Part shown: positions 1 to 64,000 of the stretch, piece by piece
Layout of the letters: the number at the start of each line of letters is the position of its first letter
Numbering within the stretch: the first letter of the stretch is position 1
Assembly (NCBI GenBank): GCA_050084515.1
Contig: CM114271.1
Location: forward strand, 42,656,001 to 42,720,000
Source of the DNA: Blasia pusilla
Lineage: Eukaryota
Direction of reading: 5' to 3'
Length of the DNA stretch: 64,000 bases
Notes under the pieces: generated by a model
Databases searched by the model: none
Seen by the model: the letters and a program-made list of their open reading frames with translations, nothing else
What the model was told of the DNA's origin: nothing
Program-made: the position numbers and the translations under genes

Positions 1-581
1 TGCTTCATCTTGCAATAATGATGGAGAGAAATTTGGGAGCTTGGCGATAATTCTCTCATTCGTAAGCCCATGTAGATGCCAAAGGTTCAAACTTGTATCT
101 AACTTTAGTAAGAGTGGGTTTCTTGATCATGAGGTTTAAGACAGAAGATATGAGATTTTCCATATAGATGTTTTATAAGAATTCTAATTCACAATCAAAT
201 GTGTTTTATTTATATGGTTAAGTGAGGATTCTAACCTCTCAGTTGTACAAAAAGTAAGAGTGATATGTGTTGACACCAAGCAAAGCTCAAGTCAAATGTT
301 AGAGGCCTAGGTATCTACCTTTGAACAACAACTTCGTAGATCAAGTAGAATAATGTACCATCTTGATGGACTCATAAATGAATAATTTCCCTCAATACAT
401 CATGCACATATGATGATTACCCTTCAAGAACAAGAATCAAGTTATTTTGAAGAAGCTGCTTATAAGATCGAATGGATAGAAGTTATGGAAAAAATCATCA
501 TGCATACAAACATCAACAAACTTGGGAGTTAGTTGATATACCTAATACTAAGGAAGCTATTGCTTGCAAATGGGTTTACAA

Positions 582-1700
582 CTTCCTCGCGCTTATTGAT
601 TGCTCGTGCTCGTCGTATTGGCAGTTGGGTCTTCTTTGGACTTGCCCCTTTTACCTTAGGACACTCTCACTTGAAATGTTTTGGATCATTGCATTATATA
701 ATATCCTCTACCATCTAGTTTACTTAAGGTTGCCCCTTGCTTGGAACTTGGCATTGGTTGAGGTTTGAACCTTTTGGGTTTCGACCCTACTTGTATCCTT
801 GGTTGGGTTTCCTCTAATTTTCCTAGTTGAATGTAGTCTCTGCCTTTATAATGAGGAGCATCTTATCTTGCTTCTCAAGACTTGGATCGCGCGCCTTCAA
901 TTAAGTAGCTGTATCAATGGCTACCTAGCTTTATCTTTCCAAACTTGGTTGTATAAATGTACTTTTCTCCCTCAATTTTTGTTTCATCCTGAGCGTTCTT
1001 TTCTCCACAAAGTTGAAGGTTTGGTTGGCGTCTAATATATTGTTAATGAGTGCCAATGTTGGTTCAAACTAAATAATAAATTTGGGTTTCTCCTAATTTC
1101 ACTTGCCGCAACAGAATTTTGGCTAAGGTTTCTTGATCCTATGACTCCAAACACTTCCTTATTTGTGAAGTAAGCCCCCCTCCCGCTTCTCCCTCCCCCA
1201 AAAATCCAGCTCAATGGTATTCTAATCCTTCCAAAATTTTTGATATCATGTGAGTGCGTAGGTCTCTAATTTCAGAGAGGCCATGACTCCCCGTCTAGCT
1301 AGCTTTCAAAACTTGATAAGTCCCAAGAACTTACTCCAGCCACTAATTGAGGCAACTAATATCGATCTTATCCCTATACACGGGTAACTTCTACCTTATA
1401 TCTCCCAATTAATACCCTTTTGAAAAAAGTTGAGCTACATAACTTTATAGTCTTCCTAACCATATAATCCATTTAGGCTTACTGGTATTCCTTCAATGCC
1501 TAGAGGATGGCGCATTCAACCTATTGAAATTCATGGGTGGTTGAACCTATTGAAATTCACGCGTGGTTGAACCTATGCGCCTTTCCTTAGAGCATCCCTA
1601 ATATTCTGCCTCTTTAAAGGTAATAATAACTTGAGTTTAGCGCATTGGGCATCGAACCTCTTGAGATCAAGTCCCTCCAACGAGTTGCCAAGAGTACTAT
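582..1700 (-). mobile_element. Nested retroelement 5' fragment (gag remnant, PBS and LTR-like sequence) in opposite orientation inside the copia RT
   Basis: The copia RT breaks after 'KWVY' (~580) and resumes at ~1740. The minus strand shows a zinc-knuckle remnant 'CNDPKHFK*EC' (~660-700). The plus-strand 'tgatatca|tg' at 1241-1250 is a degenerate tRNA-Met PBS abutting an LTR end. The right boundary is approximate. Confidence 0.55.
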
Positions 1701-2901
1701 TGGATGGGGAGTTTTTATTGATGGTTGTTTTGCAACTTGATGTCTAAACCGCCAGGATATAACTATCTAAAGTTTCTATTTCGTGTACGAAAATTTAAAA
1801 AAGCTTATACATGCTCAAGCAAAGTCCAAGGTATGGCAAGATTACATACATTCAATAAGAGTCTAGCTTTAGGGTATATGATTTTGATTCCTTGTTATAT
1901 GTCTTCAGAGCATAAGGCCACATGGTTATCATTGTATTGTATGTTGATAATCTCTTGATTATTGGGAATAATAAGGATATGGTAAATCAAGTCAAGCTAA
2001 AGTTACAACCAGAATTTAATATGAAGGCGTTAGGAAACCTCAAATACTTCCTTGGTGTTAAGCTTATGAACATTAGAGAGAGCATGTGCTTATCACAATA
2101 AAAACATGTTCTTCATATACTTTCAAAATATGGTATGATGGCTTGTAAACCAATCTCTACGGTGCTAGCCCAAAACGCAAAGTTAAGAATGGATGTAGAA
2201 GAGATGCTTCCAGATTCTAATATTTGTGTAGGCGTATTCTTGGAAGTTTGATTTCTCTCACCATAATTAGATCAAACTAAAGCTATGCAATCAATTTAGT
2301 GAGCCAATTCATGGAAGCATCTCCAAAACCTCACCTTTATAATATGAGGAAGAATATGTTGTATGTAAAATTTTCTATTTAGTTTGGGCTCCAATTTGAA
2401 CTTTCTCTTAGTTTATAGTTATAAGGATTCATAGATGTTGATTGGGAAAAAAATTTTCTTTGATACACATTCTACATCTTCTTATTCCTTCATCTTGGGA
2501 AGCACAATTATAATTTGGGCTTCAAAGAAGCAACCTACAATAGGTTTCTCTTCAACAAAGGTTGAACACAAAGTTATCTATACAACATGTGAGGTGATAT
2601 GGATTTATAGATTACTCATTGAGATGGATGTTAGTAAGTAAAGACCTAATGAAGTATATGCAAAGAATATTAGTAGCATTAAACTTGCTAATAATTTTAT
2701 ATTTTATACTCAAACAAAGCATATAGACGTGCACTAAAACTTCATTAGATAGAAAGTGTTTCCAGGAATTTGATTTTGTATATATAAGTAGAGATCAACA
2801 AATTGTTAATATCTTTACAAAGGCATTGTCTAGATATAACCTTGAGATGTTTAGAATTGATTTAGGTATTAGAGATATCTATATGAGTTTTAAGGGGAGT
2901 A

Positions 2902-3238
2902 ATGAAGACTTAGTTATACTCAAACTCATCAAATGGTCAAACTACTATATCTTATACTCTCACGAAGTAGGAAAGTTTGATATGAGTAATTTCATTAAGA
3001 AGTATTATTTTAACTATGGTTAGTTCATCATAATTAGTATAACCAGAATTAGTATTATTTTAACTATGGTTAGTTCACCATAATTAGTATAACTAGAGAC
3101 TATGATTATGGTTACTTTTACATAAAGTGTATTGTTTAAAAGGGGATTAATCCCCACTCATCCTCTTATTTTGAATTTTTGTTCTATATGATAATGTGAA
3201 AGATGTATTCCATAATGCTTGTTTAGCAATTTTCTATA
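2902..3238 (+). repeat. 3' LTR of the copia element
   Basis: Starts with TG after the PPT. 3060-3238 aligns by eye with the reverse complement of the LTR at 62319-62555 (ends 'gcttgtttagcaattttctata' vs 'gcttctttagcaattttccaca'). Contains an internal ~50-bp tandem duplication (2997-3095). Confidence 0.7.
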
Positions 3239-3562
3239 TAAGATGCATTTCGAGAGATAAGAGTTGCAAAATTTGTAGGACTCTGCCAGGCTATCTTGGG
3301 GATTTAATGGTTAAGCATGCATCGATAGTTTGTGAATTGCATTTGGATTATAGGCCAAAATTAAGGGTCCCAATTGGACAATGAGAAAAGTGGGTTTCTC
3401 TTTGAGAATCCTAGAAGTATCTATGAAGGGAGAAGGTCCATCTCCCACTCATCCTCCCTACCTAATTAAGTCTATGAACAAGATATAAATTATAATGTGT
3501 GTTTGGTCATGTTTTAGGTTAGAACTAAGGAACTATTTGAGATGTATTTTCAAGAAATAATC

Positions 3563-3960
3563 GACATGCTCTGGTTAAGATGATCGGCTTGGGGAGTTTG
3601 GTCGAGGCTGGGGAAAAAGGCTTTCTTGGAAGAGGATATCTACCTTGAGGAAATAGCCAACACACTCCAATTAAGATAGACAAATTTGGGGAGATTGGTT
3701 GAGGCTTGGGGAAAAGGCTTTCTTGGAAGAGGATATCTACCTTGAGGAAATAGCCGAGACACTCCAATTAAGATAGAAAAATTTGGGGAGATTGGTTGAG
3801 GCTTGGGAAAGATGCTTCCTAGGAAAAAGGTATGCCTAGGCTTCCTAGGCAGACAACATGTATCCTGACGAAATAACCAATACACTCCAATTAAGATGAC
3901 CAACTTAGGGAGATCAGTTGAGGCTTGGAAAAAAGGCTTCATAAGAAGACGAAACTCATC
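3563..3960. repeat. Tandem repeat, ~98-bp unit, about 4 diverged copies
   Basis: 'acactccaattaagat...ggggagattggttgaggcttgggg...' recurs at ~3662, ~3760 and ~3882, with a more diverged copy at ~3565. Confidence 0.85.
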
Positions 3961-3976
3961 TTTGGGGATAGTGAAT

Positions 3977-4476
3977 TGTAATGTGCACACACTTTTTCAC
4001 ACAACATACATTATTATTAAAAACTACAACAACATAAACACAAAATGCCATACAAACTTTTGGTATTTAAACATAGAGATGATCGTGCATCAAAATATAA
4101 CCAATTAAATCAAGAATACTCAAATCATCCTCACAATCTCTCTCTCTTATTCAAACCAAAACCACACTCCTAATTACAGGCTTGGATTATCCATAAGGCA
4201 CGGAGAACCATAGCTTCGCCGCATCATACTAAGACATTCAACAAAGAGAATGTGCTTTTAATTTCTCTCCTTGGGTATATCTCTTCCCTCTCACGAAGCT
4301 CTCTCCACTATAATCTATGTTCAAAATTTGTCTCCTTGGATCTTGATCTAGAGTAAGGGATTAAGGATCACTTCCAAAAATGTAAATTCAAATATGCTCT
4401 AAAAAAAGAACTTACCCAAAAGAATAAATGTCTCAATATGGCTCCAAATGAACCATCCATCTTAAAAGAGGTGACA
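3977..4476 (-). repeat. Diverged solo LTR (A+B unit) related to the termini of the gypsy element at 26935-36634
   Basis: Begins 'tgtaatgtgcacacac' and ends 'gaggtgaca'. Shares 'caaaccaaaaccactc', 'accatagcttcgccgc', 'ttcaacaaagaga' and 'ctcaatatggctccaaatga' with 27046-27556, and the A|B junction 'caaaatataaccaattaaatcaaga'. No clean TSD. Confidence 0.75.
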
Positions 4477-5039
4477 AATATTACCAATGATGGGATGTCA
4501 TAGCGTTCAACCTTTGCTCTTACCACTAAAAAAATACATAAGATTAACCTTTTTTTTTAGGCTATTAAGAGTTAGAGGGACCTAACAAGCAACTAAGGGG
4601 CGACTAGGATGTGTCCAATTGTACGTTTATAAATATCATAAAATCCATCAGATACATGGATATTAGGAATATGTTGATGAGTTGTATTCACAAAAAATAA
4701 TTGTTGACTTTAGAAAGGTATGCAAGATTACATTGAGACCTAGTCAAATCGTTTGTAATTCTCATTTTAGGAGGTAATGACGATCTATAGGTGTAGATGA
4801 CCTATTTCCTTACATGAGAGACAATCTTTAAGGGGTCACCATCTCTTATGTTTCTGGCATTATATTTCAATGCCTTCATAGTCGGTGATGCCACTTGGTC
4901 CTAGGAGCCGCGAGTGAGATGGGTCCATAACAACATATCTCTTTTTAGCCATTTCCTTGTTATATTTACACATGATCCTTTCCTAATAATTTTTCTTTTG
5001 CTTTCGCTCTTATGGAGAAAACCATGTATCATGTAAATT

Positions 5040-5330
5040 ATAAGTGGAGAGTGCCTCTTCATTTTTCAAACTCCTCTCCTCTTGACACTTTGTACTTCTG
5101 GCCAATAAGATCGCTCGCATTTTAGGCCAATATGATCGCTAAAAGTTACTTTAAAGTGGAACTTAAAGCTTTGAGAGTTAGATATGGAAATTAATTTAAA
5201 TAGGACACATCATGGTTTAAATTACCCAATTATCGTATTGGCCCAAAAGGCAACCAATCTTATTCGCCGAAAGTTCCAAGTGTCAAGAGGACATGAATTT
5301 GCAAAATGAAGGGGTGGTCTCTAATAATAA
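5040..5330. repeat. MITE-like element with ~50-bp imperfect terminal inverted repeats
   Basis: The reverse complement of 5040-5092 ('caaagtgtcaagaggagaggagtttgaaaaatgaagaggcactctcc') resembles 5277-5325 ('ccaagtgtcaagaggacatgaatttgcaaaatgaaggggtggtctct'). A related motif occurs at ~54058. Confidence 0.5.
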
Positions 5331-5361
5331 TATAGACGGCAATTAAGAATGTTATAGGAGG

Positions 5362-5398
5362 TAATTTAAACCCGCGTATCGCATGGGCTTACACTTGT
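5362..5398 (+). mobile_element. Helitron-like 3' terminus (hairpin plus degenerate CTAG)
   Basis: 'aacccgcgtatcgcatgggctt-aca-cttg-t' is nearly the reverse complement of 53903-53940, which ends in a perfect CTAG|T. Confidence 0.45.
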
Positions 5399-8300
5399 AT
5401 TGTGGTAAGAGAGTACAAAGTGTACTCCAAGTCTTTTATGACCTTTATAGATAAGCAGAATGCCTGATATATAGCAATTACGATGTGGTTGTATATGAAG
5501 CATGGATTAACTTGAGTTAAGAGCAACCTAAAATTTATTTTAAGATAATACATGCATATTAATTTCACATCTCATTTTTCAAGTGAGACCTTGAGAGTGA
5601 GACATGTATTTATGAATGTGATTGACCCGTTTCGGGAATGAATTTATTTTTTGAATATTGGAAGTTAATGGTCTCCATAAAATTCATAGAGATAGTTTAA
5701 ATCAAAAGATCAAATTTAATGTGCAAAGAGTGGACCCAAATTAGGGTTTACCTAAGTTTTTGTGTTTAGATGTTGTCTGAATTATAAGATGGATATATTT
5801 TAGATATATTTTAATCATGATCAATCTATGATGGTGAGAAATAATTATTTGCGCAACACAAGAGAATCATAAAATTTTATATTAATTGATATGCTTGTAT
5901 ACTTATTTCGTAGGAATCTAAATGGATTGTCATCTAGTTTTAAGTGTGGCAAAATTGATCCACTCTTATTTTAGAATATTTAAAAACTAAAATAATAGGA
6001 AACTAAAATTACCAACTGGTAAACTCCATGCATTCTTATGTAGAACTAAGTGTAATACCCCATGCAATGCATGAAAATAGATTAAGAGTAAAATATTTCG
6101 ACAAAATAATCCTTAATTGTAGGAAGAAGAAATTTGAAAGGACAACAAAACATATAAGCAAGTCCGAATGTTAAACTAGCACATTTGAATTTTTCTAAGA
6201 ATTTAAAAAAGATACATGGTATTTAAGCACCATCTAACATTCCTTCACCACCTAGCACAAGTAAAAAATTAAAGATTATACATTTCTTACATTGCAATGG
6301 ACAATGAAATTAATTTATATATTTTTTTGGAATAATAAAAAATTCAGGAAAACATATAGCTCTAATTAAATGAACATAAGTTATCTGAAAATAAGTGTCT
6401 TTTAAGGTACTTTCTCACCCCCACTTCCTTATAATTCCTTGGTAGAAGGATTTCCTCACCACCAACTTCTTACTTAGATATTGAATTTGTGCGTTGCCCT
6501 CTTGCTAGCCAATTCCATCATTAAATATTTATTGCTCTCCTTTATAGTTTTTTTTTTTTTTTTGGATTCTTTTTTATCATTTCAAAGGTTTTGGTGGAAT
6601 TTAAAAGAATTTCACTTATGTCTAATATGTAATCTATAACAATGATATTATAAAAATTGCTTACAGTCAATTTCTTATTGTACTAATGAAGCAGTGAACC
6701 CACTCAACTAAGATGATAACCCATTTTTTTCTGCATTTCATGGTCATCTGATTCGCCTCAACTTGGGTGTTGCTTTTGTGTCTCAACAAGATCACCAAAA
6801 AATTTGTTTTAATGTCATCCAATATTTAGACAAGAGGTTCAAGATGTCCTCAAGATTTGCAAGGACTAAATCATCTTGTGCAAACAAGGTAAGTGTGTCA
6901 GTAGCCCTTCTACCTTCTTTATTCCCTCCAGTTGAATTCAATCTCTTTGTCACAAGAATTATATCACATTTTTTGTGCAAGGTCCCTATAAATCCTTCTT
7001 GTTCACTATTTTTGGTGTCTCTTTCACATAGCGCATATCTTGTGATCTTTTGCTCAAGATCCCTCTAGATCCTACTTGGCCAATGGTTGTAACATCTCTA
7101 TTTTTTGTGACTCTCTATCCAAAACTCCTCTATATCTTATCTAGCCACAAAACTTTCTATAAAAGGCACATCCAATTATCTTTCATGAAAGATCTCTTTG
7201 AACTTTTCATAATCGTTAATTCTAATGTCTCTTTCTCATAAAGTGCATATGATGAAAATTTAGATATTTCTTGACTTCCGATTCTAGTACCTCCTTTACA
7301 TACAGCATAAATAGTTTATTTTTTTTGTAAGATCCATCTTGATCTTTCCTCATCACTCTAAATCTTGGATGTGTCTCTTCCATACACAATTGACACGATA
7401 TCACTTTCATATATGAAGTCTCTCCACTTTTAAATCTTTCGTTGATCAATAGTTTATATCTTCACTTTGTATATACCATGCAATTGAGAACACTCTATTG
7501 TTTCATATAGTACTTTCTTCAAGTTACAACCTCAAGTGTAGCTTGAGTTATATCCTTGAGGAGACTCCTCCATGTGACACGTCACACAAGTCAATATAAG
7601 AGAAATAAGACTTAATGTCCAAGGTATTTATTACCCTTGTGGGCTACTTTCGAGTATGGGAGGTTACTTTCTAGATGAGTTTATCACTCATGCTATTTGA
7701 CTTGTGCAAGTAGACTTCTTCGTCTTTTTTTAAACTATGGGCAACAAGAAGATGTTTGGAAAATTATCCTCACATGAGCATTACTAACACTCAGTATTAC
7801 AATTGGTGAAAAACAAGAAGACAAAATAATGAGATGATAAGATGAAATAACAACAAACCCATAATTTTGTCCCTCAATACACACTTGATGCTTTTGAAAA
7901 TAAATTTGAATGAAGGGAAATGATATCATTAATTATAGTTAACTTGTGATTTAATCAGTCCGAGGAGGAATAGATATTGTTCCAACTTTTATGAAAGGAT
8001 GGAAAAGCAAGGGATGCATAAGGACAGGAAAAGGCACCATGGGATGAATCATCAACAAGAGAGAGGAAGAGCAAAATGCGTCAAAATTCAACAAGAGCGG
8101 TTTTGTAGGGATTTCTTTTACTGCTGAACTATTTAATCTCCCAAAATAGTTGGAGGGGATCTCTCTTTGTGGCCTAGGGACACATAGGCCCTTTCCATAA
8201 ATTCAAGGAGAGATCATCAATTGTGAACCAGTGTGAAGAGGGAAAAGTCCATCTCCCATTAGTTTCGTTCACCATTTCTCGTGTGTTGGATTAAGAAAAA

Positions 8301-9355
8301 TTGTTCACAACCATAGTTGTTCCAAATGCTCAAATGTAATCATTCCACAGCCATACGTGTCACAACAAATACAGCAGAGCACATTCTCGTCAGGAAAAAT
8401 TTCTCCAAGAACCAAAACGTTGCCAGCATGCATCTTTCTCACCCCATAAGCGATCACACTTCCACATCTTGAGTGAGACTTGGGGCATTCAAAAGTGAAC
8501 TGTCATCTCGAGTTCAGCTAAAATTTGTTTGACTACAATGACCTGATAGGGTCTCGGGTCACAACCTTTCGGTCTAACCACAGCTAGTTAAACTTAGCTG
8601 GTGTCAATATCCAAGTTAAAAATTCCAGCCCTCATCACAGATCCACACCATAGATATAAATTCATCTTCATCTAGGGGCCTGGCCAACCCTACACTCACA
8701 TTAAAAGCACCCTGCCAATTCTCCTGCAGCTTTTAGAAGAAATTACTGGCTTCCTGCTTCCCAGGTAAAAAGGCATGGAACAAACACTAACCATCCATGG
8801 CTCTCTGAGGGGTGAGAATCTAGCCTATTTCAGCAATAGATTGTTGTGGACTACAGTGGCGAATTGTTGTCAGATACAGACAATCTTTCACCTGTCGTTC
8901 TGTGAGTTGAAGACATGCGCACTTGATTGTCCTACAAAATTGGATTTTTGCCCTAAGATCTCAACCTGCTGACAGTGTGTTTCTCTGCATAGTGCAGATC
9001 AATGAGATGCAATCACCACCTCTGCTGCTCTTTGAGAAACCACAAACACACACAGATGAAAGGAAATGTTGACTGACTTCATACTGTGGGCTGGTGTCCG
9101 GTGGTGAATTAAAACATTTTCATTATTGATTTGGAGATATGCACTTCGCAAGTTCTCAACTAAAAATGGAACCACTTGTCAATACGCTCCCAATTGCAAA
9201 GTCTGGCCCTTAAATGAACGCCGCGATCATGTTGCTCTTTGGGCTTCAACGCTATGATATGTGAACTCCCTGTAGGTCAGCATGCAGTTGGTCTTCCGAC
9301 TCTGAACCTGACCATCAAAGGTTGAAGGGCTGGAGTCAATATAAAGCTGACAAGT

Positions 9356-12300
9356 TTATATTGATGTGATGCCATTGAAATCTGAGACTTCAAAAAAGTT
9401 GGGACTCGAATTGGCGCCATGGCAGATGGTGTGCACAAGAATTAACAGCACTTGCCAAATTTGCATGAAAATGCTTCTGCCGACCACTGCTACAGGAATC
9501 CATTCCATTCTCAAACACTCCTCTCCCAAGCAACCTCTCAGAACATTAAATCCATACCTGTCCCAGAAACCTCAGTAGAAGCAAGAAACACAGCTACTGG
9601 CTTCCCTGTACAAACCAACGGAAAATCAACACAAATGTCAGATTTCCCACCCACAACCAACAACTTCGGTCATATTATTACCTGTTTCTACACGTCCTGT
9701 GGAAGTAGATGGCAAAATTTCATTGTCATAAAACCTAATAGAATTTTCGTGCATGCACCTTTCATGCCATAGTTTGAATGGTGAAAGATGAGGGAGTATA
9801 TATACCTGGTGCAGGGGGTGATAGCTCCAATTGTGACGCATGACTGCCAGCCACACTGAGTGCTTGTGTGTCATTGAAGGAGTGTATGGTGACAGAATCC
9901 AACTTCAGTTGTCTCTGCAGAATGAAATACTGAAGGTAAGAGGCCACAAAAAAATGGAGTTCGCTCCTTTCAGGACGCAGTCAAAGTCTAAATGTAGAAT
10001 CTCTGTTACTATGGTACAAGGGGATGTCTTACAGTTATGAGGTCCACATTCTCTCCCAACACTTCGAGCTCTCCAAATGGTAGCTTCAGATCTAACGCCT
10101 GTTCCAGAAAAACCAGGAGTAGCCAGTAAGTTCATCCCTCTTTTATGTTTGACAGTTAATTCTTTAACATTTACATTGGCTAGCTTACCAATTTACAATT
10201 CCAAACCTAGATTTCAATCATTGCACTGTAACATAAATCATGAAATGCTCGCCAGGTGATTACCTGAGCGCCAACTGCCCTGGTCTCATCCTTTTTGTAC
10301 TTCATAAAAGCCATGCATTTTGGACTCAAAACTCGTTTGAAGTCAGACATCTGCCCAAGTTAACCATCACATATCATCAACACAGTGCAAAAGAGCCAGC
10401 ACCTTTCCACCACTTCTAGAAGAGGTGCTCATCACTTCAAGAATTTCAGCCAGAGAAATGGGGATTTGACAATGTTCCACACTCCATTCAATATAATTCC
10501 CAGACTCCACACAAGTTCTATAGAACTCCAAAACAAGGTCGTACCTCTGCAATAGAACTACTCTTCAGGGCAGCTGCAATCTCCTCATCTGGGTTGAAGT
10601 TTTGTGTGACAGGATCATAATTGCTTTGCAAAATCTTCAGGCACTCCTCCTGCGTCAACCAAGAGGAGCCTATTGTCAAAGGCATGTGGACCACAATCTG
10701 TCCACTCAATACACAGCTTCACTCGATTAACAGCAGATGAATTCTTCCAGTAGTAAGGACATAACATAGGTTGCAGCCTCCTGAAGGAAATAACTAGCAA
10801 TATGGTTTGTTTTTTCGTAGTTAGGATTCCCACGTTTTTAACAACATTACAGAACACACCAACATAAACCCTCCTGATTTCGAATACGTTATGTGATTAC
10901 AAGGTCTCTGCTTCAAGCTTTACCAAAACATCTATATCATGAAAATGTATCTGAAGACAATTCTTCAAGTCTATTTGAAGTTGAAATGTCAATACTTGCC
11001 ATGCCATAGAATTTTCAGTGTCATCAGCATCCAAATAAAACACAAGTACAGCAAAAGAGATACAGAGTCTGTCTGGATGTTAAGAGTCCAAGTACTTTCT
11101 TATGAAATAAAGTCCAGCCCAATTGCATTGATTGGTAGACGATGGCTTCAAACCCGAGGCTTAAAGTAGATAGCAAAACCAGACATACGGCAAGAGTACA
11201 CTCACATATAGTTTTATCAACTAGCCCTATTGGGTGCATCTAATGAATTTAAAAGGAGGGATTCAACTGGAATAGAATTAACAACAAATGAAAATGAAAG
11301 GGCACATTACCTGCCAACCACCATAGTTCTCTGCCACAAAGATAAGCCCAATTGATGGTTTGGCAGCAGTTGCAGGAGGTTCAGCTTTCTTCCCCTTCTT
11401 GGGGGGAGCTGTCTGCTTTTGCAATACTTTCCTGAAATCTGTGATCACACTCTGTAAGAAACACCAGCAGAAATAAGTATGTGCACATATACGTATACTC
11501 CCAAGGGATCAAAGCAATGAACAAGTAGTTCCAAAACGGGATGTTTCAACAGGTCTGTAACAGCTAATCTTGTAGTAGCGACCATAACAGAAATGCAGGC
11601 ATGATTATTGATATTCCCCACTTGTAGGTATTTATTTGCTCGCTGAAGAGTGTAGTTCGGAGCCTCAGATGTGGGCCAACCAGCCTTCACAGCAAAGCCT
11701 TCCTTTCCCAATACATCAGTCCACACGTGCTCTGCATAATGTGGGCATATCTGTCAAAGATGAAAGCACTATTAGGTGTGATTCTGCCCAATTAGATGGA
11801 GAAACACTTTCCTGATATCACTCAAATCTTGTTGAAAACATACACAAGAAACAAAATACAGGTAGAAATCCCTGTGAAGCTAGGATATGGGCAATGAATT
11901 CATTTAACCACAACTAACGAGAATCATTGGGTGCAGAAGAATACTGGTGTGATAAGTTTGGTTTGGACATCCATGTATCTCCACAGGAGCTCCTTCTGCA
12001 TTCCTGCCGTGCCACAAGACAATCTGTACTCATCTCGTGCAGTCTGAAAATCATATCAACAGTACGGCTTGGTTGAGTGAAGGGCAGCAAGACTATCAAG
12101 TCCATCTGGTACCACAAAAATCTGTGAGTTAAAAACTTTGTCTTAACCTTCCCTGTGAATGTAACTTCAAGCGATCAACATTTTCCATATGTCCACCTCC
12201 AAACACAGGGATCATTCTTAGTTGAGCACCTAAGTCGTCCTGCAGATTGCTCCTATTTGAATACAGGTTTAGAAGGGAGTGCATGTTTGACGTACAATAA

Positions 12301-15300
12301 ATCATGGACAAGGCTTGTAAGGTGTGTAGTTGGTGGCATGAGACACTTCTATCAGATTCATCCACAAGAAATCATTAAAGAAAGTGAGGAGTGATCAAAG
12401 TGGTGAGCTAGCTCGTTCCATTCAAAACCCCCACCATAGAATTGACATCATCACAATAAGAGAGCCATTACCTGAAGGTCATAGAATCCAGACTTAAGGG
12501 CATCTCTGAACATCAGGGAATTGTAGTTCTTCTCAGTCAGAGAAATGGAGATATTCATCTCATTCTCAAAGACTTGATCAGCAAATGTAAACGGGCCCTT
12601 GCGCAGGGTCTGCTCTGCTGGTATTACCTCATCCTCCATCCATGTAATTTCTCTGGGGTGAGAACTTATGAATAAGTAGGGCAACATGAAAGAAGAAATC
12701 GAACGTAACTGATGTTTTTTGCAGGACAGTATTTTTCCCTCAGTTCAAAAATCAAATTAACACAGCAAACAAATATGAAAGAAACATACTTTGTCAGGCG
12801 CAGGATGGCCGAATTGGCAGTTTCAAAGACAAAGTTCGCATCATCCATCGTATCTCCAGCATCAGCCAATGCAAATCTTGTAGCATCCGCCGAGAACTCT
12901 CCTGCTCACTCAATAATCTCTTATTAGCAGTCTTTATTGACATCATGAGTTCACCCAGAACATCACATACCTGAATCAGTGGCCAAAGTAACAAAATATA
13001 ATCATGAAACAATTTCTGCCAAGGCCCCTCTTGTAGCCCTGGTCCCACCTTAGATTTAATATTAGCAAACTTACTAGCACTTCATTTCCAAACAGAAAAT
13101 CCATTCAATCCGCACATCCAGCTGAACATCGCTCACTAGTCAAGGGCGAGGTTCTGGAGTCTAAACTTACCTATTGATTCACGAACTGTCCTGAAGTTAC
13201 CAGTAGATTTAGACATCTTCTCAGAGTTGAGCATGATGTGCCCATTACATCTGAATGATAAAGGCCATTTTTCCTGCACAAATTTTCACGAGTCACTTTC
13301 TATGGCTGATATGACTAAACTGTGTTCTGGGAAGTAAAGAAGAGAGTCACCATTCCAGCCAATCTAATACCCAGAAACAATCACTATTATGCAAAACCAA
13401 ATAATTATATCAGCACACAGACAGTATGGCCTATAACACTTTGAACTAGGACAAAGAGCGAGAGCTTCGCAGCGCTCACTAAGAAATGGAGAAGCCAAAG
13501 TAGCTGCATTTCAACGTCCCTCCATCAGATTAAGGATAACATAACAGTGGATCATAAAATCCATGAATAAAAAAGGATAAGATAAAATAGGGTATGAACC
13601 TTTGGAAACATGGCAACATGATTGTAGATAGAGAAGGTCAAGTGATTCTGGATCAGATCTTTTCCAGAAACACGCAGGTCAAAGGGATACCAATACTCGA
13701 ATTCCTGCTTCATCTTCTGTATAACACGAACATATGTTACAATCGACACACAATGCTCGATTGCAACTTGAGTAAATGCAATCACATCTGTAATTTAGGT
13801 TCTCCACATAACAAGCCTATACAACAAATAATTGTGTGAGTGGGTCATCACGTCTGCAAGAAAACCAGTAAATAGCTATCGATTCTCTATGGACCATGTG
13901 CGAAAGAAAACGAAAAACTTGGCAATAGGTTGTAGGGTCATTAAAAAAAAACCTTCAATAGATCTTGTGGAATAGTTGTATCCGGTAAGTTGCCTTGCCG
14001 CAATACGTAGTCCCACACTGCAGATGTCATCTGCTCTGGCTTGATTAAAGAACTGGTTGCTCCAAACAAATCTCCACCCTAGATAATCAAAGATTTACAT
14101 CCATTGTAGGTGGATAAGAAGCCTTGCAACTGTGAAAGTGTATAATCTGGTGTGGCCACAACAAACTTTCTTCTGAAGTAGAGACGAAGGAGGACAACAG
14201 TGTGCGCACTGTAATCAAATTAACATCATGTTACAGACCCCTTTTGATTGAAACAAGCCAGTAGTCAAGAAAGAGACCTGACAGCCAGTTAGACTATCCA
14301 GTGAGAGCATTGCTATAGGGAATATGTTACATGGCCCAGGAAGTGCTGACCCTGGACTTGTTAAGGCGAAAACAACTAATCAAGTGAGCTGTTAAGAGGG
14401 GGAGGAACAAACAAACAAAAGCTCAGTGAGGGAAACTCGACCTTATTATTCACACAAATATTATCTATGAAACTCCTATATAATAATTTTAGTGTCCTCG
14501 GAGTGAACCCCTCATAGCCTTACAAGACATCAACAGAAACTCCAATGGCCTGCTCCATCCCATTAAGGATCGCACAACATATTTTGCCAAGATGCACCTG
14601 TAAGAAGTGAGCCACAGTGTAATATGCCATATAGATTGTCGAATCTGAAAGAGATTCAACAAGGAATTGTTCATCCCATGGTAGTCGAGTGCCCAGACCA
14701 AACGATCGAGAGCACGCCCACTGCAACCACATCATGTGAGACAAATCTCAGACAACAGTAGGGGCTGAAAGACTTCATACAAGCATGTAAATTTGCATGT
14801 CTATAATCAGGAGCACAATTCAACCTCAAACAACTCCCTATCTCATGAAATTACAAATCCTACATCTCATAAACTTGAAATTAAAAAATAGATTTCCAAC
14901 CCAATATACCTAATCCACCGTTTGGTTCAAGCCAAGTCTTGTGCAAATATTCGAATCAGGATTTGCTGCATTGCTTCACTACTTCACTACTTCACACCCA
15001 AAACTGCATTACTTCACTACCACTCTACTTCCACACATGATCTGCAAGACTAATTGAAGTACTAGATGAATTACAAATGACTAACACACCTGATTGAGCC
15101 AGCCTAAAGTATGCTCAAAACCATTTCGGCTTTCATCATGATAAAGCTCCATCCGCTGCAAACAATCCTCCGCTTTAGATCTCCATTCAGATTCACCATA
15201 TGTTAAATACCTGCAAAACCATGTTTTGCGTTGAGTTCTTCTGATACCTATGCTACGGCAAAGAGGTGGTGACACCAGCAATAAAGGAACATGCGCATCA

Positions 15301-18300
15301 TCCTCACTTTTTGGAGGTTGGAATTCCATAATTAAGCAGATTCTTCTTTTAAAGTCATGAAACATTTAACAAACATCAAGAAGTTTAGAGTTTTACGTCG
15401 ATAGCAGAGTTCTTGGAGACCACAACACTATACTGGTCTTCTCCTAAAACTCATGAAGATCATGGAAGGAAAATTCCATAGGAGGAGGAAAAGACCTAAA
15501 CAGAAATGGTAGAAAAAGTGCATGGAAACTGATGAAGGATCCGACAACAAAAAATCTTCATTTTCCGGACATATGATGATTTTCCTCACATGATTTCTGA
15601 AGTACTAGAATTCATTCACTCTGTATTACAGATTGAATGGAAGATTGCGGATAAAGAACACAATCAAACACAATGGGCACACAAGCCCAGAGGCAATTTT
15701 CCTCTGATTTCAAAATTGATAGGAGTCCAACTCCTTCCAGGCAAGACTAAACACAAGTCCCAACCTCTTGAGCCTAACCTGTGTGCCATTGCAGTTAATC
15801 AAAAGTCACAGCTCCTCTTAGCCTTCAATGAGACAACATATCCAGGAGACTCTAATCCTGCCCCTGATTTGATAAATGAATGATTCACACTGATGTAGTT
15901 TATAATGAACTTGTCATTCTGAGTGTCTGGTTCACACCTGGACTTCCAGTATCAAGTGCACATGACAATGATTGATTGCTCAACAATTTACTAGGACCGG
16001 AACGATGTGCATACCATTGGTCTGTGAGGGCAACCACACACTCATCTCCAGACCTGGAGATGACCTTTTTCTCAGGCTCACTATATAGCACAGCTTGCCC
16101 GGTTTCTATCATCATCTGCAGTATAACACACACCACCTGTCAGAAATATTGTCACAACACAACGCTTATTAAATACTTTGAAAGAACTGAGAAATCCACA
16201 TGTGCCCTTCTTTGAACACATCTTTGAGAAGCCAAAATCATTTTCCTGAATTTTCAAGCAGTCTCCAGGACTATGTATTCGTAAGCTGTAACCATAGCTC
16301 CATGTTAGCAAAGCAGTTCATTCCAAGACACAAGACCTGTGCATTGCATTGTGTACACAAACCTGGCAGGAACTATATGATGAATAAGCTTGGACTTTAG
16401 TTGCTCCTGCCCTGACCTAGTACAGTGTAACTGAACAAAAGGTGTAAATAGATAGTTATGACTAAAGTCTCCCCTAAATTAAGGGATAGCCGTATGAGGG
16501 GAAAAAGTTGGGCAGCCTCCTGTTCCAGAGATATCTTGGGGTTCACTTATAGTGCAGCCATCCAGCTTCACATCCTTTGGCTGCCCACTTTCCTCTCTTT
16601 CCTTTTCCTCCAAGCCTCACACTCACTATCTGAGAATGTCTACTTCCTCTCATGTGGTACCTTCTTCACTTCTTCCTCTCTCTACACCCATACCAGTCTT
16701 TAGCACCGTACAACAGCATTCAGGGTCTACGGTCGCAAGGATATGACAAGCACTGTTAGAAATATATGAGAAATGCATGACACAATGGCAATGATACGAC
16801 AGCAAAGCTGCGTATGACCTTTATGGAGAACTTAGTAGACTATGCTCATCCAAGTCCCAGACTATATACTAGTCTGGATGGTGGCTAGAGACAAGCTAGC
16901 CTACTAGTTTTACAGAACCTCTTTTAGCCAAGTGGCTAGATGGGGAACAACTAAAAGTAGGACGTGAGATGGTTCCAGATATTTAAGCCTGAAACCTCAT
17001 TTAAGAGATACAGCACTACTTAAGTCAAGTGGCCAAGTGGCTGGTTAGATGAAGGACCACTAAGAGTAGCAGCCTTAGATAGTTCCCTTAACACACATTT
17101 AGTTTAAGCCTGATTCCTTTATCCAAAATGTATTTATCTAACAGGCGCTATTTAATGAGTAAAATCTCCTCCAAGCCTCTAAGGTATATGTCCCCAGCTT
17201 GTTGCCCTGTTGAGCAAGTGTAATCTGCTCCATGGTGAAGAACACACTTCCCACCAGCATACTGCCAGAGTAAGGAACTCAATGTTCTTGAGTGTTCAAC
17301 TCATTTTCTACCTCCATCCCCTGTGTATGACCTTGACATAGCTTGTGTTGCAACTCCTTCTCGTCCCAAGATGAGCTGAAGTGCTCTTAGAACGTGTTTT
17401 CTGCTAGGAAGTTGAGAGTGTGCGGCCTAAACACGGCCTTAAGGCTCCTATTACTTGCTGTGAGTTAGCAGTGTTGAAAAACCAAGTAGGCTGAAGCTTC
17501 GTGATCTCAACATTGTCTTACTCCCTCAACTCTCCAGATTCTTATTCCTCCACAGTTCTCAGTAAACTTTTTAGAATCAGAGTTTCTCTACAACCTAGCT
17601 ATTACAAGCACACTTAGTGCAATAGCAACCACTCAGGTTAGATTGTAGAGGAAAGAGCTAGACAACCTGCATCACCAGATCACCTTGCATTCTCAAGCAC
17701 ACTTAGTGCAATAGCAACCACTCAGGTTAGCAGCAGTAGACATCTCAATAGCAACCACTCAGGTTAGTACTACTATACACCTTGTATCACAAGACTCACT
17801 GAACTCCTCAAGTCAGCAGACCTCTCAGTCTGTAAGCAGCAGCACACTCAGTGCTTAGCACACTGAACTACTAAGGTCAGAAGCACAATCCACTCAGGTA
17901 AGCAAAGCACACTCAGTGCTTCTCAATCAGCTCCTCAGCTCAGAGAGTTGTGTCCAGAAAGGTGTAAGAGAATGTAAATTCGCAGGGCACCCTCAGAGGG
18001 TTATATACAGCCAAGAGAATGAGTTTCTAAGTTTTAGGGTTTTTAGGGTTAGGGCCTGCCGCCCATAGTAATTCTCAGAATTACTGAGGTAACTCTATGG
18101 TAACAAGAAATTACTATTTACTGTGGTAAAACACTAAGTTACTATAGTAATTCTATCAGTTACTTTTCACTATAGTAAACTCCAAGTTACTATGTTTTAC
18201 AACAAAACTTATAGTCAACCAGGTGCATTTGCTTCCTTTGAAGAGGTAAGATTTCCTCTCCAACAAAAAGGAATAATTATTGTGGAGTACAAACATTTGC

Positions 18301-21300
18301 AACACACATGAAATGTCATGGTAACTGATACCTTTTTGATGATAGGCTTCACTTCCGAAACTTTTGCACCCTTGTACTCACCAATGAGCATTGTACCTTC
18401 TGTGAACCCCTGTAAACCGGACACTCATCAGGAGAGCTCCTCGTGCCAACACAACATCTTGGGAAAAGAGAGGCTTACAGCAGTGATGGTCATTAAAAGA
18501 TTCTATATTTTAGTAAGAAGCCTTGGCGCAGTGGCTATAGACTGAACTTTGCAATGAACTGAAAAACTTAACCAACTAGCTTTGCTCCTAACAGCCTCAC
18601 AACCATGAATGAAATGTACTTCACACTCACGCTCACATTTCCCAACGCACTTAAGAAAGTTTTCTTTTTTCTACCTAGATCCTTCGCACAGGGACCAATT
18701 TGCAACTGCCCAAAAAGTCCCTGGGCATGTGAGTTCTTGAACAGGCAACACAAGCCATAATAGGAATAACATTGAGAAATAGTGTAGATGCTCACCTTAA
18801 GGTACGTGCGTCTTTTGGCTTCAGCAAGCTTTTCCTTGTCATTTTGACTCTTGATTTTGAGATCAATACAGGTCTTTTCAGCAGCCTTGTCTCCAAATTC
18901 AGGAATATTAATGATAGGAATCAGCTCAAAAGGAAGCACCCATTCATCTTTCACACCATACTTTTCTCGAAGACCTGTGCCCACATTCACATCCACATGA
19001 ATTAAGGCATGGAGAACTGCCAAGCAACAATATTAAAAAAAGCCCATAGACCCACAATTTCTTTGCACGAAAAGAAAGAAGGATCACATATAATGCCTTG
19101 CATCGAAAAGCTGGACATGGTCAGTTGTTGTGACAATCTTTCCACCATCAGTAAGTGTTCCAATCTCAGCACAAGGACGATTTTAAGATTACGCCAGCTT
19201 GAGATATACCTGGCTTTGACTTTAGATCCTTCAGGGCCATGTAGTCATCAGGAGCATCACTTGGAACACTTGTGACAATACCAGTTCCTGTCAAACATAG
19301 CTTATCAGTCTTAAATAACTATCCCTGTACAGATGAGCCCAGCACCTTTCCAAAATGTGTATCCACCCTGTTTCAATTTTATTCCAAATCAATGTTCATG
19401 TCACTTCGTATATATATACTATACAGTAACACAAAGAAACTGGAAGTGAAATCCACTGTAGAAAGAGAACCTGGACATTGTGAGGTCAGGAGATATAATA
19501 AGCATACCCTTATCAGTAAGAATAGTGAGCATGGGAAGGGCATAAATCACAGGATGACTTGTAAGTGGCGAGGCCAAAGGAAGACCAATTAGATCCTGTC
19601 CTTTCAATTGCAGCAGGCACGTTGGTTTCTCTGGAACCTGTGTTTAAAACACTGACAGTACTTAGCAGATACTACTACATAAGTTTGTGCCAGTGATAAT
19701 GAAAGATCAAAACGACAGAATGACATTCTTAAGACACACTTTTCTGTGATAATGAAGAGAAAGAAAAGTAGGTGTGCAACCAGAAAAACGTCCATAGATT
19801 AATAGGATGCAGTACACAGCCCCTCCAGGTGAGTCATCAAGACCTGCCTTGGAAAGGTGTTGATAGGCAAGGTTCAAAGCAGAGCGCTCAGTCACTATAA
19901 ACACATCCGTTTCATTTATTTCATATGCTCCGTATTGCCCATCAGGGAGGACCCACGCATTTGTCTGTCCATACATTGTCTCTGGTCGCAATGTTGCAGC
20001 GGCAAGGAATACCTTTTTCCCTTCCAGAGCCATCAGCTTACCTGTCAAATTACAATTACACCAACCTAAGTGACAAAGTACTTCTACTAGCTAGTATCCA
20101 CTTAGACTCTTCCTCCTTGGTGGTAGGTGGTAGGTGGATGAACAGAAATGCTCCTCTTCTAACTGAAGACATTGTGACCTCTGAATATGAAGTGCAGATA
20201 TATTCACTGCTATGCATGTACAAAGGGTCAAACCTGGGGTCATTTGTCTTCCCTATTCAACTACACAAAACTACAATCTGAAACTGGTAAATTAGAGTGC
20301 AATCCCCTTGGGAAAAGAATATACACCACTGCTTTCAGAATATACATGCATTAACCAGAAGGTGAAAGACAGGTGTCTACTCGTCACAGAATCTAGACAC
20401 TTTTCTGACTACTTGTGTCTAGATTCAGAGAATAAGTACTTTGAAAAACTTCAGGTTCAGAGGACTAGCTCTGTTTTGTTGGTAAGTTATGATCTACCTT
20501 GGGCCCTGGTCCAACTCTGCCCTCCTGGTGTCCACATTTAAGTGCAATTCAGTTGCACTCTATTGCAAACCAAAGTCTGATCAGAGGATCTGCCCAGAGC
20601 CTAACTTTTCATTTTTGTCAACTCATTCAACACTTGTCATCGCTTACCTGTAAAAGGGGGCCTCACTTCCATTTTTATAAGTGTGTACTCCTGGGGTTGG
20701 ACTCCTTCACCAGATGCTCGATCATGATCTGCACAGGGCTGTGATTTGGCTAGAACATTATTTAGTACTGGGCTACAGCACCTCAGGTTAAACATCAACA
20801 AGAGATTCAAGTCAACTCAAACCTCGGTCAGCTAGAAACATATCCGCAAGAAAAGTCTCATGTGGTTTGTTAGAGCTTGCACCTGCCCATCAAGAGGAGA
20901 GTAGACTGCATAGCGCATGTCCTTCACTATCTGCAAACCAGTAAATGGACATGAATTTGGTGTCCAGAGAGCAGAAACACTCAACACCAGGAACTAAAAT
21001 TGCTCAAGAATCATTCCTACTTGGACCTTAAATAATACTAATAGAACATGCAAAATATTCAGAATTCCAACATACAAAGACTCACAATCAAGTGCTCCTT
21101 ACAATGGAGGTATAGAAGTTCACAGGCGATCATGAGGATCTCTATTGAGTACTACAGTCACTGAGTAGTCTAGCAATTGACTATTCAAAGAAGTAGTTTT
21201 GTTTTATAAACAACACAACAATCCAAAAAGCACTTAGATAACACGCTCCTCACCTTCCCTTGCTTTTTGAGGACTTCCAACTGCCAGCGGACAAAAGAGT

Positions 21301-24043
21301 CATAAAAGGGATTCACATCAGTTGTGATAAAAGATCGTCGCCAGTCACACCCAAGACCTAGGGCTTTGAGATCGTCCTGCTCTTCACACAATGAAAACAA
21401 GAGAAACTGGCTACTTCAGAAAGCCAGTGGCAAGATTAAAAAAACCTGTGCAAACTGTAGGAAGTCCTTGCTTCACACAATTTTCAACAATGTGATAAAA
21501 AATTTCACCCAAATGCAAAAGAACAGAACATACTGCTCTAACCACATTGAGTTTTGCATATCAATGAATCTTGCAACATGACAAAGGCTTTACCTTAGCC
21601 ACTGGTGGGAAGTAAGTCAGCCAATAGGTAGGATCTCGGAATTTGGCAATTTCATCATCACTAAATCCTAAAGATTGCATAATTTCCCACTGTACAAACA
21701 TAATAAAAACTCAAGTAAGAATATGTATGTATTGAAACCTGAACTTTGCAACAAACACTGGACTAAAGGTCAATTTTACATCACTATATTTTCAGTCCAT
21801 CAATCAGAGACCAAAAGTAGGGTCGCGCTTGATAAGGCCAGCCGGTGGCAGTCTACTCTGCCCTTGAATGTAATATGGCAGCAATGCCACTCGAATTCTA
21901 GAAGATAGGAGACCAAATCCAAACTTATCAACAATTGAAATAGAAGCAGAAGACTGAAATATGGACGGGACTACCGACAGGTAAAATGTCACACCTGAAA
22001 TCTTGCTACGCCCGCTTTTGCAGCCACTTTTGACTGATGTCATCACAAAGACAGGGAAGCATCAGCTTGAATCGAAACTGACTGGCAAACCGAGGACTTG
22101 GATAACACATCATGGACACAGTGAAATAGAAATTATTAAGTACAAACTGATCAAACACAGATGTCAACCAAAGTCTTTGGAAGAAGGTTGAACTGCACAA
22201 CCAACTAGGAAGACTCTGAAGGAAAATTTGCTCGAAAAGAGAAAACCACTGATTGGAATAGATGATCCAAGCAGATACTGACCTTTTTGCTTTTGAACTT
22301 TTCCGGTTCTGCTCTTAGAACCTCTTCACCAGACTGCAAAGGAGCTGCAAGTGGCACAACGTTATCATCCACGGACGGAAAAATTGGAGGATTACCATAT
22401 TTTTGGATCTCCCGATCTATTTTATCTGCACATGCCTGCATAAACAAACACAGGTCGAAGCAAAGGCCATTGAAGGCAAGCATGAGTCACAAGAATAATC
22501 AAAGATATCTTAAATCAGAGTGGTAAACTCATATTTCCTTCACTGAAATCGCATCGAGACTGAAGAATAAGAAATAATATATTTGGGGTCCTTTCCAGCT
22601 GGTCCCAAACACACTTCGAGGTTTCCAGGACTATACCACAATCCTTGCACGTGACAGTACATTAGAGATCATGACAACTAAGAGTACTTCAGAACCTAAG
22701 AAATTACAACTCAAATAACCTACAAACTCCCTTACAAGAATTTGTTCGAACCTGAGAAACCGTGAGTAGGACGGGTAATGAGATATCAAGTGAGACAACT
22801 TCCAGTCAACCCCACCAAGATAGCAATTGGCAGTGAGACAATCAATAAAAATATCCTATTGAAGAGATTATGTTGAATTGCAGGAGCTCTTTTCCCGAAA
22901 AGAAAATGAGACAAAATGATTGTAAGTTTTGATTGTACCTTTATAGGCATTCCAGTGCAGTGAAAACCGAAGGGGAAAAGTACTTTCTTTCCCCTAAGTC
23001 GATGATAAGCACATGCAAACTCTGCCTACACATGTCCAGATGGTTCCAGTTTCAATACCTACTTTCATGAGTGTGCAAAACATATCAAGGCATGAAATCC
23101 AAAGTGAAGAAATGTTAGCAAGGAAAGCACACATGGACACCCTTGTAATTCCCTCTGTCCATTGGATAAGCAATTAGATCCGATGTTATTGAAGTAGCAA
23201 GTCATGCGAAACAACTTGGCTTGAGCCCTCCACAAACAAACATACAGACCTACTTTCAAGTGAATCTTGATTAGATTCACCCACTGATCCAAACGATTTT
23301 GTTCAACTCGTCAGCATTTTTGGACACTCGGATTGGATTTCAAATTTTTTAGTACAATCAAAACAATTGGACTAGTCCTACTGTTGATTTATCCTGTAAC
23401 GAAGGATCCAGGTGATCAACCGATGAGTCAATGAAAATGGTCATTCCTTCCACCTACAGAGTATTCGCTTCACACAACCTTTTCACTAAGAGGTACATTT
23501 ATCAGTTCTTTGGCACTCGCTGATCAGATACACGAACGTAGTTGCTATAATTACAGGCTAAGAATCGAGTGTGGACATGACCGACATTGAATAATTCAAT
23601 GGTTGCTTAAGTACTTGATCAAAATTTCACTTCAACCCCGCTCAGCAGTGGGAATCCAATAATTATATCACAGAAGTCACGCACTTTATTCTTAAGACAA
23701 ACTTGACGACGGCTATCACTTCTTTTCAGGTGTAGTAATAATGATTACATGACTGGAAGTCCAGCACCTGCTGTACGCCATCATGACTGCTTGCTTTCAT
23801 TGAGCTCTCCGAATATTTCCCTGCATTATGGCTCACCTTACTAGCAGAAAACGCATGTCCCAGGTGTAGAAGTCCGTTCATATACGGATACGGAAAGTTT
23901 GCGAAGAACTTCTCTCCCTCCTTGGCAGTTTCAATTGGAGCATCGACCTCGAACACCTTATTCTCCTCCCAGCGCTGCTGCACCTTACTTTCTATCTCCA
24001 GCAACCGATCTCGCCGGGCATGACTCCTGACGTTCTCCTGCAT
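9356..24043 (-). CDS. LARS: Leucyl-tRNA synthetase, cytoplasmic (eukaryote/archaeal type), roughly 30 coding exons
   Basis: Exon 1 (23837-24043) has the HIGH-type motif '[14 protein letters not shown]'. Later exons give '[11 protein letters not shown]', '[10 protein letters not shown]', the editing domain '[14 protein letters not shown]' and '[15 protein letters not shown]', '[11 protein letters not shown]', '[12 protein letters not shown]', '[10 protein letters not shown]', KMSKS (~13205-13220), '[13 protein letters not shown]', '[10 protein letters not shown]' and 'PGKPVAVF' (~9570-9605). Exons are bounded by GT/AG. The stop is at 9356 if a last small exon (DFNGITSI*) is used, otherwise at 9538. 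Confidence 0.96.
17470..18203. mobile_element. Probable solo LTR inside the large LeuRS intron
   Basis: The intron 16117-18331 is much longer than its neighbours. The segment runs 'tgttgaaaaa...ttttacaaca' (TGTTG...CAACA) and contains internal direct repeats 'caagcacacttagtgcaatagcaaccactcaggttag', a TATA-like 'ttatata' and tttaggg motifs. No TSD was found and the left end is uncertain. Confidence 0.5.
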
Positions 24044-25544
24044 TGTCAAAAACAAAACCCCACGATTCACACTTCGTCGATCACTTCTACGCAAACCAAA
24101 ATCTGAAATCCTCGCATTCTCCCCTCTTAGATCCCGCCCACCGCACTGCACCACTCCAAATTCGCCCGTTCCGCTGCGCTCACTCCACATCAAACGCAGC
24201 AAGAATACTCAATCACTTCCTCCCTGCTGCACCTCCACGCCGGTTTCGACAACTCACCATAGCGATTCCAGTCCTGGCCTTTGCGAAGCTGATTGCAGTG
24301 CTGTGGATCCAACAAACAACTGTGCCTCCTCTGCACTTCAATCGCATTCCCCCACGATTCTCACACCACGCAACCTTAACATTGCGACCGACTCTGCCAT
24401 CTATCTATAAAGCCCTAAACCTTCTTCAAAGGTTTTCTCTTTTCACCACGTCTTGCACTCACGTCTCTGCTCGTGGTTCCGGACGACCTCAAATTTGACG
24501 GCACCTCTATCTTAGACGTGTCTAACTGCGGCGATCGCCTTTGAGTAAGGAAACCCGAGGGTGCTTATTAGGGCGTGTCATTCATTGGCCGGATACGTAA
24601 AGAGCATTTACATTATGCGTAGCCGCGTCTCTCCCTGGCTTACATGGCGCTTGCCCATGACCTTCGGATACTTGATTTTTTGGGTCCTTCTCTTTTTGTT
24701 TTCTTATGGGTTTTTCATCATGCTTATGAATTCAATCCTTTTCATCATGCATATTTATCGTAGGTACATCTTCCTAGGGACGGAAACTGTTGGAAATATG
24801 CGGTACAGACCGCGCATTTATTAGGATCAGATCCCATACATGCATGGGATCCGGCCCTAATGGGTCGCCCATTTTTCTAAGTTCATTACGCGGAAATGGC
24901 ATAGATTTAGTTGATAATGGAAAGGAGTTACGAAAGTTCGGTTTGCTTTGCTACATTGCTTAGTGGAAAACTAGGGTGCAGCGCTTTGAGAAGGGTGGAA
25001 GAGAAATTAATTAGTTAACACGTGTGGAGGACATGTGGATAGCCGAGATTGAGAGAAACAAAAGCGGAGAGTGTCTAAGGGGCGTAACTACTTTTGGCGT
25101 AGAAATAAGGTCGTCACTACCTTTGTGTTGTCCATGGGATCAAGCTCTAAGTGTCTCTGTTCCGGATACTTGGGCGCCTTATGTAGCAAGCAAAATTTTT
25201 GACCGTCTTTTGAGTGTCTTGACCATGAAATACTAACAACCTCCATTTAAGTCTTAGAAAATTCAATATTTTAGATTCCATACTTTCCTACGCGCATGTG
25301 AGTTGAATAAACTAATAGCGGGCTTGGATGTCCAACCATAAGACACATGTGTCCACCTCCGACCATACCTCGCACCAGCGGCCAAAATTTGACCCTATAC
25401 AAAAACTAAAGATTCGGACATCAGACCCTACAATTTTATTTTTTAGATGCCATACTTATGCAAATATATAAATGACACCAATTCTATGAATTGCATTGTA
25501 GCTACATTATTGACCTATTGAGTATTAAACCCCTCAAACGAACT

Positions 25545-26000
25545 GTCCACTTGGAACGACTTTCCCTTCCTTAGGGTTTCAATAGTTCACTTTAGAACTC
25601 TAGATTCCTTGCAAGCCCTCCTAGAGATATTGGAATGCCTTCCAAAAACTTGTGAAGTCAAGGTTGGAACTCAATAACATCACATCAACAAACATCTAAC
25701 TACTAGATGTGATATTAATAACACGCCTAGAATAACCTACTTTGGCTTCAAGGGATAAAAACACAATATCATTGAAGACTATATGAAAAAATATCCATTT
25801 AGAATATCCTTAATGACCAAGCTCTAGAGCTTCGTCATTAAGGGTTATATGGGATAAAGTTGATGAAGATACCTTCACAAACCTCGACTTCACAAGTTTT
25901 TGGAAAGCATTCCAACATCTCTAGAAGGGCTTGCACGGAATCCAAAGTTTTGAAGTAAACCATTGAAACCCTAAGGAAGTAAAATTCGTTCAAAGTGCAC
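25545..26000. repeat. Long imperfect inverted repeat (~120-bp arms, ~210-bp spacer), foldback/MITE-like
   Basis: 25565-25665 'cttccttagggtttcaatag...ccaaaaacttgtgaagtcaaggtt' is the reverse complement of 25880-25980 'aacctcgacttcacaagtttttgg...cattgaaaccctaaggaag'. Confidence 0.8.
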
Positions 26001-26934
26001 GCTTCGATAAAACTATCCTACATAATATGGGAGATAAAGTTGATGAAGGTATCTCGAATTCACAAGTTTCTAGATGACATTCCAACATCTCAAAGTTGAT
26101 GAAGGATTTTATCTCCCTTATTCTATGTAGGATAAATTTTCCAGAGCTAAAGGAGTGGGCTTCATTACTCGCCTTCACAAGTGGATAAAAATGTTATTTT
26201 GTGACTTTGCTTTTTTGAATTCAATATATCTCACGAGTTTTCTCTATGTTGCTACTTTGAATCCAAATCTCTCTTGAGTTGTGTGTGGTTTTGCTTTAAG
26301 GGAGAATCCTAATTGGAGATATTTGCATGATGGCACCAAGTGGATATGCTTGGTTTCCAACTGCATGTTCTTGCCAAAAACAAGACAAAGTGTAACCAAC
26401 ACAAAGCATCCAAACCTACAACAATACTACTTAGTTCCATTGGAGCATGCAAGTAGGCCTTCTATGGATCCTAAAAAGGGCCATAATCACTCTTTGGTGA
26501 TTCCCAAAGAGTGAAAGAGCTTTTGAGGAAAGTTGGTGATGGAACTAAGTTAAAGGAAAAAATGAGAAGGGAGAAATTATATCGATTGCGCCAATTTCAG
26601 TCATAGAGATGGTCATCAATTAAAGATTGATTTAGGATCCCTCACTTGGGAGAGAAGCCATACTTGTCTTTTTTATGGATTGTGATCTCCAATCATGTTT
26701 TGACATATATGATTGGGAAGAGCTCTTAGATAGCAAAAAGTGTTGGCATTGTCTTGTGAAAGTTCATAAGTGCCAAATAAGCAATTCCATGATAGAGATT
26801 GTTGTGTTGGGGTGCGTACCTACCATAGAGAGAGCTAGTGAGCCTAGGTCTACAAATTTGCTTCTGAGGGGCAAGCAATATTTCGTGCACCTCGACTTGA
26901 TGAAGAAACTATGGAGAGTGGTGGAGAAGAAAAG

Positions 26935-27556
26935 TGTTGTGCGCATACACATCGCTGTCATCGAACACACACACAAACACGCACGATCCCCTGCTAACTC
27001 ATGGCATCCAAACAACAAGACAAGAAGGATCAAAATATCTCCAATTAAAATAAGATCCAATCTCTCTCACAACACCATAGTTCTCACATATGTGCACGCT
27101 CACATGTCTCTCTCAATGTCAAACCAAACCCACTCTTCTAATGAGAGGCTTGGATTACACACACAAGGAAAGCAAGACCATAGCTTCGTCTCCTCATGCC
27201 AAGAGGTTCAACAAAGAGAGAATGAGCTCTGAACCTCTCTCTCCTTGAGGTATACCTCTCCCCTCTTCCAAACTCTCTCCATGGTAACCTATGCTCCCAA
27301 GTCACCTCCTTGGCTCTTGATGTAGGACGTCAAGGGCCACTTACCAAAAATATAAAGTTGATCATATACTCAAAATGGTACTTACCTAAAATAGTTAGTT
27401 CCTCAATATGGCTCCAAATGAGCTGAAACGAAGGGGAAATCTGCTCTCAGGTTTCCCCGGGCCTAAGTAGGTCATCCTCAACCTACTGAGTCTGTCCTCC
27501 TATACTCACAAAGGTGCTTTACTGGATCTCACTGATCTATCTCAAAAGACGTGAAA
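26935..27556 (-). repeat. Complete terminal repeat (3' LTR; segment A1 26935-27045 plus B1 27046-27556)
   Basis: A1 matches 27559-27686 and B1 matches 36117-36634 along their lengths. Confidence 0.9.
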
Positions 27557-27558
27557 GT

Positions 27559-27686
27559 TGTCGTACGCATACACATCGCTACACAACATACTTCGCTGTC
27601 ACCCAACACACACACAAACCTGCACGATCCCATGTTAACTCATGGCATCCAAACAACGAGACAAGAAGTACCAAAATATCTCCAAT
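27559..27686 (-). repeat. Extra copy of LTR segment A (A2), directly internal to the 3' LTR
   Basis: 'tgtcgtacgcatacacatcgct...aactcatggcatccaaacaac...caaaatatctccaat' repeats 26935-27045. It is separated from B1 by only 'gt'. Confidence 0.9.
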
Positions 27687-27869
27687 CGGCCTCCTAGCTG
27701 GTGGTTAGGTCCCTCTAACTCCAGATAGCCATCTATCCCTACCTACCATAACATACATCTCTCGGACGCTAAGAGCAAGAAGGTCATGTGCTCATGTGGC
27801 CCCATCATTATTTGCCTTCTTGTCATCTATGTCGCCGACACAAGTCGGAATGTAGAACTACCTACTATA

Positions 27870-28010
27870 TGTACATCTGGGACACATCCATCGTCCCTGA
27901 GGAACCCTACTGAGAGGTGGCGTCAAACATGCCATATGCCATCCTCTGGAACACGCATCACAAAATAGTATAGTGGTTGCACCATGGGCGGAACCACACA
28001 ACATACATCG
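27870..28010 (-). pseudogene. PHD finger at the C-terminus of the retrotransposon integrase region
   Basis: 'CMLCGSAHGATTILFCDACSRGWHMACLTPPLSRVPQGRWMCPRC' has all eight C4-H-C3 ligands and the conserved W before the last CxxC (ORF 27858..28223). Confidence 0.92.
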
Positions 28011-28049
28011 CGAGCCTACAGGAACTATTGCTAAGATCAGATCAACTGT

Positions 28050-29100
28050 ATTGTCAATGTTCGGAAGATGACATGGCGCATAGTTACGCACATGGTCCTT
28101 CCAAACCATACCATCGTATCCCTCCAATAAGAGAACATCGGATGGCAAAACCTCACGCACTCTCAAGATGGTGCGCCTTGCAATTACATCCAACGTCGTG
28201 GGTGCCGTCTGCTGTAAGTACACATACTCTGCTTGATGAATCCTCCGGATAGGAGGTCAATAATCACCTCCCCGAATAGTCGCATACCTCAACGTATCCC
28301 GATGTTGCGCAATCGCCATGGGCATCACTCTCTGAAACAATTCAGCCCTCTAAGAACATGCTCGCATCCATATATCAGGGTCATCAAGGTTCAACATCTT
28401 GATGAATGGCCAGAAGTAATTCGGGCTCTCAACCATAAAGTAACAAGTACGGTGAGAAAGACGCTAAGGATGTCTGCCTGCTGAATCTGTATCCCATCGC
28501 CAACCATAGTAACTGAAGGTCTCAATCTCCTAGGTGACCTCTCTACAAGCCATACTTGCATAGTCTTCTCTTCACCGTCTACACAACCTGCTCTGCTAGT
28601 CCATCCGCCTCAGGAAGATCTCGCAAAGTAGTGCGGTGGTCAATCAGTGCCTGATCATACCAGGCCTGAAACTCCACACGGAACTCTGTACCATGGTCTG
28701 TCAACACCTCAGTCGGTGCGCCCTAATGACTCAGCACTGGATCTAGGAAGGCATACGCTACTCCCTCACTCGCTTTGTCAGGCAGTGCAACCAACTCTAT
28801 CCACTTTGAGGAGAGCTTGACCATCACCAACACATAACGACTATGGCGCTCCGTCAAAGCCAAAGGTCCTCCAAAATCCAACTCCATCTATAACCTAAAT
28901 CCATGATCGAAAATGGATGCAACGGTGGAGTCGGAGCATTGAGCGATGCTTGGACTCGATCACACACCATGCATCTGGCAACAAGCTGTTGAACGTTAGT
29001 CAGCATGCCTCCCTACCAATATTGAATTTGGAGCAAGCTGTATGTCCGCTTCACTCCAAAATGACCCAACTTCTCGTGGGCATGACACACCAAACGTGCT
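28050..29100 (-). pseudogene. Retroviral-type DDE integrase, degenerate
   Basis: Zn-binding 'HAHEKLGHFGVKRTYSLL..YW', core 'EVLTDHGTEF' (~28680-28712) and 'HPQADGLAE'-like motif (~28590-28620). Confidence 0.85.
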
Positions 29101-29479
29101 CTCTGCGAAGGATGAGGCACTACACGCACTCTACCATCTTCCCACACTCGCAACACATGTGTGCCCTCCCACCGGAACCGTCTGGCTCGCTGTAGCATCC
29201 GATCCCGCTCTCTTCCACCCAATGTGCTCCCGACGGTGCCAGTAGGCAGGTACCCCAAGACCACTCCATCGTTATGAATGTCTCGGCCACTTGTCGTCTC
29301 CTCACCGGCCTCTGGATCTAAGGACTCTCCATCAGACCTCGCCATCGAAGTCTCAACAATCTGGCTCTCTATAGCCAACAAGCCCAAATAGGCTGACGCA
29401 TGCCATTCTAGCACCAGCTCCTCATCACTCTCACCATGCCAACGAGCTCCAATCGCATCTCGTTGACTCGGGCATGGGT

Positions 29480-30800
29480 TACGGCTCAAACCATTTGCAT
29501 CCTGGTTGAGCAGCCCATATCTATGCACCACTTGGAAGTCATACTCGTGCAACAAAAGAGCCCACCTCACAAGCTTCCCTATAAGCTTATCGGACTCCAT
29601 CAACCACTTATGTGGCTGATGATCAATAATGATGGTAAAGGGATTGCATAATAGATAACATCTGAAATGTGCGACAACCCACACTTAACCCAAGCACTCA
29701 CCCTCATACGAGCTATACTTCGCCTCTACAGCGTTGTTCGAGCGACTAGCGTAAGCCACCATAAACTCTCTACCATCATCGTAATGCGGGGTGAGCACGG
29801 CTCCAAGCCCAACATGCTCCAATCAATATGCAATCTCGTATGCAACTAGCAAGGACGCCCCCTGATCAGTCTCCTCAATATGGGCGCAGACCTCAATTTG
29901 TCCTTGAGCATTTGAAATGCTCTCTCTTGCTCATCCCCCTTGTGCTATTCTTGATCCACCTTGGTCATCAAGGTTAGCAGCTTCGCAATCCAACTGAAAC
30001 CCTTGACATATTGTCGATAGAATTTCACCAATCCATGAATGCACGAACTTGACTCACATCTATAGGGCGTGGAATGCGTGAAATAGCCTCTACCTTCGTC
30101 TGTTGCATACCAAGGCCCCCTGGGTACATCGTATGATCCAAGTACTCAATTTGGTCGTAGAAGAACTTGCACTTTCCTAGATGTAGCTTCTGCCCATGTA
30201 ACCGCAATCATCGAAATATCTCCTCTAGATGTCGCTCATGCTCCTCAACTGTGGCGCTAAAGACTACGATGTCATCAATATAACACTTAGCAAAATCAAG
30301 ACCTGCCAAGATCCTATCCATGACCCTCTAAAACTGAGCCGGGACATTCTTTAACCTGAATGGTAAGAAACGCCACTAGTACAAGCAATCCTTCCCGTGA
30401 GGATCGATGCCCCAAAATGCCGTCTTCTGCCTATCCTCCAATCTGATTGGCAGCTGATAGTATCCGGATAGCAAATCCAATGAACTTAAGAACTTTGCAT
30501 GCCCAATCCCATCAAAGATCTCTTTAGGGGTGGGCATGGCATACCTATCGGACTTCATCTGTCGATTGATAGGTCAGTAGTCTCCACACATCCGCCTATC
30601 CGTCCAGTTGCCATGCACATTCTTCTTGACGGGCATGACAATGGCAGATGCATACTCTCCATGCGACATCTCCACTAATCCTGCTCCAACCAAGTTCTGG
30701 CTCCTACTCTAAATCAGAGCCCTCTCCATGTCACTGTACCTGTAGGGTCGTCGGAAGATTGGTGTGTCACCCGACAACTCAATGCGGATCCCTAGACCCT
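29480..30800 (-). pseudogene. Gypsy reverse transcriptase and RNase H, degenerate
   Basis: RT motifs 'DRYAMPTP.EIFD', 'SSLDLLSGYYQL', 'KTAFWG', 'CYIDDIVVF' (~30265-30288) and 'LHLGKCKF'. RNase H motifs 'VAYASRSNN..E..YSSYEGEC', 'DHQPHKWL' and 'NQDANGLSR'. Confidence 0.93.
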
Positions 30801-31234
30801 TCAGCGTACCCAAATTATGCATACAAAAGGCAAAATATCTCATATAACTCCTAAGGAACTAGTGTATCCGATGCCGCTCTTCTCCTGTCAACTTAGGGCC
30901 CATATTTGGCTCCCAAGTCTCCATCGTGACTACGGTAGGACTCTTCGGCATGGATGTCGGTGGTTGTTATGGTGCAACCCCATCTTGGACAATAGAATTA
31001 TCATCTCCACGTGCAGTACCCGGAACCACGCTCGATGTTGTGGCTATCATCTCCTCGCGTACCTCCAAAATATCCCAAGAAGTCCAAGGGTGTCTCTCCT
31101 GATCATCCCTAGTGTGTTGATCTCCTGGGGTCTCGCCTACACCCACTGCCTCAACCGTGTCGGTAGGCATGGGGCTCACCAACGCAACTTTTATGATCTG
31201 TCGCATCCTCAAACGACATTGCTCAGCTACTCCT

Positions 31235-31880
31235 AAGTTGAAAATCCATGTCAAGCAGTTTAGGTCCATCGCCTTATCCAAGACATGACGTCGTGATGCC
31301 TCTTATAGTGACGGTACTGCCGTCACTCCTGTGGGGAATCCCATCGCTCGCTCTCGCTCATCGGCGTTGGGTTCCACCAACCTCTCTACATGGTCATCCC
31401 AAACCAAGCCAAGTTCGGCCTCCTTGAATGCATACGAAGCAGGAAAACTCACCAATGTGGGAAAGGCTGCTCGTGGAATGCCAATCTTGTTGACCACAGT
31501 CAACGGCGGTCGATCATCGTGCCTCATCGCCTATGATCGACGACCCGGATCCAATATAGAATCCACCAACAAATCGGACAGACGCTCCACTCTCGCATAA
31601 GCCCTCCGCAAAACCTTGTGTGGTGCCAAGTTGGTCCACCAAAGACGCCCGCGGTGTGCTCTAGAACCTACACTCGCCGCATCTAACAACATTGTTGGGC
31701 TGATCCATGCGCACAGCAGATGTATACTCGTCACCACGCGGGACCTTGAATCGCCCAAAATTGGCACATTCTCCAAAATGTATGCTAGAGAACGAGGTCA
31801 ATGCTCCTGTAAATGTCCCAAGATCCGCATCATCTCCCAAAACAACCTAGATCAAGTGTCAGCTAACTCACTACCTCGTC
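31235..31880 (-). pseudogene. DNMT3-like C5-cytosine DNA methyltransferase domain (motifs V-X) embedded in pol
   Basis: One frame, broken by in-frame stops, reads 'SRLFWEMMRIL' (V), 'YILENVP' (VI), 'LDAASVGSRAHRGRLWWTNL' (VIII), 'PNADERERAMGFPTGVT' (IX) and 'SRRHVLDKAMDLNCLTWI' (X). These match DNMT3 'FENV', 'IDA...SAAHRARYFWGNL', 'EMERVFGFP' and 'RQRLLGRSW'. Confidence 0.88.
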
Positions 31881-32099
31881 GAGCACTCATAGAAATATCA
31901 AGAATGGGAGTATCCTCTGCATGGACATGTCCCTCAATCAAATCACTAGGCCAAGTGATGGCACTACTTAATGCTACTAAGGTTGCCATCTGGCCGTTAC
32001 TCGATCGCTGCACTTGTGAATCGAACGGGTAATGAGCTAAGGCACCCATCACCTGACTACCATCCTGGTCTGTAGGACACTGACTCCTCCCTGTAATCT

Positions 32100-32421
32100 A
32101 GGGAAAACCCCATCCGATATAACACTGCTCCACCAACCAAGCGTCGTAGGACTTTGCATCAGTCACTATTGCCTTGGCTCGCATCACGGACTCATCTGTA
32201 GGATGTCCCGGGCGAATCCTTACCACGACCTCATGTCGGGTGATATACTGTGTAGTATTCGCTCCACCCAAGGACGTATGTATCCGGAATGGACAACGCT
32301 CCACATCAGCTATCATCAAGCCCAATCCTTTGAATGACGCTTTCCCCAACATTAAGGGTTGCGCTCCTGAATCCAACAAGACGCGTTGCCGACTAAAAGC
32401 TCTACCTCCGGGACTCACCAA
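32100..32421 (-). pseudogene. Retropepsin aspartic protease
   Basis: Catalytic motif 'RVLLDSGAQPLMLG'. The C-terminal 'YD.LVG' motif is frameshifted. Confidence 0.8.
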
Positions 32422-33199
32422 CTAGAGGCCATGGACCGCTCTATTGCGGGTCTAGCGGGCATGAGCACCATCCTAGCACTCGCAGCCTGCCATGAATCTG
32501 ACGTGGATGGCCCAAGCATCCGCTCCAAGGGCAGGTCCATCACCTCCTCTGCAATTAACTTTGAACGTGATGCAAGAACTCCAACTCCACGCTCACATAG
32601 CGTAGCGTCCAGCCGAAAAACCTTGGCGGACGTGCCTCCCAACGCCATAACATCAGAAGCCGGAAATAAAAGAGTGCGGTACACAACGGTGGCTGCCCCC
32701 AACAATGTGCTCGACACATGCCCCTCCTAAGCATTAGCAATAGGAGTCATCAAACTCATTTCTCCCATCGCCCTCTGTGCCTACACACCAACAACATCAC
32801 CAACTCACCAGGAATTCTGATCAGGACCCATCGATGGGTTCCTCATCGCCTCGGAAAACGTGAAAGATTGAGGAAGCTTGGTCTGCTTCCTGGTGGATCC
32901 AACTCTGCGGTTGATCCACGCATCACAACTACGGCGGCCTCCATCTAGGCAGCCCCGCACATCCAACCACGATCCTCCATATCTCTGGCTTCTCCATATA
33001 ATGTCAATGCCACGGATTTGACATTGGGAAACCTCAATGCCATAGCGGCAATTTTTTCATGTAGCTGTTGTTTCTAAGCAGCCATCCCAGCCTCATGCGC
33101 GGCATCTCCCTCGACACATCTAGGTGGTAGGACTCTACCTCCTCCACGGCCAGCTCCACCACCTTGTCGGGCAACCCCCAACGCAACCTTCTACTACAC

Positions 33200-34450
33200 A
33201 ATCTCTAGGCCCACTTGGACCGGCTAGTCCCTCTAATGCCCTCTTTGGCCCTCGGTCCGAACGTAACTCAGGGTGTAAACTGAAACACCAAACGACTGTA
33301 TGACCATACCTCTGACATTAGTCACACTAATAACCTCGTGGTGCAACAACATCACCTCCTCCATGTTAAGACACACGTCCATGACCTTGACGAGTGCAAA
33401 CATGCTTATGATGGGCTCCACAACATGACCAACAAGTAATCATAGGCGGCTGCTACTGAGTCGTATATGAAGGCGCAGGTCTCTGTGGCACCGCCTCTTG
33501 GTATCCTCCTTGAGCTCGTGGTGCCATAGTCAACCTATCTCGGAGTCCATGTTGCTGCACTCGTGGAGCAGACAATCGTGATTGCTCTTGCTCAGAACCC
33601 ATCGTGGCAACACTCTCCTCCGCCATGTTGCACTCAATATTCTCGGCGGTCCTAAAAACATCTCTCAACGTAGGGGAGGTGTTCATAAGAAGCACCCCCT
33701 CCCGTACACGTGTCCGCAAGGTCCGGTCCAGCATCGCGTACCATGACTGGATAGCCTTAGCCTTTGTCACACCCTAAGTGACGTTGATCAACCGGAGCAA
33801 GCGAGTGTAAGCCTCACACAAACTCTCACGTGCGCCTCTAGAATTTGTGGATGCTCCGGAACTTCTCCGTCTTTACCCCTTGGTAGCCCTCAACTCAGCG
33901 AAGAACTCAACCACGGAGTTGAACATGGGACGAACCCGACTAGACGGTGCAACTGATCCAGTGCAAGTGACCCCTCCTAAAACATCACTAGTGAAAGAGG
34001 AAGTAGCCTCTCTTGACTCCTCCTCCTCATCTTGGAACGGCTCTGTCCATGACACATAGTGTGGGTCATAGTAGAGTCGCCATGCCTCAATCTCTTGGGC
34101 ATATCTATGGGAGAACTCATGATAATCGTCCATGGGCGCCCCCTCTAAATATTGGAACATACCGTTCTATGTTGTAAACGGGTTGAACTCTCTAGAGTTC
34201 CTAGCCCATTGTGAGTCACACATAAACTCCGTAATGAAGTCATGTAGCTCTATGATGCCTATAGCATCCAAAAACCTACGCGGTCCTCTAACCCGGTCAT
34301 GCTTCTCGTACGCCCAATTGGTAGGATCACTCAATGTGTACGGTGGATCACTAACACACTCCTCTACACGCTCACCTTGTCTGAAGATGACATAGAAGAA
34401 GATCAACGTGGTCTCTCACGTGGAGACCCTCCAAACCTCGCACCACTCCG
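33200..34450 (-). pseudogene. Gag-like region with zinc-knuckle remnant
   Basis: Retrotransposon gag-like ORF fragments (34167, 33873, 33453). A CX2CX4HX4C remnant 'CD*CQRYGHTVVWC' lies at ~33285-33330. Confidence 0.65.
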
Positions 34451-36116
34451 GGTAAACCCTCCAGAGCTACTCTCACGTCTACTACTTTGCCTCTCAAAAT
34501 CCTAAAATGACATCGTGATGGCCCTCGTACCCCTCTCACACAATCACTCTCAATCTTGCGAGTAATCCCTCAATCACTCAAACTAAACATGCGGCGCTCA
34601 ATCTACACTCTCTCACTGAGATGTGTGTTGTACGGAAACAAGCAGCGTGGCGCGGCAAATCAACTGATCTATTGTCTCATCGACAAACCATCCTCAACTA
34701 TGGACATCCCACAGAGGTCTATGTCCCCTTAACCCATACAGCATCGATGCTCCTAGCATCAACATGAAACCCAATATCTCAAATAACTTCCCGATACTAG
34801 AAAATCCCTCACACGTGTAGGGTAAGACACCAGAATGGGTAACTTGAAAATAATCTTGATGTCGCTCCTCAGCAATTGCAAATCTCGACCCCAACTCGGT
34901 CGTGGAGACAACTCCTCCAATCAGCAAGTCGTACTCCTCCTGGACTGACGCTGCTCAAACCTCCTCGATGTGCGGTGCATGTCCAGCGGTCCGATGCGGC
35001 ACTAACGCACGGCTCTCGGGAATGGGGTACGGCACTCGGCGGCATACCCTCCTCAATCAACAATTCACATGCTCTTCTCCTTAGTGGGAGCGGCTCTACG
35101 ATCAAGACTGTGCGGTGTGGCCACGACCGGCACGGCGCGGCAATCAGTGGCGCGTTGGAGCTACGTGCGTCACGGCAAGGTACTCGATCGTCGTCGAGCG
35201 GCTACCAATCACAACATAGCAACATGAAATGAAAACTCAAACACCATAACCCGAGGTCACCTGCCATCACTCGTTGATGATGAAAATATGATGACGATGG
35301 CAGCCAAACCAAAGTACGTGGTGGCGGCGCAAGTCAGAGAATCAATGGGGGTCATGGAAGACCCTCCACTCCGTAATGGTGGCAATGGCAACCAAATGGT
35401 GGATAACGGCCGGACGCGGCTTTGAGCAACGCTAGGCGGTGGCAGCGGTCGACGGTGGATGGTAGACGGTGGACCGTTGATGGTGATAGTTGACCGTTGA
35501 TGGAAACGGCAAACCGCTGACGGTGAAGGTTGACCTTTGACGGTGACTATGACGGCGACGGCTGGTTTAGGGTTTGAACAATTTATTCCTAAAAATCGCC
35601 TAGTTATGGCAATTTTGCAAGATTGACCATAAATTTTTGCTCACAACTCCAAATTGTGCACCGTTTGTTGTACACCATGCAAAGCTTCACGATCTACAAC
35701 AACATCAAAAAATATTTGGAATCAAACATTCTTATCAAAACTGACGGGACTGTTGTAAAGCCCAATGTCTCTTTCTCCTACACAAAATTTGGCAGTGCTT
35801 CCGCGTTTATTTATCCCGGCGAAAATGTAAACATGTGAGAACACAAATCAAAAAGCTACATGGTGCTCCCAAAAGCACCGGCATGGAGCAATCCACCCCC
35901 ATACTCAATTCCTATCGAAAATTGGGCAGCGCTTCCGCGTGCCACTCTCCCGTACAAAAAATCAGCAAAGCAAATCAGCAAACTCGCCCGACTCTTGCTC
36001 TGGTGAGCACTCCCATGAGCCATGAAGCGGGGAACAGGGTGCCCCAACTTGCACCAAACATCAAGCAACCAGCGAGCTCCCCCATGAAGCTCTCTCACTC
36101 ACTCATCCTCTCTTTG

Positions 36117-36634
36117 TAAAATAAGATCCAACTTCTCTCACAACACCATAGTTCTCACATATGTGCACTCTCACATCTCTTTTTCAATGTCAAACCAAAC
36201 CCACTCTCCCAATGAGAGGCTTCGGTTACACACACAAGGCAAGCAAGACCATAGCTTCGCCGCCTCATGCCAAGAGGTTCTACAAAGAGAGAATCATCTC
36301 TCAAGCTCTCTCTCTTTGAGGTATATCCCTCCCCTCTTCCAAGCTCTCTCCATAGTAACCAATTCTCCCAAATCACCTCCTAGGTTCTTGACCTGATGTA
36401 GGAGGTCAAGGGCCACCTACCAAAAATAGAAAGTTGATCATATACTCAAAATGATACTTACTTAAAATAGTTAGTTCCTCAATATGGCTCCAATTGAGCC
36501 GAAACAAAAAGGAAACCTGCTCTCTTAGGTTTCCCCGGGCCTAAGTAGGTCATCCTCGACCTACTGAGTCTATCCTCCACTACTCACAAAGGCGCTCTAC
36601 TAGATCTCACTCATCTATCCTAAAATACGTGACA
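36117..36634 (-). repeat. 5' terminal repeat consisting of segment B only (B2)
   Basis: Matches 27046-27556 from 'taaaataagatcc' to 'cgtgaca'. Segment A is absent on its internal side. Confidence 0.9.
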
Positions 36635-36965
36635 AAAGAAATGTGTGCATGTGTGCAATTGGATTTGCTTCGTTATAAATATTCTAATAAGAGAGATAAG
36701 CAAGTGATAGAGACAATTGCTTGGATAGCTAGGAAGAAGGAAAACTTGATGGATTGGCTTGAAACAGATCTCGAAAAATACTTTAATTGCATGGCAAAAC
36801 AACAATGTTATAAATGGTTCGAGAAGAGGAATTTAGAGAAACTAAAGGAGGATTGTGGGAAAAGAGCATGTACGTATGTGCCTAAAGAGGAGAGGTATGG
36901 ACATTCAATGGTTTAGAAAGAGTGTACAAATTTTGGGCTTGGAAGTAGCTCTTATAAGTCCTCTA

Positions 36966-37302
36966 TGTCGTGCGCATACACATCGCTACATAATACATAT
37001 GGTTGGTCACATCCACACCACATAACACTGATCTTCCCAAAATAAGGGTAGATCCACACACGTACAAAAAATAAACTCATGGAGATTGTATAACAAAACT
37101 AGAGTAAAATTGCCTCTCACAGCCAACATTACTCTCGAATCTACATTGGCATATCGAGCCACATCCACCCTCTGCTACAAGGGAATCCGAATGTTAGCAT
37201 CATAGTTCCTACCTCATCCGCAAGAGAGGTGCTCCAAAGGCCCAACATGAGAAAGATGGATCGGGAAAGTCATCTCTCCCTCTCTTATAGCCCCTAAAAA
37301 AG
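36966..37302. repeat. Start of another related LTR (A-type terminus), interrupted by a solo LTR at 37303
   Basis: 'tgtcgtgcgcatacacatcgctaca' matches the A terminus, then diverges. Confidence 0.6.
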
Positions 37303-38582
37303 TGTGATACCCACAATTTTGTACTTTCAGAAATTTATACATTTTGATTCAAGGAATACAGATTCTATGAGGTGAAGATTGTACATATAAGACTTTTATA
37401 GATATTATGTTTGTGAAATTGGAAGAATGAGTTATATTGAAATGGATCACAAGCTCCTAAGACAAGGCAGAGAGGTGGAAAATCAAGGATTTGCCTTAGA
37501 GGAGATGGAAATGCGGTAACAAAGTCTAAAGACTAAGAGCGAAGCTTGGAAAAGATAACAAAGCCTTATTAAGAGCTTGTTAATCAAGTGCTTCGCTCTT
37601 GAACAAAGCATGATGAAGACGAAGAGGAAGAAGTACTTCGCTCTTCAGCGAAGCACGAAGACCGAAGCACCTGGAACAAGAACGAAGAATGCAGCGCTTT
37701 GTCCTCAAGGGACAAAGAAGAAGTCCAGACTTAGCAGCGAAGCGAAGCTAAGACTCAAAGTGATTTCAAGCGGCCCACCGTTAGCGTAGTTAGACTAGGA
37801 AGAGGCGTGACTTTTTGGACCATATAGGAAGTTAGGCCAGTTACGCCCAGCGGATTCATAGCGATCATAGGAAAAGATAAGAGAACCGTAGATTAAGGTA
37901 GTTACAAACTCTCAATAGACACTAGATTCGTAAGAGATGCTTCAGATCTTTGGACTTACTACTACCTCGGAAGATATTTACGAAGCATGAAAGTAGCTAT
38001 CATCATCATTCTTTCACCAAGTCCTTATGTTGTAGGAATGATCCGAGCAAGAGAGTAGTACCCTCTCGAGCTTGTATAACACTTTGAAGCTTTCTCATTC
38101 TTTATGGAGTAGTAAAGCACTCATTTCTTCATTCTGATGTGCGATGTATATGTTTGAGAATTCTGATTAGGTCTGCAGAGTGAAGAGTGAATCAGGAGAA
38201 CACTTCCATCATTATAATAATCAACACGGAGTAGTAAGAAATTTGTTTGACAGAGAATAGACTGCCTAGACGCATTGAGTTCCAAAAGTAGGAGAAGCCA
38301 GCTTCTTGTTGAGGTCTCTATGAGGTTCTTTGATGTTGAGTGAAAATCTACCTGAGTATGATTTCAATTCCACTGGAGAGCATCGAGGAAAGAAATCTTG
38401 GTACTAATAGAGAGAAGAATGCACTGATAAGTGATTGAATCGGAAATGTACACACGTAACTACAACTATTGCAAGATAACCGCCATCTTGAACTCTCTTT
38501 TCACATAATCGTGATCCTCTTGGGAATCGAACTCATAAAATTATTGTAAAAAGACCAACTATTAAACTTCTTGTACATTACA
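37303..38582. mobile_element. Solo LTR (1280 bp) with 5-bp TSD
   Basis: Ends TGTGAT...ATTACA and is flanked by AAAAG on both sides. Non-coding. Confidence 0.8.
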
Positions 38583-39989
38583 AAAAGCCATCCCATTGGT
38601 GACCTCCGTGCACAAGTTACCTAGTGATCCTAGACTTGGTCGATAAGTCACCTCGCTAACACAAAAGAAAAGGAAATCGCCATAAATGACTCTCCTTGAC
38701 ATGACCTACTACCCTATACGCATTTATGACATAACCATAGGCTGTGGGAATGACATCAACACGGGGTGGCAAACACGACTTATGCCACCCTCAAGAACAA
38801 CCATCACACACCAACCTCGCTGATGCACCCCTCGCAAAGCCACACAACATACACCTCAAGCCCGCACATACTAGTGCCAAGCTTGGATCCACTCTTATAG
38901 CCAAACGGCTCTTACCCCAAAAATAGTCATCCCACCAATAACTTGCATGCACATGTTATCAGGTGATCCTTGACCTAGTCAACATGTCACCAAGTTGACC
39001 CAAAAAAAAGGGGAAATCTCTAGAAACGATGTTCCCAACACAAAGGACTTGTAACCAACCTCATCCGACATCTCAAGACGAACTTACACCCAAAAAGCCC
39101 GTTGACCTTCTATGTCGTCAAGGCGATAGAACTCTACTTGCGCAAACTAAGATGTGATATCTACCTCTTTCTATTCAACATCAGTTATCTTTGAACACTA
39201 TAGTGATTTTGAACTCTTTCCCCCATAGAGGTCTTCTATGATGGTTGTTGATCATGTTACATCTAAGAGCTCTATTACGGTTCAGGAGATGGAGGTGGAT
39301 CATGCTATACACGTTAATATTGAGGACTCGAGACGGAGAGTGACGTAGACCAGATCTATGGGAGAAATCATTGTATCTCACGAGAGATTACCACAAGTCT
39401 TCAAAAGGCTCAAGAAGAGAGTAACACATGAGGTTGGTCATGACTCTCCCACAATAACTAGACCCCAATTTCCATGGAGGAAGATCAAGATAATCTAGGA
39501 GACCCATCGATCACCGCAACCCTAGCCGCAACTTAAGTTGGAGGAATGAAAGGCATTTCATTGTCTACAAGCATAGACCCTCACACTAATCTGTATGAGA
39601 TTATCGTAAAGAGCACAAGTATCTCACCACAAAAAGATAATCCAGATTTTGGTTCTCTTAGCACAAGTCCATCTCATGGGGATAGAGACTTTGTAGGGGA
39701 AAGTCCCACTTCACGAATAAGGATCATTTGAATCCCTCTTTTGACCACCTCCATACATGGTGGTTTGGATCCCATTCAAGTAGGAATTTTGGATATCTGG
39801 AACCACTTCAATGTGAATGGAAGTTGCCACTATTGCTACATCATTACAAGAACTCCCATGCATTCCATCCATTTAGAAACCTTTCGTATTAATAAATGTG
39901 TAGGATTATAAAATTGGTGGTAATACTCCATTGAATAACTTTTAACATTGGATGTACCATTGGATCTTATGTATCACAAATTCCTAAAA

Positions 39990-41450
39990 TAGGACCTAGA
40001 AGTAGGCCACATGACGTGATTTGAGGCGAAAGCTGCATTCGTGGATGTCAATGTCGCTTTTTGGTGTAAATTGGAGGGAGCTTGTCTATATTGCAAAGAT
40101 TTTTAACAAGAAAAGGTTGCAAATTAACAAGGATGGAAAGCCATGTCACGGTTCATATGATTCGATATACAAGGACACCCCAAAGATGTATGCTTCAAGA
40201 ATATCAGACAATCTTAGATCTTATATTAAAGATAGGCTCCACCTTGGGGTAAAGCCCATTAGATTACATTAAAGTGTTGTGTCATATTGAAGATGCGATA
40301 TATGATCGATTGATCCAAATTTTTAATAAAGCATGAAGAGAGATGATTTCTTGCAAATGCCTAATATTTCCAATGTGAAGAAGGAGTTGAATATGAATAC
40401 TTTTTACTCTTATATTAGTGAAATTAATTCATTGAGATCATTTTTTCCACTTATATCCAAAGAAGGTGATAATAGATAATACAAAGTCCTTCATCTTAGG
40501 CTTCCAAAGCATATGGAAATTGCAAATATTGGTGAAGTTTGGACACAACAGCGCATTGGATATGTATAGTACATTTGGAATGAGTTGAAGCAAAGTAAGT
40601 TCAATACATGTTATGAAGTTGTTTCACAAAAAAATGCATCACTAATTTATTGAGCGAAGTCTCTAACACTATGCTAATAGCTTTTTTTGTGGGTTGCATG
40701 AGTGTAGTTCCCCTTATACACAATTTTGGTATTTGATGATCATACTAGGATACTGGTGGCATGGGTTTTGACAAATATCTCAAAAGAGATGTATTTGGTC
40801 AAATGGATGAAGACAATGATAGAAAAATATAAGATAATGTCGTCCAATTATAAGCCTAATGAAATCATTGTGGATGATGCAAATACATAGCAAAATCCCT
40901 TGAGGTTTGTCCCTCCACTTAGTAACTTGGAATAAGTATGCAAGTGATTTGTATAATTATTTCGACAATTTAAATTTTGGCATGCATCATACTCACATGG
41001 AAAGCATTCCAACTATGCAAATCCAGTGAAATTTTGTAGTTTTCATTTGATGTAGAGAGAAATTTAGAGGTGTAAACATCATTCTTCGCCTTTAGCACAA
41101 ATAACACAATTGTTTGAAGCAATTGAAGTGCAAGGTTCATTGCCCCTTTCTAATAGCAAAAATATCACGACGCCTTGGTGAAATAATGTACATTAATCAT
41201 TATGGTATCCATACAAAAGGTTAGATCTTGTATGATACAAGAGGCGACTTGCAAAAATTCTATGCAGACTTGAGCAAGGAAGTCAAAATTGTGAAATACA
41301 TCCTGACTTATTGGGATACCAATCTAGGCAAGTTCATGGAATCTCTCGTGTCTCTTGCATTTTCCCTTTATATCATCCTTAGGTTGTGTACTATACATTC
41401 AATATGTAGTAACTCTTGCTGGTTTTTTGTGCAGAAAAATATGAATTAGA
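39990..41450 (+). pseudogene. Degenerate Mutator-like (MULE) transposase remnant
   Basis: Translated fragments 'FPLYTILVFDDHTRILVAWVLT' (~40705-40772) and 'KPNEIIVDDA' (~40852-40880) resemble the MULE DDE core. Many stops and probable introns. Recognised by eye only. Confidence 0.5.
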
Positions 41451-44400
41451 GCAGCAAGGGACTACTCAAGCGGTCTTGAGACGTAGGATCAAATGTAGGC
41501 TCAAATTAAGGAATGTGGATAGAGATTGAAAGGATGTGCGAGCCTCTTGAGGCAAAGCATAGGCTCTTTGTAGGCTACGAAACGGGTGGCAAGAATGGGC
41601 GAAGGGTTAGTAGATTTGAGTGCGGGCTAACTAAGTCTGGGTCTATGTTGTGGGCAGTGAAAACGTGGGTCTACACGGGTATGTTTGACGAATATCAATC
41701 TATAGGAATGGGCTTTGTTCATATGCAACCTTAGGCATGACATAAGTAGGAATATGCTATCTACAAATGGTGAGGATTGATTCAAATATTACATTACATT
41801 GATCGTAGACCAACACTTTGGATCTGAATGAAGTACCATCAAAAGTAGCATGTATTTTCTCCACTCAATGAATTCAGACTTCAAGATAAATCCTTGCTAT
41901 TGAGGTGTTTTCTAGTCTTGACCATTTTGAGGGATGAGTATTGATTTGTAAGAGAATACATACAAGCTCACAAGGCAAGCGTGGAACACTGGAACCATGT
42001 CTTTGTTCCAAAGTGAGGAGGATCATGTGATTGTTGTGCTCATGGGGTGATGACATTGGTACCTTTGGATACCACACTCATTGTAAGGAAATATCTAGAG
42101 GATAGTGAAAGACGGGATTGGATGCAATGTTGCAAGTTTGCATATGAATGTATCTATATGTTATAGAGAGATGAGATTGCACAACGAGTCTCATTATGCC
42201 ATGTGGCGAGGTTGGTCCGATAATATCTTAAGTTACTACCAACAACTTGGAATATATGGGAATCAACATACATTTCTTATATATATTTCATTGTTGGGGG
42301 CCGCATGATCTGGATAGGTTTGGCATCATTCAAACCTAGTAATTTTGTGACCACTAGATGGCCATGTCAAGGTTATTCATCAAGAGGTTGGGGGCTTGGT
42401 TTATATGATCCGAGATCACGTATATCTTAGGAGATTTTGCCACTATTACAAGACTTGCAAGAGAGTCACATATGTTTTTCAATATACATCATGGAGAATA
42501 TGCCATTTTTAGTAGATACTTGTGCATGAATCTTTACGAGAGTTTATAGAGTAAGGTCTTGGTTAGGACCAACATTGTTGTTAGGTGTGGACAATGTTGG
42601 ACGAGCCTACTACCATCAAAGGTATTGAGGCGAGCTTGTGATGGAGTTTAGAGAGCATTGTACTTGACAATGAATGTTAGTTATCTTGGATCTAAGGTGA
42701 TGGTCTTAGGTGGTGATCCATGACGACATATCACCATGGGGTGTAGCCAATATGGTGTGGGAGTTGATGGCAACATTGCCTATGTTGATGAGATTTCTAA
42801 CACATGTCTTTCATCAAGGAGGACTTTGGATGATACAAGATGATCATCGCTCATTAGCATTAGGGACCTAATGCTAATGAGCGAGAGCAAGAAATGGATT
42901 TCTCTTTGGGGACAGCGGACCTGAACTTTCTCACATAGATAAGCGTCTGAGGTTTGGTTGAACATCTACGTATGCCGACAACATCCATTCTCTCGCATCC
43001 AGGTATTTGTATTTGAATATTGGCTACACAGATTATTGAGTTGTTGGCTAGCGACAAGGCAAGGAGAGATAGGCACACATGCACTTCCTAAGATGTCATT
43101 TGAGTAGAGAATGAAAAGATGGCTAGATTAGTACATATTATTTTTTAAAATATCGAGCATGATGTTGGAGATGAAGGTGGGATATTACTATTGGAGAGTA
43201 TTTTTTTGATTTGCAAACACCATGTGGCAAGAAAATGTTTCACGTGCCACAGGTAACAAGAAAATTTCAATTTGTGCTTAACATCATCAATCTCCACGGT
43301 CCATACTCTCCTCGTTCCCTTTTCTATTTCGCACGCCGTCGAGATGAGGGACGGGAGTTTGTTATGACTCACCCAAGCCCCATCAAGAACACTCGAGTCC
43401 CCTCCAAACATCACGTCAAATTTCATCTTCACTTCGTTCTTCCAATTCGATCTCCGTTCATGCAATGCTCCGCCCATTCTTATGCAACGCTCCGTTTTGC
43501 TCAGGCGTTCATCAACCGATTATTTGGGCTCCGGGACACACGCCGCACCGTCCGGGTCCTTTTCCAAAGCATGCACCCGTTCACTATCGTGAATTCCGTA
43601 GTAGTCGACTGTCCGCTCTCATGAATTCCACGGTGTTCACCCGCTCTCTCTTGTGCTCCCTGTCGACTACGGTGCTCCTCCGGTAAACGCAATGAATCGA
43701 AACCATGGATGGAGTGATGGATTGATTCCCTGTCCACTACGGTGCTCCATCGGAAACAAGGATGGAGCCATCCGTGTTTCCGATCCAATGGGTTTCATTC
43801 CGGATGGATTCCGCCATTTTCACCGTCGCTGTTCCGATTCACTTACACGTACAGTAAGTGAATCTGGGGGTTTGAGTCGATTTCCATCGAAAAGGAAGAG
43901 GAGGCGGTGCTCCGATTCTTTTCTACGAACAGTAGGCGGTTTGGGAGTTCGAGTCTATTTCCGTCGAAAGGGAGAAAGGGCTGACTAGCTAAATTGGGGT
44001 TTGAGGAGGCCATTTTATCCCGGTTTCGTAGAAACCGGAAGGGAAGACAAGTTAAAATCTCGACAGATGCCACACAATGACGATGCACATTTCGCTAGAG
44101 ATGGCAGTGAGATCCGTGCACGGCATGTGAAATGTGAACTGGCATCTAGCTTCATGAAATTGCCATGCCATGCCATGCCACCCTATGCCATTTCACTAAA
44201 TCTAGTGACATTTCACTTGGAATGTCGAACATTCATAAACCGGGCGTACTCGGAGAATACCGGGATATGAGATGTAGGGCATTTCAACCAGATAACAGCT
44301 TGGTCATCTCTATCACAGATCCATGATTCCATGCCCCTGCGTCATTTGTTTACAAAAAGGGGAAAAACTCTCTTGCGTACTCGAACCTGGAAGCAATTAC

Positions 44401-45399
44401 ATTCACGAAGATTACAGCCGACAACAACAGTTGTGAAGCCAAGCAAGTTTGAGCTGTGAGTGGACGATGAAGTAAAGGGTCCATCAATTTAGAAATGCTC
44501 ACAATGAACAAACCCGATCTTCCAGCACAAACACTATTCGGTAACTCCAAAGAATAAATGACGTGATTTTATTGCGAGGTACCTGTGTGTACTTCACAGC
44601 TGTCATAGAAATGCATGGTGCACCATTCTAAATCAATACGAATGAGCGTTTCAAACTGCCTAGATGATTTTAGGAATGAAATTATGTTTTTGCTTCCTTC
44701 CTTCACAAGTGACCTCAATTTTGGCAGAAACCAGCCAGCTGCTGACTATCATCATACCACCCCGCTTCCGACCATTATACAGTGACGAATCCCACCACCA
44801 GCCTCATAATGAAGGCTCAACACACCTCTTTCTAAATTTACAGGGTGCAGAAACTCAATTGGGACCCTTCTCAGTCGAAGACATCAATCTGATCCTAAGA
44901 CTCAAAGAGACAGGCCAAAGAGACAGGCCAGCTACTGTTGGCTTGAGATGGCCGACGTAACCATATCAGCATATACTCGCATGGTGTTGAGGACTGCTTT
45001 GCACACTCAGAGGTAGGGACACCACAGTACCTCTTCTATACTCCATCGCGGATAGAATCAGTATCTAAACCCTTCCTGTCAGACTCCCCAGAATCCCCAC
45101 CATCTCTCAAACTCACATGCAGTTCATCTTGCCCAGGTTTTTTCTCCCCATTTGCTCTGATCAGTTGTAGAGTACTTAACATTGAGGTGTAGGATGCGGA
45201 AGCCTGTGAGCTACATATATGAGCATCTTGCTGCTGCTTCTGTCCCTGTCTTGGCCGTTTCCTCCCTTGAAATACAACGCTCTTGGTGCTCAGAGTCTAT
45301 TACCAATCCTTAGCATCATATGTCCTGTAGTCCTAAAATTTTGAGCAGGCTGGCATAATCATCACGAGCTTAGAAGTCTTCTGTCAGTGGGTGTCCAGT

Positions 45400-47907
45400 T
45401 CAGTCGTCAAAATCGACATCAATCCTCCTATTGCGAGCTAATGATTCCTGCCGCTGAAGTCTCATGTTCTCATGCATCATTGCTAAGAACTCCTCAATGT
45501 GCTGGTGGAGAGCATCTGTTTCTTTGGGCTCTTCACTTCCTTGACTTTCTGAGGCCGGTGATCCACTCGATTTACCATTGCCAGCCCCTGCACCGAGACT
45601 TTCCAGGTCACCCTTCTGGGACTGCTCCACCTTGTCAGCAGCTGACACTTTCTCAGGAGGTGGAGGGTCCGCGACAGAAGAAGTATATGATGCTTCCGCA
45701 GTAGGAACCGGTAGTTTTCCCTCTTTAGGGAAACCCTGATCCACTGGTCCAGTCGATATATCCGCCTTGGGCACCACGACTTGTGCAACCGAAGAGAGTT
45801 TACCATCTGAATTACGACTGAACTTAAAGCTAGGTGTTTCCGCAGTCGAAATTGGCGAGGAAACACGCATGGCCTCTGTAGCAGGAGTTTTCAGATGTGG
45901 AGGGGGTGGAGGAGGTAGGACTTTTGACATGAGAGGAGAAGCCGGAGGAGACAACACTTTTGGTGAAGGAATCTGCTTCTTAGTGACCGGAGGAGAGGGT
46001 GGAGGAGAAACCCTGACTGGTGGAGGGGGAGCAGGAGAAACCTTGACTGGCGGAGGGGGGGGAGGAGAAACCTTGACTGGTGGAAGGGGGGGAGGAGAAA
46101 CCTTGACGGGTGGAGGGGGAACAATGACAGGTTGGACTGGCTGGACAGGTTGGGACCGCTTGGAAGCTGAAGATTTTGAAACCTCCGATGATTTTGAAAC
46201 TTCTGATGCCACTGAAGAAGATCTCTTTGACTCATAAGAAGACACTAGGGGAATTGAAGAGGAGGAGAAGAATCTTTCCTTCGGAGGGGCTTGAACCTGG
46301 GGTGCGGATGGAGCGGCTTGTTGTACTGAGGAGGAAGAAAAGAGTTTTTCCTTCGCAGGAACTTGCGCTGGGGGTCTTGTAGGAGAGGCAGGAACCGCTG
46401 TTGGTTGGCCTTGTTTACTATTATTGGCAGACAATTCAAGGGAAGATTTCTTACTGTATAAAGAGGAACCTAATGCTGCTGCTGGAGCCTGCTTCGGAAT
46501 ACTCCCCGACAATTCCAGGGAAGATTTCTTGGAGTAAGAATAAAGTTTCTCCACTGCCGGTACTTGAATTTGAGCCGCCGGAGGAGAGAAAGGTACTGCA
46601 GCTGGGAAGCTCTGTGCATCCTTCGAATACATTTCGACGGCAGGTTTCCTGGTGTGAATCCTTGGTGCCTGCGTCTCCCTTGGCAGCATTTCCACAGCAG
46701 CCCTTCTACCTTGAATCTTTACAGGCTCGACGTACGATCTCCTCTTGAGCTCTTCAACCTTCCTAGCAAGCGGCTCATTGTAGGCTTCAATCTGATCACG
46801 TCTGACTGCGCGACCGCTGGTGAAAGTATGGGCCTTCACCAATTCAATTCTAGGCTCCGGAGCAGACACCAATGGCACATCCGGCCTTGCGTAGTGTATC
46901 GAAGTCTCCGTGTAGCACTTCTGGAGAAGCCCGTATCCACGACGTGGTTCGTCCACTTCGGTAAATGGGTCATAAACTGGCGGAGCATCGACTTCCATCC
47001 CTTCGTCTGCAGCTTCTTCTTCTGGTTCAACAGCAGTTCCATCCGACTCCGCTTCATCCGACTCTGCTGGTTCCGGTGCAGCAATGACTGGCTCCGGTGC
47101 TGGGGTAACAACCGGGGCCGCAGAGTGAGCTGAGACTGGGGGAAGGTCTCTAGATTCGAAGGTCGGAGGGAGACCTCTAGATTCAAAGGTCGGGGGCAAA
47201 TCTCTAGACTCAAAGGCCGGCGGCAGATCTCTAAACTCGAACACGGGTGAGGTTGAGGTTCCTTTCCCGGCTCCAATTTCTTCAGCCTCTGCATCAGCAC
47301 CATAATCCCTGTTCGCGATGACAGTCTGAAATGGCATTGCAGCCTTTACGGATTCTGGGTGAGAACGGTGGCCTGAACGCTCGTAGGTTGGGAAATCACT
47401 AGTTTCACTTGGATCTTGGGTGTGGACATCATCTTCTCCGTCTTCTTCTTCGAGAAGTCTTAGTCTATGAGCGTGAGTAGTCTCGGCTCTTTGGGCCAAA
47501 TCCCTGCTATTAGTAGGAACGTCATCAGGAACACCGACTTCAATGTATTCTTTTCGATGGCTATCCGGTCCACTCTCGCCGAAGGCAGAGAGCAAGCCGG
47601 AGGATATAACAATCGCTCCCACAATTAGGTTGACAAATAGCCACCACATAGAAGGTGTGCCCCAGGTGGAAACTACTTCTTTGGCCGAAACATGAATTGC
47701 CGAGGCACTCTCCACGATATCAGGGAGCCGGGCGATGAACCACATGACTACCAGACCCGATATCACCACAAGAAACACAACCATAGCTATATCGCCCTTC
47801 TTCGACAAAAATCCTCGCTCGGGCTGCTTGTGTCTTTTCGAGCTAAGTATATTGAGTTGCCTCGGTTGAAAGCTACTCCCGTGCGCCATACGCTCAGACT
47901 GATACAT
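45400..47907 (-). CDS. Pro-rich membrane-anchored protein of the DUF4408/DUF761 (cotton-fibre-expressed-like) family, 835 aa, single coding exon
   Basis: Uninterrupted ORF with two N-terminal hydrophobic segments, including the DUF4408-like 'WGTPSMWWLFVNLIVGAIVISS'. The C-terminus has the DUF761-like 'DALHQHIEEFLAMMHENMRLQRQESL'. The linker is long and low-complexity. Confidence 0.85.
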   Translation of the reverse strand: MYQSERMAHGSSFQPRQLNILSSKRHKQPERGFLSKKGDIAMVVFLVVISGLVVMWFIARLPDIVESASAIHVSAKEVVSTWGTPSMWWLFVNLIVGAIVISSGLLSAFGESGPDSHRKEYIEVGVPDDVPTNSRDLAQRAETTHAHRLRLLEEEDGEDDVHTQDPSETSDFPTYERSGHRSHPESVKAAMPFQTVIANRDYGADAEAEEIGAGKGTSTSPVFEFRDLPPAFESRDLPPTFESRGLPPTFESRDLPPVSAHSAAPVVTPAPEPVIAAPEPAESDEAESDGTAVEPEEEAADEGMEVDAPPVYDPFTEVDEPRRGYGLLQKCYTETSIHYARPDVPLVSAPEPRIELVKAHTFTSGRAVRRDQIEAYNEPLARKVEELKRRSYVEPVKIQGRRAAVEMLPRETQAPRIHTRKPAVEMYSKDAQSFPAAVPFSPPAAQIQVPAVEKLYSYSKKSSLELSGSIPKQAPAAALGSSLYSKKSSLELSANNSKQGQPTAVPASPTRPPAQVPAKEKLFSSSSVQQAAPSAPQVQAPPKERFFSSSSIPLVSSYESKRSSSVASEVSKSSEVSKSSASKRSQPVQPVQPVIVPPPPVKVSPPPLPPVKVSPPPPPPVKVSPAPPPPVRVSPPPSPPVTKKQIPSPKVLSPPASPLMSKVLPPPPPPHLKTPATEAMRVSSPISTAETPSFKFSRNSDGKLSSVAQVVVPKADISTGPVDQGFPKEGKLPVPTAEASYTSSVADPPPPEKVSAADKVEQSQKGDLESLGAGAGNGKSSGSPASESQGSEEPKETDALHQHIEEFLAMMHENMRLQRQESLARNRRIDVDFDD

Positions 47908-50900
47908 TTTAATATCAGCTCCTCAAACCCGTGTACGTCGCTTAAGAATGTCGAACCTGAAAAGATTGCACATAACACTGCAGGATGGTGATCAGATTCA
48001 GAACGCAGTCCCTGACAGCCCAAATTACGATCCAAAAGAAGAAAGCATCTGAAATTCCAAGCCAAAGCGGCTACCAGTTCCGGTGTCGCTCAGTTCCGAC
48101 TCATCTGCGAGCCACTAATCCTAAGGCATTCCTCAGTGACTAAGATCTTAGAACTGGTAAATTGCCGATCCTCAAGTTTTCAAGATTCTGCTACGATAGG
48201 ATCCAAGGTGTATCATTGTCCTGTGCGACCGGTATCCGCTGAAATCCTTCTAGAATATATGGGCTGAATCTGAAGCGAGGCAGGAAGCATCCTTTCACTC
48301 ACAAACACATATGTACCTCACCCGCTCAGGAATTTCGAGAGTGTTGCGACCACAAGTCAATGGAGTACTAAACAGGGGTTCCCCATCAGCACTCCACTCT
48401 ACTACCCCGCCGCTGATACCAAATGCAACGGGCCAGATTGGAGATTGCTGAACCAGTCCAGATTTTCATGGCTATGAGTACGAGATGTCTCCGCTGTTGT
48501 CCTCACAAACGGAGGTAACTTTTACTTCTGAGTATCTCGTGTTCTCTCTCACCGCATCTCAATTCCCACACGAAATATAGTACGGTACAACACGGGTAAC
48601 CACGAGGAAGAACCGAATGGACGTCAAGTTGCTAGGGCGGGACTAGGGAGTGTGCATTCCAGTAACAATAAGTGCCCTCACCGCATGTTAAAACACTTCT
48701 GATTGACGCCTGCGGTGGCGCAAGACGCAGGAGCCCGATGATCCCGGATTCAAAGACGGATTCTCGACGTGGTCCATCGCGTCAGAAATCAACGAAATCT
48801 ACAGTCAATGAAAGAAGTTGCAGTCCCAGAGAAGTTTGCAATTCATGCACTCACCCAAAAAAACCGTCTTCCCCGTCAAGATTCGCCTCGATCACGGGAG
48901 AAGCAGCGCACACGCCCGGCGCAAAAACAGCCACTATACTCTCAGTGATATCCGCACGGCACAACCTGCGGATGAATCTATCTTTGTCCCTCCCTCCTTC
49001 CCTCGCCCACTCCCTCGGCTCCCTCCTGCGCAACCGATCCTGCCCGTCCTATCCGCGCACGGATGTTCTCACCTGTACGAACCCGCAGACACTCGAAACC
49101 CACTTCAAACAGACGATCCTCTCACTCTCACCCTTCTCCTCGGGCTCATTCCATCTTCTCCTCCGCTGCCACTGCCAGACGGGGCAGAGAGCCGCAGCGC
49201 ACCTCCTACGTCCCACTCGCGCAGCAATCCCGCGGCATAGCATCCGCCCTATGATTGCCCCGTTCTCTGGAGTCTCGCGTATCCTCACTCCCTCCGACTC
49301 GCTCGCTCGCTCGCCCTCCCCGCAATCGAGGCCCGTTTTCTGATGAATTATCCGAACGACCACAACCGCACCTCCAAAAAAAACCAGTCTCTCCCATGAA
49401 CAGCGCGACCCTCTTCCTCGTGACGGCACTCCAGAAACCTCCCGACCCCTCCAAGTTTCCAACCCCACCTCCCACCTCCCTCTACAGCCCCACAGCCCTC
49501 CGGCAACAAAAGCCTATGCATACTGTGGCCGCATCTCCTTTCGTTTCGTTTCCTTCCCTGAACCCGACTTTGACGTCGCCCGAGGTCCGTCCCGGGGACG
49601 GGGAACGACGACGTCCTCCGCAAAAGAGCCCGAGGACGCGATCTCCACGTGGATGCGCCATCTCAGGGAAGGCAGAGAAAATTCCCGGCGACGATCGCGA
49701 TCCCTTCCGGCAGATGTCCGCCAAGCACGGTCAGTTGGGAAAGTACTTGGAGAAGAAGACAATTTCTCACCAGTGGAACGGACCGGTTTATTTACTTATT
49801 TTCGCCGGTCCTTTACCGGTAGGATTGTTCCAAATAGCATGACACATCACCGGCGCAGGAAAAGCGATCTTCCAGGAAAACATGCCAACTCGTGTCACCG
49901 TCCACTAGATAAGGACAAGGCACTCATAGCTGAAGATGCTGGACCGCCTTGAAAGAAGAGGCGCCTGGAATGGACGGAACGGGGTGCCCTTCCCGTGAAT
50001 CCGTTCCATCCGACCCCCGTCAAAGAGTCGCGGACGGGGGGGTACGAACACTGAGCCCCACCGTCAGCGAGGAGTCCGTCCAGGACGGGCCGGCCGGCCG
50101 GCCGGCCAGCCAGCCAGTCAGTCAGTCAGTAGTTCAGTACTGGTACTTGCCAGCACGGCGAAAGTCCACCGGGGCTGGAGTCAAGCGAGACACAGCGCTC
50201 TTGTCTCCCAATCACCAACTCACCTACCACGTCCTTCTTGCTGATGCTGACGTGGGTCAGTTGGTGCTGGCTGGCCTTTCGCTCAAGCCCGGTCGCTGGA
50301 AGCACGTAAAGTCCGGACCACAAATCACCGGCCATAGATTTTCCCGTGAGATCAGCGTTTCATGGACGGACAACTACGGAGTTGTTAGGAAACCCTGCCC
50401 AGCCCGGGTCCCTTCATAGGTCGTATCTGTCTAATCACGCATGTGTTCGTAGTGGATTGTGTGCTCCTCTTCGTGTGCAAACCACACGTACCCGGATGCA
50501 TGGAATACTTTCCCGTAGTCTTGTCTTCTCTCGTAATAATATCTACTAGAACGTTGCCGCGGGTGACATCAAATTTGGAAAAAACAAAAGGTAGCAAATA
50601 AACTCGTCTCCACCCCCTTCATTCATATTTAATTTCCGTTCTGCCATGTGTCGCCGCGTAGAACCCCATAGGACGGGTGTCCATAGAAGGAGGAAGGATT
50701 CTAATCCCATACTCTCTTATTAGAATTAATTCTATAATATATTTGAAACTTCGCAAATTTAATAAAAAATTACAACGACTACGAAACAAGGGCATTATTA
50801 TTATTAATTCTACTACAACGGAGTGTATTCCATGCACTCAACCTTGTGGTCGGGAAATATATTTCAAGTATGTTGGTTGGCTTCAATAGGAAAGAACAAA

Positions 50901-51299
50901 GGTGTGAATTCCATTCCTCGTTTTAATATCTATGTTACTAGAGGAGAGTAGGCCTATTGGATGAATGTAACCTTCTCCTCCCAACATGTGCATCTCGTTG
51001 CCGACTTCGTTACGCCACAAAGACCATGTCCTAGAGTTGCATACTATCCCTTCGAATCTCTAAAGGAGTATCACATTTTGAGCTAGACCAAACTTCTCAA
51101 ACTTTGTCACTAATTTTCACTAAAGGTTTTGGTTCTGTGGACCAAAGAAGCTTCCTCGAGGTCTCCCGAATTAAACAAGTATGTGGCTTTTTTAAGAGGT
51201 TTTTCTTTTCCTCTCTCTCCCTCTCTCTCATGAAGCTCCTCTCGTCCTCTTTTTGTAACATTCTGAGTCCTCTTTTTGTAACATTCTGAAATAAAATCA

Positions 51300-51708
51300 C
51301 GCACTCATAATCCATAACTCTCCATAATGTCAAACCAAACTCTCACTTTCATGTTGATAGGATTGGATTACTCATAAGGTAAGAGATAATATAGCTTTGC
51401 GGCCTTACAGAAGGAGGTTCCACAAAGAGAATGAGCTCCCAATCTCTCTCTCCTTGGCTTCACTTCCTTCCACATGCTTTTCTTGGTACCACGTTCATAC
51501 ATGTCACATCCTCATCCCTAAATGCTTAGATTATCTTCCTTCTTATTAAATCATCCTCGATTTACTAATCTAGCTTTTCTATAGTGATATTTTAATGATG
51601 GCTCTAGCTCCCCTAAAGGGACCTTCTTTGCCTTCCATTTGAGATCCACGTTTGACCTCTTAGATCTACCATGCGGATACTCTCCGATCCAATACAAAAG
51701 ACGTGAGA
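51300..51708 (-). repeat. Diverged LTR fragment related to segment B of the gypsy element
   Basis: Contains 'aatgtcaaaccaaac', 'ttggattac', 'atagctttgcggcct', 'gaggttccacaaagagaatgagctc' and ends 'caaaagacgtgaga' (cf. 'caaaagacgtgaaa' at 27543-27556). Confidence 0.6.
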
Positions 51709-53902
51709 ATAAATTTACAAAAGGAAATCACTTCTATCATGTGTAGTTGAATTAGAAATACATCTTACTAACAAGGATAGGAGTTCACATAATTATACAC
51801 AATGCAGGAGTTTCCACAATCATTGGATAAAAATAAAGGTTTAATGTAAGACCACTAATTATAAAATTTTATAATTAACATTACTTGTGTGCCTAAAAAT
51901 ATCCAATAATGGTTTGTTCTCATTGAAGAGTGTTATGGTATGAAACACAACTAATGAAAATAGTGGAATATATTTATTTATTTATTTGAATTGTAGTTAT
52001 GGTTCCTACAACATTTGCTTACCTCTAGTCATGCAAACTCCAAACATGTACAAAGAGAAATTTTCCCTAACATGGTTGATTTGTTATTAGCAGATATCAA
52101 ATAAGTGACGCTAGAATACATCAAAATCAGATGCCTCTATCATTAACCTCTTATTTTTGTCACCACCTAAAAGACCAAATATGCTTCCTCGTTGTATTGT
52201 ATGATATAATGAAACTCTTCTTATAGTTTTGTCTCTTTCCTTGGACAACTAGGATTATGTACGGATATTCACAAATAATAATGCAACAAAACCCTTATAG
52301 ATTCCACCCAATTCATCTCATGCATGCCTATCAACACACAAGTGAATATTTATCTGCATTCATTGTCATATGCATGAAAGGAACTATTATTAATCTATAA
52401 ATATGTAATTTCCCAAATTCTCTCAATTCTATTAGAAAAAATGCCTTCCAAACACGATGCTATTTTTATTAATGTATTTTTTACATCTTCTTTGAGAACC
52501 AAAATTGAGATTTCAATAGTAGAGATATATTTAATTCTTCTTAAAGATCTATTTTAAATTTGGTTTCTTACTCACACATCCTACACATGGACATTATCTT
52601 CTAATGACTCTTTATATACATTAATTGCTACAAATATTAGAACAACTCCTTTTTAACTATTTTTAAAATACAAAGCTTGCGACTATGTTAGTCATCCATA
52701 TTTTGAGTAATATTAATCACTTGTTCAATGTATTACTACCATCTAGACTTAAATGAGTTGCCTTCCAATTGAAAACTAATCTAATTCTCATGGGATCCAC
52801 AAAGTTGGATACTTCTCTATTATTTATCACTCACAATGGAATTGCTCCACAAAATCCATTCATACGTATATTTTTAATTCTAATTTTTTTTAAATATCGT
52901 TCACCTATGGATATCATTTTCTTGCATAAAAAAATTAGAAGCCAAAATTTAATATATGTGAGTCTTCTTTCATATTTCAAATTCTAATGATCCCATTATC
53001 TTCAATCAATAAAAGTTAACGCCATATTTTTTTAATGCTTTCGTATATATTGCCATCATTTTATCTCCATACACTATCACAATGTTTTTTCCACCAATAT
53101 TGATTTTATGGTTATTTTTTTGAATTGCCTCATTCTATTAACCTTGTATGTGAGTACTTTTCATAATTAATTTTCTAGGTTTTGTTTGGCTTTCAAAGAA
53201 TAGGATAAAGATGCCTTGAATCCATTCGACTCTAAAGTTGAGTTATCAAATCCAAGGATAATGTTTTTTGTAAATACTTTAAGAACAAGGTCAAAAGATA
53301 CTCAAATGATGTGTACCATTAGATTTATAATAAATTTGAATGGAGATTTGTCCACTCTGTCTAATAATGATCCACAATACCTAAAGTCTCAGGCCAAAAA
53401 GTTACCAATCCCATACAATCTAGCAAGAAAATGTTCAAAACAAAATAATTATATTATGGAACCTTCTCCCAATGAAGATATTGCGAATATTTATTTAAAG
53501 AGTATACAATAGTAAATATATTCCATTACTTAAAATGATATAATAATTATAGCATGTTTAAGCTATTTTATAGATTATACATTGTAAGGGAAACTGGACT
53601 ATAATATGTTAACAAGATGACAATGGAATGCTAATCTATATTTTTAAACAACATGCTTCTTCCAACAAGACAAAAGATATTTGTTTTATTCTTAGGTTGG
53701 AGACTTCCATAATGCGTATGTTATCTTCTTCTTTTTGTTTGTATTGTCTTTTAATGTGTTTAGATCATTTGATGAAAGATTTAGATAGGAGCACATGTGT
53801 GAAATTCTTTCCAACTTAGAATTAACCAGAAAAGATTAAAGAAAGATATTTGTTCCTAGTTTTAAAGGTTTTTGAATATATTTTCTAACAATATAATATG
53901 AC

Positions 53903-53940
53903 ACTAGTGTAAACCCATATAATACATGGGTTTAAATTAA
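53903..53940 (-). mobile_element. Helitron-like 3' terminus
   Basis: The minus strand reads 'aaacccatgtattatatgggttt-aca-CTAG|t', a hairpin a few nt before CTAG. Confidence 0.55.
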
Positions 53941-56580
53941 CTCCCACAATTAACTCATAAAAAATTCAAATATGATTTGAAATTGGTTCATTATGATCTT
54001 GTTGGTTCATAAAACGAAGGATCCTTTTGGCTTGAAGTGCAAAATATTAAGACGATAGGAGTTTGCAAAATGAAGCAACACTCTCCAATAATAATAATGA
54101 TTATAATAGAAATAGATACTTATTACACTAAATTGTTTTTAGTGTGTAAAATGTACGATTGAAGATTAATTCAGATATTGGTTCATTATTTATAATTAGA
54201 TCTCCTTGCTCATAATTAATAAAAAAAACCCTAGTGAAAATTTTATGCTTGGTCAAAATTTCACATATTAATCTAGTATAAAGTAATTATTAGTAAAAAT
54301 ATTTTAAATCATCAAAATTCATATCATAACCTAAATCAAATAGTTGAGCATGTTTTTATCAAGTAAATAGAAAATTTCACACAAATATCCTTAAGTCCTT
54401 GAGTACTCCTCAAGAAAGGAATCCTTCTAATATGCTTACTTTCATAGAAATCCATTTTTTTCATTATAATTAACTATCGTGCATTTTTTTTCAAAGAGGT
54501 CTTAAAGTAGGGAATGTGGGACACTTGTTTTTATTAAGTTGCGTGACAATAAGGGTATTTAAGAATGACCATACACTATGCTCAACGCTTGCACCTAGAT
54601 GTTTTAAAATTACATTCATATAAAGTGGATAGAGGGTAGGTAACGAGAGGTATGCAAGGACAACTTTTTTTTCTCATCCCGAAAAATAGGAAGGATAAAG
54701 ATTAGGTGAGATTTTAAATCGAATGAGAGAGATAGATGAAGGATGGCCATCAAAGAAGGTATGTGCATGGTTATCACTGTAAGGAGTGTGAGTGATATGA
54801 TTCTAAGTGTGACTTGTAGTTTATTTTTTCTCTCTTTTGGTTTCGTAATTTTTTAATATATGTAAACTTTTTAATTAAAAATTTTGGATTTTTTGGGTGA
54901 TTCAATGGCTTTCATAGAACCCCTTTCTTTTGTGTATGGTCAATTGTAGATTTTTTTTTATTTGAAATATTTATTGCCCATACTAGTGGAACGTAAATTT
55001 TGCATTTACTTCTTTTTACGGTGATAGTTAGCTTTGTTTACTAATGGCACATACATTGTTCATTTACGTCTTCTGGTGACACATATATTTGCTTCAACGA
55101 CAACTAAGTTGATTAGAATGGCTTCTTACTCATAATCATAATAAATATATGTTATCTTATGCTTTTATAAATTCATAATTGGATTTCGTGCAATACAAAT
55201 TGGTAGGTTTTCTTGGCCTCTTGTGGATTTAATATTGTCCTCTCTTTTCCTTCATCCAATTCCATATCCTATGTAGTGTAGATTTTCCAAAACATTCTAC
55301 ATCTTCTTTTCCATCCATCCACTCTTCTTGACTTCCTCTCTATCCACTTCATTAATTTAATCCTGTTGTTGGATTCGCAGTTACTAGACTGCGTTCATGA
55401 TAGGGTGTGTAAAATTCCGGTCATTCCTCAATACTAGAAAATAGCGTTTAAGAGGCCTTTAGGATAAGGAACATCAAGTTCATGCATATCAAAGTGTCAA
55501 ATTCAAAGGTTGTAGTAGTGCGGCATGGAAAATAATCCATTTGGGATTCTTTCCTTTTCCGTCTTCATTCTTTGCATTCTTTTTGTGGCCATGGGTAACT
55601 GTAACTGCTTTACAATTTTTGAATCACCATCACCACTTCTTTTTTTGGTGATTTCTCGTGTGTAGGTTTTTTCGACGACTTGTCTATCTTTATCTTTGCG
55701 TCAACCTACTCGACCTAGCTAAAAGGACTTAGGATTTTCTTTGTATTTTTTTGCCATTCTCATGAAGAAAAGTTCTCGAAGGCAGCCTATTAGTAGGACC
55801 AACTGAAATATATTGCAATGGAAAAAAAATCAACGATTGCGCCTTTGGAGTAGACAACTTTGTCGATAAGTGCTCAATGTCTTTCTTGGGCGGAGACTTG
55901 CTAAACGAAACATGCTCATATTTCATCATTGGTACTAGTATCATTCATCCAATACCTCCCATGTCATGTGTTAAACTCTTATGAGAAGGTCTTACGATCG
56001 CTCTTCCTTTGCCTCTCTAGTCTGTGCATGGCCGATTATCTCTTGGTTGAGGACTTTTTCTTAAAACTCCTAGGTCGTGGTCTTTTTCTTTCGGCATTAG
56101 CACAAATGTAGTTGCGTTGCGTATATATGAATTCTACTTGATGTGCATCACTACTTGTTCCTTCATTATCAGAATCACTACTTTCCCCTCACATTGTGTT
56201 TTCCACATAGTGCACACACCGGTTATAGTGTCACTTTTAAAGCTTGTTTCCAACGTAGTATGTCGTGGCCTCTACATTTTTCTTCATTTCCTTGTGCGCA
56301 ATTATATATGCAGATGAGATGAGATTAAGTTAATACATCTCGGGTTCCATTGGAGGCAGGGACAAAAAAAAGGGCTTTGAGGAAAAGCTATTGCTTTTTC
56401 GTTTTCGTGGGTAACAATTGATATAATAGTTGTCTATATATTGTGAAGAAAGGGAGAGTACTTCGCATGGGTGATTCATTACGGAGTTATATCAAAGGCT
56501 GCAAGGTATCCTTTTGCACACTTGTTTGTTTCAACCTGTACCAATGTTGCACATTTGTATCCCTATTATCATTTTGCATG

Positions 56581-56945
56581 CTAGTTCATTCGATCAATAG
56601 CAATTGAGTGTGCTCTTGCACATTTGCATCGCCATTACCAAATCCTACAGCCTAGTGCATTAGAGATCGACCTATTCTAGATGCTTATATTGCTATACTC
56701 TCCATTTTAATTCATTTAGTGTTAAGTGGGAGTTATTCGGGGGCACCTTTTTGGGTAGTAGTTCCTTCAATCTGCAGCAATTTAAGGGAGCTCCTACATA
56801 TTCATATCCATGTCATCATTTTTCAAAATAGTTCATTCAATCAATAGCAATTGAGGGCGCTCTTGCACATTTGTATCGCCACTTTTTTAATCCCGCAGCC
56901 CAATACGGTGGAGATGGAGCCATTCAAGAATATTATACTACTATG
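56581..56945. repeat. Diverged ~110-bp direct repeat, two copies ~250 bp apart
   Basis: 'tagttcattc.atcaatagcaattgag.g.gctcttgcacatttg.atcgcca' occurs at 56582 and 56829. Confidence 0.75.
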
Positions 56946-57441
56946 CTCACAATTTTAGCACAACCTTTGATTTCTTACCATGTGGAGCTCTTGTTACTCA
57001 TCCTGCTTCATACATAGTAGCACTTGATGTTCTTGTAACTTGACCATCGAGTTAGGTCTTCATTGCATAGGCACTTCTGATTGGGTAGCATGTTGCCACG
57101 GGATTGCCATTGCCACACGGTCGTGTTGCCATTGCGGCGTCTATGCACATAGTCTATCCGCTATAGGCCGACCTATCCTCCTCTCCAAGATGGCCAAGGG
57201 TGATGTTGATCCTTACGTTCCGTTTCTATATACTGCCTTCTCCTAGGATTTTTGTGTGACATAATCGCTTTTTCTTAGACCTTGGTACAGGAAATATGAA
57301 TCAACTAACTCAATTTCACGTTAGCTAGCCTAGGGCTATGTGCTTATACATGTATTTATGCTCTTGAACATTTCCCAATTGCAAATGCTCCTCCTAATAT
57401 TTAGGATACTATTGAACTCAATTCTCTATGGTTGTAGTCTC

Positions 57442-60400
57442 AAACTGCTAAAGAAGCATAACTGGTGGAAAACGGCTCTCACACTCACACACCAACATGG
57501 AGAACAAAATTTGCAATGAGAAAATGAATGGAGGTTGGTCCCCTTCTCAATTATATAGGATATGTACAAGCAACCCTAACCTTAACCATAGTCTCGAGTT
57601 AGACTAACTTTGATAACTAACGCTAGTTAAGATAATCGCCCTTAATTGACTAACCAAGATTAAGATCATATCGATATCTCTAACGCCTAAATTATTTCTA
57701 AACATCTCAAACTTATCTCTAGACAATGCCTTCGTAAAGATGTCAGCAATTTGCTGATCTGTACCTATATATAGAAGATCTATTTCTCCTACAAGCACTT
57801 TCTCTCTGATAAAATGATAGTGCATCTCAACATGCTTTGTACGAGCATGAAACACAGGGTTATTAGTAAGCGTGATGCTACTAAAATTGTCTGCATATAT
57901 TACACTAGGTCCTAAGTTACTAACACCAATCTCAACAAGTAATCGATGAAGCCACACTACCTCACATGCTGCATTGGTTGCTCCTCTGTACTCAACCTCT
58001 ATTGAAGATAAAGGAATTGTAGGTTGCTTCTTTGAAGCCCAACTTATAGCTGCGCTTCCTAAAGTAAATGAATAACGAGATGTGGAATGTCGATTAGACA
58101 CGCTTCTTGCCCAATCAGTATTTGTAAATCCCTCTAATTGAAAACTCAGAGAAGGTTCAAATTGAAGCCCGAATTGAATAGAGAATTTCATATACCGCAT
58201 AATCCTCCTCACAGCATCAAGGTGAGGTTTTTGAGGTGCTTGCATAAATTGGCTCACTAGGCCAACAACATAGCTCAAATCTGGTTTGGTTATAGTTAGA
58301 TAGATCAAACTTCCAACCATGTGCATATACATATTAGAATTTGCAAGCAACTCTCCTTCATCCACTCTTAGCTTCACACTCTGGTCCAACGGTGTAGAGA
58401 TTGGCTTACAAGCCGTCATATCATATTTTGAAAGCATATGAATAGCATATTATCGTTGTATTAACCATATGCTCTCTCCAACCTTGATAAACTCAATACC
58501 TAGTAAGTACTTGAGTTCTCCCAAGTCCTTCATATCAAATTCTGCTTGTAACTTAAGCTTGACTTGTTGTACCAATATCTTCAGTACTCCCAGTAATCAG
58601 GAGATTATCGACATACAACACAATGAGAATCGTATGATCTTGTCCTCTCAAGACATAGAACGAGGAGTCAGAATCATATATCCTAAAACCCAACTCTTGT
58701 AGGACGTATGTAACCTTGCCATACCAAGCTCTTGGAGCTTGTTTGAGCCCGTATAGAGCTTTCTTCAACCCGCATACCCGAAATGGAAACTTGGGATGCT
58801 CGTATCCAAGTGGTTGAGTCATATATACCTCCTCGTATAGATCTCCATTCAAGAAGGCATTCTTGACGTCCATGTGATGTAATCTTCACTTCTTACTTAC
58901 AACAATCACTTTTCTCATAGTCGCCATCTTTGCAACAGGGCTAAATATTTCCTCATAATCAATACCATATTGTTGTGCATAGCCCTTAGCCACTAATCTC
59001 GCTTTATATCTGTTAATTATACCATCTTGATTGGGCTTGATTTTGTAAATCCATTTGCAACCAATAGCTTCCTTACCATAAGGTATAACAACCAGCTCCC
59101 ATGTCTGTTGATATCTTAATGCAGCAAGCTCTTTCTCCATAGCTTCAAGCCATTCGACTTTGCTTGCAGCTTCTTCAAAATAACTCGGCTCCTGTTCTTG
59201 AAGGGTAGTCATCATATATGCCTGATGTGTCGCAAGAAAACCTTCATTTATGAATATATTAACTGGACGTGTAACTCTACTTGATGTACGAAGTTGTTGT
59301 TCATAGGTAGATGCCTCTGATTGCTCACTCGAGCTCTGACTAGTGTCAACAAATTGAATACGTACTCTTCCCATCCACGGACTCACAGATTTAATCGATG
59401 AATCTAGGATCTCTCCTAATCCTGCACTAGTATTTGGGGAAGTTGAAGACAATGTCTCTTGGTTTACAGTCATATTCTTCCCCTCAACAGATGAGTTTAG
59501 AGGTGGAATAGGCTCACATGGAGCATACCATGACTTTGGCTCATCAAAGACAATATTTCGACTAATAAAAGATGCCTAGAGGATGGAATGTAGCACTTAT
59601 ACCTCTTAGTTCCATCAACATAGCCAATGAAAATACATCTTTCACACTTGGGGTCTAATTTCTGACGTCTCTTAGAAGGAACATGAGCATAACAAATACA
59701 ACCAAATACTTTCAAGAAGGAAAAATCAGATTTACTTCGGTGAAGACTTCAAATGGAGTTTTATCATGAACTCATGCTGTTGGAGTTTGGTTGATTAAGA
59801 AGACTTTACATGCTACAGCCACTGCCCAATACACCTTAGGCATGTTCTTCTCATTGAGCATAGCTCGTGCCGCTTCAGCAATAGGTCGATTCTTCCTCTC
59901 AACCACTCAATTTTTTTATGGATTGTAAGGACAAGTCACTTGACGTTGGATGCCATTCTCACGTAAATAGTCATCAAACTCTCTTGAAAGATACTCTCCT
60001 CCTCCATCACAACGCAATTTCAAAATGTGTTCTCTAGTGTGCTTCTCTACTAGAACTCTGAATGTTTGGAACATTGAGAATACTTCTCACTTGGCTTTAA
60101 GAAATTATATCCATATATACCTAGAGGAGTCATCAATAAATGAAACAACGTACTGGAAACCACTAAGATCATATTGTGATGTTATCCACATATCATTGTG
60201 GATCAACTCCAATATCCTCGATGCTCTTCTACATTGCTTTGGAAAAGGAAATCTAGCTTGTTTTCCAAATTGGCAAGGAGGACATACCTCTAATGTAGCA
60301 TGACTCGCTAATTTAGGGAGTCCTATTATTATATTAGATGATGAACGACTCTGTAATCTTTGAAGATTCATATGTCCAATTCTTTTATGCCACACATTTA

Positions 60401-62555
60401 GATCTGTGACTTGTTGGCCAGTTTGACCATACATTGTTGTTTGAATCTCTGGCCTAGAAAAATCTAATTTGAATACTCTGCCAGATCTAGTTCCTTTGGC
60501 TATCGTAGTTTGGTCATCCATAATTTCAATGAAACAACCATCTGCGTTAAATTTCACTTGATAAGCCTGTTCTACTATCTGTCCTATAGAGATCAGGTTT
60601 CTTGTAATGGTAGGAACATAGAGAATATTTCCAAGAGCACAAAGATCATTTGATGCTATTGGAACTTTACCGGTATCCATGATATGATGTTGAGTGTCAT
60701 CTCCTGTGAGCACAATTGCAGGATCTTTCATCGGTTCCAAACTACTGAACCATTTAGCTTGTGAGGTCATGTGATTTGATGCACCGGAGTCAATGTACCA
60801 ATCTACTGTCGAGTCTTTCTTGACCATTGCTCCCATATGATGAGTCAAGACCAAGAGATGTTCGGTTTGTGAATGTTGTTGTTCTTGGTACTGCTCTTGG
60901 TGTTGTTGCTACACATAGTTTTGTTACTGTAAGGCTTATGTTCTCATATCTTCCTTCTTCTTCAAACAAAACTTTGCATAGTCATCCTTTATCCCACAGT
61001 AATTGCAAGATCCAGGGACACTCTACTGCTGACCTCGACGCCAACGGTTTCCACCATCACCACCTTGTGATTGTGTCTTGTACTGGTTCGTAGTTGATTG
61101 AGTGACGTTATATTGAGTGTTTCTTTTTACATATGCTTGATATCCATCACGACCACGGAAGTTTTTGCCACGACTCCTGCGTCTGTTTGATCCATAACCT
61201 GCAAATAGCGCACTCTCTTGGAAACTAAACGAGCTACCGCTGCCTACTAGGCGCATCTCTTCACTGATTAACAAAGGGACTAACTCTTGAAAGGTTGGAT
61301 ACTTCTCTCTCACAGAGATAGAGGCCTCAAAGGACTTGAAAGCCTTTGGAAGGCCTTGAAGAGTGAACAAAATCAGATCATCATCTTTTACTATCACTCC
61401 AATGCTATTCAAATGATCAACAATATGTCTGATACTCAAAATATAATCATTGATGCTCTGCGATTCTTTCCTCACTTTGTTCAATTGTTGTTTCAATTAA
61501 AACTTCCTGGCCTTTGTAGATGTCTAGAAAAATTTTTCCAATGTATCCCAAGCCTCCTTCGGAATATCAACATCTTAAACGGGACCTATCATAGGCGAAC
61601 TTATCGTTATTGAAATGTAGTGGATTATTTGCCTTGCGCGTTTGTTCCAAGCGCGAACATTCAAGTCTGTTGAGTCATCTTTTGGCTTGGCCTCATCATA
61701 TATGACAAGCTCCCATAGTTCTTGACCCATGAGAAATTGTTTCATGCGAAACTTTCAGACATTGTAATTATGCTTATCTAGCTTCTCGCCTGTGATTGTT
61801 GTTGAGGAATATTCCATGATCAACAATTTCACTCACAAGAACGTAATTTCATACTTTCTATTGCTCCAATTAAAGTATAGACCACTCATACATAGAAATC
61901 GTTGTGAAATTTCCAAAATTGATCAGCTATATGAAAGAACTAGTCGAAATTGGCATGTAGAGAGCAAACTGCACAACTTTTCACCAATAATTGCACTTCC
62001 TTACATTGAAATTGCTATTGTAAGAGCTCAGAATGTCAGAATTGAGCGATTTTGGTTGCGTTGGAAAACTCTCAACGAGCTCTACAAGATGGGATAGAAC
62101 AAGCGTGTGGCATCATTCTAGCTAGTATGGACCCAGATGGCTTAATCGACCGGGAAAGCCTTAAAAATACCTCCAAAGTTTTATCAGCGTCAAAGCTCCA
62201 CCTAAAATCTGCTCTGAATTAAATTTCCTTCTCCCAAACTGAAATTGTGCCTTCTCTTGCCTCTCTTCTCTCCTCAACCATCAAGAATTTCAAGTGATGT
62301 TCTATCGCTCTGATATCATGTGGAAAATTGCTAAAGAAGCATAACTGGTGGGAAACGGCTCCCACACTCACACACCACCATGGAGAACGAAATTTGCAAC
62401 GAGAGAATGAGTGGAGGTTGGTCCGCTTCTCAAGTATATAGGATATGTACAAGCAACCCTAACCCTAACCTTAACCATAGTCTCGAGTTAGACTAATTGT
62501 GATTAACTAACCCTAGTTAAGATCATCAGGCTTAATTGACTAATCAAGATTAAGC
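57442..62555 (-). mobile_element. Near full-length but pseudogenised Ty1/copia LTR retrotransposon
   Basis: Gag ATG at 61817 ('EKLDKHNYNV*KFRMK'). Protease 'WYIDSGASNHMT', GAG-pre-integrase 'WHKRIGH', integrase 'FIDDSSRY', SH3 'KVFGCICYAHVP..RQKLD', RT '[10 protein letters not shown]' and '[10 protein letters not shown]', RNase H 'FHARTKHVEMHYHFIRE'. LTR copies at 57442-57664 and 62319-~62555. Confidence 0.95.
62307..62318 (-). other. Primer-binding site (tRNA-iMet type) of the copia element
   Basis: The minus strand reads TGATATCAGAGC immediately after the LTR's CA end, one mismatch from the canonical TGGTATCAGAGC. Confidence 0.85.
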
Positions 62556-64000
62556 TTCCCTATTTCGTGTGAGTACCATATGTAGCAGTTCAGGTGTCTC
62601 ATGAGCTTGACTATGACTCAATCTTCAATAAATTTTTGTAGTCATTTTTTTTAATCTATTTTAGTTGGTGACTCAAACTACTTGTCTCGTGATCTAATTG
62701 TTGAAATCATAGCGTAGGTCAGTTAATGCGGGCCAACTATATTTGTGTGTTTTTAGTTCTTGATTATTGTTTATTTTTTTGCTCTCGTCTTTTGTGGGAA
62801 GTGCAATTACTATTGTGCACCAATAGGTCCATACATGCATGTTTGTGTATTTCAATGTAATCTTGTTGCTCATGCATATTTTGAATGTCTTTTGCAACAT
62901 GTGAAGCAGGACCACATAATATTGAGGACAATATTATGCTTGTTTCAAGGGCAGATTTTATCTATACATCTATAGTGCTGCAATTTACAAACTCTATCGC
63001 ATGGTCGTTTGTTTAAGGCTTTAAATACATGTGATATCTTTGTTCATAAGCCATTGTCTCATAGGTTTTGCCTCAACATCAATGAACAATTCCAAATGGG
63101 CCAAGTTCTTTTTTTTGGCAGGGTTTGCAACTATTGTGCTCTCCATGGCAACCGTGGTGTAGCACAAGTTGCATTTGCAACCATATAGAAAAATTCTTAT
63201 TCATTAATTAGATTATGTTGATAAGTTCATACTCTTTCCTAAGAATTACACTACTGTGTACAAGATTATTGTCTGAAGTTATCTATTCCATGTTGTTACA
63301 GTAAGGAGATTATATTCATGCAACATAGTTAACGACCTTGTATCTACTTAGTTAGATACGCTACTCTAGCTTCTGTACATACGCTAAACTATTAGCCAAC
63401 TTGGCCTCTAACAATTGGATGTTTTGGTAGAGTTTTTTTCCCTTTAAACAAGTGATAGTTATCCTCTAGCACTATTGTTGTATACAAAGGCATTGCGCAA
63501 GGATTAACCTTGACTCCTTTCCAAATAGTTCCCTTGCATTTCACAAATGGGATTTTCCTTTACTGCTGGAAAGTTTTCCATATTTAGATTTGAGACATTA
63601 GTAGATAATACATAAGTGCCCATTTTCTTGACCTCTACTTTGTCGAATGCCAACTTAGCCTATCACCCAAACTTACTACCGGTAAACGGAGATTCTTGTG
63701 TTAATTTTGGGCACTAGATGCTCTGCTACAAACAACAATCATAATTGTTGATGACATTGAACCCATTTACTTAACCTCTATGCGCCTATGCATATATTGG
63801 AAATCTATGAAAAGATAATACCTAGGCACCCTTAAATAGAGTACATATACCTGCTATTTTGAATTCTATATACAAAGAGGTTAACTCGCAAGTTTAGATA
63901 TTCGAGACCCACATTGCATAGGTCATCTAAATGGGTAAACATCCTAAGAATTATTTCAGACCTTAATCCTTGGGTTTATCTTAGCAATGGGGCGCAAGCC

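What the first reader, a model, noticed from the sequence alone, without database searches (positions are those of the whole stretch)
31235..31880. Gypsy retrotransposon carrying its own DNMT3-like DNA methyltransferase inside pol
Seen: C5-MTase motifs V, VI (ENV), VIII (AHRxRxWWxNL), IX (ERAMGFP) and X lie between the protease and the RT. They share the minus-strand frame of the protease ORF (32421) and an RT fragment (30558), so they look like part of the polyprotein rather than a captured host gene; no introns are visible. Known: the motif VIII-X wording is DNMT3-like, and the linear motif order differs from the permuted plant DRMs. DNMT-bearing retrotransposons have been reported from dinoflagellates and the charophyte Klebsormidium (de Mendoza et al. 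2018) but are not a standard part of land-plant gypsy elements. Inference: active relatives may methylate their own cDNA or insertion site.
Basis: partly seen in the sequence, partly recalled or inferred. Interest (0 to 1): 0.9.

Follow-up and report, generated by a model that had tools for sequence, protein, structure and literature searches.

The report
Dead Gypsy retrotransposon carrying a DNMT3-type methyltransferase
This is a broken copy of a plant "jumping gene" whose family carries its own DNA-methylating enzyme, a kind first described in a freshwater alga and here found to be abundant and transcribed in what is probably a moss or liverwort.

Summary
On the minus strand at 31225-31884 lies the C-terminal two thirds (motifs V-X) of a DNMT3-type cytosine-5 methyltransferase. 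It sits between the protease and the reverse transcriptase of a Ty3/gypsy element: gag-PR-MT-RT-RNaseH-IN-PHD, about 26.9-37.0 kb.

This copy is dead:
- A deletion of about 170 codons removed motifs I-IV, including the catalytic cysteine.
- There are 10 in-frame stops in 682 codons, several small indels, and flanking repeats only 89% alike.

It is not a one-off capture:
- 843 protein clusters match the domain.
- Intact relatives have the same gag-PR-MT-RT order in Klebsormidium nitens (the published Gypsy-DNMT3 host), Closterium, Marchantia, Riccia, Calypogeia and Sphagnum.
- Chlorophyte relatives place the domain between RNase H and integrase.
- Across 203 near-full domains the catalytic Cys is kept in 200.
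- The nearest solved structures are DNMT3A/B/C.

In whole-genome reads of the source organism about 1 read in 100 lays on this family. RNA-seq shows sense-strand transcripts from other copies.

Verdict: a new member of a known kind, apparently not yet described for land plants. Methylation of the element's own cDNA remains untested.

The parts
36117..36632 (-). 5' flanking direct repeat (unit B)
   Evidence: 89% identical over 516 columns to 27046-27554. Highest genomic read depth of the stretch, about 2570.
36633..36965 (-). Insertion of about 333 bp private to this copy, inside the 5' repeat region
   Evidence: Family reads join 36632-36635 directly to 36966-36968 (table 5). The 28 bases at 36966-36993 match 27559-27586.
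32436..34292 (-). gag, with a CX2CX4HX4C zinc knuckle near 33285-33326; read through stops
   Evidence: tblastn: Marchantia P0160 residues 8-603 align here at 35% identity, joint E 3e-93. Knuckle read from the translation. No Pfam family on this piece.
32012..32421 (-). Aspartic protease (LLDSGAQ at 32379-32359), broken by a 1-base deletion at 32141
   Evidence: Weak Pfam gag-asp_proteas/Asp_protease_2, E 0.1-0.16. tblastp/tblastn to the protease of P0084, P0006 and P0160, with a frame change at 32143/32140. About half of the family reads carry one more base at 32141.
31888..32011 (-). Conserved post-protease linker (TWPSDLIEG..AEDTP), ending at the deletion breakpoint near 31888
   Evidence: Aligns with the linker of Marchantia and Calypogeia proteins. 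1359 genomic reads run on into unlike sequence at 31888 (table 7).
31225..31884 (-). DNMT3-type C5-methyltransferase remnant, motifs V-X only, with 4 in-frame stops
   Evidence: Family HMM positions 116-338 of 349, E 1.9e-73. PDB phmmer hits only DNMT3A/B/C below E 1. 66% identity to Calypogeia P0158 over 209 columns.
30034..30930 (-). Reverse transcriptase
   Evidence: Pfam RVT_1 E 8.2e-21, 75.1 bits against a cut-off of 29.6. 59% identity to Marchantia P0165.
29541..29684 (-). RNase H (C-terminal part lies in this ORF)
   Evidence: Pfam RT_RNaseH E 3.3e-10 on ORF 29013-29684, residues 1-48.
29016..29111 (-). Integrase H2C2 zinc-binding domain
   Evidence: Pfam Integrase_H2C2 E 2.3e-6, ORF residues 192-223.
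28423..28881 (-). Integrase catalytic core (5 stops)
   Evidence: Pfam rve E 3.8e-9, 37.1 bits against a cut-off of 32.6.
27873..28007 (-). PHD finger at the C-terminal end of pol
   Evidence: Pfam PHD E 1.5e-11, 44.6 bits against a cut-off of 24. The same position as in relatives P0013, P0024 and P0186.
26935..27686 (-). 3' repeat block in the order U - B - U: U 27686-27559, B 27554-27046, U 27045-26935
   Evidence: The two U copies (97 nt) are 90% identical. Sequences read.
42164..43124 (+). Second, older relic of the same methyltransferase, keeping WPCQ (motif IV) and ENM for ENV
   Evidence: Family HMM positions 43-283, E 8.1e-11. tblastn from P0020, P0064 and P0003. Genomic depth only 7-22, so it is far from the current family.
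38746..38892 (-). Isolated PHD-finger relic of another copy
   Evidence: tblastn from the PHD regions of P0145, P0047, P0152 and P0024, E 2e-7 to 5e-6, with one in-frame stop.

Best explanation
The region is a decayed, non-functional copy of a Ty3/gypsy retrotransposon of the Gypsy-DNMT3 kind. Its Gag-Pol reads gag - protease - DNMT3-type cytosine-5 methyltransferase - RT - RNase H - integrase - PHD finger.

Shown here:
- The domain order.
- The homology to intact elements, including that of Klebsormidium nitens.
- Conservation of all catalytic motifs across the family.
- A DNMT3-like fold of a relative.
- High copy number and sense transcription of the family in the source organism.
- The defects of this copy.

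Inferred for intact relatives:
- The methyltransferase is made as part of Pol.
- It travels with RT and integrase in the particle or pre-integration complex.
- It methylates cytosines of the new cDNA or of DNA at the insertion site.
- The PHD finger, sitting where chromoviruses carry a chromodomain, tethers integrase to histone H3 tails.

This copy can do none of this. It lacks the SAM-binding half and the catalytic cysteine.
For: Anatomy:
- Pfam hits for RVT_1, RT_RNaseH, Integrase_H2C2, rve and PHD.
- Collinear tblastn of Marchantia gag-PR-MT-RT proteins from 34292 to 29148, and of P0156 as far as 28122.
- Flanking repeats 89% alike.

Identity of the domain:
- Family HMM E 1.9e-73.
- A profile of 23 relatives against the PDB: DNMT3A 1.4e-24, DNMT3B/C about 1e-22, DRM 6.6e-14, M.HhaI 6.5e-10.
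- AlphaFold model of relative P0019: pLDDT 86.2, pTM 0.84.
- Every Foldseek row listed (ranks 1-49) is a DNMT3A/B/C chain, with TM-score to the target about 0.8.

It is a family, not a capture:
- 843 clusters at E<=1e-3 and 446 at E<=1e-10.
- Of the 155 proteins examined, 66 show RT/RH-MT-IN(-PHD) pieces, 9 show PR-MT(-RT), 79 show MT alone and 1 shows IN-PHD.
- K. nitens GAQ93235.1 (P0129) matches at E 5.8e-25 and has zf-CCHC, protease and DNA_methylase in that order.

Selection: of 203 near-full domains, motif IV Cys is kept in 200, ENV Glu in 202 and Asn in 200, and motif I second Gly in 202.

Source organism:
- 124,689 of 12,434,590 genomic reads lay on the stretch at 85% likeness or more.
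- Depth is about 1250-2170 on the coding part of the element, against about 0-5 in unique flanks.
- RNA-seq depth is 16-131 on the sense strand against 0.3-7.6 antisense in three runs.

Decay of this copy.
Against: - No enzymatic activity is known for any Gypsy-DNMT3 domain. The K. nitens domain gave no methylation in yeast, which the authors called inconclusive (PMC5890265, section 10).
- PF00145 does not hit this copy.
- I could not show that the source genome holds an intact copy. RNA reads on the element are mostly 85-95% alike, so they come from other copies of unknown state.
- The source organism's name was coded, so 'land plant' rests on nearest homologues only: 55-66% identity to liverworts and Sphagnum.
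- About half of the family has E-C rather than P-C in motif IV. The effect of this on catalysis is unknown.
Confidence: 0.92

Rival explanations
1. One-off capture: this single gypsy copy picked up a fragment of the host's own DNMT3 gene (or its processed mRNA), and the frame agreement with pol is accidental.
For: The frame agreement with the protease is partly accidental, because two deletions sum to 6 bases. Only the C-terminal part of the domain is present.
Against: - The same PR-MT-RT order occurs in 21 of the 29 proteins and in K. nitens and Closterium.
- Genomic read depth over the MT part is about 1250-1800, like the rest of the element.
- The reads continue at the breakpoint into sequence that resembles the relatives' linker.
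- The copy sits inside a 99%-supported clade of element-borne domains.
Confidence: 0.02
2. The family's methyltransferase does not act on the element's own cDNA. It methylates host chromatin around insertions, or RNA, or it serves mainly as a DNA-binding or structural module of Pol.
For: - The K. nitens domain was inactive on DNA in yeast.
- The authors themselves raise RNA methylation for the LINE-borne DNMT (PMC5890265 discussion, passages seen).
- The motif IV proline is replaced by glutamate in 91 of 203 domains.
Against: - Near-invariant catalytic Cys, ENV, and SAM-binding glycines (200-202 of 203) argue for a working C5-methyltransferase rather than a scaffold.
- The closest solved relatives are DNA enzymes, not DNMT2: DNMT3A 1.4e-24 against DNMT2 2.4e-3.
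Confidence: 0.3
3. Assembly or nesting artefact: the MT-like stretch belongs to a different repeat inserted into, or mis-joined with, a gypsy element.
For: The neighbourhood is a pile of repeats: a PHD relic at 38.7 kb, an MT relic at 42.2 kb, and a private 333-bp insertion.
Against: - Collinear alignment of single Marchantia proteins across gag, PR, MT and RT.
- No joint in the genomic reads at either edge of the MT part other than the deletion breakpoint at 31888 (only the best-supported rows were shown).
Confidence: 0.02

Closest known systems
KnitGypsy-Dnmt3 of Klebsormidium nitens (de Mendoza et al. 2018, PMC5890265; sections 9 and 10 and passages read)
   Same: - An LTR-Gypsy Pol with an intronless, non-permuted DNMT3-type domain.
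- A K. nitens protein (GAQ93235.1 = P0129) matches the window's domain at E 5.8e-25 with 34% identity, and has the same zf-CCHC - protease - DNA_methylase order.
- The window's flanking repeats can be read as A - coding - B - A - B. That is the arrangement the paper describes for its elements.
   Different: - The host is not K. nitens. The nearest named relatives are liverworts and Sphagnum.
- This copy is dead.
- A PHD finger follows the integrase here. The K. nitens protein on record is partial and ends within the MT domain, so whether it has one is unknown. The paper's figure 4c and its supplements were not visible to me.
- The family here is very abundant (about 1% of reads), whereas the paper says K. 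nitens has few copies.
Animal DNMT3A/3B/3C catalytic domain
   Same: - Best sequence and fold match.
- Linear motif order I-X in intact relatives.
- The wording of motifs VIII-X.
   Different: - About 20% identity.
- No PWWP or ADD module next to the domain.
- Embedded in a retrotransposon polyprotein.
- A target-recognition insert of different length (the model has 349 positions against about 285 residues).
- This copy lacks motifs I-IV.
Chlorophyte gypsy elements with RT-RNaseH-MT-IN-PHD (e.g. 'pol' of Scenedesmus sp. PABB004, and hypothetical proteins of Haematococcus lacustris, Monoraphidium neglectum and Cymbomonas tetramitiformis)
   Same: The same methyltransferase family, the same PHD finger after integrase, and the same gypsy RT/IN.
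   Different: - The methyltransferase sits between RNase H and integrase, not between protease and RT.
- In the domain tree, 32 of 35 such rows fall on the other side from the window's clade (SH-aLRT 93).
- I found no paper describing them.
Chromoviruses (Ty3/gypsy with an integrase chromodomain)
   Same: A chromatin-reader module at the C-terminal end of integrase in a plant gypsy element.
   Different: No chromo hit appeared.
Plant DRM methyltransferases
   Same: Second-best solved relatives (6.6e-14).
   Different: DRM has permuted motifs. Here the order is linear in relatives and in relic 2, where motif IV comes before VI.

Membership tests
Gypsy-DNMT3 retrotransposons (type: KnitGypsy-Dnmt3) | Ty3/gypsy pol domain set in the order PR, RT, RNase H, IN | tested here: met
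   Pfam RVT_1, RT_RNaseH, Integrase_H2C2 and rve. Protease identified by homology.
Gypsy-DNMT3 retrotransposons (type: KnitGypsy-Dnmt3) | DNMT3-type domain inside the pol reading frame, without introns | tested here: met
   HMM positions 116-338 at 31884-31225, in the frame of PR and RT. Only a remnant is left.
Gypsy-DNMT3 retrotransposons (type: KnitGypsy-Dnmt3) | Direct homology to the K. nitens element protein, with the same domain order | tested here: met
   P0129 = GAQ93235.1: E 5.8e-25, and CCHC - protease - DNA_methylase.
Gypsy-DNMT3 retrotransposons (type: KnitGypsy-Dnmt3) | Repeat arrangement A - coding - B - A - B (DIRS-like) rather than two plain LTRs | tested here: inconclusive
   5' side: B. 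3' side: U-B-U. This is also compatible with LTR = U+B, a damaged 5' LTR and an extra partial repeat.
Gypsy-DNMT3 retrotransposons (type: KnitGypsy-Dnmt3) | Conserved catalytic residues / purifying selection on the domain | tested here: met
   Met at family level: Cys 200/203, Glu of ENV 202/203. Not met in this copy. Ka/Ks was not computed because no DNA of relatives was available.
C5 cytosine methyltransferase, DNMT3 type | All ten motifs in linear order, with SAM-binding motif I and catalytic PC(Q/N) motif IV | tested here: not met
   This copy lacks HMM positions 1-115, which hold motifs I-IV. Relatives have HMM positions 4-340.
C5 cytosine methyltransferase, DNMT3 type | Pfam PF00145 above the gathering score | tested here: not met
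   0 families for this copy. Relatives score 31-58 bits against a cut-off of 22.
C5 cytosine methyltransferase, DNMT3 type | DNMT3-like fold | tested here: met
   Tested on relative P0019 only: Foldseek top rows are all DNMT3A/B/C, with TM-score to the target about 0.8.
C5 cytosine methyltransferase, DNMT3 type | DNA methylation activity | not testable with these tools
   The published yeast assay of the K. nitens domain was negative and called inconclusive.
Chromovirus | Chromodomain at the integrase C-terminus | tested here: not met
   A PHD finger is found instead, E 1.5e-11.
DRM | Permuted motif order (VI-X before I-V) | tested here: not met
   Linear order in relatives and in relic 2.

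The most novel reading that the evidence does not exclude
Gypsy elements that carry a DNMT3-type writer plus a PHD reader form one old lineage spread through the whole green lineage. The named chlorophyte examples have the methyltransferase after RNase H. All named streptophyte examples (Klebsormidium, Closterium, liverworts, Sphagnum and this window) have it after the protease. In at least one land plant the family is still expressed and makes up about 1% of the genome. That is enough for element-made methyltransferase to write part of the host methylome, or to have exchanged genes with host DNMT3/DRM.
Probability: 0.3. Interest if true: 0.75.

Novelty: new member of a known kind. Interest (0 to 1): 0.5.

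Why it matters
Retrotransposon-borne cytosine methyltransferases have been described only from dinoflagellates and one streptophyte alga, where copies are few.

The present data add the following:
- The same kind of element, with the same domain order, sits in public liverwort and moss proteomes as 'hypothetical proteins'.
- It reaches about 1% of the genomic reads in this organism.
- It is transcribed from the sense strand.

Consequences:
- Bryophytes such as Marchantia are transformable and have methylation mutants. They could serve to test what an element-encoded DNMT3 does: self-methylation of cDNA, mimicry of host marks, or self-limitation.
- Counts of 'DNMT3' genes in bryophyte genomes may include transposon copies.

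Tried and rejected
- Pfam on the copy itself gave no DNA_methylase hit. This is explained by the deletion.
- The PDB alignment put the window's 'PSDLIEG' on DNMT3A's 'PFDLVIGG' (motif IV neighbourhood). I rejected this. The stretch is the conserved post-protease linker of the family (TWPDDLLE..AEDTP in Marchantia and Calypogeia).
- I first tried to read 'PIL' as a mutated PCQ and dropped it for the same reason.
Copy counts therefore come from reads only.
- The look-up of sequencing runs listed no RNA holder. RNA evidence comes from the three raw-read runs that I laid.
- A primer-binding site next to the 5' repeat was looked for by eye and not recognised.
- The target-site duplication was not resolved.
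- Host lineage: the 840-aa host ORF gave only a sub-threshold DUF761 hit, so it does not settle the lineage.
- Rooting the domain tree on host DNMT3 or DRM was not possible, because no host DNMT3 sequence was obtainable from the tools. The tree is unrooted and made by the quick method, from 72 rows chosen out of 255 (all 26 class A, 35 of 160 class B, 11 of 68 unclassified).
- Literature searches found no paper describing DNMT-bearing gypsy elements in bryophytes or chlorophytes. Subscription journals and the supplements of PMC5890265 and PMC12344493 were not visible and may hold such data.

Full report
**The observation**

The minus strand from 32421 to 30376 is a single frame of 682 codons with 10 stops. 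It starts with an aspartic-protease motif (LLDSGAQ) and ends in the N-terminal part of a reverse transcriptase.

Pfam's DNA_methylase model hits neither the pieces nor the read-through. A phmmer search of the 311-residue read-through against PDB sequences found 28 sequences at E<=10. Of these, 27 are DNMT3A, 3B or 3C (best 1.3e-5) and one is unrelated at E 1.3. A full HMMER scan of 1.84 billion representative proteins gave 843 clusters at E<=1e-3, 446 at E<=1e-10 and 53 at E<=1e-30. The stretch is therefore far more than chance.

**The element**

Going down the minus strand, Pfam or homology identifies:
- gag at 34292-32436, with a CCHC knuckle;
- protease at 32421-32012;
- the methyltransferase remnant at 31884-31225;
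- RVT_1 at 30930-30034 (E 8.2e-21);
- RNase H;
- the integrase zinc domain;
- the integrase core at 28881-28423 (E 3.8e-9);
- a PHD finger at 28007-27873 (E 1.5e-11).

Single Marchantia proteins align collinearly across gag, protease, methyltransferase and RT.

The coding part is flanked by direct repeats that are 89% alike over 516 columns, at 36117-36632 and 27046-27554. On the 3' side the large repeat (B) is bracketed by two copies of a roughly 100-130-nt unit (U), giving the order U-B-U. On the 5' side only the last 28 nt of U precede B, separated from it by 333 bp that family reads skip.

This can be read as A - coding - B - A - B. The legends of figures 1e and 4c of PMC5890265 (seen) give that arrangement for DIRS elements and say the K. 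nitens gypsy elements share it. A damaged ordinary LTR pair is not excluded.

**Why this copy is dead**

I built an HMM from 83 near-full domains found among the hits. The window matches positions 116-338 of 349 (E 1.9e-73), so positions 1-115 are missing.

Marchantia P0160 and P0165 and Calypogeia P0158 align up to 31897 and resume at 31884, with 166-178 of their residues unmatched between. Those residues hold motif I (LLDLFGGISTG), motifs II-III and motif IV (GWPCQGH) with the catalytic cysteine.

In whole-genome reads of the source organism, 1359 reads that fit the window above 31888 run on into unlike sequence there. The translation of that continuation resembles the relatives' linker at that point. 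The deletion is therefore private to this copy or to a minority of copies.

Further defects:
- 10 stops in the PR-MT-RT frame. Relatives have Arg or Gln at four of them: Arg in 12 of 13 at X190, Gln in 12 of 13 at X208, Gln in 12 of 13 at X297, and Arg in 3 of 3 at X616. Three of these (X190, X297, X616) are one C-to-T step from Arg or Gln; X208 is not.
- Single-base deletions relative to many family reads at 32141, 30032, 29807 and 28879.
- A 5-base deletion at 31989.
- A gap of at least 40 bases at 32423.
- The 333-bp insertion.

The 1-base and 5-base deletions together restore the frame. That is why the protease and the methyltransferase appear to share one frame.

Where nearly all reads differ from the window, window-T to read-C (385 places) and window-A to read-G (344 places) make up 729 of 1644 places, against 364 for the reverse changes. 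This is the pattern expected from deamination of methylated cytosines in this copy.

**It is a family**

I classified the 155 proteins then held by local phmmer with domain probes:
- 79 show the methyltransferase alone (short fragments);
- 66 show pieces of RT-RNaseH-MT-IN-PHD;
- 9 show pieces of PR-MT-RT-RNaseH-IN;
- 1 shows IN-PHD.

Pfam confirmed both orders on full-length examples.

Named relatives come from three searches.
- With the window's domain as query, the 'longer' search gave 29 proteins at E<=1e-10. They include 12 from Marchantia polymorpha and 1 from Calypogeia fissa (63% identity), plus Sphagnum fallax, S. troendelagicum and Haematococcus lacustris. Of the 29, 21 have protease before the methyltransferase, 5 have the RT-RH-MT-IN-PHD order, 1 has MT-RT-RH-IN-PHD, 1 has MT-RT and 1 has MT alone.
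- The 'near' search gave 163 proteins at E<=1e-8, of which 120 were listed. They add Marchantia paleacea, Riccia sorocarpa and Sphagnum jensenii. No hit exceeds 66% identity.
- A profile search for long proteins gave 109 hits. Named ones are Monoraphidium neglectum, Scenedesmus sp. PABB004 ('pol'), Haematococcus and Cymbomonas tetramitiformis, all with the RT-RH-MT-IN-PHD order. One is labelled as a bacterial MAG, presumably mis-binned.

Cluster look-ups named P0129 as Klebsormidium nitens GAQ93235.1, and P0060, P0065 and P0074 as Closterium. Pfam gives P0129 the order zf-CCHC, protease, DNA_methylase (58.4 bits).

Thus every named protein with the protease-first order is a streptophyte, and all 7 named proteins with the RNase H-first order are chlorophytes. 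This rests on named proteins only.

In an unrooted quick maximum-likelihood tree of 72 domains over 223 columns:
- The window's copy lies in a clade of 17 rows (SH-aLRT 99) that holds all named bryophyte sequences.
- It is nearest to Calypogeia (66% identity over 209 columns).
- 32 of the 35 RNase H-first rows lie on the other side (support 93).
- The K. nitens row sits on the window's side in an unresolved position.

**What the domain is**

Across 203 near-full domains:
- the catalytic Cys is present in 200;
- the Glu and Asn of ENV in 202 and 200;
- the second Gly of motif I in 202;
- Arg, Arg and Trp of motif VIII in 198, 201 and 202;
- the residue before the Cys is Pro in 100 and Glu in 91.

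A profile of 23 relatives scores DNMT3A at 1.4e-24, DNMT3B/C near 1e-22, tobacco DRM at 6.6e-14, DRM2 at 1.7e-10, M.HhaI at 6.5e-10 and DNMT2 at 2.4e-3. An AlphaFold model of relative P0019 (pLDDT 86.2, pTM 0.84) finds only DNMT3A/B/C chains in the listed Foldseek rows, with a TM-score of about 0.8 relative to the target. The model and profile are of relatives, not of the window's broken copy.

**The family in the source organism**

One whole-genome run and three RNA-seq runs carrying the same coded species label as the best holders of the stretch were laid on 28000-47990 at 85% likeness or more.

Genomic reads:
- 124,689 of 12,434,590 reads read (1.0%) were laid.
- Only 206 of them were 99% or more alike, and 86,840 were under 90% alike.
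- Summed depth is about 1250-2170 in the bins covering pol and most of gag (28000-32668 and 33336-34002). It falls to about 970-1190 in the remaining gag-side bins and to about 680 just inside the 5' repeat.
- Depth is about 2570 on the 5' repeat.
- Depth is 0-5 in the unique stretches 39339-42006 and 43341-47990.
- The family therefore has on the order of hundreds to a few thousand copies or fragments.
- The run's library label contains the word cDNA. However, the well-expressed host gene at 45.4-47.9 kb has depth below 1 in it, so it behaves as genomic DNA.

RNA reads:
- Across the three runs, depth with the first mate on + is 16-131 in the bins from 28000 to 35336, against 0.3-7.6 on the other strand.
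- The polarity is the same as for the minus-strand host ORF at 45400-47922 (33-122 against 0.04-8.5).
- The transcripts are therefore sense.
- Most RNA reads on the element are 85-95% alike, so they come from other copies. Nothing shows that this copy is expressed or that the expressed copies are intact.

**Mechanism**

Shown: the anatomy, the homology, the conservation and the expression described above.

Inferred:
- In intact elements the domain is translated within Gag-Pol, directly upstream of RT.
- It is therefore present where cDNA is made.
- Its conserved catalytic set suggests it methylates cytosines in DNA.
- The PHD finger occupies the place of the chromodomain in chromoviruses. It probably binds histone H3 tails and steers integration.

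Whether the enzyme marks the element's own cDNA, the insertion neighbourhood or RNA is open. The only published test of a Gypsy-DNMT3 domain gave no methylation in yeast, and the authors called it inconclusive because human DNMT3B also failed (PMC5890265, section 10).

**Comparison with the literature**

- PMC5890265 (sections 9 and 10 and passages read) reports Gypsy-DNMT3 only from K. nitens. It describes few copies and Ka/Ks below 0.2, and calls it an acquisition in the K. nitens lineage.
- PMC12344493 (passages read) and the 2026 preprint 10.64898/2026.05.21.726589 (passages read) refer to 'streptophytes (Gypsy-DNMT3)', citing that work.
- Seven full-text searches found no description of such elements in bryophytes or chlorophytes, nor of the PHD finger association. 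Supplements and subscription journals were not visible.

I therefore file the window's element as a new member of a known kind. The added points are its occurrence in bryophytes, the two domain orders that follow the chlorophyte/streptophyte split among named proteins, the PHD finger, and the high copy number with transcription.

**Limits**

- The organism's name was coded. Calling it a bryophyte rests on nearest homologues.
- The tree is unrooted.
- Copy number is a rough ratio of depths, and only about 1 in 100 of the run was read.
- No intact copy of the source genome was seen.

Noticed in passing
window 42164-43124 (+): An older relic of the same methyltransferase domain. It has many stops and low GC (0.40). 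It keeps WPCQ (motif IV) and part of the N-terminal half that the main copy lost. No protease or RT was recognisable beside it, and genomic depth is only 7-22.
   Followed up: partly
window 38746-38892 (-): An isolated PHD-finger relic with one in-frame stop, homologous to the PHD region of the family. Some genomic reads join 38892 to 28059 of the main copy. The stretch 36.7-39.3 kb is itself repetitive, with depth about 90-300.
   Followed up: partly
window 26935-27686 and 36117-36993: The flanking repeats are not a plain LTR pair. The 3' side reads U-B-U and the 5' side reads (28 nt of U)-insertion-B. This fits the split direct repeat order A-coding-B-A-B reported for K. nitens Gypsy-DNMT3 and for DIRS elements (PMC5890265 figure 1e and 4c legends).
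   Followed up: partly
relatives (203 domains): The proline of the catalytic 'PC' dipeptide is glutamate in 91 of 203 domains (71 of 148 RNase H-first, 9 of 24 protease-first). The cysteine is kept in 200. This is unusual for C5-methyltransferases as far as I recall.
   Followed up: no
window 57604-61496 (-): A Ty1/copia element with long open frames: Pfam RVT_2 (E 2e-17), Pol_BBD (8e-22) and gag_pre-integrs (1.7e-12).
   Followed up: partly
window 23726-24208 (-), probably extending down to about 8 kb: First exon of a class I aminoacyl-tRNA synthetase: Pfam tRNA-synt_1 E 1.3e-5, with an HLGH motif. From memory it looks like leucyl-tRNA synthetase. CpG observed/expected in 8-24 kb is only 0.34, against 0.72 inside the element.
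   Followed up: no
window 45400-47922 (-): An 840-codon open frame for a proline-rich, repeat-bearing protein with one predicted membrane-like stretch. It is well expressed in all three RNA-seq runs (depth 33-71 over the ORF) and has only a sub-threshold DUF761 hit at its C-terminus.
   Followed up: no
P0192: A 1974-aa gypsy polyprotein with this methyltransferase is on record under a bacterial MAG label (Minisyncoccia). It is most likely eukaryotic DNA binned by mistake.
   Followed up: no
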